Assembly: GCA_019242175.1 (NCBI GenBank) | Contig: JAFAVZ010000214.1 | Location: 1-39,257 of the forward strand | DNA: 39,257 bases | Direction: 5' to 3' | Source of the DNA: Acidobacteriota bacterium | GTDB taxonomy: Bacteria; Acidobacteriota; Thermoanaerobaculia; Gp7-AA8 | In this document: piece by piece, positions 1 to 39,257 of the stretch | How the letters are laid out: each line of letters begins with the position of its first letter | Position numbering within the stretch: the stretch's first letter is position 1 | Notes under the pieces: model-generated | The model's database searches: none | The model's input: the letters and a program-made list of their open reading frames with translations, nothing else | Told to the model about the DNA's origin: nothing | Made by a program: the position numbers and the translations under genes

Positions 1-2991
1 GCTCCTGTCCCTGCGGAATCGGCTGCCGACGTCGAAACGCCGGTCAGACTCGTATCCGCCATGTGCTGGTTCAGTCTGTCGCCGTTCGATATCCGTTCGA
101 AGGTGGCGCCGCATCGCGTCATTGCGCGCCAAGGCCGGCCGCTGTACCTCAATGTCGAATTGACGGTTCCACGGAATCAGGAGCCGTTTCTGGCGCGTCT
201 GTACGTGCAGTCGGAGCAGCTCAGTACATCCGATTGTCATCCCCATACCCACAGTTCGACCGACGAGAGCGTGTTCGCGTCCGGCGACGTCGTCACGGCC
301 GTCTACAACATCTGGCCGCGTCCCGGACGTACGTGGTCGGCCTCCGACTTTCAGGTCGTCGTCGAATCCGCTGCGGAAGTCGCGGTCGACACGACCTTCC
401 TCAATCAATTCGAGCTCGAATACCTCTCCCTCCCCGACATAGCACTGCCGACGCAGCAGGAAGCATTCGCAGCGCTGCTCCGCGAGACCGCTATCTGGCG
501 CAAAGACCCGGCATCGCGTACGACGTTGTTCGTCGCGCCGCCGGGTGCGGGCAAGTCGCATCTGCTGGGAAAATTGCGTCGCAAGCTCGCGTCCGAGCGC
601 GTCGAGGAGATTTACGTCGATTGCGAGACCGTGCGTGAAGACCGGTCCTTCTTCCGACAGGTGGTGCAGGATCTTCTGCCCCTGCCATCGGCAATTCTCG
701 ATGCGGAGTTGCGCGATTCGATCCGCCACTGGTGTGACGCCGTCGGCATTGGCGCGGATGCCGCCCACGACGTCGTGGAGGATCTCTGTGGAGCGAATGA
801 TCGCGAATCGCGATTAGCCCCACGCCATCGCGCAGAACTCCTGTCGTTGCTCCTCGGCCAGCGCTCCTCAGTCCTGCCACAGGTCCTCATCGTCGAAGAT
901 CTGCATAAAGCAGCGCCATCGCTCCTGAGCCTCCTGTGGCAATTGGCGTCCGCGGTGAGAGACAGCGGACGCGGACGGATCCTGTTCCTCTTCTGCACGC
1001 GGCCGTATGCCAGCGATACGTCCGAGCTCCGCACCGAGTGGCTGTCGCTTCTGGGGAAACTCGCGAAATCCGACACCGCGACGCTTTTGACCCTCGATCA
1101 GCCCACTCGGGGGGCAGCCGAGCGGTTCCTGTCTGCCGTTGTGGAAGGGCTGGAGACGTACCACATCGAGCCGATCATTACAGCGGCCGGCAGTTCGCCC
1201 TACGCACTTCGCGAGGCGCTCCTGTATCTGCTGCTGGAAAACGTGCTGGAAGTCCGCAGCGATGTATCACCAGTGCTGTCGGTGGTGGACCCTCCGCGGC
1301 TCACGAATATCTGCGCCTCGCCGAAACTCCAGCAGGCCACGCAGGAGCGTCTGCAGATTCTCTTTGGAAATCAGCCCGAATGGCTGCGGCGGTTTCTGCT
1401 TGCGGGCGCCGCGTACGGCCGAGCATTCTTGAGTCCCGTCATCGCCCACGCACTCGGCATTCCGGATGACTACGCGCTCGATGAGGCCATCGAGACGTGC
1501 GGTCGGTGGAGCGTGGCCGCCGGATCGACAGACCGGCGGAACTGGATCGAGTTCGATCATGACCTCATTCGTGACGCCGTCCTGCGGATTGCAACGCCGC
1601 GACAACGGCAGCGCGTCAGCGGCGCGCTTTATGAGCAACTGAAGCACGACGCGCCCGAAGGAACGCTGGCACGCATCGCTTATCAGGCCGGGCACGCCGC
1701 TGACGCACTCGAACACGCCCGAAAAGCCGCACGCGAAGCGAAACGCAGCCATCGTCTCGACGACGTCGTCGAGATCAATCAACTCGCGATTCAGACGCTC
1801 GATCCGGACATGGCGCGGCTGTCGGTTCCCGACCCGACTGCGGAATATGGATTCGCGCTCGACAGCGCTATCCGGTTCGCGACACCGGCACGCGTGCCGG
1901 ACATGCAACCCCACGAGGTCGATCGAAGCGTACTGAGTCTCCTCATCGAAAACCTGGATTGTCTCGCGTCGATCGGGAGCGGCAGCAGCGGCCTGTCCGC
2001 GAGCACGCTCTCTGAGGCGTATATGATCGCGGCGCGGGCCGGAGAGGATGAGGCGGAGGCGCATCTCGCCGCGCTCGAAGGCCGAGTCCGCTTTGAACGG
2101 GACGAAGTCGAGAAAGCACTTGAGCTCCATCAGCTCGCCGAACGGCGTTTTGCGCGTGCCGGCGTGAAGCGCAGTCGGGCGCGTGCGGAGAACTTCATTC
2201 GCCTGGCCATCTGCTACCGAACACTAGGCGAGCAGGAGCGTTCCTTCGAGCATCTTCGGCTTGCGATGCGCTCCTGCGTCCGCGCCGATTGGAGCGTTCT
2301 GAACAAAATCCGGAACAATGCAGGCGCGATCTTCCTCAAGCGCGATTGGACGGAAACGCGCGTCCAGTGGGAGAAAGAGCTCGCCCACGCCCGCCGCCAC
2401 CACCTCGACATCCGCGTCGTCCACGCTCTCCTCGGCCTGAGTTTTCTCGATCTGTTCGAACGCGATCTGGAGAACGGCGCGGAGAAGACTCGCCATGCGA
2501 TCGAAATCATTCAGCGGCTCCGGCTCGACAATCAAAGCGTGCGCGCCGCCCTCAATATGTCGGTCTACCATATCATGCGCCGCGACTACGATCAGGCGTT
2601 CGTCTGGCTGCAGGACGGCGAGAAGACAGCGCTGCGCCACCGCATTGGAAGGCGTCTGTGGCGCGTGGTGAGTAACATGGGCACGGTACACGAGCTGCGC
2701 GGAGAGACGAGACTCTGTGTCATACGCGACCGCCAGGCCGCGAATCTGCTGCTGCGGAGCGGTGAAGCGGACGCGCCGGCGCCGCATGGCCGGCAGATCC
2801 TCGCGCTCGTCAATCTCCTCCTGCGCAGAAACAGCGGCATCGGGACAGAGGATCCCGCGCCGCCCTTGCCGCCGGAGACGGGCGATTACGCCGCGATCGT
2901 CGAACGGCAGCGTGCCGGCCAATTGCCGGATCTGATGGGGAACTACTGTGTCGATCTGCCGGTCGGCCCGCGCTTTCTTCTAACCGAGTAG
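1..2991 (+). CDS. STAND/AAA_16-type P-loop ATPase with C-terminal TPR-like helical repeats (probably 5'-truncated by window edge)
   Basis: Frame is open from base 1 (first ATG at 61, 976 aa). Walker A APPGAGKS, Walker B VLIVEDLH, STAND-like GSSP motif, FDHDLIRD (MalT/AAA_16-like), then Ala/Leu-rich helical repeats. The stop overlaps the convergent gene at 2980-2991. Confidence 0.75.
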   Translation, partial: APVPAESAADVETPVRLVSAMCWFSLSPFDIRSKVAPHRVIARQGRPLYLNVELTVPRNQEPFLARLYVQSEQLSTSDCHPHTHSSTDESVFASGDVVTAVYNIWPRPGRTWSASDFQVVVESAAEVAVDTTFLNQFELEYLSLPDIALPTQQEAFAALLRETAIWRKDPASRTTLFVAPPGAGKSHLLGKLRRKLASERVEEIYVDCETVREDRSFFRQVVQDLLPLPSAILDAELRDSIRHWCDAVGIGADAAHDVVEDLCGANDRESRLAPRHRAELLSLLLGQRSSVLPQVLIVEDLHKAAPSLLSLLWQLASAVRDSGRGRILFLFCTRPYASDTSELRTEWLSLLGKLAKSDTATLLTLDQPTRGAAERFLSAVVEGLETYHIEPIITAAGSSPYALREALLYLLLENVLEVRSDVSPVLSVVDPPRLTNICASPKLQQATQERLQILFGNQPEWLRRFLLAGAAYGRAFLSPVIAHALGIPDDYALDEAIETCGRWSVAAGSTDRRNWIEFDHDLIRDAVLRIATPRQRQRVSGALYEQLKHDAPEGTLARIAYQAGHAADALEHARKAAREAKRSHRLDDVVEINQLAIQTLDPDMARLSVPDPTAEYGFALDSAIRFATPARVPDMQPHEVDRSVLSLLIENLDCLASIGSGSSGLSASTLSEAYMIAARAGEDEAEAHLAALEGRVRFERDEVEKALELHQLAERRFARAGVKRSRARAENFIRLAICYRTLGEQERSFEHLRLAMRSCVRADWSVLNKIRNNAGAIFLKRDWTETRVQWEKELAHARRHHLDIRVVHALLGLSFLDLFERDLENGAEKTRHAIEIIQRLRLDNQSVRAALNMSVYHIMRRDYDQAFVWLQDGEKTALRHRIGRRLWRVVSNMGTVHELRGETRLCVIRDRQAANLLLRSGEADAPAPHGRQILALVNLLLRRNSGIGTEDPAPPLPPETGDYAAIVERQRAGQLPDLMGNYCVDLPVGPRFLLTE

Positions 2992-4635
2992 AGCAAGGGC
3001 GCGGATGGTGTCTCCGAACGTCCAAAGCCACCGCATCGTCTCGTCCAGCCGCGTCCATTCTCCGCGCATCACGAATACGAGATCTTTGTTGAGGATGAGC
3101 GCGAGAAGCCAGCACGCCGCGAGATAACGCTCGCCGTCATCCGGAATTGCATCGGCCAGTGCGCCGGCGAACGTCGTATCGCGGGCTGCGTCCTGACGCT
3201 CCACGTAATCCCACAGCCAATGCATCATGTCGAGAGGACCGGCGTAATAGCCGGTCTGATCGAAGTCGCACAACAGATAGCGCTCCGGCGGTCCGAGGAT
3301 GTGCTCCACCTTGAGCGATCCATGCGCGAACACGGGCCGCGCCGCAACGAAAGGTCGCAACTGGAGCAGTCTGTGAGTCTCGGCCAGCGCTCGAACGCCA
3401 TAGTGCGGCGGCAGCAGCGGCTGATTCCGTTTAAAGAATTCGGCGATGCGGAACAATTCGATTTGCGGGTGCATGCGGCGGCAGGCGAGCATCCCGTCAT
3501 GGACGGGAGCATGGAGTTTCGCCGCGAGATCGTCATAGCCGCGCAGAGTCGCGCCTGTCACGGCACCCGCATCCGTCGGCAATCGGCCCGTCGCATCGAC
3601 GAAAGCATCAAGCGCATCCGCTGACAGAAGTTCCGTCTCCGCGATTTCTCGTTGCAGGGCGCCGAGGGCGCGGCGGGTCTCGTCGAATGCCAGCGGTGGT
3701 GCGGCGTCGGCCCACTCCTGCAGGATCAACCCAGCGGCATCATCCCGCCCCACGACGGTGGGGACGTACGGCAGCGCGGACAGCCGCGACATGAGACTGA
3801 GCTTGTACAGTGCCGGATCGAGCAGTCGCGGCTCGGCTTGGTCGCCGTGGATCGTGTAGATCGAGGACGGCCGCCTCGAATACTGCTTCGCGTATACCGT
3901 TCCGCTGTCAAAATCGATGCGGAAGCTGAGCGAATGGCTCGAGGTCAGGCTTTGGCAATGCCTCACCGCGCGGCCAGACAGACGCTCCGCAGCCTTGGCG
4001 AGATCTGCAATCGACTGTTCCATGAACAGTTCTTCCGCAGGCGCGGCATCGACGGCTGCAGCGCTAGGCGCCGACGGTTGCAGTGATGCTTCCATCAGGG
4101 GCAGCACACGTGCGGCGTCGAATCTCTCGCGAGCCCATAGGCGGGCGTTCGCGCCGTGCCATGCAGACAATTCCGGCGCATTCACATAAGAGAGGATGCA
4201 CGCCGCGAGTGCCGCGGGATTGCCGGAATCGAACAGCATTCCGGTGTGCCCGCTCACGACGACGTCCTGTAACCCGCCGACGCGTGCTGCCACCACCGCG
4301 CTACCGCACATCATTGCCTCGACGGCCACCATCCCGAACTGCTCGCGAAACGAAGGGACGATCACGATCGTAGATCGGGAGTAGAACTCCGGAAGAGACT
4401 CATGCTCCACGCGTCCCCAGAACGTGACGGCGTCGTTCCGCATGCGCTCCGCCACGCGCGGACGTGCTAATGCGGAGCGCGCGGCAAATCGCACTTCCGC
4501 AGGCGATCCTCCGATGATCCAGACTCGCGCCGGTGCGTCCGGCCGGGCGGCCCAGACGAATTCGAGAGCGTCGAAGAAAAGCTCAATCCCTTTGCGTGAG
4601 TCCCTCAGCCTGCCGGCGTACGTAATCGTCAGCAT
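2980..4635 (-). CDS. GT4 (GT-B) glycosyltransferase C-terminal domain fused to an APH/protein-kinase-like domain
   Basis: YAGRL..RKG and PSFREQFGMVAVEAMMCG (E-x7-E) GT4 motifs. The C-terminal half has VYAKQY, HGSLKVEHIL and LCDFD, resembling kinase subdomains II, VIb and VII. Start is uncertain: the ORF is open to 4674, and MLTITY begins at 4635. Confidence 0.75.
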   Translation of the reverse strand: MLTITYAGRLRDSRKGIELFFDALEFVWAARPDAPARVWIIGGSPAEVRFAARSALARPRVAERMRNDAVTFWGRVEHESLPEFYSRSTIVIVPSFREQFGMVAVEAMMCGSAVVAARVGGLQDVVVSGHTGMLFDSGNPAALAACILSYVNAPELSAWHGANARLWARERFDAARVLPLMEASLQPSAPSAAAVDAAPAEELFMEQSIADLAKAAERLSGRAVRHCQSLTSSHSLSFRIDFDSGTVYAKQYSRRPSSIYTIHGDQAEPRLLDPALYKLSLMSRLSALPYVPTVVGRDDAAGLILQEWADAAPPLAFDETRRALGALQREIAETELLSADALDAFVDATGRLPTDAGAVTGATLRGYDDLAAKLHAPVHDGMLACRRMHPQIELFRIAEFFKRNQPLLPPHYGVRALAETHRLLQLRPFVAARPVFAHGSLKVEHILGPPERYLLCDFDQTGYYAGPLDMMHWLWDYVERQDAARDTTFAGALADAIPDDGERYLAACWLLALILNKDLVFVMRGEWTRLDETMRWLWTFGDTIRALALLG

Positions 4636-5245
4636 CACACGGTCTGCGGTAGAAGACATCTCCGTCAGTTGCATATGGCACGATCCGGCTTTTCGCCGCG
4701 TCGATTTCGGGATAGAGCGTCACGAGCGACTGGAATTCGTCGCGGCACACGCAGATCAGCCGATCCGCCTTCGTGAAGACATGGACTTCGCCGCGGTCGC
4801 GTGCCTCGTCCGATGCATGGGGGGACTCCTTCAATGTGCGCCGCACTCGCCCCAGCGAAAGAATGTGATGAACGTGCGGCCGGAGGCCGGATGCAATGGC
4901 CGCGAGCCCCGAAAGCCAGCTGAAACTGAGAACGCTGTCGAACGGCTTCGCCGACTGAACGATCTCGCAGACGCGCGTCTGGATCTCGTCGGCATGGCTC
5001 CAGAGGTCGTGATGCGAGAGCTCGTGACTCGGACCAATGGGGAACCGCCTGATCTCACAGCGCGAACCGAACGTCTGCCGTAACGGCTTGCCGGGCCGGC
5101 TTTGTCGCGTGACGAACAGAACGAAATGACCGCCCCGAACGAGATGCCGTCCGAGATCGAACATGAACCGCTGTGCGCCGCCATAGCGGTTCTCACCGGG
5201 CGGGTCAAAGGGGTCATCCGTGAGGGTGATGATCAGGACGTTCAC
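4583..5245 (-). CDS. GT4 glycosyltransferase N-terminal domain (MshA/sucrose-phosphate-synthase-like)
   Basis: 220 aa with GTG start. Motifs DPFDPPG..YGGAQRFMFDLGRHL, SFSWLSG, HHILSLG, ADRLICV and IVPYATD..F match the N-terminal Rossmann half of MshA-like GT4. The C-terminal half is missing and lies in the next, overlapping ORF. Confidence 0.7.
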   Translation of the reverse strand: MNVLIITLTDDPFDPPGENRYGGAQRFMFDLGRHLVRGGHFVLFVTRQSRPGKPLRQTFGSRCEIRRFPIGPSHELSHHDLWSHADEIQTRVCEIVQSAKPFDSVLSFSWLSGLAAIASGLRPHVHHILSLGRVRRTLKESPHASDEARDRGEVHVFTKADRLICVCRDEFQSLVTLYPEIDAAKSRIVPYATDGDVFYRRPCDADDYVRRQAEGLTQRD

Positions 5246-5328
5246 GATAATCCCGAGTTATCTGCTCTGAAGTTAGCTCTTAGGTTAGAGGGGCCATCGT
5301 CAGAAATTTCCCCCCCCCTCCCTCCGAA

Positions 5329-6660
5329 CTACGAAACCGCCCACCCCACCGCCCCCGCGAGCACCACCATCGCCACCGCCACACCCGACAGCAGCCAGCG
5401 GTCCTGGCGGCGGGCGCGGGCGAGCGCGTCGGCGTAGGGCATCGTTGTGTGGGCGATCATCGTGTACAGGGGGAGCCAGGTTCGGGGGGCGAGGCGGTTC
5501 AGCCACACGTCCAGTCTCTTGCGCAGGACGAAGAGGGGCGACTGCACGCGTTGGCGGAGCTCCACGAAGTTTTCCTTCGAAAGCTCGGCGAGCGTATCGG
5601 TGTGGGGGCGGCGGGAGCGTTCGTAGGAGCGGAACGCGTCGAGGCGCGACGTTGGGTGGGTGGTCGTGAGGGCGGCGGACAGGGCGGAGCAGTCCTCGAA
5701 CGCGCTGTTCATCCCCTGGCCGTAGAACGGGTAGACGGCGTGGCAAGAGTCGCCGATCAGCACGATCCAGTCGTTGAGGTGCCAGGGGGCGGTGCGGGTG
5801 GTCACCAGCGAGCCGACGGGGTGGCGTTCCCACTGCGCGAGGAGCTCGGGCAGTTGCGGCACGAGGTCGGGGAAGTAGCGCGTGAAGAACGACGAGATGG
5901 CGGTGCGGTCGGGCAGCGTCGCGAAGCTGTCGGGGCCTTCGAACGGCAGGAACAGCGTCAGCGTGTGGGAGCCGTTGCGGTTCGCGTGGGACACGATCAG
6001 GCAGTGGCCGCGGGGCCAGACGTGCAGCGCGTTCAGCTTCAGCTGCGACGTTCCGTCGGGGCGGGCGGGGAGGTTCAGCTCCTTGTAGCCCCACTCCAGG
6101 AACTCCTTGCTGAAGTTTGCCCGTTGGCCGCGTTGCATCTCCTCGCGGATCTTCGAGAACGCGCCGTCGGCGCCCACGATCCAATCCGCGGTGATGGGAG
6201 TGACGGTGCCGGTGGCGTCGGCGATCTGGATCGAGCGCGTCGCGGCATCGACGCCGACGCAGCGGTGCTCGAAGTGCAGTTGGACCGAGGGGTGGGCTTC
6301 GGCGCGGTCGAGGAGGAGGTCGTTCAGCTCGTTGCGGTCGATCGAGTGCAGCACTTCCTGGCGGTTCTTCCCGTAGGGCTGGAAGCGCGCGGTGCCGTCG
6401 AGCGTGTGGATCACCCGGCCTTCCATCGGGACGGCGAGCGAGAGCACCTCGTCGCGCAGGCCGACTTCGGACAGCGCGGCGATGCCGCGTTTGGAGAGAC
6501 CGAGGTTGATGGAGCGGCCTTCGGCGCCCCGGCGGGCGCGGGGGTCGGGGCGGCGCTCGTAGACGTCGACGCGGTGCCCCTGTTGCGCGAGGCGCAGCGC
6601 GAAGAGCGAGCCGGCGAGACCGCCGCCGATGACGGCAACGTGATCCTTCCCCTGGTCCAT
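5329..6660 (-). CDS. kmo: Kynurenine 3-monooxygenase-like FAD-dependent monooxygenase
   Basis: Real start MDQGKDH at 6660 (443 aa). GGGLAG Rossmann motif, EGRSINLGLSKRG, GADGAFS, GYKEL, ALHVWPRG and GDSCHAVYPFYGQGMNSAFED are characteristic of KMO. Hydrophobic C-terminal tail. Confidence 0.88.
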   Translation of the reverse strand: MDQGKDHVAVIGGGLAGSLFALRLAQQGHRVDVYERRPDPRARRGAEGRSINLGLSKRGIAALSEVGLRDEVLSLAVPMEGRVIHTLDGTARFQPYGKNRQEVLHSIDRNELNDLLLDRAEAHPSVQLHFEHRCVGVDAATRSIQIADATGTVTPITADWIVGADGAFSKIREEMQRGQRANFSKEFLEWGYKELNLPARPDGTSQLKLNALHVWPRGHCLIVSHANRNGSHTLTLFLPFEGPDSFATLPDRTAISSFFTRYFPDLVPQLPELLAQWERHPVGSLVTTRTAPWHLNDWIVLIGDSCHAVYPFYGQGMNSAFEDCSALSAALTTTHPTSRLDAFRSYERSRRPHTDTLAELSKENFVELRQRVQSPLFVLRKRLDVWLNRLAPRTWLPLYTMIAHTTMPYADALARARRQDRWLLSGVAVAMVVLAGAVGWAVS

Positions 6661-6662
6661 GG

Positions 6663-7439
6663 CTAGGTCGCGACCTCTTCGGGCGTGCGGATCTCGATCT
6701 CGGCCGTCACGAGCGCGTCGAGGGCGGCGTCGAAGTTGTTGCGGCTGATCTGCGCGCCGAGGCGTCGGAGATAGGAGCGAATGAACTCCGCGCGGATCGG
6801 CGGCGGATAGAGCATCCGCTGCAGGAACGGCAGGTCCGTTTCCACCATGTGGCGGATGGCGAGCGCCGGGATCGGGCTGCGCAGGGGGCGGAAGTCCGCG
6901 TTGCGCAGGCCGGGGCTCTCGTTGCGCTCGTGGAACTCGCCGATCATCAGGCCGGCGTCGACGAAACGCGCCTTCAGCTGCGCCTGCACGTCGTCGATGA
7001 CCCACGCGTCTTCGGTCGCGACGTTCGGGAAGACGATCACCATCGCCTTCCAGCTCGCGTCCTCGCCGCTCTTCGGCTCGAGCTCGAGGAAGAGATCGCG
7101 GAACAGGCCGATGATCTCGATGATGGCCTGGCGGTCGCCGCGGCCGAGGGAGCATTCGGCGAGCCAGATGGTGTCCTGGATGATCGCGCCGGGGACGAAC
7201 GGGCAGACGGCGCCGGGGCGTCCCAGCTCGCGGTGCGGGCGGCCGAGGAAACGGCGCATCCATTGCGCGGTGACTCGCAACGGATGCTCTTCCGCCATCA
7301 GGTTCTCGACCTGCGTGAACGTGAAGAGTTGCGGAGATGCGGGCATCGGGGGCGCTTCCGACTGGATGGACAGTCCGGCTGCGCGTGCCGCGTGCGGGCA
7401 ACCGGCGGCTAGTGCTTTTTCGTGAAGGTCGTCGCTCAT
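6663..7439 (-). CDS. DUF6875-like protein (BGC-associated, possibly a heme-dependent Trp-modifying enzyme)
   Basis: Start MSDDLHEK at 7439 with GGAG RBS (258 aa). Motifs PHRELGRPGAVCPFV, GLMIGEFH, PGLRN..FRPLRSP and AIRHMV are recalled as DUF6875. The function is inference. Confidence 0.6.
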   Translation of the reverse strand: MSDDLHEKALAAGCPHAARAAGLSIQSEAPPMPASPQLFTFTQVENLMAEEHPLRVTAQWMRRFLGRPHRELGRPGAVCPFVPGAIIQDTIWLAECSLGRGDRQAIIEIIGLFRDLFLELEPKSGEDASWKAMVIVFPNVATEDAWVIDDVQAQLKARFVDAGLMIGEFHERNESPGLRNADFRPLRSPIPALAIRHMVETDLPFLQRMLYPPPIRAEFIRSYLRRLGAQISRNNFDAALDALVTAEIEIRTPEEVAT

Positions 7440-7455
7440 CGTGAGTTCTCCGGAG

Positions 7456-8762
7456 TCATGCAGCGACCGCCGGCGCTGGTTCGACCGGCGCGTCGGCGAG
7501 ATCCGTCTCGACGTTGCGCAGTCCGCGCAACGCGTAGCCGGCGAGGCCGACGAGGGCCATGGCCAGTCCCGAGACAATGAAAATCAAGGCGATGCCGCGG
7601 CCGGCGCCAACGCCGATCACGCGGCCGACGGAGCCGGCCAGCGCGCCGCCGGGCATCAGCAGCGGCTCGAAAACGCGGTCCGCAAGCGGGCCGGCGATGC
7701 AGAAACCGATCGGCATCGCAGCCTCGGAAAGCACGCGCTGGATGGCGAAACATCGGCCCTGCAGCGCAGGCGGCACTTTGGTCTGCCAGATCGCGTCCTG
7801 CGACGCATTCATCACCGGCAGCGAGATGAAGAAGAGGAAGCCCATCGCGGAGAGGAACCAGATGTCCGCGCGGAGGCCGTGGCCGGCGAGCATGACGCCG
7901 GCGAAGGCGGTGAAGGCGAGCACGCCGTGGATGCGTTTCTTCGGACCGCCCCACGCGCTCATGAGGATGCCGCCGAGGAGGAGGCCGCAGCCGCCGATGG
8001 ACATCTGCATGCCGAGGGCAGCGGCGTTTGCGAACGCGAGGACCATCGGCGTGATGAGGATGCTGACGATGCCGAAGAGGAAGTTCGTGAAACCGAAGAT
8101 GCCGAGGAGGCCGAGCAGGCCGGCGCGTTCGCGGACGAACCGCCAGCCTTCCGCGGCTTCCGTCCACAACGCGCCAGGTTGCTCGTGCTCGGCCCCTGCG
8201 GGGCGGGGAATCTCGACGAGGGCGAGGGCGATGATGCTGGCGACGAACGTCACGAAGTCGACGAACAGCACGCCGTAGAGCGAGATCGTGCTCACCAGCA
8301 CGCCGGCGAGTGCGGGACCGATGATCTGCGCCGCGGCGAACGCCGTCTGCACCATTCCGTTCGCGCGGGCGAGATGCTCCTTCGGCACGAGCAGCGGGAT
8401 ACTCGCCATGTACGCGGGCATCTGGAAGCCGACGGCGACCGCCTGCAAACCGGCGGCGAGATAGATCTCCCAGATCGATAGCGCGCCGAGGGAGAGGAGG
8501 ATGCCGAGGCCGAGGACGGTGAAGGCGGCGAGGGCGTCGGCGGCGATCATCACCTTGCGCCGATCCCAACGGTCGACGAGCGCGCCGGCGAACGGCGCGA
8601 GCAGCAGCGCCGGCACGGCCATGCAGATGAAGATGAACGCGTACTGCGTCGTCGATCCGGTCTTCTGCAATACCCAGATGCCGACGGCGAACGTCGATAG
8701 GCGCGTGCCGATCACGGAGATCAGCTGGCCGATCCAGATCCAGAGAAATGCGCGGCGGCGGG

Positions 8763-8766
<4 letters not shown>
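7456..8766 (-). CDS. MFS transporter (EntS/DHA3 macrolide-efflux-like)
   Basis: Start MTRRRAFLWIWIGQ at 8766 overlaps the NRPS3 stop (436 aa). About 12 hydrophobic segments and MFS motif A GALVDRWDRRKVM. Confidence 0.9.
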
Positions 8767-13097
<4,331 letters not shown>

Positions 13098-13099
13098 GG

Positions 13100-16000
13100 C
13101 TACGCCTGCCCCCCGAGCAGCGCCTGCAGCTCGTCTTCGCTGAGCGCGCTGAGCGTCTGTTCCATCTCCGCGACGAGGAGCGGCGCGAACGCGGCGACGG
13201 TTGGCGCCTCGAACAGACGGCGCAGCGGCATGTCGACGCCGAACGTGCGGCTGACGCGGGCGATGAGCTGCGTGGCGAGCAGCGAGTGTCCGCCGAGGGA
13301 GAAGAAGTCGTCTTCGATGCCGACGTTGGGGACGCCGAGGACGTCGGCCCAGATCTCGACGAGCTGCTCTTCTTCGGCGGTGCGCGGGGCGACGGGCGCC
13401 GATTCCTGGACGTCGAGGAGATCGGGGACGGGCAACGCGCGACGATCGACTTTGCCGTTCGGCGAGATCGGCAGCTTCGCCAGGGTCACGAAGGCCGAGG
13501 GGATCATGTAGTCGGGCAGGACGGCGCGGAGATGCGCGCGCAGCTCGGCCGTCGTCGGCGCCGCGTCGTTCGGAACGACGTAGGCGACGAGGCGTTTATC
13601 GCCGGGACGGTCTTCGCGAAGGATGACCACGGCCTGGCGCACGGACGCGTGCTCGCGCAACGCGCCTTCGATCTCGCCCAGCTCGATGCGGAAGCCGCGC
13701 AGTTTGACCTGGTTGTCGGCGCGGCCGAGGATCTCCAGGCGGCCGTCGCGACGCCAACGCGCGATGTCGCCGCTGCGATAGAGCCGAGAGCCTTCGACAT
13801 CGCTGAAGGGATCGGCGATGAAGCGGTCGGCGGTGAGCTCGGGGCGGTTGATGTAGCCGTGGCCGAGGCCGATGCCGCCGATGAGGAGCTCGCCCGGAAC
13901 GCCGTCCGGCACGAGCTGCAGCGTCGCCGGATCGGCGACGTACATGCGCATGTTCTGGATCGGCTTGCCGATCGTGATCGGCTCGTTCGGAAGCACGCGG
14001 TCGATCACCGACCACACCGTGGTTTCGGTCGGGCCGTAGACGTTCCACAGCTCCGCGCAGCGTTCGAGGAGGCGGTCGGCGAGATCGCGCGGGAGCGGCT
14101 CGCCGCCGATGAGGATGCGCAGGCCGTCGATGCCTTCCCACCCGGCGTCGAGGAGCATGCGCCACGTGGCGGGCGTCCCCTGCGCGACCGTCGCGCCGCT
14201 GGTCTTCAGGAACTGCGCGAGGCGTTTGCCGTCCTTCGCCGTGCCGCGATCGCTGACCGCGGCCTTCGCGCCGCAGATGAGCGGCAGCAGTAGCTCCAGC
14301 ACGGAGATGTCGAAGGAAAGGGTGGTGATCGCGCAGACGGTGTCGGCCGCGGTAAGGCCCGGCTCCTTCAGCATCGCGAGAAGGAAGTTCGCCGCGCCGC
14401 GATGCGGGATCTGCACGCCTTTCGGCTTGCCGGTGGAGCCGGAGGTGAAGATGACGTACGCGGTGTCGGCCGGCCCCGGGCCGGTGCGTTGGTCGGCAAA
14501 GCCTCGGCGGCCATTCTCGGTGTCATCCTGAGCCGCGGAGACGGCGAAGGATCCGTACCGATCTCGCGCTGCGCCCGAAGGTACGGATCCTTCGCTGCGC
14601 TCAGGATGACACTCGTCCACGAAGAGCAGCTCGACATCCGTCGCCGGCACTTCGTCGCGGAGGGCTTGCTGGGTCACGACGAGGCGGACGCCGGTGTCGC
14701 TGAGCATGAACGCGAGGCGTTCGCGGGGATACGTCGGATCGAGCGGGAGGTACGCGGCGCCGGACTTCAGGATGCCGAGGACCGCGGTCATCATTTCCGG
14801 TCCACGGTCGGTGTAGATGCCGACCAACTCGCCCGGTTTCGCGCCGTGCGCGCGCAGCTCGATGGCGAACGCATTCGCGGCGTCGTCGAGCTCGCGGTAA
14901 GTGAGTTTGCGATCGGGGAAGATGAGCGCAACGTCGTCCGGCGTGCGTGTGACCTGCGCCTCGATGAGCGCCGTGAGCGTCGTCGGCGGCGTGTCGACGA
15001 CGTTCGCCACGCGGTCCACGAGCAGCGTGTGGCGCTCGGCTTCCGTCAGCAGCGGCAGCTCGCCGATCTTCGTCTCGGGATGCTCGACCGCGCCGCGGAA
15101 AAGGACGGCGAAATGCTCGCCGAAGGCGCGTACCGTCTCCGCTTCGAAGAGGTCGGTGCTGTATTCCAGGAGAAGGTCGAGCCGGTCGTCGTTTTGCTCC
15201 ACAAACAACGCGAGGTCCGTGCGCGCGGTCGCGGAGTTGATCTCGTCCATCTGCAGCGGCGTCAGCGTGATGCCGGGCAGGTCGAGACGCTGGTGAGGCA
15301 TGTTCTGGAAGAACACCATCACCTGGAAGAGCGGCGAGTGGCCGAGGGAACGGTCGACTTGCAGCTCTTCGATGAGGCGCTCTACGGGAAGGTCCTGATG
15401 CCCGTACGCGCCGAGCGTCGTCTCCTTGATGCGGTCGAGCAGCTCGCGGAACGTCGGGTTGCCGGAGAGCTCGGTGCGGAGCGCGAGCGTGTTGACGAAG
15501 TAGCCGACGAGTGGCTCGAGCTCCTCGCGGTTGCGACCGGCGATGCCTGAGCCGACGACGACGTCGGTCTGGCCCGTCGTCCGGAACAAAAGCGTCTTCA
15601 GCGCTGCAAGAAAGGTCATGAACAGCGTGACGCCTTCCTCCCGGCTGCGCTGCTTCGCCGCCTCGACCAGCTCGGGCGGAATGGTGATGCGCACGACGTC
15701 GCCGCGATACGACTGCTTCGCCGGACGTGGACGATCGGCGGGGATCTCCAGGATCGGGAGGTTGCCGGCGAGACGCTCCGTCCAGTAGTCGAGCTGCCCT
15801 TTGAGGACGTCGCCCTGCAGCCACTCGCGCTGCCAGAGCGCGAAGTCGGCGTACTGGATCGGCAGCTCCGTGAGCGGCGACGGTTTCCCTTGTTGATACG
15901 CCTCGTACAACGCGCCGAGCTCGCGGTAGAGGACGGAGAACGACCAGCCGTCGACGGCGATGTGATGGAAGTTGAAGACGAGCAGGTGCTCCTCTTCGGA

Positions 16001-16471
16001 CAGGCGCACGACGACCGTGCGCATCAGCGGTCCCTTCACCAGATCGAAAGGACGGCGCGCTTCGGCGTTCCCGATCGCGAGTGCCTCCTCGCGCGACGAA
16101 GCATGGAGCAGCGGCAGATCGACGCTGCCTCGTTCGGCGATGACTTGCCGCGGACGGCCGTCCGTCGCCGGCACCGTCGTGCGCAGCGGCTCGTGGCGCT
16201 GCACGAGCGTTTCGAGGCAGCGCCGGAGGATGTCGAGATCGAGCTTGCCGCGCATCCAGGCGCCGGCCGGCACGTTGTAGCTCGCGGAGTCGGGCTCGAG
16301 CTGATCGAGGAGCCAGAGGCGCTGCTGGGCGAACGACGTCGGCAGCGGATCGGGGCGTTCGCGGCGCGTGATGCGTCCGCGCGCGGCCTTCTCCTTCGCC
16401 AGCTGTTGCAGCAGGAGCGCGCGTTTCTGCGGCGAGAGATCGGCGATGCGTTGCTGGTTGACGTCGCTCAT
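13100..16471 (-). CDS. NRPS2: C-A-T, A domain predicted Gly
   Basis: HHIAVDG, FTSGSTGKPKG, NVYGPTE and FFSLGGHSLL. The hand-extracted specificity code DILQLGVVWK is the classic glycine type. 1123 aa. Confidence 0.95.
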   Translation of the reverse strand: MSDVNQQRIADLSPQKRALLLQQLAKEKAARGRITRRERPDPLPTSFAQQRLWLLDQLEPDSASYNVPAGAWMRGKLDLDILRRCLETLVQRHEPLRTTVPATDGRPRQVIAERGSVDLPLLHASSREEALAIGNAEARRPFDLVKGPLMRTVVVRLSEEEHLLVFNFHHIAVDGWSFSVLYRELGALYEAYQQGKPSPLTELPIQYADFALWQREWLQGDVLKGQLDYWTERLAGNLPILEIPADRPRPAKQSYRGDVVRITIPPELVEAAKQRSREEGVTLFMTFLAALKTLLFRTTGQTDVVVGSGIAGRNREELEPLVGYFVNTLALRTELSGNPTFRELLDRIKETTLGAYGHQDLPVERLIEELQVDRSLGHSPLFQVMVFFQNMPHQRLDLPGITLTPLQMDEINSATARTDLALFVEQNDDRLDLLLEYSTDLFEAETVRAFGEHFAVLFRGAVEHPETKIGELPLLTEAERHTLLVDRVANVVDTPPTTLTALIEAQVTRTPDDVALIFPDRKLTYRELDDAANAFAIELRAHGAKPGELVGIYTDRGPEMMTAVLGILKSGAAYLPLDPTYPRERLAFMLSDTGVRLVVTQQALRDEVPATDVELLFVDECHPERSEGSVPSGAARDRYGSFAVSAAQDDTENGRRGFADQRTGPGPADTAYVIFTSGSTGKPKGVQIPHRGAANFLLAMLKEPGLTAADTVCAITTLSFDISVLELLLPLICGAKAAVSDRGTAKDGKRLAQFLKTSGATVAQGTPATWRMLLDAGWEGIDGLRILIGGEPLPRDLADRLLERCAELWNVYGPTETTVWSVIDRVLPNEPITIGKPIQNMRMYVADPATLQLVPDGVPGELLIGGIGLGHGYINRPELTADRFIADPFSDVEGSRLYRSGDIARWRRDGRLEILGRADNQVKLRGFRIELGEIEGALREHASVRQAVVILREDRPGDKRLVAYVVPNDAAPTTAELRAHLRAVLPDYMIPSAFVTLAKLPISPNGKVDRRALPVPDLLDVQESAPVAPRTAEEEQLVEIWADVLGVPNVGIEDDFFSLGGHSLLATQLIARVSRTFGVDMPLRRLFEAPTVAAFAPLLVAEMEQTLSALSEDELQALLGGQA
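14467..14611. repeat. TGTC-family doublet (14521-14611) plus adjacent third motif, in frame inside NRPS2 A domain
   Basis: TGTCATCCTGAGCCGCGGAGACGGCGAAGGATCC-spacer-GGATCCTTCGCTGCGCTCAGGATGACA, encoding CHPERSEGSVPSGAARDRYGSFAVSAAQDD. 14467-14493 is the reverse complement of 11494-11520 with 2 mismatches. Confidence 0.9.
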
Positions 16472-19400
16472 GACAGCTGGCTCCGGAGCAGCAGCGCCTC
16501 TTCATCCGACAAGCCTTCGAGCTGGCTGAGGAGGTCGTCGAGGTTCTCGGTCTCGAGGCTCGCGGCGCGCGCGTTGGTGATGTGCCCGGCGAGCGTCGCG
16601 ACGGTCGGCGCGTCGAAGAGGACCCGCAGCGGGACTTCGATGCCGGTCGATTTCTCGATCCGGGCGAGGAGCTGCATCGCGAGGAGCGAGTGGCCGCCGA
16701 GGTCGAAGAAGTTGTCGTCGCGGCCGATGTCAGTGCGGCCGAGGAGATCGGCCCACAACATGGCAATCATCTGTTCGTCGGGCGTCTGCGGCGCCTCGGC
16801 CACCGTCTTCGCGAACGCTTCCGGCGCGGGGAGCGCGTGGCGATTCACCTTGCCGTTCGGCGTCAGCGGGAACTTCTCCAGCGCGACGAACGCCGCGGGG
16901 ATCATGTAGTCGGGGAGCGACTTGCGGAGGTGCGTGCGCAAATCATCAGCGTTCGCGGTTCCCGTCGTGTACGCGACGAGGCGCTTGTCGCCGGGGCGGT
17001 CTTCGCGGCAGTGCACGACGGCCTGTTCGACGTCTTCGTGATGCGCGAGCACCGCCTCGATCTCGCCGAGCTCGATGCGAAAGCCGCGGAGCTTCACCTG
17101 GTGATCGATGCGGCCGAGGACTTCGAGCTGGCCGTCCGGACGCCAGGCGGCGAGATCGCCAGCGCGGTACAGCCGCGCGTTCGGGCGTTCGGAGAACGGA
17201 TCGGCGACGAACTTCTCGGCGGTGAGGTCGGGGCGACCGAGGTAGCCGCGGGCGAGGCCGTCGCCGCCGATGAGGAGCTCGCCCGGGACGCCCGGCGGGA
17301 GCAGCTGGAGGTGGCGGTCGACGATGTGAATCTGCGTGTTGGCGACCGGACGCCCGATCGGGATCGGGCCGCTGCCCGACTCGATGCGGCCGAGGGCCGA
17401 ATAGACCGTGGTCTCCGTCGGGCCGTAGAGGTTCCACAGCTCGCGGCCGCACGGGATCAGACGCTCGGCGAGCTCGCGGGGGAGCGCTTCGCCGGTCGAG
17501 ATGATCTTCAGGCCCGGCTTCCCGGTCCAGCCGATGTCGAGGAGCATGCGCCACGTCGCGGGTGTGGCCTGGAGGATCGTGACGTCGTTCTCGGCGACGA
17601 GGCGCGCGAGAGCGTTGCCGTCGCGGACGGTGTCGCGGTCGGCGAGGAGGATGTGCGCGCCGACGGTGAGCGGCAGCACGAGCTCGAAGAGGGCGATGTC
17701 GAAGGAGAGCGTGGAGACGGCGCAGACCGTGTCCTGCGCGGTCATGCCCGGCGCCTTGGCGACGGAGGCGAGGAGGTTCGCCGCGGAGCGCTGCGTGATC
17801 TGCACGCCTTTCGGGCGGCCGGTGGAGCCGGAGGTGAAGATGACGTAGGCGAGGTCGTCGGGGGAGGAAATGTGGGCGCCGGCTTCAGCCGGCCGCCGGG
17901 ACCGGCTGAAGCCGGTCCCCACGTTTTCCTCTACATTCACCACCTCGAGGCCCGCGACCGGCACGCGGTCGCGCAGCTCAGGCTGCGTCACCACGACGCG
18001 CGCTTCGGCGTCGCCGAGCATGAACGCGAGGCGTTCGGCCGGATACGACGGGTCGAGCGGGACGTAGGCGCCGCCGGCTTCGAGGATGGCGACGATGCCG
18101 ATCACCATCTCCAGCGAGCGTTCCACGAAGAGGCCGACGAGCGAGCCGGGGCCGACGCCTTTCTCGCGCAGTTCCGCGGCGAGCGCGGAGGCGCGGGCGC
18201 GGAGCTCGGCGTAGGTCAGCGTGACGCCGCGGAACGTGATCGCCGGCTTGTCGGACGGAGGCTGGATCAGATCGATGAGCGGGCCGGGCGTGTAGTCGGC
18301 GCGCGTGTCGTTCCACTGCGCGAGCTGCGCGCGTTCGGCGTCCGTCAACAGAGGCAATGCGGCGAGCGGCGTCGAGGCGTCGGCGATCGCGGCGCGGAGG
18401 AGCACGACGAAGTTGCCGGCGAGGCGTTCGATCGTCGCGCGGTCGAAGAGGTCGGTGCTGTACTGGAAGAGCAGCTCGCCCTGCTCCTCCTGATTCACGA
18501 ACAGCGCGATGTCCGTCTGCGCGGAGCCGGGGTGCACCTGGTCGAGCGGCACGCGCGAGACGCGCAGGCCGTTCATCGCGATGGGATCGCGCGCGTAGTT
18601 CTGGAAGAACATCATCACCTGCACGAACGGCATGTGACTCGCGGCGCGGTCGATCTTCATCGACTCCAGGACGCGGCTGAGCGGCGCATCCTGATTCGCC
18701 TGCGCGCCGAGCGTGGTTTCGCGAACGCGCGCCAGCAGATCGCCGAACGTCATCGCATCGGCAAACTGCGCGCGGAGCACGAGCGTGTTCACGAAGAAGC
18801 CGACGATCGACTCCAGCTCCGCGCGCGGGCGGTTCGCCAGGCCGACGCCGATCGGCAGATCGTCCTGTCCGGTGAGGCGATGCAGCAGCGTCGTCCAGGC
18901 GGCGAAGAGCGTCATGAACGGCGTGACGTTCTCCTTCCGGCTGAACTGCTCCATCGCCTCGTACACGTCGGGCGGGATGAGGTGACGCACGAGCGAGCCT
19001 TTGAACGACTGCACGGGCGGGCGGGCGTGGTCGGCGGGAAGGTCGAGCGTCGAAGGGCAGCCCTCGAGATGCTCGCGCCAGTGCGCGACCTGGCGGTCCA
19101 TCCGTTCGCCTTCCAGCCACTCGCGCTGCCAGAGCGCGTAGTCGGCGTACTGCAGGCGCACGGGCTCGAGCGCCTCGCCGTTGTAGAGCCGGGCGAGCTC
19201 GCCGAGGATGACGTTGATCGACCAGCCGTCGATGAGCAGGTGATGGACGGCGATCGCGAGCAGGTGATGCTCACCGCTCACCTGCACGAGCAGCGCGCGG
19301 ACGAGCGGACCGCGCGCGAGGTCGAACGAGGCGGCGATCGACGCGCTCGCGATCTGCAGCGCTTCGTCGTCACTCGCGGCATTCGCGCGGACGAGAGGCA

Positions 19401-19749
19401 CCGACAGTGAAGGAGCGATGCGTTGGAATCCGCGGCCGTCTTCCGACGGAACCGAGGTGCGCAGCGACTCGTGGCGGCGCACCACTTCGTCGATCGCGCG
19501 TTGGAGCGCGTCGACGTCGAGCGCGCCCTCGAGCCAGAGCGCGATCGACTCGTTGTACGCGGCGCTGCCGGGCGCGAGCTGCTCGACGACCCACAGCCGC
19601 TCCTGGCCGAAAGACAGCGGAATGCGCTCGGGGCGCGGACGAGGCCGCACCTCCCCTGCCGCGGCGCGCCGTTCGGCGACGAGTTTTTCGAGCAGCGCGC
19701 GTTTGGCGCTGGAGAGTCCGGCGAGACGTTCGTTGTTGTCGTTGGTCAT
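16468..19749 (-). CDS. NRPS1: C-A-T
   Basis: HHLLIDG, FTSGSTGRPKG, NLYGPTE and FFDLGGHSLL. Hand-extracted code DIFQITLVYK is Gly-clade-like but altered. 1093 aa. Confidence 0.95.
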   Translation of the reverse strand: MTNDNNERLAGLSSAKRALLEKLVAERRAAAGEVRPRPRPERIPLSFGQERLWVVEQLAPGSAAYNESIALWLEGALDVDALQRAIDEVVRRHESLRTSVPSEDGRGFQRIAPSLSVPLVRANAASDDEALQIASASIAASFDLARGPLVRALLVQVSGEHHLLAIAVHHLLIDGWSINVILGELARLYNGEALEPVRLQYADYALWQREWLEGERMDRQVAHWREHLEGCPSTLDLPADHARPPVQSFKGSLVRHLIPPDVYEAMEQFSRKENVTPFMTLFAAWTTLLHRLTGQDDLPIGVGLANRPRAELESIVGFFVNTLVLRAQFADAMTFGDLLARVRETTLGAQANQDAPLSRVLESMKIDRAASHMPFVQVMMFFQNYARDPIAMNGLRVSRVPLDQVHPGSAQTDIALFVNQEEQGELLFQYSTDLFDRATIERLAGNFVVLLRAAIADASTPLAALPLLTDAERAQLAQWNDTRADYTPGPLIDLIQPPSDKPAITFRGVTLTYAELRARASALAAELREKGVGPGSLVGLFVERSLEMVIGIVAILEAGGAYVPLDPSYPAERLAFMLGDAEARVVVTQPELRDRVPVAGLEVVNVEENVGTGFSRSRRPAEAGAHISSPDDLAYVIFTSGSTGRPKGVQITQRSAANLLASVAKAPGMTAQDTVCAVSTLSFDIALFELVLPLTVGAHILLADRDTVRDGNALARLVAENDVTILQATPATWRMLLDIGWTGKPGLKIISTGEALPRELAERLIPCGRELWNLYGPTETTVYSALGRIESGSGPIPIGRPVANTQIHIVDRHLQLLPPGVPGELLIGGDGLARGYLGRPDLTAEKFVADPFSERPNARLYRAGDLAAWRPDGQLEVLGRIDHQVKLRGFRIELGEIEAVLAHHEDVEQAVVHCREDRPGDKRLVAYTTGTANADDLRTHLRKSLPDYMIPAAFVALEKFPLTPNGKVNRHALPAPEAFAKTVAEAPQTPDEQMIAMLWADLLGRTDIGRDDNFFDLGGHSLLAMQLLARIEKSTGIEVPLRVLFDAPTVATLAGHITNARAASLETENLDDLLSQLEGLSDEEALLLRSQLS
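17870..17924. repeat. GTGG-family REP doublet in frame in NRPS1 A domain
   Basis: ATGTGGGCGCCGGCTTCAGCCGGC-cgccg-GGACCGGCTGAAGCCGGTCCCCACGT, encoding NVGTGFSRSRRPAEAGAHI just before the A3 motif. Confidence 0.88.
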
Positions 19750-19751
19750 GA

Positions 19752-22001
19752 TCAGAACCGGAGGAGGTAGCTCACCTTCATGAAGTACTGGCGAGCGGTC
19801 GGGTTGAGCGCGGACTGCGTGGCCACCACCTGCGAGGGCGGGCCGCTGAGCAGCGCGACGTTGTCGTAGTTGTCGGAGTAGCCGAGGTAGAGAACGGTGC
19901 CGGGGTTGAGGACGTAGCTGAAGAGGACGTCGCCCGTGACGTGCTTCGTCCGGGGGAGCGCCACGAGCGATTCATCCGGCGTGATCGCGTGCGTGTCGAC
20001 GATCAGCCGCAGCGCGAGGTAGCGGCTGAACTGCATGTTGATCTTCGTGCGGGAGATCGGGTTGCGGAACACGAGGCTGCCGTCGCCCACGCTGCCGACG
20101 GAGCCGCGCGTGTAGAGGTCGTCGTAGATGAGCGTCTCGTCGATGCGCAGCCGGGAGAAGGGGCTGAGCGTGAAGCCGACCTGGATCAGCTTGCGGTCGC
20201 CGAGGAACGGGTCGAGGCCGGCGCCCGGGAAGTAGTTGACCGCGCTGCCTTGCGAGTAGCTGAGCGAGGCGGTGAGCCACTTCCACCACTCGGTGCGCGC
20301 GGCGACGGTCTCGAGATGCTTGCGGAAGTCGAGGCCGGCGAACAGCTCGTACGACTGCTCGGTGGTCAGCGTGAGCGACGTGCCGCCGACCCAGTTCCAG
20401 TTCATCGACGCGGAGCCGAGCCAGTCCTGCAGCTCGCCGCCGTGATCCCACGTCGCCAGGCCGGTGACGCTCGGGCCCCAGCTGAAGAGCTTCGTCCCCT
20501 CCGACCAGCGCTTGAGGCTCGCCGTGTGCTCGGTCTGGCGGATGTCCGTCCGCGGAATGAATCCGAGCTCGCTGATGAAGTTGCGGCTGATGTCGCGGTA
20601 CTGCCCTTCGTAGTTGAAGACCTTGCCGGCGCGGCCGACGTCGAGATAGCCCATCGAGCCGTCGACGTCGCCGAAGAGTCCTCCGCGGTTCCAGCTCTTG
20701 CCGATCTGGCCGGTGGCCGTCCAGTTCTCGCCGATGCGGATGCGGCTGTCGACGGCGGCGGTGCGGTTGGAGACGCCGCCGATGTCTTTGCTCGTGAGGA
20801 GAAAGCCGGCGTTCGACTGCTGGCCGAAGTCGCGTTGCAGGCGCGCGACGCCGATGTTCGCGCGTTGCCCGAACTCGGGATGCTCGACGGGCAGTCCGAG
20901 CCCGCCTTCACGATCGTCGATGGCCAGGCCGCCGAGGGCCCAGCGGCCGACGCGGCCGGTCATGCGCGCGCCGATGCGCGGATCGGCGATGCGCCGGGAG
21001 AAGAAAAGGCTCATCGGCGTCTGGAAGAAGCCGGCGTTTTCGAGGAAGAACGGTCGCTTCTCGGGGAACAGCACCTCGAAGCGCTGGTTCACGATCACCT
21101 GCGGCTCATCCGACTCGACTTCGGAAAAGTCGGGATTCACCGTGACGTCGGCGGCGAGCGACTCGCGCAGTACGAACTTGCCGTCGAGGCCCACGCGGCC
21201 GGGCGTCGTGTTCGTGTAGCCGGCCGGACGCACCGTGCCCGGACCGCCCGGTTCGAGCAGGCGCGAATGCGTCAACACCGAGTACGGGATGAACTGGTAG
21301 TTGCGGCCCGGCGAGATCGTGTCGTCGATCTCCAGCGTCGCGAACTGGGGGACGAAGCCGGCCACGCGGTCGGTGATCCACGGCCAGTAAACGAACTCGT
21401 TCTTGCGCGGGATGATGCGGCTGAGCGAGACGCCCCAACGCTGCGTCGGCCCCGGCGCGAAGCGGATGCTCTTGAACGGGATCGTCATCAGGACCGCGAA
21501 GCCGTCTTTCGTGATGCGGCCTTCGGAGTACCAGAGCGTGTCGAAGTTGAAGTCGTAGCCCTGGCCTTCGGTCGTGATGCCGTCCAGCTGGACGCCGAAG
21601 GGATTCGCGGCGAAGACGTACGCGCGCTGCTTGTCGTGGAAGGTGTCGAGGAAGATCTGCACGCCTTCGTCGCCGAAGATGTCCTCGCGCCGCGTGACGC
21701 GCGCGCGCACTTTGTCCGGCTCGTCCTGGCAAATGAAGGCGACGTAGAGGTTCACGTCGTCGTAGCCGAGGTAGACGGCGGTGTTGAGCGTGGCCGGCTC
21801 GCCGTCTTTCGGCGTGTTCTGGCGCATGTCGGTGACGCGCTCCATCCCCGCGGCGCCGGCCGGGATGATGTCCTGCAGATGCGGCTGCACGGCGAGGCGC
21901 GGCACGCGCAGGACGGCCGTGGAGTCGGGGATCTTCTGGGCGAACGCGGGAAGGGAAAGGAACAACAGCGCGGCGAACGCGCCTCGCAGATGCTTGGTCA
22001 T
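19752..22001 (-). CDS. Exported CBM9-like/DUF5916-type outer-membrane protein
   Basis: Start MTKHLRG at 22001 (749 aa) with signal peptide ending AFA/Q. CBM9-like YDDVNLYVAF and NPFGVQLDG, family motifs VNPDFSEVESD and FPEKRPFFLE, and beta-barrel-type C-terminus KVSYLLRF. Confidence 0.8.
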   Translation of the reverse strand: MTKHLRGAFAALLFLSLPAFAQKIPDSTAVLRVPRLAVQPHLQDIIPAGAAGMERVTDMRQNTPKDGEPATLNTAVYLGYDDVNLYVAFICQDEPDKVRARVTRREDIFGDEGVQIFLDTFHDKQRAYVFAANPFGVQLDGITTEGQGYDFNFDTLWYSEGRITKDGFAVLMTIPFKSIRFAPGPTQRWGVSLSRIIPRKNEFVYWPWITDRVAGFVPQFATLEIDDTISPGRNYQFIPYSVLTHSRLLEPGGPGTVRPAGYTNTTPGRVGLDGKFVLRESLAADVTVNPDFSEVESDEPQVIVNQRFEVLFPEKRPFFLENAGFFQTPMSLFFSRRIADPRIGARMTGRVGRWALGGLAIDDREGGLGLPVEHPEFGQRANIGVARLQRDFGQQSNAGFLLTSKDIGGVSNRTAAVDSRIRIGENWTATGQIGKSWNRGGLFGDVDGSMGYLDVGRAGKVFNYEGQYRDISRNFISELGFIPRTDIRQTEHTASLKRWSEGTKLFSWGPSVTGLATWDHGGELQDWLGSASMNWNWVGGTSLTLTTEQSYELFAGLDFRKHLETVAARTEWWKWLTASLSYSQGSAVNYFPGAGLDPFLGDRKLIQVGFTLSPFSRLRIDETLIYDDLYTRGSVGSVGDGSLVFRNPISRTKINMQFSRYLALRLIVDTHAITPDESLVALPRTKHVTGDVLFSYVLNPGTVLYLGYSDNYDNVALLSGPPSQVVATQSALNPTARQYFMKVSYLLRF

Positions 22002-23542
22002 GACTGAGCGGGCTCCTGAATCAGATCGGTAGCGGGGCGCGCGGCGCGGCGAAGAATCGGCGCGGCGGTGAAAGCGACGGCGATGAGCTGGACGAGAAAT
22101 CCGAGAAAGAGCCGCAGACGGCCGTCGGTCGCGAGCGGACCCATGAACGGCAGGACGAGGGAGAGGGGGATGTAGAGCAGGAGGCACGTGAGGGCGGGCT
22201 TCATCCCGCCCTGGGACCGGCTGAAGCCGGTCCCCACGTTTTCTCGCCAGTACTGCGGCATCACGAGGCTCCACAGCCAGAGCACCGGCGGCAGCGCGTA
22301 GGTATCGGGCACGAAGGGGCTGCGCAGCGCGGCGAGGGCGATGAGCGCGATCCAGAGCTGGGCCTGCGTCAGGCGGTCTTCGCGGCCGATGCGCAGGCCG
22401 ACGACGACCGCGATCCCAAGCACGATCAGGCTGTAGACGAGCGAGACCTTCTGCACGGCGTCGTGCATCGCGAAGGCGACGCCGAGGTCGTGGAGCTTGA
22501 GGGCGAGGCCGGGGATGCCCTGATTGATGGCGACGACCTGGTGGATGATGGGGATGTCGAGCTCCATGAAGCTCCACGCCTCCCCTTTCGTGATGCGGGG
22601 CAACCCGTAGCTGAGGAACTGGCGCAACGGATTCGTGCCCATCCAAAGGACGGAGACCGCGGTGTAGAACGCGCTGAAGCCGCACGTCCAGATCACCGCG
22701 CGCCATCGTTTCTGCAGCACGAGCGGGACGAGGACGATGCCGGGGAAAATCTTGAAGACGGCGAAGCCGAGGAGCGCGCCGCCGGCGGCGTTGCGTCCGC
22801 GGGCGAAGCTCACCAGCGCGATCATCGTCATCGCGATCGCCGCGAGCTGGAAGTTGCCGATCTGCAGCGTCAGGAGGATCGGCGTCGCCAGCGCCAACGC
22901 CGGCGTGAGGAAGAGCGCGCGTTTGCCTTCCTCGCCGCCGACCCACTTCGCCACGATCACCACCGCGGCGCCGAACGTCGCGGCTTCGAGCGCGAACCAC
23001 GCGGTGCGCAGCGTCATGAACCCCTTCGTGAACGCCAGCCCGATGCGCGGCAGAAGCATGAAGGACGACGGATAGAGGAACTCGTCCATCGTGAAACGGC
23101 CGAGGAAGCTCTGGTAGAGATCCGTGTCGTAGAGCTCCGACTGGTAGGGATTCGGCGCGCCTTCCATCGCCAGCTTCGCCGAGAGGTACAGCGAGGAGAA
23201 GCAGCTGTGGCGGATGTAGAAGGGATCGAACCAGAGCACCGAGAGCTCGGCGTGGCTCGAGTCCATCATGAACCAGGCGAGTCCCCACAAACGGACGGCG
23301 GCCAGGACGCCGACGACGAGGAACGCGACGCGTGCGGGCGTTCCGACTTCGGGCAATGGCAACGCCGCGGCGATGCGGTCACGCGCGGCGTAGAAGCCCG
23401 CGCACACGACGAGCGCCGCGACGGCGAGCGCCGCGAGAGGGACGAGCCCGAGAGCGGAGAGCGCGGCTGCGGCGACGGGAATCGCTAGCAGCGCGCTCAC
23501 AACAAGGAGATAAGAATCGTGAGTCCGGATCACGCTTAACAC
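21998..23542 (-). CDS. GT87/DUF2029-like GT-C membrane glycosyltransferase
   Basis: Multi-TM protein of about 514 aa with DEFLYPSSF, LQIGNFQ and FKIFPG motifs typical of GT87. An alternative GTG start at 23533 has an AAGGTG RBS. Confidence 0.72.
   Translation of the reverse strand: MLSVIRTHDSYLLVVSALLAIPVAAAALSALGLVPLAALAVAALVVCAGFYAARDRIAAALPLPEVGTPARVAFLVVGVLAAVRLWGLAWFMMDSSHAELSVLWFDPFYIRHSCFSSLYLSAKLAMEGAPNPYQSELYDTDLYQSFLGRFTMDEFLYPSSFMLLPRIGLAFTKGFMTLRTAWFALEAATFGAAVVIVAKWVGGEEGKRALFLTPALALATPILLTLQIGNFQLAAIAMTMIALVSFARGRNAAGGALLGFAVFKIFPGIVLVPLVLQKRWRAVIWTCGFSAFYTAVSVLWMGTNPLRQFLSYGLPRITKGEAWSFMELDIPIIHQVVAINQGIPGLALKLHDLGVAFAMHDAVQKVSLVYSLIVLGIAVVVGLRIGREDRLTQAQLWIALIALAALRSPFVPDTYALPPVLWLWSLVMPQYWRENVGTGFSRSQGGMKPALTCLLLYIPLSLVLPFMGPLATDGRLRLFLGFLVQLIAVAFTAAPILRRAARPATDLIQEPAQS
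22186..22239. repeat. GTGG-family REP doublet in frame in GT87 gene
   Basis: 54 bp ACGTG...CACGT. Shares GGGACCGGCTGAAGCCGGTCCCCACGTTTTC with the NRPS1 insert, so both proteins contain ENVGTGFSRS. Confidence 0.88.
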
Positions 23543-23604
23543 CTTTTTGCAAGGGGTTGCTGGGAAATGTCCGGTGAACCTTCTGTTTCAGGACTGAGCG
23601 GCGG

Positions 23605-23633
23605 ATATTAGAAGGAAAAGCGGAGACGCGCAA
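23605..23633 (-). promoter_or_regulatory. Putative sigma70 promoter of the NRPS operon
   Basis: Minus strand TTGCGC (23633-23628), 17 nt, TAATAT (23610-23605), in the AT-richer divergent intergenic region. Confidence 0.55.
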
Positions 23634-23723
23634 TAGTGTCTTTCCTTGCCTCCACCGTTGCACGTGGGCGTCAGGACGGAGGCACGCATCGCCATACGCG
23701 GCCGAAAAGGTACGATGCGCGCG

Positions 23724-24290
23724 ATGCAGGAAGACGTCATGGTCGTTCCCCGCGCCGACCTCCCGATGCTCGACGAGCACCGCGCGGATCTCATCGTCGG
23801 CGACGCCGAGGCGATCCTCGAGTCGATCGCCACGAAACACCTGTTTCTCCCTCGCCCCGAAGCGGAGAAGTCGCCTGCTTTCAAGCAGATCATTCCGTAT
23901 GTGGTGATCCGCTCCGGCGGCCATTACTTCCTCTTGCGGCGCACGCCGAAGCAGTCCGAAACGCGCCTCCACGACAAGCTGTCGCTGGGCATCGGAGGGC
24001 ACATCAATCCCGGCCACGACCTCCTCGCCGGGCTGCGCAAGGAGCTGTTCGAGGAGGTCGAGATCGACGACGATTTCGAGCTGACGTTCGCCGGCATCCT
24101 GAACGACGATTCGACCGAGGTCGGGCAGGTGCATCTGGGCGCCGTCTACATCCTGGAGACTTCGCGCAACGTGCGCGTGCTGGAAACGGAGAAGATGTCC
24201 GGCTCCTGGGTCACGCGCGAGGCGCTCGCTCCGCTGCGCGAGGCGATGGAGACGTGGTCGCAGATCGTCTATGACCGGCTCATTGCTTAA
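23724..24290 (+). CDS. NUDIX-superfamily hydrolase (phosphoesterase-like)
   Basis: KQIIPYVVI, SLGIGGHIN, GLRKELFEEV (Nudix box) and VGQVHLG. Start is 23724 or 23715. Confidence 0.8.
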   Translation: MQEDVMVVPRADLPMLDEHRADLIVGDAEAILESIATKHLFLPRPEAEKSPAFKQIIPYVVIRSGGHYFLLRRTPKQSETRLHDKLSLGIGGHINPGHDLLAGLRKELFEEVEIDDDFELTFAGILNDDSTEVGQVHLGAVYILETSRNVRVLETEKMSGSWVTREALAPLREAMETWSQIVYDRLIA

Positions 24291-25122
24291 AGCGACCGCG
24301 GTCGCGTTGCAGGTGTTGCTCCTCGGCACGGGCTATCCACGCCCGGATCCGAACCGCGCCGGCCCGTCGACGGCGATCGTGGCCGGCGACCGCTGGTTCG
24401 TGGTCGACGCCGGCCGCGGCGCGACGCTGCGCATCGCGGCGACGGATCTCGAGTACAAGAACCTGCGTGCGGTCTTCCTGACGCACTTCCACTCCGACCA
24501 CACCGCCGGCCTCCCCGACGTCTTCGACACGTCGTGGCAGTTCGGGCGCAAGGCGACGCCCCTCCAGCTCTACGGCCCTTCCGGCACGAAGCGCCTCGCG
24601 GACGCGATGCTGCAGTTCTTCGCCGACGACATCCACTACCGCCGCGATCTGCTGGAGAAGCACCCCGCCGCCGGCGCGCGCATCGAGACGCACGTCGTCA
24701 AGGAAGGCGTGGTGTACGACGACGGGACGGTGCGCGTGATCGCGTTTCCCGTCGATCACGCACCGGTCGTCCCGGCGTTCGGCTATCGCTTCGAGTCGAA
24801 GGGCGAGGTGGTCGTCGTCTCCGGCGACACGCGGCCGTGCGCGTCTCTGCTGAAGTACGTGAAGGGCGCGGACGTTCTGGTGCAGGAGGCTTATCTGCCG
24901 GAGTGGTTCGACAAGGTCGACACGCCGGAAGTCGCCGCGCGGCTGAAGCACTATCACACGAGCGCCGAGGAGGCGGGCGAGGTCGCCGCGGCGGCCGGCG
25001 TGAAGACGCTCGTGCTGACGCATCTGATCCCGGGCAACGACGAGGGGGTGTTCCGCGAACGCGCCGCGCGCAAGTTTCACGGAACGATCGTCGTCGGGCG
25101 CGATCTGCTTCGCGTGCCCTGA
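24271..25122 (+). CDS. MBL-fold metallohydrolase (RNase Z/AtsA-like)
   Basis: LLGTG, VDAG, THFHSDH (HxHxDH), SGDT, HTSAEEAG and LTHL motifs. Start uncertain. Confidence 0.85.
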   Translation: MTGSLLKATAVALQVLLLGTGYPRPDPNRAGPSTAIVAGDRWFVVDAGRGATLRIAATDLEYKNLRAVFLTHFHSDHTAGLPDVFDTSWQFGRKATPLQLYGPSGTKRLADAMLQFFADDIHYRRDLLEKHPAAGARIETHVVKEGVVYDDGTVRVIAFPVDHAPVVPAFGYRFESKGEVVVVSGDTRPCASLLKYVKGADVLVQEAYLPEWFDKVDTPEVAARLKHYHTSAEEAGEVAAAAGVKTLVLTHLIPGNDEGVFRERAARKFHGTIVVGRDLLRVP

Positions 25123-25167
25123 GGACTGACACGATGTGACGATCATCGAGCGATTGAGGCGGCCCTG

Positions 25168-25869
25168 ATGTTTAGCTTCGGCGCGAAACCGCAATGTCCC
25201 TGCTACCCGCTCGCGAAGGAGTGGGTCGAGCAGCGCCTCGGCTGGATTCGCGGGCAATTCGGCACGACGATCTTCGACGATCGCCCGCTCGTGTTCCCGA
25301 CTGACGACTTCTTCCCTGACGACTACGACGGGACGGATGACGCAGCGCGCGCCGTCCTGCGCCGCGTGGCCAATCTGATGGACGTGCCTTCGGACCGCGT
25401 CGCCCTGCGCATCGACGACGCCGGCTTCCCCACCGACTTCGGGAAACGATGGACGATCACGATCGACCGCCGCGAGCTCGGGAGGCCGCACCGCCTCATC
25501 ACGATCTTCGCCTCCGAGCTCGCCCAGGGCCGCCTGTTCGTCGAGGATCGCGCGGACGATGCCTTCGACGCCGACCTCCTCACGGACCTCACCGCCTCGG
25601 CCCTCGGCTTCGCTCTTTTTCTCGCCAACGCGGCGCAGTCACTCGAAAGCTCTTCGTTCTGGCCCGGCACGCGGCTGTCGCGGCCCGCGTCGATGACGCC
25701 GCCGATGTTCGGCTGGATGCTCGCCCACCTCGCCTGGTTCGAAAACGATCCGAAGCCGGGCTGGGAAAAGTACCTCGGCAACACCAGCAAGACGGATTTC
25801 CGCGAGGGCGTGCGCTATCTGTTCGCGACGGGGGATACGACGTTCCGCCCGCGGGCGGTGTCATCCTGA
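25168..25869 (+). CDS. Hypothetical protein
   Basis: 233 aa with protein-like composition and GAGG RBS. Its stop TGA lies inside the TGTCATCCTGA end of the downstream repeat. Confidence 0.65.
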   Translation: MFSFGAKPQCPCYPLAKEWVEQRLGWIRGQFGTTIFDDRPLVFPTDDFFPDDYDGTDDAARAVLRRVANLMDVPSDRVALRIDDAGFPTDFGKRWTITIDRRELGRPHRLITIFASELAQGRLFVEDRADDAFDADLLTDLTASALGFALFLANAAQSLESSSFWPGTRLSRPASMTPPMFGWMLAHLAWFENDPKPGWEKYLGNTSKTDFREGVRYLFATGDTTFRPRAVSS

Positions 25870-26016
25870 GCCCCGCAGAGAGCGAAGGATCTCCCAGCCT
25901 GGACGCCGATCGCCATATCAGGAGATCCTCCCCGTCTCCGCGGGTCAGGATGACACTCGGCGCACGCTCCGCCTGAAGGTACGGATTCTTCGCCGTCTGC
26001 GCGGCTCAGAATGACA
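25859..26016. repeat. TGTC-family doublet plus half element between convergent genes
   Basis: Doublet at 25859-25955. 25971-26016 is the reverse complement of the array arm starting at 27098. Could act as a bidirectional terminator or stabiliser. Confidence 0.88.
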
Positions 26017-26017
26017 C

Positions 26018-26698
26018 CTAGCTCGGCCGAAATACGAACGAGTCGCCCATCAACGGGCCCTCGCTCTTCGCGCGGTTGACCTCCGTCCACCCGCACCTCT
26101 CCACGAGCGCGGTCAGGAACGCTGGGTTGTAGAAGCAGAAGCCGCCGTTGCGTTGCGGGCTGCGATCCTCGAACGACTCGATCGCCTCATCGAGGAAGCA
26201 CGTGAAGAAGAGATGGCCGTTCGGCGCCACATAGCGGCGCAGCAGGCGGAAGATGCTCGCTGCATCGTCGGGGTTCTGATGAGTGATGACGGAGAACATC
26301 GAGACGACGTCGAACGCCCCCTCGGCGAACGGCAGCCGCGTCGAGTCGCCGAGCGGGATGCCGTCCGGGTTGTACAAAGGATGGCGCGCGTTGAGGAACG
26401 CGAACGAGAAGCGCGGATCGCGTACCGATCGTTGCAGAAACTCGATCATCTCCCGGTAGTTGTCGACGCCTGCGTACTCGCGGATCGGCAACCGCCGATT
26501 GACGATCGCCTGCGTGAAGCGAACGCCGCAGCCGAAGTCGAGCAGGCGGACATCCGCATACGACGCGAACCCGATGCGGTCTCGCATCCGGTCGAGCAGC
26601 AGACGTCCGCTGTCCTCCGCGGGCATGAGCGCGCTCACGCGCGCGGAGTTGCGATTGAACTGCTCCGGAACACGCAGCTTTCGGCGGAAAAACAGCAA
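26018..26698 (-). CDS. Class I SAM-dependent methyltransferase
   Basis: LLDFGCG, YAGVD, LPFAEGAFDVV, SVITH and PNGHLFFT. TTG start uncertain. Confidence 0.85.
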   Translation of the reverse strand: MLFFRRKLRVPEQFNRNSARVSALMPAEDSGRLLLDRMRDRIGFASYADVRLLDFGCGVRFTQAIVNRRLPIREYAGVDNYREMIEFLQRSVRDPRFSFAFLNARHPLYNPDGIPLGDSTRLPFAEGAFDVVSMFSVITHQNPDDAASIFRLLRRYVAPNGHLFFTCFLDEAIESFEDRSPQRNGGFCFYNPAFLTALVERCGWTEVNRAKSEGPLMGDSFVFRPS

Positions 26699-26710
26699 AC
26701 GCCGCCGATG

Positions 26711-26941
26711 CTACTCGATCTCGCCGGTATCAACTGTCGGGCGCTGTTCCTCGTGCAAGCCCTCGCCGTACGTGCCGCCGCCGGTCGTGCCGAACACGCC
26801 GACCTCCCCTTCCCGCCGCCCATACGCGCCGCCGCGATGCGCAGCCTCGTCGTAGCCCTCGTTCGTCGGATCGTCCTTCTCATGCGGCGGCGTCGAGCCC
26901 TCGGCGTCGTAGTCGATGTCGTCCTTTTCGTTCGTAGCCAT
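26711..26941 (-). CDS. Small acidic/Gly-rich hypothetical protein (76 aa)
   Basis: ATG start, GC3-rich codons, D/E/G-rich sequence, fills the gap between genes. Confidence 0.6.
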   Translation of the reverse strand: MATNEKDDIDYDAEGSTPPHEKDDPTNEGYDEAAHRGGAYGRREGEVGVFGTTGGGTYGEGLHEEQRPTVDTGEIE

Positions 26942-26954
26942 ACGGCGGAACTAA

Positions 26955-26968
26955 GCGCGAAGCGTGCC
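26955..26968 (-). promoter_or_regulatory. Possible sigma54 (-24/-12) promoter of the small protein
   Basis: Minus strand GG-CACGCTTCGC-GC (GGCACG, GG-N10-GC), with 13 nt from GC to the ATG. The -12 lacks the consensus TT. Confidence 0.4.
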
Positions 26969-26987
26969 TAGCGGCAATGGTGGTGCG

Positions 26988-27797
26988 TGTCATCCTGAGC
27001 CGCGCAGACGGCGAAGGATCTCCTGATGCGGGCGGAAAGCGCACGTGCCGGGAGATCCTTCGCTGCGCTCAGGATGACAGCGGGAAGCCGCACGCCGTGT
27101 CATTCTGAGCCGCGCAGACGGCGAAGAATCCGTACCTTCAGGCGCTGCGCGAGATCGGTACGGATCCTTCACAGTCTTCGCTGTTCAGGATGACACCGCG
27201 ACGGAGGCGACTAGCGAGCTGCTCTGTCATCCTGAGCCCCGAAGAGGGCGAAGGATCTCCTAATGCGGGCGGAAAGCGCACGTGCCGGGAGATCCTTCGC
27301 TGCGCTCAGGATGACAGGGGGAAGCCGCACGCCGTGTCCTTCTGAGCCGCGCAGATGGCGAAGAATCCGTACCTTCAGGCGCTGCGCGAGATCGGTACGG
27401 CTCCTTCACAGTCTTCGCTGTTCAGAAGGACACCACGATGGAGCCGAGTAGCGAGCTGCTCTGTCATCCTGAGCCCCGCAGAGGGCGAAGGATCTCCTGA
27501 TGCGGGCGGAAAGCGCACGTGCCGGGAGATCCTTCGCTGCGCTCGGGATGACAGGGGGAAGCCGCACGCCGTGTCATTCTGAGCCGCGCAGATGGCGAAG
27601 GATCCGTACCTTCAGGCGCAGTGCGAGATCGGTACGGATCCTTCACAGTCTTCGCTGTTCAGGATGACACCGCGACGGAGGCGAGTAGCGAGCTGCTCTG
27701 TCATCCTGAGCCCCGCAGAGGGCGAAGGATCTCCTGATGCGGGCGGAAAGCGCACGTGCCGGGAGACCCTTCACAGTCTTCGCTGTTCAGGATGACA
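26988..27797. repeat. BIME-like tandem array of TGTC-tagged palindromic doublets, period 237 bp
   Basis: Units start at 26988, 27225, 27462 and 27699. Each unit is doublet X, linker, doublet Y, linker. 7 doublets in total, the last an X/Y chimera. Confidence 0.95.
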
Positions 27798-27801
27798 CCG
27801 C

Positions 27802-29805
27802 CTAAGGCGTGCGCCGCCGCCACGTCTCGGCGAGCTGCTTGTCGCCGAGCTCGCTGAACGTCTTCACCGCGATGGCGAAGCTCGACTTCTGCGGATTCGC
27901 CACCACGAGCCTCTCCATCGTCCGCTCCGCCTCGGCGCGCCGCCCGGTCAACAGATACAGCACGGCGAGATTCGCGTACGCCTGGCGGTCATCGGGATAG
28001 TGCTGGATCTCCGATTCGAATGCGGCGATCGCCTGCGGCACCTGCTCGCGCCGCGCGAAAAGATCGCCGCGAGCGAAGTCGAGATTCGGCGTCGACGGAG
28101 GTAACGAATTGATGATCGACTCGGCGTTCGCGAAGTCACCCTTCAACGTCGCGGCGCGGGCGAGGATCAGCCGCGCGCCGTTCGGATTCGTCTTCATCGC
28201 CAGCTCCGCATGCGCGATCGCCTCGTCCGCGCGGCCGAGCTGCAGCGAGTCGGCGGCGATGAGCAGAGCCGCGTCGGCGGCCATCGACGGCGCGAGCTGC
28301 ACCGCGCGTTGCCGCGCCTCGATCGCCTCCACATACTTTCCGTGCTGCTCCAGCGTCTTCGCCAATAGCGTCCACGCGTCGGTGAACTTCGGATTGCGCT
28401 GCAGCACGCCGCGATAGACGTCGATCGCCTCGTCGAGCTTCCCCTTCGCCGCGAGATCGCCGCCCTGCCGCAGCACGCCGACGTCGGCAATGCCGTCCTT
28501 CGGATCGGGCAACGGCCCGTCGGAAGGCGACGTCGAAGCGCTGAGGTATCCGAGCGCGGCGAGCTTCTTCGCCTCCTCCGGATCGATCGGCGCCGGCGCG
28601 GGAAGCGTCCGGCTGATCGGCTCCAGCTCCGCGCGCATCGCCGCCGCGACGCGTCGGTTGTCCGGCAGGACGTTCGCCTTCTCCGCCGGCTCCGTAATCG
28701 CGTAGAGCTCCGCGCGCGGCGCATCGATGTAATGGAACTGATCGTCGACGAGTGAGCGCAGCTCGGACCATCCGAGGTGGATGCGCGGGTAGAAGGTCTC
28801 GGAGTAGATGCGCCGCGACTTCGGCGCATCGAGCAGCGAATGACCTTTCGCGCCGGCGACCTCGACCCCCGTCACGGCGGCGATCGTCGGCGCGACGTCG
28901 ATCAACTGCACGGGCGACTCGACGGTCTCGCCGCGGCGCGCGCCCTTCGGCAGCTTCACCATCAACGGCACGTGCAGGTCCTCCATGTAGAGAAAGATGC
29001 CGTGCTCGTCTTCGCCGTGGTCGCCAAGGCCTTCGCCGTGGTCGGAGAGGAGGATGATGAGCGCGCGGTCGTAGAGGCCGCTCTTCTTCAGCGAGTCGAG
29101 GAATCGGCCGACGACCGCGTCGGCGGCGGCGATCTCCCCGTCGTAAGGCTTCGAGGCGTACTGCGTCTTGAACGGCTCCGGCGCGTCGTACGGCGCGTGC
29201 GGCTCGAACAGATGGAGGAAGTAGAAGAATGGTTGCGACGCGTGCTCGCCGATCCACTGCTCCGCGAGCTGTTCCGTTTCAGGGCCGGGTCGCGCGAGGC
29301 GTCCCTGCGCGACGCCCGAGACCGCGGCGATCTTGTCGTCGTAGGCGTCGAAGGCGGCGGAGAGGCCCGTGTTGCCGCGCAGGACGTACGCCGAGACCGC
29401 GGCGCCGGTCGCGTAGCCGCGCGCCTTCAAAAGCGACGAGATCGCGGGATGCTGCGCCGCGTCGTAATGGAAACCGATGTTGTTGCGCACGCCGTTGTCG
29501 TACGGCAGCTGCCCGGTCAGCAGCGAGACGTGCGACGGCAGCGTGAGCGGCACGTGCGCATACGCGTGGCGGAAGAGGATCGAATCGGCCCGCAGCGCGT
29601 CGAGGTGCGGCGTCTGCACGCCGGTGTAGCCGTACGCCGGCAGATGATCGGCGCGCAGCGTGTCGATGGAGATCAGGATGACGGGCGGCTGGTCGCCGGT
29701 CGCGCGCGTTTCGCGTTTTCCGCACGCCGCGAGGAGAAGAAAAAGGAGGATGAGAGAGCGGCGCAAGAGCGGTACGGATCCTTCGGCGTCTTCGCGCCTT
29801 CTCAT
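27802..29805 (-). CDS. Sulfatase-like (alkaline phosphatase superfamily) hydrolase/transferase with TPR repeats, lipoprotein
   Basis: Lipobox LAAC, ISIDTLRADH, HVPLTLPSH..LLTG, HLFEPHAPY, SDHGE, and C-terminal TPRs. Start uncertain (ATG 29805 lies in a repeat remnant). Confidence 0.85.
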   Translation of the reverse strand: MRRREDAEGSVPLLRRSLILLFLLLAACGKRETRATGDQPPVILISIDTLRADHLPAYGYTGVQTPHLDALRADSILFRHAYAHVPLTLPSHVSLLTGQLPYDNGVRNNIGFHYDAAQHPAISSLLKARGYATGAAVSAYVLRGNTGLSAAFDAYDDKIAAVSGVAQGRLARPGPETEQLAEQWIGEHASQPFFYFLHLFEPHAPYDAPEPFKTQYASKPYDGEIAAADAVVGRFLDSLKKSGLYDRALIILLSDHGEGLGDHGEDEHGIFLYMEDLHVPLMVKLPKGARRGETVESPVQLIDVAPTIAAVTGVEVAGAKGHSLLDAPKSRRIYSETFYPRIHLGWSELRSLVDDQFHYIDAPRAELYAITEPAEKANVLPDNRRVAAAMRAELEPISRTLPAPAPIDPEEAKKLAALGYLSASTSPSDGPLPDPKDGIADVGVLRQGGDLAAKGKLDEAIDVYRGVLQRNPKFTDAWTLLAKTLEQHGKYVEAIEARQRAVQLAPSMAADAALLIAADSLQLGRADEAIAHAELAMKTNPNGARLILARAATLKGDFANAESIINSLPPSTPNLDFARGDLFARREQVPQAIAAFESEIQHYPDDRQAYANLAVLYLLTGRRAEAERTMERLVVANPQKSSFAIAVKTFSELGDKQLAETWRRRTP

Positions 29806-29907
29806 GACATCGTCAGATGTCCACCTTCACCAAGGCCGGCGAGGACGCGAAACTTTGTGAAGGCTTGGCCAACAAGCGCAGCGGGCCGTGCCCGCCTCAG
29901 GATGACA
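29771..29907. repeat. Composite degenerate TGTC-family repeats at sulfatase 5' end / divergent intergenic region
   Basis: GGTACGGATCCTTCGGCGTCTTCGCG...ATGACA arm at 29771-29809. 29857-29907 matches 11656-11706. Confidence 0.8.
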
Positions 29908-29938
29908 CACGGAGGGCACGTTTCATAATGCGGCGCTC

Positions 29939-31993
29939 ATGCTACCGGTCGACCGGCACATCCCCGAAATCCTGGCCACGGTGCGCGAGCGCCGCGCGGC
30001 GGTGATCGTGGCGCCGCCCGGCTCCGGCAAAACCACCCGCATCCCGCCCGCCCTCGCACCCCTGGGCAAGACCATCCTGCTCCAGCCGCGACGCGTCGCC
30101 GCCCGCGCGCTCACGCGTCGCATCGCCAGCGAACAGCGTTGGACCATCGGCGAGGAGATCGGCTGGCAGATCCGTTTCGAGCGCCGGTTCTCCGACCGCA
30201 CGCAGCTCCTCGTCGCGACGGAAGGCATTCTCACCGCGCGCCTCCAATCGGATCCGCTGCTGAGCGACTTCCAGGTCGTCATCCTCGACGAGTTCCACGA
30301 GCGGAGCATCCACGCCGACGTCGCGCTCGCGCTCGTGAAGCAGGCGGCCGAGGCTCGGGACGATCTCGCGATCGTGGTGATGTCGGCGACGATGGACGCC
30401 ACCACGGTCTCCCGTTTTCTCGGTGACGCGCCGATCATCAACATCGAGGCGAAGCGCTTTCCGATCGACGTTCGCTATCGCGCCGGCGCGAGCATCGGCG
30501 CCGCGGTGCGCGAGACGTTGCAGGATGCGAAGGGCGACGTGCTCGCGTTCCTTCCCGGAGCGCGCGAGATCGAACGCGCGGCCGCGGAGCTGGCGGGCAT
30601 CGACGCGCTCGTGTTGCCGCTCCACGGCTCGCTCGAAGTCGACGCGCAGGAACGTGCGCTCGCGCCGGCCTCGCGGCGCAAAGTCATCCTCTCGACGAAC
30701 GTCGCCGAGACGTCGCTCACCGTGGAAGGCGTCACCGACGTCGTCGACGCCGGCCTGCACAAAGTCCTGCGCTTCGATGCCGAGACCGCCGTCGATCACC
30801 TCGTGCTGGAAAAGATCTCGCTCGACTCCGCGGAGCAGCGGGCCGGACGCGCAGGCCGCACGGCGCCGGGTCGCGCGACGCGCCTGTGGGATCCGCGCGA
30901 CATCCTGCGCGAGCATCGCGAGCCGGAAGTGCGCCGCATCGACCTGACGTCGACCGTGCTCGACATCCTCTCCTGGGGCGGCGATCCGCGCACGTTCGAA
31001 TGGTTCGAGAAGCCCGATCCATCGCGCATCGAAGCCGCCCTCGACCTCCTCCGCCTCCTCGGCGACACCAAAAACCTCCGCCGCTTTCCGCTGCATCCTC
31101 GGCTCGCGCGTCTCGTCCTCGCCGCACACGGCGCGCGCGACGCGATCGCGCTGGCCGTCGAGCTCTCCGGCGGCGCGCCGAACGAGATCCGCGAGCTCGC
31201 GAACATCGCCCGCCGCATCCTCGGCGACGCCTACCGCGAAGCGATCGACGACGAGACGTTCCGCCGTGCGGTGCTCGCCGGCTATCCGGATCGCGTCGCG
31301 ATGCGCCGCGGCACCGGTTTCACGCTTGCGACGGGGACTGGCGCGCAACTCGCGCGCGGCGTCGCCGATCCGGGCGGCGATTTCCTCGTCGCCCTCGACG
31401 TCACCGGCGACCAGATCCGGCGTGTGATCAAGATCGATCGCGACTGGATCGCGCCGACGCACCGCGACGTGGTCCATGCGATCGACGGCAACCGCGTCCG
31501 CGCCACCGAACGCGTCTGGCACCAGAAGCTGCTGCTCCGCGAGCAACAGGTGCCTGCCGATCCGGAGGAAGCGAAGCGCCTGCTCGCCGCGAACGCGAAG
31601 CCCGATCCGGTGCTCGCCGCGCGCCTCGCGTTCGCCGGCCTTTCCTCCGTCGACAAACGCCTCGACCAGATCGCCCCGACGTCGATCAAGTTGCCGAGCG
31701 GACGCAGCGCCAACCTCGAATACCGCGAAGACGGCAGCGTCGTCGCCTCGGCCAAACTGCAGGAGCTCTTCGGCCTCGCCGAAACCCCGCGCCTCGGCCC
31801 GAAACAGACGCCGATCACGTTTCAACTGCTCGCACCAAACGGCCGCCCCGTGCAGGTGACGCGCGACCTGCGCAGCTTCTGGAACAACACGTACCCCGAG
31901 GTACGGAAGGAGCTCCGCGGGCGATACCCGCGGCATCCCTGGCCGGACGATCCGTGGACCGCAGAAGCGACGCACCGCACGAAGAGGCGGTGA
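29939..31993 (+). CDS. hrpB: ATP-dependent DEAH helicase HrpB (compact)
   Basis: APPGSGKTT, QPRRVAAR, DEFHER, MSAT, TNVAETSLT, QRAGRAGR, and the HrpB C-terminal LLAPNGRPVQVTRDL..FW..YPEVRKELRGRYPRHPWP. 684 aa. Confidence 0.93.
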   Translation: MLPVDRHIPEILATVRERRAAVIVAPPGSGKTTRIPPALAPLGKTILLQPRRVAARALTRRIASEQRWTIGEEIGWQIRFERRFSDRTQLLVATEGILTARLQSDPLLSDFQVVILDEFHERSIHADVALALVKQAAEARDDLAIVVMSATMDATTVSRFLGDAPIINIEAKRFPIDVRYRAGASIGAAVRETLQDAKGDVLAFLPGAREIERAAAELAGIDALVLPLHGSLEVDAQERALAPASRRKVILSTNVAETSLTVEGVTDVVDAGLHKVLRFDAETAVDHLVLEKISLDSAEQRAGRAGRTAPGRATRLWDPRDILREHREPEVRRIDLTSTVLDILSWGGDPRTFEWFEKPDPSRIEAALDLLRLLGDTKNLRRFPLHPRLARLVLAAHGARDAIALAVELSGGAPNEIRELANIARRILGDAYREAIDDETFRRAVLAGYPDRVAMRRGTGFTLATGTGAQLARGVADPGGDFLVALDVTGDQIRRVIKIDRDWIAPTHRDVVHAIDGNRVRATERVWHQKLLLREQQVPADPEEAKRLLAANAKPDPVLAARLAFAGLSSVDKRLDQIAPTSIKLPSGRSANLEYREDGSVVASAKLQELFGLAETPRLGPKQTPITFQLLAPNGRPVQVTRDLRSFWNNTYPEVRKELRGRYPRHPWPDDPWTAEATHRTKRR

Positions 31994-31996
31994 GCC

Positions 31997-32080
31997 TGTC
32001 ATCCTGAGCCGCGAAGACGGCGAAGGATCTCCCGGTTCTTGCCAGGAGATCCTTCGTCCTCTTCGGGACTCAGGATGACA
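31997..32080. repeat. Intergenic TGTC-family doublet
   Basis: TGTCATCCTGAGCCGCGAAGACGGCGAAGGATCTCC...GGAGATCCTTCG...CTCAGGATGACA, 3 nt after the hrpB stop. Confidence 0.9.
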
Positions 32081-32099
32081 TCTGTATCCTTCCCCTCGC

Positions 32100-34094
32100 A
32101 TGCAATCGCTCGTGCTCGCCCTTGCCCTCACGCTGCCCATCGACAAAGTCCAGACGGAGCTCGTCGCGAAGTACGGCGAGGCCCAGCGGCCGCGCATCGA
32201 GCGCGGCGTGCGCCAGGTCGCCGATTTCTGGCGCGCGGAAGACGGCGACGCCGCAGCGTTCGAGAGCTTCGCAACGACGAACTATCAACCGGACGGCGAG
32301 CCGCTCGACGCGCTCTTCAACCGTCTGCAGTTCACGTTGGAGTCGGTCGATGGCCACATGGCGGAGGTCTCGCGCGACTGGAAATGGCAGTCCGACCTCG
32401 ACGTCGGCACCGTCTATCCATTCGACGAGATCCAGGCGGGCTACGAGCCGTCCGCGCATCTCAATGAAGACCTCTTCGAGAACAAGCTCGCGCAAGTCGT
32501 GCTGCTGAACTTCCCGCTCACGACGCTCGAGCAGCGATTGAACGAAGGCGACAAGTGGTCGCGTCGCCAGTGGGCGGAGGCGAAGCTCGCCTTGCGTTTC
32601 TCGCGGCGCGTGCCGTCGCAGGTCAACGTCGAAGCGGGACGCGCGATCGCCACCGCCTCGCAATTCGTCGCCACGTACAACATCTGGATGCACCACGTCC
32701 TCGGGCCCAAAGGCGAGCGCCTCTTCCCGAAAGAGATGCGCCTCCTCGAGCACTGGAACCTGCGCGACGAGATCAAAGCCGACTACAGCGACGCGCAGAA
32801 CGGCATCGCCAAGCAGCGCATCCTCAAACGGGTCATGGAGCGCATCGTCGACGGCACCATTCCCTCGATTGTGGTCGACAATCCACGCGTCGACTGGAAC
32901 CCGTTCACGAATGAGGTGAAGCCGTCGACGATCGTCGATTACGACGCGGCGTCGCTCAGCAAACCGTCCGACGCCGGCGACGCGCCGCGTTACGCGATGA
33001 TCCTGTCGACGTTCCGCGCCGCGAAGCTCGCCGATCCGTATTCGCCAACCGCGCCGACGCACATCCAGCGCAAGTTCGATGAGGACCGCCAGCTGCCCGA
33101 GGCTCGGGTGAAGAAGATGCTGGAGGACATCGTTTCGTCGCCACTCGTCCCCCGAGTCGCGAAGCTCATCGAACAGCGCCTCGGCCGCAAGCTCGAGCCT
33201 TTCGACCTCTGGTACAACGGCTTCCGTCCGCGCGCGCAATACACCGAGGCGCAGCTCGACGAGATCGTGCGCAAACGCTATCCGACGGCTGACGCATACG
33301 CCAAGGACATGCCGCACTTGTTGGAGCAACTCGGCTTCACAAAGGAGCGCGCGCAATACCTGTCCGCGCGCATTGCGGTCGATCCCGCGCGCGGGTCGGG
33401 CCACGCACTGCCGGCATCGCATCGTGGAGACAAACCGCGTTTGCGCACGCGCGTCGGCAAGAACGGGATGGACTACAAAGGCTTCAACATCGCCGTGCAC
33501 GAGATGGGGCACACGGTCGAGCAGGTGTTCTCGCTCAATGACATCGATTACTACTCGCTGTCGAGCGTGCCGAACAACGCTTTCACCGAGGCGCTGGCGT
33601 TCGTATTCCAGGCGAAGGATCTGGAGCTGCTCGGATTGGATAAGCCGGCCGACGCGCGCAAGATGCAAACGCTGAACGATTTCTGGGGGACTTATGAAAT
33701 CGCTGGCGTGGCGCTCGTCGAGATGCAGATGTGGCATTGGATGTACGACCATCCGAATGCCACGCCGGCGCAATTGCGCGATGCGACCGTCGCGATCTCC
33801 AAGGACATCTGGAACCGCTATTACGCGCCGATCTTCGGCGAACGCGACGTCACGCTCCTCGGCGTCTACGCGCACATGGTCAATTACATGATGTATCTGC
33901 CTGATTACCCGATCGGCCACATGATCGCGTTCCAGATCGAGGAGCAGATGGAGAAGGCGGGCAACATCGGCGCGGAGTTCGAACGGATGTCGAAGTTCGG
34001 CAGCGTGACGCCCGATCTCTGGATGCGTCACGCTGCCGGTGCGCCCGTCGGTCCCGAAGCGCTGTTGGCGGCTACGGAGCGGGCACTGCGCTAG
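32100..34094 (+). CDS. Putative gluzincin (M2/M3/M32-like) metallopeptidase, probably exported
   Basis: 664 aa. HEMGH followed by NNAFTEAL (HExxH...E) and a later HMVNY..Y. Short hydrophobic N-terminus. Confidence 0.65.
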   Translation: MQSLVLALALTLPIDKVQTELVAKYGEAQRPRIERGVRQVADFWRAEDGDAAAFESFATTNYQPDGEPLDALFNRLQFTLESVDGHMAEVSRDWKWQSDLDVGTVYPFDEIQAGYEPSAHLNEDLFENKLAQVVLLNFPLTTLEQRLNEGDKWSRRQWAEAKLALRFSRRVPSQVNVEAGRAIATASQFVATYNIWMHHVLGPKGERLFPKEMRLLEHWNLRDEIKADYSDAQNGIAKQRILKRVMERIVDGTIPSIVVDNPRVDWNPFTNEVKPSTIVDYDAASLSKPSDAGDAPRYAMILSTFRAAKLADPYSPTAPTHIQRKFDEDRQLPEARVKKMLEDIVSSPLVPRVAKLIEQRLGRKLEPFDLWYNGFRPRAQYTEAQLDEIVRKRYPTADAYAKDMPHLLEQLGFTKERAQYLSARIAVDPARGSGHALPASHRGDKPRLRTRVGKNGMDYKGFNIAVHEMGHTVEQVFSLNDIDYYSLSSVPNNAFTEALAFVFQAKDLELLGLDKPADARKMQTLNDFWGTYEIAGVALVEMQMWHWMYDHPNATPAQLRDATVAISKDIWNRYYAPIFGERDVTLLGVYAHMVNYMMYLPDYPIGHMIAFQIEEQMEKAGNIGAEFERMSKFGSVTPDLWMRHAAGAPVGPEALLAATERALR

Positions 34095-34097
34095 TCG

Positions 34098-34712
34098 TTA
34101 CTTCTTCGCGCCCGTTTCGAGGTTGATCTCGATGTGCACGTCGTCGCCGACGAGAACGCCGCCGTTGTCCAGCGCCTTGTTCCAGTTGACGCCGTAGTCC
34201 TTGCGGTTGACGGTCGTTTCCAGCGCGAAGCCGGCCTTGGTGTTGCCCCACGGATCCTTCTGCGTGCCGAGGAACTGGACCGGGAGCGTGACGCGCTTCG
34301 TGACGCCGTGGATGGTGAGGTCGCCGGTGACGGAGTAGAGATCCTTCGTCTTCGTCGGTGCGATCGAAGTGCTCTTGAACGTGATGTCCGGGTACTTGTC
34401 GGCGTCGAAAAAGTCGGCGGTGCGAAGGTGCTTGTCGCGGTCGGGCGTGTTCGTGTTGATGCTGGCCGTCTTGATGGTGAACTCCACCGAAGACGCGGCC
34501 GGCTTGGCCGGATCGGCGACGATCGTGCCGCTGAAGTCGTCGAAGCGGCCGCGCACCTTCGACATCATGTGCCGCACGTCGAACGTGACCTCGGAGTGGT
34601 TTTTGTCGACGACCCACGTCTGCGGCGGGGCGGCGGCCTGTTGTTGCGCGGCGAGCGGCAGCGCGGCGGTGACGGCGAGAGCGGCGGTGAGGATGAATTT
34701 ACGCATAGTCAT
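34098..34712 (-). CDS. yceI: YceI family periplasmic polyisoprenoid-binding protein
   Basis: Signal peptide, WVVDKNHSEVTF, RDKHLRTADFFD, GDLTIHGVTK and DPWG. ATGA overlap with marR (alternative start 34706). Confidence 0.92.
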   Translation of the reverse strand: MTMRKFILTAALAVTAALPLAAQQQAAAPPQTWVVDKNHSEVTFDVRHMMSKVRGRFDDFSGTIVADPAKPAASSVEFTIKTASINTNTPDRDKHLRTADFFDADKYPDITFKSTSIAPTKTKDLYSVTGDLTIHGVTKRVTLPVQFLGTQKDPWGNTKAGFALETTVNRKDYGVNWNKALDNGGVLVGDDVHIEINLETGAKK

Positions 34713-35197
34713 TGACCTCCATCGAAAAACGAATGCATTCCATCGCGCAGCCGGTCGAGGATGGCGACCAGCTGCGCAAGCTCTTTTTTCGTGACTCCGG
34801 ACAGGGCGTCGGTTTGGGCCGCGGCGGCCGGCGCGTCAATGCTCGCCAGGAGCGAGAGCCCATCCGGCGTAATGCGGCAGAAGACCTGACGGCGGTCGGT
34901 CGGGCAACGCTCCCGGCCGACGAGGGCCTTCGCCTCGAGGCGATCGATCAGGCGCGTGATGCCCGGCGTCTGCTCGATCATCCGTTCCGCGATCTCCAAC
35001 GTCGGCAGACCATCGGCTCCCGCGCCGCGCAGAATGCGCAGCACGTTATATTGCTGGACGGTGATGCCCAGCGGCTCTACGAGATCGCTCATCACTCGCC
35101 GGACGAGATCGGCCGTGCGCAGAAGCGCAACCGCTGCTTCCGCGGTGCGGGAGGGGAACGGACGCTGCTGTTTCAGCTCCTTCTGGATGCTGGCCAC
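34709..35197 (-). CDS. MarR family transcriptional regulator
   Basis: GITVQQYNVLRIL, ITRLIDRLE..LV.R and DRR..ITPDG winged-helix motifs. GTG start, 162 aa. Confidence 0.92.
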   Translation of the reverse strand: MASIQKELKQQRPFPSRTAEAAVALLRTADLVRRVMSDLVEPLGITVQQYNVLRILRGAGADGLPTLEIAERMIEQTPGITRLIDRLEAKALVGRERCPTDRRQVFCRITPDGLSLLASIDAPAAAAQTDALSGVTKKELAQLVAILDRLRDGMHSFFDGGQ

Positions 35198-35203
35198 GTC
35201 GAT

Positions 35204-35254
35204 ACATTACAGGACAATAGTTGATGTGTCAAGTAATCGACGAGCCATTACAAT
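35204..35254. promoter_or_regulatory. Divergent sigma70 promoters with overlapping MarR-type palindromic operator
   Basis: Minus strand TTGACA (35232-35227), 17 nt, TAATGT (35209-35204). Plus strand GTGTCA (35226-35231), 17 nt, TACAAT (35249-35254). Palindrome TAgTTGA-tgtg-TCAAgTA at 35218-35235 covers both -35 boxes. Confidence 0.7.
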
Positions 35255-35262
35255 TGCCACAC

Positions 35263-36012
35263 ATGTTTCCCCACGAATTTGCGGATCTCCTGAACGCGCG
35301 CGGCCGTCGCCTGATCGACTCCCCTCAGCGTTTCGACGTCTTCCACAAGCGCGGCGAGACGCCGGTGATCGTGTTGTCGGATCTCATTGACGATGCGACC
35401 GCAAAGCGCTGCATCCAGACGCTCGACCAGGCCTTCTATCCGCTGCTGCGCCGCATGCACACGCCCATCCCGCGCGAGGCGATCACCGGGATGAAGAAGA
35501 ATTACAGCGACACGCTGCGCAAGACCGTGCGCGTGAAGACGGCGACGCTGAATTCGCGGAAATCGCAGGCGCTCGACGCCGGCCGATCCACGGGCCTCAG
35601 CCAGATGATGGAGTCGCAGAGCTTCCTCCGCTTCGCCGAGTGCATCGTCGGCGCGCCGCTGAACGACGCGCATTGGGGCCGCCAGGTGATCTGCTACGAA
35701 CGCGGCGACTACAGCGGCCCGCACAACGATCACCACCCCGAGTCGCCCGTGGCCCGCAACGGCTTTGTGGACCTGCACATCATGTTCTCGAACGACGCCG
35801 TGCAATCGCAGTGGCTCGTCTACGAGGAACGCGGCTTCCTGTCCCAATCGCACGAGGTAGGAACGACGTCCGGCATCGCCGTCTATCGCCTCCCCTTCTG
35901 GCATTACACGACGCCGCTCGTCGCACGGCCGGGGCGGGAGAAGGATGCGAGACGGTGGCTGCTGCTCGGGTCGTTCGACTTCGACCCGCCGTTGAAGAAG
36001 CTGCAGTACTAG
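35263..36012 (+). CDS. 2OG-Fe(II) oxygenase-like protein
   Basis: Start MFPHEF (249 aa). CY..GDYSGPHND (HxD), distal WHYTTP and RWLL motifs fit the double-stranded beta-helix facial triad. Confidence 0.6.
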   Translation: MFPHEFADLLNARGRRLIDSPQRFDVFHKRGETPVIVLSDLIDDATAKRCIQTLDQAFYPLLRRMHTPIPREAITGMKKNYSDTLRKTVRVKTATLNSRKSQALDAGRSTGLSQMMESQSFLRFAECIVGAPLNDAHWGRQVICYERGDYSGPHNDHHPESPVARNGFVDLHIMFSNDAVQSQWLVYEERGFLSQSHEVGTTSGIAVYRLPFWHYTTPLVARPGREKDARRWLLLGSFDFDPPLKKLQY

Positions 36013-38210
36013 CGATCCTGAACGTGGGGACCGGCTTCAGCCGGTCCCGGAACGGGCTGAAGCCCGTTCCCACGTCGTAGCAAGTCCGCCACGATCCGCC
36101 GCAGCTCCTCCGGTTCCACCGGTTTTGCCACGTACGCCGTGAACCCGGCGCGCATCGCGGCCTCGCGGTCCTCGGGGCGGGCGTATGCGGTCAGCGCGAC
36201 GACGGGCATCGTCGAGCCGCGGGCGCGCAGGCGGCGTAGCAGTTCGTAGCCATCCATGTCGGGCATGCCGAGGTCGGTGATCACGGCGTCGGGCGTCCAG
36301 TCTTCGAGCGTCGCCAGCGCCTCGGTCGCCGAGGAGAGGATGCGGATGTCGGCGCCGGCCATGCGGAACACGGCGAGCGCGTAAGTCCGCACGGACTCCT
36401 CGTCGTCGACGGCGAGGATGCGCGCGCCGCGAAGGCTGCCGCCGTCAAACTCGGGCTGCGTCTCGTCCTTCGGCCGCACCTCGGGCGAAAGCAGCGGGAG
36501 GCGAACGCGGAACGTCGCGCCGCGGCCCTCCCCTTCGCTCGCCGCTTCCACGCGGCCGCCGTGCATGTCGACGAGATGGCGCACGATCGCCAGGCCGAGT
36601 CCGAGGCCGGTGTAGGCACGGGTCATCGAGCTGTCCGCCTGGCGGAAACGCTCGAACACGTGCGGCAGGAACGCGGGCTCGATGCCCTGGCCGGTATCGG
36701 CCACCTCGAGCAACGCGAACGGACCTTCGGAGCGCATGGTCACGCGCACGCGGCCGTCGCGCGGCGTGAACTTCACCGCGTTCGAGAGCAGATTCCAGAG
36801 CACCTGCTGGATGCGATGCGCGTCGCCGTTCACGATCAGCGGCTCGGTGGAGAGCGCGCGGTCGACGCGCACGCCTTTGGCCTCCGCGACCGGCGTCACC
36901 GAGTTGATCGCCGCCGCGACGACCGGCCCGAGCTCCATTGGCCGCGGCTCGAGGTGCATCTTGCCGGCGGTGATGCGCGAGACGTCGAGCAGATCGTCGA
37001 TCAGCTGGGCCTGGGCGCGGGAGCTCTTCTGGATCGCATCGATCGCCGTCTTGTTCGTTTCCTCGTCGAGATCTTCTTCCCCGAGTAGACGGGCCCACCC
37101 GATGATCGCCGTCATCGGCGTGCGCAGCTCGTGCGACAGCGTCGCCAGGAACTCGTCCTTCGCCTGATTCGCGCGCTGCATCTCCGCCTCCGACCGGCGC
37201 AGCCGTTCCGCCGTCGCTTCGGCATCCGCGCGGCCGCGCGTCTGGAGCCGGACGAGCGTGAAGATGAGGAACGTGATGATCAGGCCGCCGGCGAGCGTTG
37301 CGAACGCGAGCACCGAGGCCGTGTTCGCGCCGTCGCGACGAAAGACGAGCGTCCAGTGCCGTCCGGCGACGACGACGTCGAGCTGGCGGCGGAAGTGGCC
37401 GTCCGTCGCCTCTCCGGTGCGGAAGAGCAGATGCTGCGGATCGAGCTGCGTGCCGTCGTAGATCTCGATCGCGTCGATGTCGCGTCGATGCTGCGCGTCG
37501 ATGAGATCCGACAGCAGCTCCTCGGAGCGGAACGGCGCGTAAACCCAGCCATAGAGCGTCTCCCGCCGTTTCTCCGGCTCCTCCGGGATCTCGCGCGTCG
37601 TGTAGATCGGCGTGAAGATCGCGAAACCGACGCGCTGCGGCTCGCCGGCCGGACGCAGGAGAAGGAGGCGGCCCGTCGCGGTCGCCTGGCCCGAGTCGCG
37701 GGCACGGATCATCGCTCCACGCCGGGTAGGATCGGTCAACATGTCGAAGCCGAGGACCATGCGGTTGCGCATCTCCGCGGGCTCGAGGACGATCACCGCC
37801 GAATACTCATCGCGGTCGCTTTCGGGCCAGACACGGAAGTCCGGATAGCTCTCCGTGTGCATCGTGTTGACGACGTCGCTCAGCCGGTCCTTCGGGAAGC
37901 GGAGGATGAGACCGACGCCTTGCATGCCGGGAAAGTTCTTCGGCACGTCGAGATGGCGAACGTAGTCGCGGAACTCGTCCTGCGTCACGCTTTGCTCGGC
38001 GGCGAAGAGGCTGTTCGCGGCTTTGAGCGTGCTGATGTCCGTGAGGATGCGGCTCTGGATCGCATCGCGGGCCATCTGCGACGCGCTCTCGAAACGGGCG
38101 CGCACCGCCAGCTCCGCCATGCGCGAGACGTACACCGTCGCAATGCCCGTCAACAGCAGGAAGACGGCGAGCACGAGCCACGGGGCGAACCGGTCGGGAG
38201 AGCGGGACAT
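36009..38210 (-). CDS. CHASE-domain hybrid sensor histidine kinase (TM-CHASE-TM-HisKA-HATPase-REC)
   Basis: Start MSRSPDR at 38210 (733 aa). CHASE LGFDM..PTRR.AM, SHELRTP, NLLSNAVKFT, GLGLGL, and receiver VDD/TDLGMP/AKP. The last ~20 aa derive from a repeat. Confidence 0.92.
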   Translation of the reverse strand: MSRSPDRFAPWLVLAVFLLLTGIATVYVSRMAELAVRARFESASQMARDAIQSRILTDISTLKAANSLFAAEQSVTQDEFRDYVRHLDVPKNFPGMQGVGLILRFPKDRLSDVVNTMHTESYPDFRVWPESDRDEYSAVIVLEPAEMRNRMVLGFDMLTDPTRRGAMIRARDSGQATATGRLLLLRPAGEPQRVGFAIFTPIYTTREIPEEPEKRRETLYGWVYAPFRSEELLSDLIDAQHRRDIDAIEIYDGTQLDPQHLLFRTGEATDGHFRRQLDVVVAGRHWTLVFRRDGANTASVLAFATLAGGLIITFLIFTLVRLQTRGRADAEATAERLRRSEAEMQRANQAKDEFLATLSHELRTPMTAIIGWARLLGEEDLDEETNKTAIDAIQKSSRAQAQLIDDLLDVSRITAGKMHLEPRPMELGPVVAAAINSVTPVAEAKGVRVDRALSTEPLIVNGDAHRIQQVLWNLLSNAVKFTPRDGRVRVTMRSEGPFALLEVADTGQGIEPAFLPHVFERFRQADSSMTRAYTGLGLGLAIVRHLVDMHGGRVEAASEGEGRGATFRVRLPLLSPEVRPKDETQPEFDGGSLRGARILAVDDEESVRTYALAVFRMAGADIRILSSATEALATLEDWTPDAVITDLGMPDMDGYELLRRLRARGSTMPVVALTAYARPEDREAAMRAGFTAYVAKPVEPEELRRIVADLLRRGNGLQPVPGPAEAGPHVQDR
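36022..36075. repeat. GTGG-family REP doublet forming the C-terminus of the histidine kinase
   Basis: 54 bp ACGTGGGGACCGGCTTCAGCCGGTCCCGGAACGGGCTGAAGCCCGTTCCCACGT, encoding RGNGLQPVPGPAEAGPH. Confidence 0.9.
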
Positions 38211-38211
38211 G

Positions 38212-39255
38212 CTATGCAAGACGCGCAGCGTGGATCCCGGCGAGACGGCCGCTCGTCCAGGCCCACTGAAAGTTGTACCCGCCGATTTTCCCATCGACAT
38301 CGAGGATCTCGCCGCAGAGAAAAAGCCCGTCACACTTTCGCGACTGCATGGTAGAGACGTCGATCTCCGCCAACGGCACGCCGCCCGCCGTCACCTCCGC
38401 GAAGTCGAAACCGCGATCGCGAGTCACGGGGAGCCGGCGTTCCGTCATCTCTTGGACGAGTCGGCGGCGCTCGTCGCGGCTGATGCGACCGAGGGTTTTG
38501 TCGATGTTTGCGAAAACGTCGACGAGGCGGTCGGGCAGGCGGCGCTTGAGAAAGCCCGCCGCGGTCACGTGCGGATTGCGTTTCGCCGCGTCGAGGAGGG
38601 CAGCGGCGAGATCCACGTCCGGTAGAAAGTTTGCGAAGAGCGACGCCGGCTGATAGGCGATCCAGTGGCGGCTGATGTCGAGCACCGCGGGACCGCTGAT
38701 GCCGAAGTGCGTGAAGAGCATCGGCCCGCGCTCGCGATGGAGCACGCGGCCCGTTTCGGAACGGACGCTCAACTCCGCCTCGACGCTCGTGCCGGAAAGC
38801 GGCGGCGGATCGGCGAGGAGGAGCGGGACCAGAGCGGGGAAGAGATCCGTCACGGAGTGGCCCACGCCGCGGACGAGGGCGTAGCCGCTGCCGTCGCTGC
38901 CGGTTTTCGGGACGCTGCGCCCGCCCGTCGCGAGGATCACGCGCTTCGCCAACGCAAATGCGTCGTCGAGCGAGGTGATGCGCTGGCCGGTGCGGATCTC
39001 CACCTTGCCCGCGGCACGGAGCAGCGCATCGACGACCGTGCGCGCCTTGTCCGAGACGGGGAAGAGCTTGCCGCCTTCCTCCCGCTTCAGTCTCACGCCG
39101 AGCTCCTCGAAGAAAGCGGTCGTTGCCGGCACGTCGAACGTGCGCAACACCTTCGCGATCGCGTTGCGATTGCCGTTGAAGTCGTCGGGACGGACGACGT
39201 CGTGCGTGACGTTGCAACGGCCGCCGCCGGAGATGAGGATCTTCGCGCCGATGCG
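38212..39255 (-). CDS. HI0933/YhiN/BaiN family NAD(P)/FAD-dependent oxidoreductase (5'-truncated)
   Basis: KILISGGGRCNVT at the window edge, ATGGRS.P.TGSDG, FTHFGISGP, VTAGGV and GEILDVDG.IGGYNFQWAW.SG. Confidence 0.92.
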   Translation of the reverse strand, partial: RIGAKILISGGGRCNVTHDVVRPDDFNGNRNAIAKVLRTFDVPATTAFFEELGVRLKREEGGKLFPVSDKARTVVDALLRAAGKVEIRTGQRITSLDDAFALAKRVILATGGRSVPKTGSDGSGYALVRGVGHSVTDLFPALVPLLLADPPPLSGTSVEAELSVRSETGRVLHRERGPMLFTHFGISGPAVLDISRHWIAYQPASLFANFLPDVDLAAALLDAAKRNPHVTAAGFLKRRLPDRLVDVFANIDKTLGRISRDERRRLVQEMTERRLPVTRDRGFDFAEVTAGGVPLAEIDVSTMQSRKCDGLFLCGEILDVDGKIGGYNFQWAWTSGRLAGIHAARLA

Positions 39256-39257
39256 CG

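Follow-up and report, generated by a model that had tools for sequence, protein, structure and literature searches.

The eight genes on the minus strand at positions 5329-23542 of the window, by which we mean the whole 39,257-nucleotide stretch of Acidobacteriota contig JAFAVZ010000214.1 analyzed here, form a real operon for a short non-ribosomal peptide. We think it probable that this is an orphan, widely conserved operon in which a cytochrome P422, a tryptophan 2,3-dioxygenase (TDO) with formamidase, and a paralogue of kynurenine 3-monooxygenase (KMO) act in turn, followed by assembly of a tripeptide, reductive release and export. Its most likely product is a peptide aldehyde of the form small residue-Gly-Z, with Z an oxidized tryptophan or kynurenine residue, presumably destined for export and perhaps for periplasmic glycosylation.

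Table 1. Genes of the operon, and palindromic elements within them (window coordinates).
Feature	Position	Strand	Basis or remark
GT87 GT-C integral-membrane glycosyltransferase, 514 aa, operon's first gene	21998..23542	-	Pfam
DUF5916 outer-membrane barrel protein, 749 aa	19752..22001	-	Pfam, AlphaFold2 model
NRPS1, C-A-T, 1093 aa, code DIFQITLVYK	16468..19749	-	Pfam, A-domain code
NRPS2, C-A-T, 1123 aa, code DILQLGVVWK	13100..16471	-	Pfam, A-domain code
NRPS3, C-A-T-R, 1444 aa, code DAGDMGHVCK	8763..13097	-	Pfam, TIGR01746, A-domain code
MFS transporter, 436 aa, DHA3/EntS-like efflux type	7456..8766	-	Pfam, NCBIfam
DUF6875 = cytochrome P422 family, 258 aa, predicted heme-thiolate L-Trp hydroxylase	6663..7439	-	Pfam, motifs
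Cluster-specific KMO paralogue, 443 aa	5329..6660	-	PDB KMO matches
Three palindromic elements (two repA, one repB) in NRPS3	11446..11601		in frame
repA-type element in NRPS2 A domain	14515..14595		in frame
repB-type element in NRPS1 A domain	17870..17924		in frame
repB-type element in GT87	22185..22239		in frame, 15 extra residues

The eight ORFs lie where a sequence-only reading of this DNA had placed them, and they are tightly coupled: from GT87 to KMO the successive junctions are a 4-nt overlap, a 2-nt gap, a 4-nt overlap, a 2-nt gap, a 4-nt overlap, a 16-nt gap and a 2-nt gap. Pfam resolved the NRPS proteins as C-A-T, C-A-T and C-A-T-R and the remaining ones as GT87, DUF5916 with a sub-threshold CBM9, MFS_1, DUF6875 and FAD_binding_3; no thioesterase (TE) was among the operon's Pfam domains. 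ORFs, junctions and Pfam thus bear out the earlier description of eight translationally coupled genes with three single-module NRPSs, a terminal R domain and no TE. For all eight genes, dN/dS between the window and its congener was 0.14-0.26 (GT87, 0.26), indicating purifying selection; the genes are therefore real and under constraint, not the product of chance reading frames in high-GC sequence. The palindromic elements of Table 1 differ in their distribution. Those of NRPS3 belong to a 73-aa insert of the C-A linker that is absent from the orthologues in five other genomes, the NRPS2 element is partly common to the congener, the NRPS1 element is common to the congener, and the GT87 element occurs in neither the congener nor Lysobacter or Rugamonas.

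By their domains and motifs, the three NRPSs are modular C-A-T enzymes. Pfam E-values were 1e-98 to 1e-108 for the C domains and 4e-67 to 3e-90 for the A domains, and the translations carry HHLLIDG, HHIAVDG and HHIVSDG as HHxxxDG motifs, GGHS, GGHS and GGDS around the carrier serines (HHLLIDG and GGHS being visible in the NRPS1 translation), and the A-core motifs YGPTE and NGKV(D/N). The A-domain code positions were located with motif anchors instead of a structure-based GrsA alignment; on this mapping the NRPS1 code, DIFQITLVYK, would fit a small residue and the NRPS2 code, DILQLGVVWK, reads as Gly-like. DILQLGMIWK is given as a glycine signature in the available part of PMC12283262, and exactly this code is found in the NRPS2 orthologues of Rugamonas and Janthinobacterium. 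The last A-domain code, DAGDMGHVCK of NRPS3, stays the same in 40 of 50 related loci (in the other 10 it is not that of the last module), while the upstream modules vary. With a constant last code and variable upstream codes, both oxidases must work towards either the last residue or the completed product. Neither DAGDMGHVCK nor DIFQITLVYK was found in the searchable literature, and the constancy of the former in at least three phyla indicates a building block to which no A domain has been assigned there.

As to the two ends of the peptide, the best PDB matches of the N-terminal C domain of NRPS1 were the elongation C domains of Txo1 (4.1e-91) and TycC (6.6e-66), compared with only 1e-15 and 1e-12 against the starter C domains RzmA and CDA-C1. 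We rejected lipopeptide-type initiation because this domain is nearer to elongation than to starter C domains, as ranked by similarity and not by phylogeny. Since NRPS1 opens with an intact elongation C domain and the window has no loading module, an extra unit encoded elsewhere may join the peptide; the assembly is fragmented, and other contigs with NRPS genes are present. The sequence-only reading had proposed X-(small aa)-Gly-(unusual aa), and the order small aa, Gly, unusual aa agrees with the A-domain codes, whereas the elongation-type C domain just described is all that speaks for its fourth unit, X. At the other end, NRPS3 carries an SDR-type domain after the last carrier that scored 199 bits against Pfam NAD_binding_4 and 290.7 bits against TIGR01746 (cut-off 213.35), with the nucleotide site TGATGFLG and a catalytic YNETK in the translation. 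It is an NRPS thioester reductase domain by these features, and would be predicted to release an aldehyde or alcohol with NAD(P)H.

The seventh gene product matched Pfam DUF6875 with 197.4 bits (cut-off 24.5), a family recently described as heme-thiolate cytochrome P422 L-Trp hydroxylases in the accessible text of Ma et al. (bioRxiv 10.64898/2025.12.11.692455). It has all four published motifs: RPGAVCP for HBR (RxGxVCP), RHMVETDLPF for SBR1 (Rx(M/L)x3Dx2F), DDVQAQLK for SBR2 (Dx2(Q/H)x3K) and MIGEF for SBR3 (MxGxF). A search of the PDB for a solved relative gave 0 matches at E-values up to 10. Its nearest relatives are from Pseudomonadota and Cyanobacteriota, where they lie within NRPS clusters. 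The window protein is a P422 family member and, we predict, a tryptophan hydroxylase.

The KMO-like protein aligned over its full length with PfKMO of Pseudomonas fluorescens (PDB 5fn0; E = 3.4e-88, 299.6 bits), with which it has in common the FAD fold and the carboxylate-binding residues R84, Y98, N369 and Y404, kept in 20 of 20 aligned KMO sequences. In other respects the cluster copies depart from PfKMO and from housekeeping KMOs. Identity between copies is 53-88% over 17 aligned from several phyla (63-79% between the window protein and the copies in five other genomes), but only about 40% to housekeeping KMOs (39-40% for the window protein against those of L. enzymogenes and Rugamonas), placing them in a separate orthologous group. 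Among the ring-pocket residues L213, I224, L226, F238 and M373, whose roles are taken from the available portion of PMC6376250, L213 and F238 alone persist and the rest are replaced, with L226H, I224V and M373L in 18 of 18 cluster copies, and H320 is replaced by Y in 16 of these and by F in 2, while both housekeeping copies retain the PfKMO residues at the changed sites. Judged by these alignments, the window protein has the class A flavoprotein fold and the carboxylate binders of KMO, lacks the canonical hydrophobic ring pocket and orthology to housekeeping KMO, and is a cluster-specific paralogue with a remodelled ring pocket.

Whether the two oxidases act in series depends on the position that P422 hydroxylates. 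According to the accessible preprint text, 7-hydroxy-Trp together with TDO bypasses KMO (bioRxiv 10.64898/2025.12.11.692455), so KMO would be redundant if the window P422 were a C7 hydroxylase; N1-hydroxy-Trp is no obvious substrate of TDO or KMO, so in that case P422 and KMO may not act in series. It is conceivable, though we consider it somewhat unlikely, that P422 on its own supplies N1-hydroxy-tryptophan as the C-terminal residue, and that the KMO paralogue tailors the indole or the finished peptide and not kynurenine. The same text assigns N1-hydroxylation to subclade II-b, from NRPS clusters of Cyanobacteriota and Pseudomonadota (bioRxiv 10.64898/2025.12.11.692455); the nearest relatives of the window P422 come from the phyla of this subclade, and its SBR2 has Gln instead of His, as in the N1-hydroxylase Mc170. 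Moreover, the KMO relatives VioC and VioD act on indoles, and VioC was the best NCBIfam model for the window KMO. However, that match (206.8 bits, cut-off 760) is far weaker than the one to KMO, all four kynurenine-carboxylate residues are retained, and 22 cyanobacterial-type P422 loci have NRPS genes without a KMO, so the KMO-linked P422 group represents a separate context.

The kynurenine route that we favor would use a TDO encoded elsewhere in the genome. The TDO of the window's genome is only on other contigs, 5 of 5 other genomes with the cluster likewise encode TDO outside it, and the housekeeping KMO of Rugamonas adjoins TDO; neither kynureninase nor a second KMO was found in the window's 86%-complete genome. 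KMO also occurs together with an R-domain NRPS in pyrrolobenzodiazepine clusters, and the tomaymycin C domain TomB was among the PDB matches (E = 3.3e-53), yet a pathway of this type (anthramycin-, sibiromycin- or tilivalline-like), already disfavored, is extremely improbable. Such clusters combine an A-T aryl-acid loader, in-cluster kynureninase and TDO, and a two-module NRPS-R, whereas the operon lacks such a loader and any proline-type A-domain code and has three C-A-T modules, its TDO lies elsewhere, and the genome yielded no kynureninase; we rejected this candidate. The sequence-only reading had rightly remarked on the missing starter, kynureninase and TDO.

The sequence-only reading had also staked its proposal on the non-NRPS genes being conserved with the NRPSs in other genomes, and they are. 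MFS and KMO were both present at 52 of 80 P422 loci, in the order MFS-P422-KMO at 50 of them, with hosts among the Acidobacteriota, Lysobacterales, Oxalobacteraceae and one Anaerolineae; the R domain directly precedes MFS in 43 related loci, and 11 MFS-bearing loci have no R domain. We found the cluster in distantly related soil bacteria, among them cultured Lysobacter (L. enzymogenes), Rugamonas and Janthinobacterium, and GT87 and a cluster-type DUF5916 travel with the NRPS/MFS/P422/KMO cluster. The claim of a new pathway with an unmatched gene set stands insofar as no characterized cluster with a matching set was found in the searchable literature; but the cluster is widespread, and since the seventh gene belongs to the P422 Trp hydroxylases, part of the chemistry is already in print.

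The first two genes of the operon encode envelope proteins. GT87 matched its Pfam family with 68.7 bits (cut-off 25) over profile positions 1-237 of 237, which, in a multi-pass membrane protein, supports its assignment to this family, and the Lysobacter, Rugamonas and Janthinobacterium versions of the cluster come with orthologues of 40-44% identity. The DUF5916 protein matched Pfam with 48.2 bits (cut-off 22.6) only at residues 264-340, with CBM9_1 at 18.4 bits (under the cut-off of 23.4); it has a signal peptide (N-terminus MTKHLRGAFAALLFLSLPAFAQ) and ends in ...YLLRF. Its AlphaFold2 model (pLDDT 85.3, pTM 0.81) has an N-terminal CBM9-like beta-sandwich and a barrel of about 24 strands, which together with the terminal aromatic residue argues for an outer-membrane beta-barrel protein. 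The best Foldseek matches were TonB-dependent receptors, MtrB and LptD, with TM-scores of only 0.22-0.38, so that they convey only "large barrel". DUF5916 itself is absent from the searchable literature.

The MFS protein scored 113 bits against Pfam MFS_1, 77.9 bits against MFS_3 and 226 bits against TIGR00900 (under its cut-off), and it matched the EntS model with an E-value of 3.6e-24. One could read the EntS match as a sign of a metal-binding product, i.e., a siderophore-like o-aminophenol or catechol peptide with the MFS protein as EntS-type exporter and the DUF5916 protein as uptake receptor; the R domain is similar to the one in myxochelin MxcG (637 bits, under cut-off), the barrel's best fold matches include the receptors BauA, FemA, FptA and PfeA, and a dihydroxylated kynurenine would be expected to chelate metal. 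We regard this as improbable, since those fold matches have the low TM-scores given above, neither a TonB-box/plug family nor a periplasmic binding protein, an ABC importer or a Fur-type feature was seen in the window, and 58 of 61 genomes of the class carry DUF5916 paralogues, a spread that does not speak for a single ligand.

A further question is whether GT87 and DUF5916 belong to the peptide pathway at all, or serve a separate envelope-glycan function as mere neighbors. In Lysobacter the pair lies about 8 kb from the cluster, on the other strand and behind sugar-metabolism genes; in Rugamonas further GT genes follow it; and GT87 was not found beside the cluster in two other Acidobacteriota genomes. 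GT-C enzymes, moreover, normally act on lipids, glycans or proteins. We nonetheless doubt the neighbor explanation strongly, because the pair is translationally coupled to NRPS1 in the window and is tied to the cluster in at least three arrangements in three lineages. Of 60 relatives, just the two congeners that carry the cluster proved to have GT87, and the cluster-type DUF5916 (88% identity in congeners) is nearer to the proteobacterial cluster copies (46-53%) than to paralogues within its own class (at most 36%). In Lysobacter and Rugamonas the pair adjoins genes for sugar activation and for GTs of the polyprenyl type; no sugar-activation genes were found in the window operon.

Taking the operon as one peptide pathway, we propose the following sequence. 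P422 would hydroxylate free L-tryptophan at N1, C6 or C7, an activity shown for the family; housekeeping TDO and formamidase encoded elsewhere would open the indole ring; and the KMO paralogue would hydroxylate the ring-substituted or plain kynurenine. The domain order provides for a tripeptide in which NRPS1 may contribute a small residue, NRPS2 glycine and NRPS3, whose unassigned code includes the polar Asp278 and His322, the oxidized residue Z. The terminal reductase, judging from its domain type, would free the peptide as an aldehyde that may cyclize. Co-inheritance suggests that the MFS pump moves the peptide over the inner membrane, that GT87 may glycosylate it on the periplasmic side with a sugar taken from a polyprenyl-phosphate donor, and that the DUF5916 protein, with its barrel and CBM9-like domain, deals with the peptide at the outer membrane. 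In its boldest form, which we offer as a speculation and think unlikely, this would be a horizontally mobile pathway of Acidobacteriota and Gamma- and Betaproteobacteria for a peptide aldehyde ending in a doubly oxidized kynurenine, made by P422 and then by a KMO paralogue specialized for ring-substituted kynurenine, glycosylated by GT87 in the periplasm and passed through a dedicated DUF5916 barrel.

The operon joins the newly described P422 family to a KMO paralogue with a rebuilt pocket, giving both a testable physiological context, and the cluster offers a first functional lead for DUF5916. If the peptide role of GT87 and DUF5916 is true, it would be the first function for DUF5916 and, among diderm bacteria, the first case of a periplasmic GT-C/outer-membrane module dedicated to a non-ribosomal peptide. 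A direct search for the product is possible, since Lysobacter enzymogenes, Rugamonas and Janthinobacterium, which carry orthologous clusters, are in culture and genetically tractable.

Several known systems share parts of this arrangement. The NRPS-associated P422s are, like the window protein, DUF6875 members with the four motifs, an NRPS cluster and relatives in the II-b phyla; however, the available part of the preprint (bioRxiv 10.64898/2025.12.11.692455) lists 84 soluble enzymes by phylum with none from Acidobacteriota, to which the window belongs, and describes no linkage to a KMO paralogue, R-domain NRPS, GT87 or DUF5916. A terminal thioester reductase replaces the TE in aureusimine AusA, myxochelin MxcG, nostocyclopeptide and the pyrrolobenzodiazepines as in the window, but NRPS3 scored far below the equivalog models (AusA, 627 against a cut-off of 2500; MxcG, 637 against 2300), and these reductively released short peptides differ in module number, substrates and accessory genes. 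The actinomycin and tasikamide clusters carry their own TDO. In the preprint's account of these two systems (AcmE and the Tsk8 homologue, 7-hydroxy-Trp, then TDO), a P422 feeds an oxidized tryptophan/kynurenine unit into an NRPS product, as proposed here, yet their 7-hydroxy-Trp and TDO route makes KMO unnecessary, whereas in the cluster type described here a dedicated KMO paralogue is invariably present and TDO lies outside the cluster. Finally, the ramoplanin, mannopeptimycin and teicoplanin/A40926 clusters of Gram-positive actinomycetes contain membrane GT-C mannosyltransferases of the polyprenyl-phosphate-sugar type, from another family (PMT/GT39-like). They resemble the window in encoding an integral-membrane transferase inside an NRPS cluster, an arrangement that implies glycosylation outside the cytoplasm; in the window the transferase is a GT87, the host is diderm and the partner is an outer-membrane barrel.

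Eight open reading frames lie on the minus strand between 5329 and 23542 of the window, which is the entire contig C8 of its genome G000 (5.6 Mb, 686 contigs, 86% complete). In gene order their junctions are a 4-nt overlap, a 2-nt gap, a 4-nt overlap, a 2-nt gap, a 4-nt overlap, a 16-nt gap and a 2-nt gap, lengths that depend on the start codons picked for each ORF. The thioester reductase (R) of NRPS3 was confirmed with NCBIfam (TIGR01746, 290.7 bits against a cut-off of 213), Pfam and NCBIfam searches of the operon NRPSs found neither a thioesterase (TE) nor an epimerisation domain, and among the operon proteins no NCBIfam NRPS equivalog model came close to its own cut-off. Since the ORF, Pfam and NCBIfam results agree at these coordinates, the sequence-only reading was correct in describing eight coupled genes with an R domain and no TE. 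Promoter and terminator scans at both operon ends returned nothing over shuffled expectation.

Genes of the operon and palindromic elements in the window
Feature	Position	Strand	Basis or note
GT87	21998-23542	-	Pfam
DUF5916 + sub-threshold CBM9 match	19752-22001	-	Pfam
NRPS1, C-A-T	16468-19749	-	Pfam
NRPS2, C-A-T	13100-16471	-	Pfam
NRPS3, C-A-T + NAD_binding_4	8763-13097	-	Pfam
MFS_1/MFS_3 transporter	7456-8766	-	Pfam
DUF6875 (P422)	6663-7439	-	Pfam
FAD_binding_3 (KMO paralogue)	5329-6660	-	Pfam
Three palindromic elements within the 73-residue C-A linker insert of NRPS3	11446-11601		in frame
Palindromic element inside NRPS2	14515-14595		in frame
Palindromic element inside NRPS1	17870-17924		in frame
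Palindromic element inside GT87	22185-22239		in frame
Intergenic palindromic elements	25856-26018, 29768-29811, 31994-32082, 36021-36075		

The G+C content is 0.66-0.70 in the operon (window 5001-24000) versus 0.63-0.64 in the 5-kb flanks on either side; this higher value and the patchy phyletic pattern fit horizontal acquisition. Downstream of the gene for the kynurenine 3-monooxygenase (KMO) paralogue, after a gap of 654 nt, a minus-strand gene (2980-4674) encodes a 564-residue protein with an N-terminal GT4 domain and ~330 C-terminal residues that have no Pfam match. It had no match beside the congener's cluster and is therefore probably not a member of the operon. Other flanking genes encode a 976-residue AAA ATPase (61-2991, plus strand), a sulfatase-TPR protein (27802-29805, minus strand) and a CHASE-domain hybrid histidine kinase (36009-38333, minus strand); we saw no connection between these three and the operon.

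The DUF6875 protein, which we call P422 and predict to be an L-Trp hydroxylase, was found among 60 relatives of G000 in the two congeners (84% identity) and in G055, a genome of the same class and another family (46%), giving 4 of 61 genomes with G000 included. The whole eight-gene order is retained in congener G002, and the 3' part of the operon on a short contig of congener G001. A wider scan used one genome per species and covered the best 80 of 522 P422 loci; within these, both the MFS and KMO genes were present at 52 loci, 50 of which have the order MFS-P422-KMO on one strand, neither was present at 22 (all cyanobacterial-type or unclassified), and one of the two was present at 6, four of them on contigs shorter than 4.4 kb. 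An R domain lies no more than 400 nt upstream of the MFS gene at 43 of these best 80 loci and was not seen at 11 MFS-bearing ones. According to record titles, the loci of this set come from Thermoanaerobaculia and further Acidobacteriota, from many Lysobacterales (L. enzymogenes among them), and from Rugamonas, Janthinobacterium, Duganella and a single Anaerolineae MAG. The L. enzymogenes region is at about 5.468-5.496 Mb of contig C1 in genome G062.

We read the A-domain codes from the FDxS, (T/A)P, GGE, NxYGPTE and NGK anchors and then from MAFFT columns, a mapping of our own that is not structure-based, and obtained DIFQITLVYK for NRPS1, DILQLGVVWK for NRPS2 and DAGDMGHVCK for NRPS3. The accessible text of PMC12283262 gives DILQLGMIWK as a Gly signature and lists DAWWLGGTFK among Val-domain sequences; the NRPS2 orthologues of Rugamonas and Janthinobacterium have exactly DILQLGMIWK. 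Neither DAGDMGHVCK nor DIFQITLVYK was found in the searchable literature. A plus-strand MFS match was present at 55 related loci. At 50 of them an NRPS frame running up to the MFS gene could be scored, and its last A domain had the code DAGDMGHVCK in 40 of these 50; the remainder comprised one truncated frame and nine with a different last module (seven Gly-like, one Ala-like and one DAEEVGTVYK). Upstream modules differ between lineages. The window's three codes also occur in L. enzymogenes and two other Acidobacteriota genomes, while Rugamonas has A-T-C-A-T with two Val-like modules followed by Gly and then Z-R (Z being the proposed oxidised Trp/kynurenine residue loaded by NRPS3), Janthinobacterium has four modules, and G055 has a hybrid line with a KS-AT module in place of Gly. 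Because the R-bearing last module is the only constant of the assembly line across lineages, we assigned both oxidases, P422 and KMO, to the last residue or the completed product.

NRPS1 starts with an intact C domain whose best solved relatives are of the elongation type (Txo1, 4.1e-91), and starter C domains scored weakly against it (RzmA, 1e-15; CDA-C1, 1e-12); this similarity ranking disfavours classical lipo-initiation. No loading module was found within the window. The fragmented G000 assembly does hold other NRPS contigs, so that a peptide with an extra N-terminal unit encoded elsewhere is possible.

The KMO paralogue, the last gene of the operon, aligned over its full length with the KMO of Pseudomonas fluorescens (PfKMO; E-value 3.4e-88). 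Cluster KMOs of five other cluster-bearing genomes are 63-79% identical to it, and second KMOs in L. enzymogenes and Rugamonas are 40% and 39% identical, respectively, the latter adjoined by a tryptophan 2,3-dioxygenase (TDO) gene; judged from these identities, the window's copy is not the housekeeping KMO. In the accessible text of PMC6376250, R84, Y98, Y404 and N369 are KMO carboxylate binders and L213, L226, I224, F238 and M373 line the ring. We aligned 18 cluster copies (the window's and 17 from the 53 KMO-bearing loci, picked for taxonomic spread) with two housekeeping copies. The four carboxylate binders, L213 and F238 were kept in all 20, and L226H, I224V, M373L and Y370F were found in 18 of 18 cluster copies, in which H320 is replaced by Y (16) or F (2), M222 by L (17) or F (1) and T408 by A (16) or S (2); both housekeeping copies retain the PfKMO residues at the substituted positions. 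With the carboxylate binders kept and ring-pocket residues replaced, the paralogue would therefore still bind a kynurenine-type alpha-amino acid in a rebuilt, more polar pocket. Past the PfKMO-aligned region, its C-terminus (window 5329-5400) has a hydrophobic stretch (...LLSGVAVAMVVLAGAVGWAVS) that may be a membrane anchor. The TDO of G000 is on contigs other than the window and split at contig ends, TDO lies outside the cluster in all five other cluster genomes, and G000 encodes three cyclase-family genes (possible formamidase). In G000, which is 86% complete so that a missing match does not equal absence, neither kynureninase nor a second KMO was found and 3-hydroxyanthranilate dioxygenase was below cut-off. 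In two distant variants, L009 (15873-16988, in G055) and L091, KMO starts 1.3-1.5 kb past P422 and not directly after it. The extra gene between P422 and KMO in G055 encodes an O-methyltransferase, which suggests a methoxy derivative of residue Z.

DUF6875 proteins are now named cytochrome P422 and, in the accessible text of a preprint (bioRxiv 10.64898/2025.12.11.692455), are heme-thiolate proteins acting on free L-Trp by hydroxylation at N1, C6 or C7 or by C-S bond formation; in the accessible part of a second paper (PMC13307353), a DUF6875 protein serves as a presumed C7-hydroxylating enzyme. All four motifs in the preprint's accessible text are present in the window protein (RPGAVCP, RHMVETDLPF, DDVQAQLK and MIGEF), and between KMO-linked and KMO-free P422 loci the sole difference in the SBR/HBR motifs was H/F at the second SBR1 position. 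A PDB sequence search with the window P422 gave 0 matches at E-values up to 10, leaving its regiochemistry without a structural anchor. The same preprint text has the NRPS-linked P422s of Proteobacteria and Cyanobacteria carrying out N1-hydroxylation, and C7-hydroxylation with TDO making KMO unnecessary (bioRxiv 10.64898/2025.12.11.692455). Regiochemistry is thus the main internal tension of our proposed mechanism, as the N1 and C7 options both sit badly with KMO; C6-hydroxylation followed by KMO would be a candidate way out.

Alongside the observed domains, motifs, gene order, conservation and paralogy, we infer the substrates, product and envelope steps as follows. P422 would hydroxylate free L-Trp, its presumed substrate, and housekeeping TDO and formamidase would convert the product to a ring-hydroxylated kynurenine, to which the KMO paralogue would add a second hydroxyl; if P422 and KMO do not act in series, KMO would instead give 3-hydroxykynurenine. 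NRPS3 would activate residue Z, Asp278 and His322 of its code suiting a polar ring, and the assembly line would build a small-residue-Gly-Z peptide that the R domain would release as an aldehyde. The MFS protein would export the peptide, and GT87 and DUF5916 would take over its modification and handling in the envelope.

GT87 (40-43% identity) and DUF5916 (46-48%) genes directly follow KMO at seven of the best 80 of 522 loci, all in Rugamonas or Janthinobacterium, and a 30-31% identical DUF5916 does so at loci L072 and L079. Behind the Rugamonas pair come genes for a nucleotidyl transferase, a GT2 and an ALG3-like GT-C. The L. enzymogenes pair (44% and 47% identity) is found on the opposite strand, 8-11 kb upstream of NRPS1, and the interval holds genes for a class II aldolase, a nucleotidyl transferase, a PRK-type kinase and a HAD hydrolase. 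Three more Lysobacterales genomes have a DUF5916 of 52-53% identity, whose coordinates would fit a distance of some 9-13 kb to the end of the retrieved cluster locus if both are on the same contig; the one copy seen in a Candidatus Angelobacter genome is 38% identical and on an unplaced contig, and no cluster-type DUF5916 was found in the Anaerolineae genome. In two other Acidobacteriota genomes (G064 and G065) a 69-71% identical DUF5916 is directly upstream of NRPS1, and GT87 was not found within the 12-15 kb examined. The G064 copy (L095 12653-14858) is interrupted, aligning in two pieces, and the adjoining NRPS1-containing frame has a TGA; either gene breakage or a sequencing error may explain this. 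Of the 60 relatives, only the two congeners had a GT87 match at E-values of 1e-10 or less. In the class, 58 of 61 genomes have DUF5916 paralogues, none above 36% identity outside the genus (the P422, DUF5916 and GT87 tallies include unpublished genomes G025 and G042; without them the DUF5916 count is 56 of 59 and the conclusions are unchanged). In sequence identity, no paralogue of its own class comes as near to the cluster DUF5916 as the proteobacterial cluster copies do, which argues for co-transfer of this DUF5916 with the cluster. An AlphaFold2 model of DUF5916 from a 40-sequence alignment (pLDDT 85.3, pTM 0.81) shows a beta-sandwich at the N-terminus and a ~24-strand barrel, and the top Foldseek ranks were TonB-dependent receptors, MtrB and LptD with TM-scores of just 0.22-0.38; the model supports a large outer-membrane barrel and no more specific reading. 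DUF5916 had no mention in the searchable literature.

G000 is rich in short palindromic (REP/MITE-like) elements of two families, repA (39 nt, at least 713 matches on 215 contigs) and repB (55 nt, at least 246 matches on 110 contigs). Those within genes are translated as additional loops, e.g., ...VGTGFSRS... and ...ILSREDGEGS.... The NRPS3 insert is missing from orthologues in five genomes and the GT87 insert in three; the NRPS1 and NRPS2 inserts are common to the window and a congener. That the frame survives at each of four sites is consistent with selection to keep these genes intact. Operon decay via repeat insertions was rejected, as every insert keeps the frame and each of the eight genes has a dN/dS of 0.14-0.26 (Nei-Gojobori, window versus G002). 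An intergenic tandem array (26985-27800) consists of three 237-nt units, 95-96% identical, made of repA-type hairpins.

We found no characterised cluster with the operon's gene set in the searchable literature. A pyrrolobenzodiazepine pathway was rejected, as the operon has three C-A-T modules and not two and no aryl A-T loader, kynureninase was not found in the 86%-complete G000, and TDO is outside the cluster. We class the operon as an NRPS cluster whose building block is unassigned and which has an unusual envelope module.
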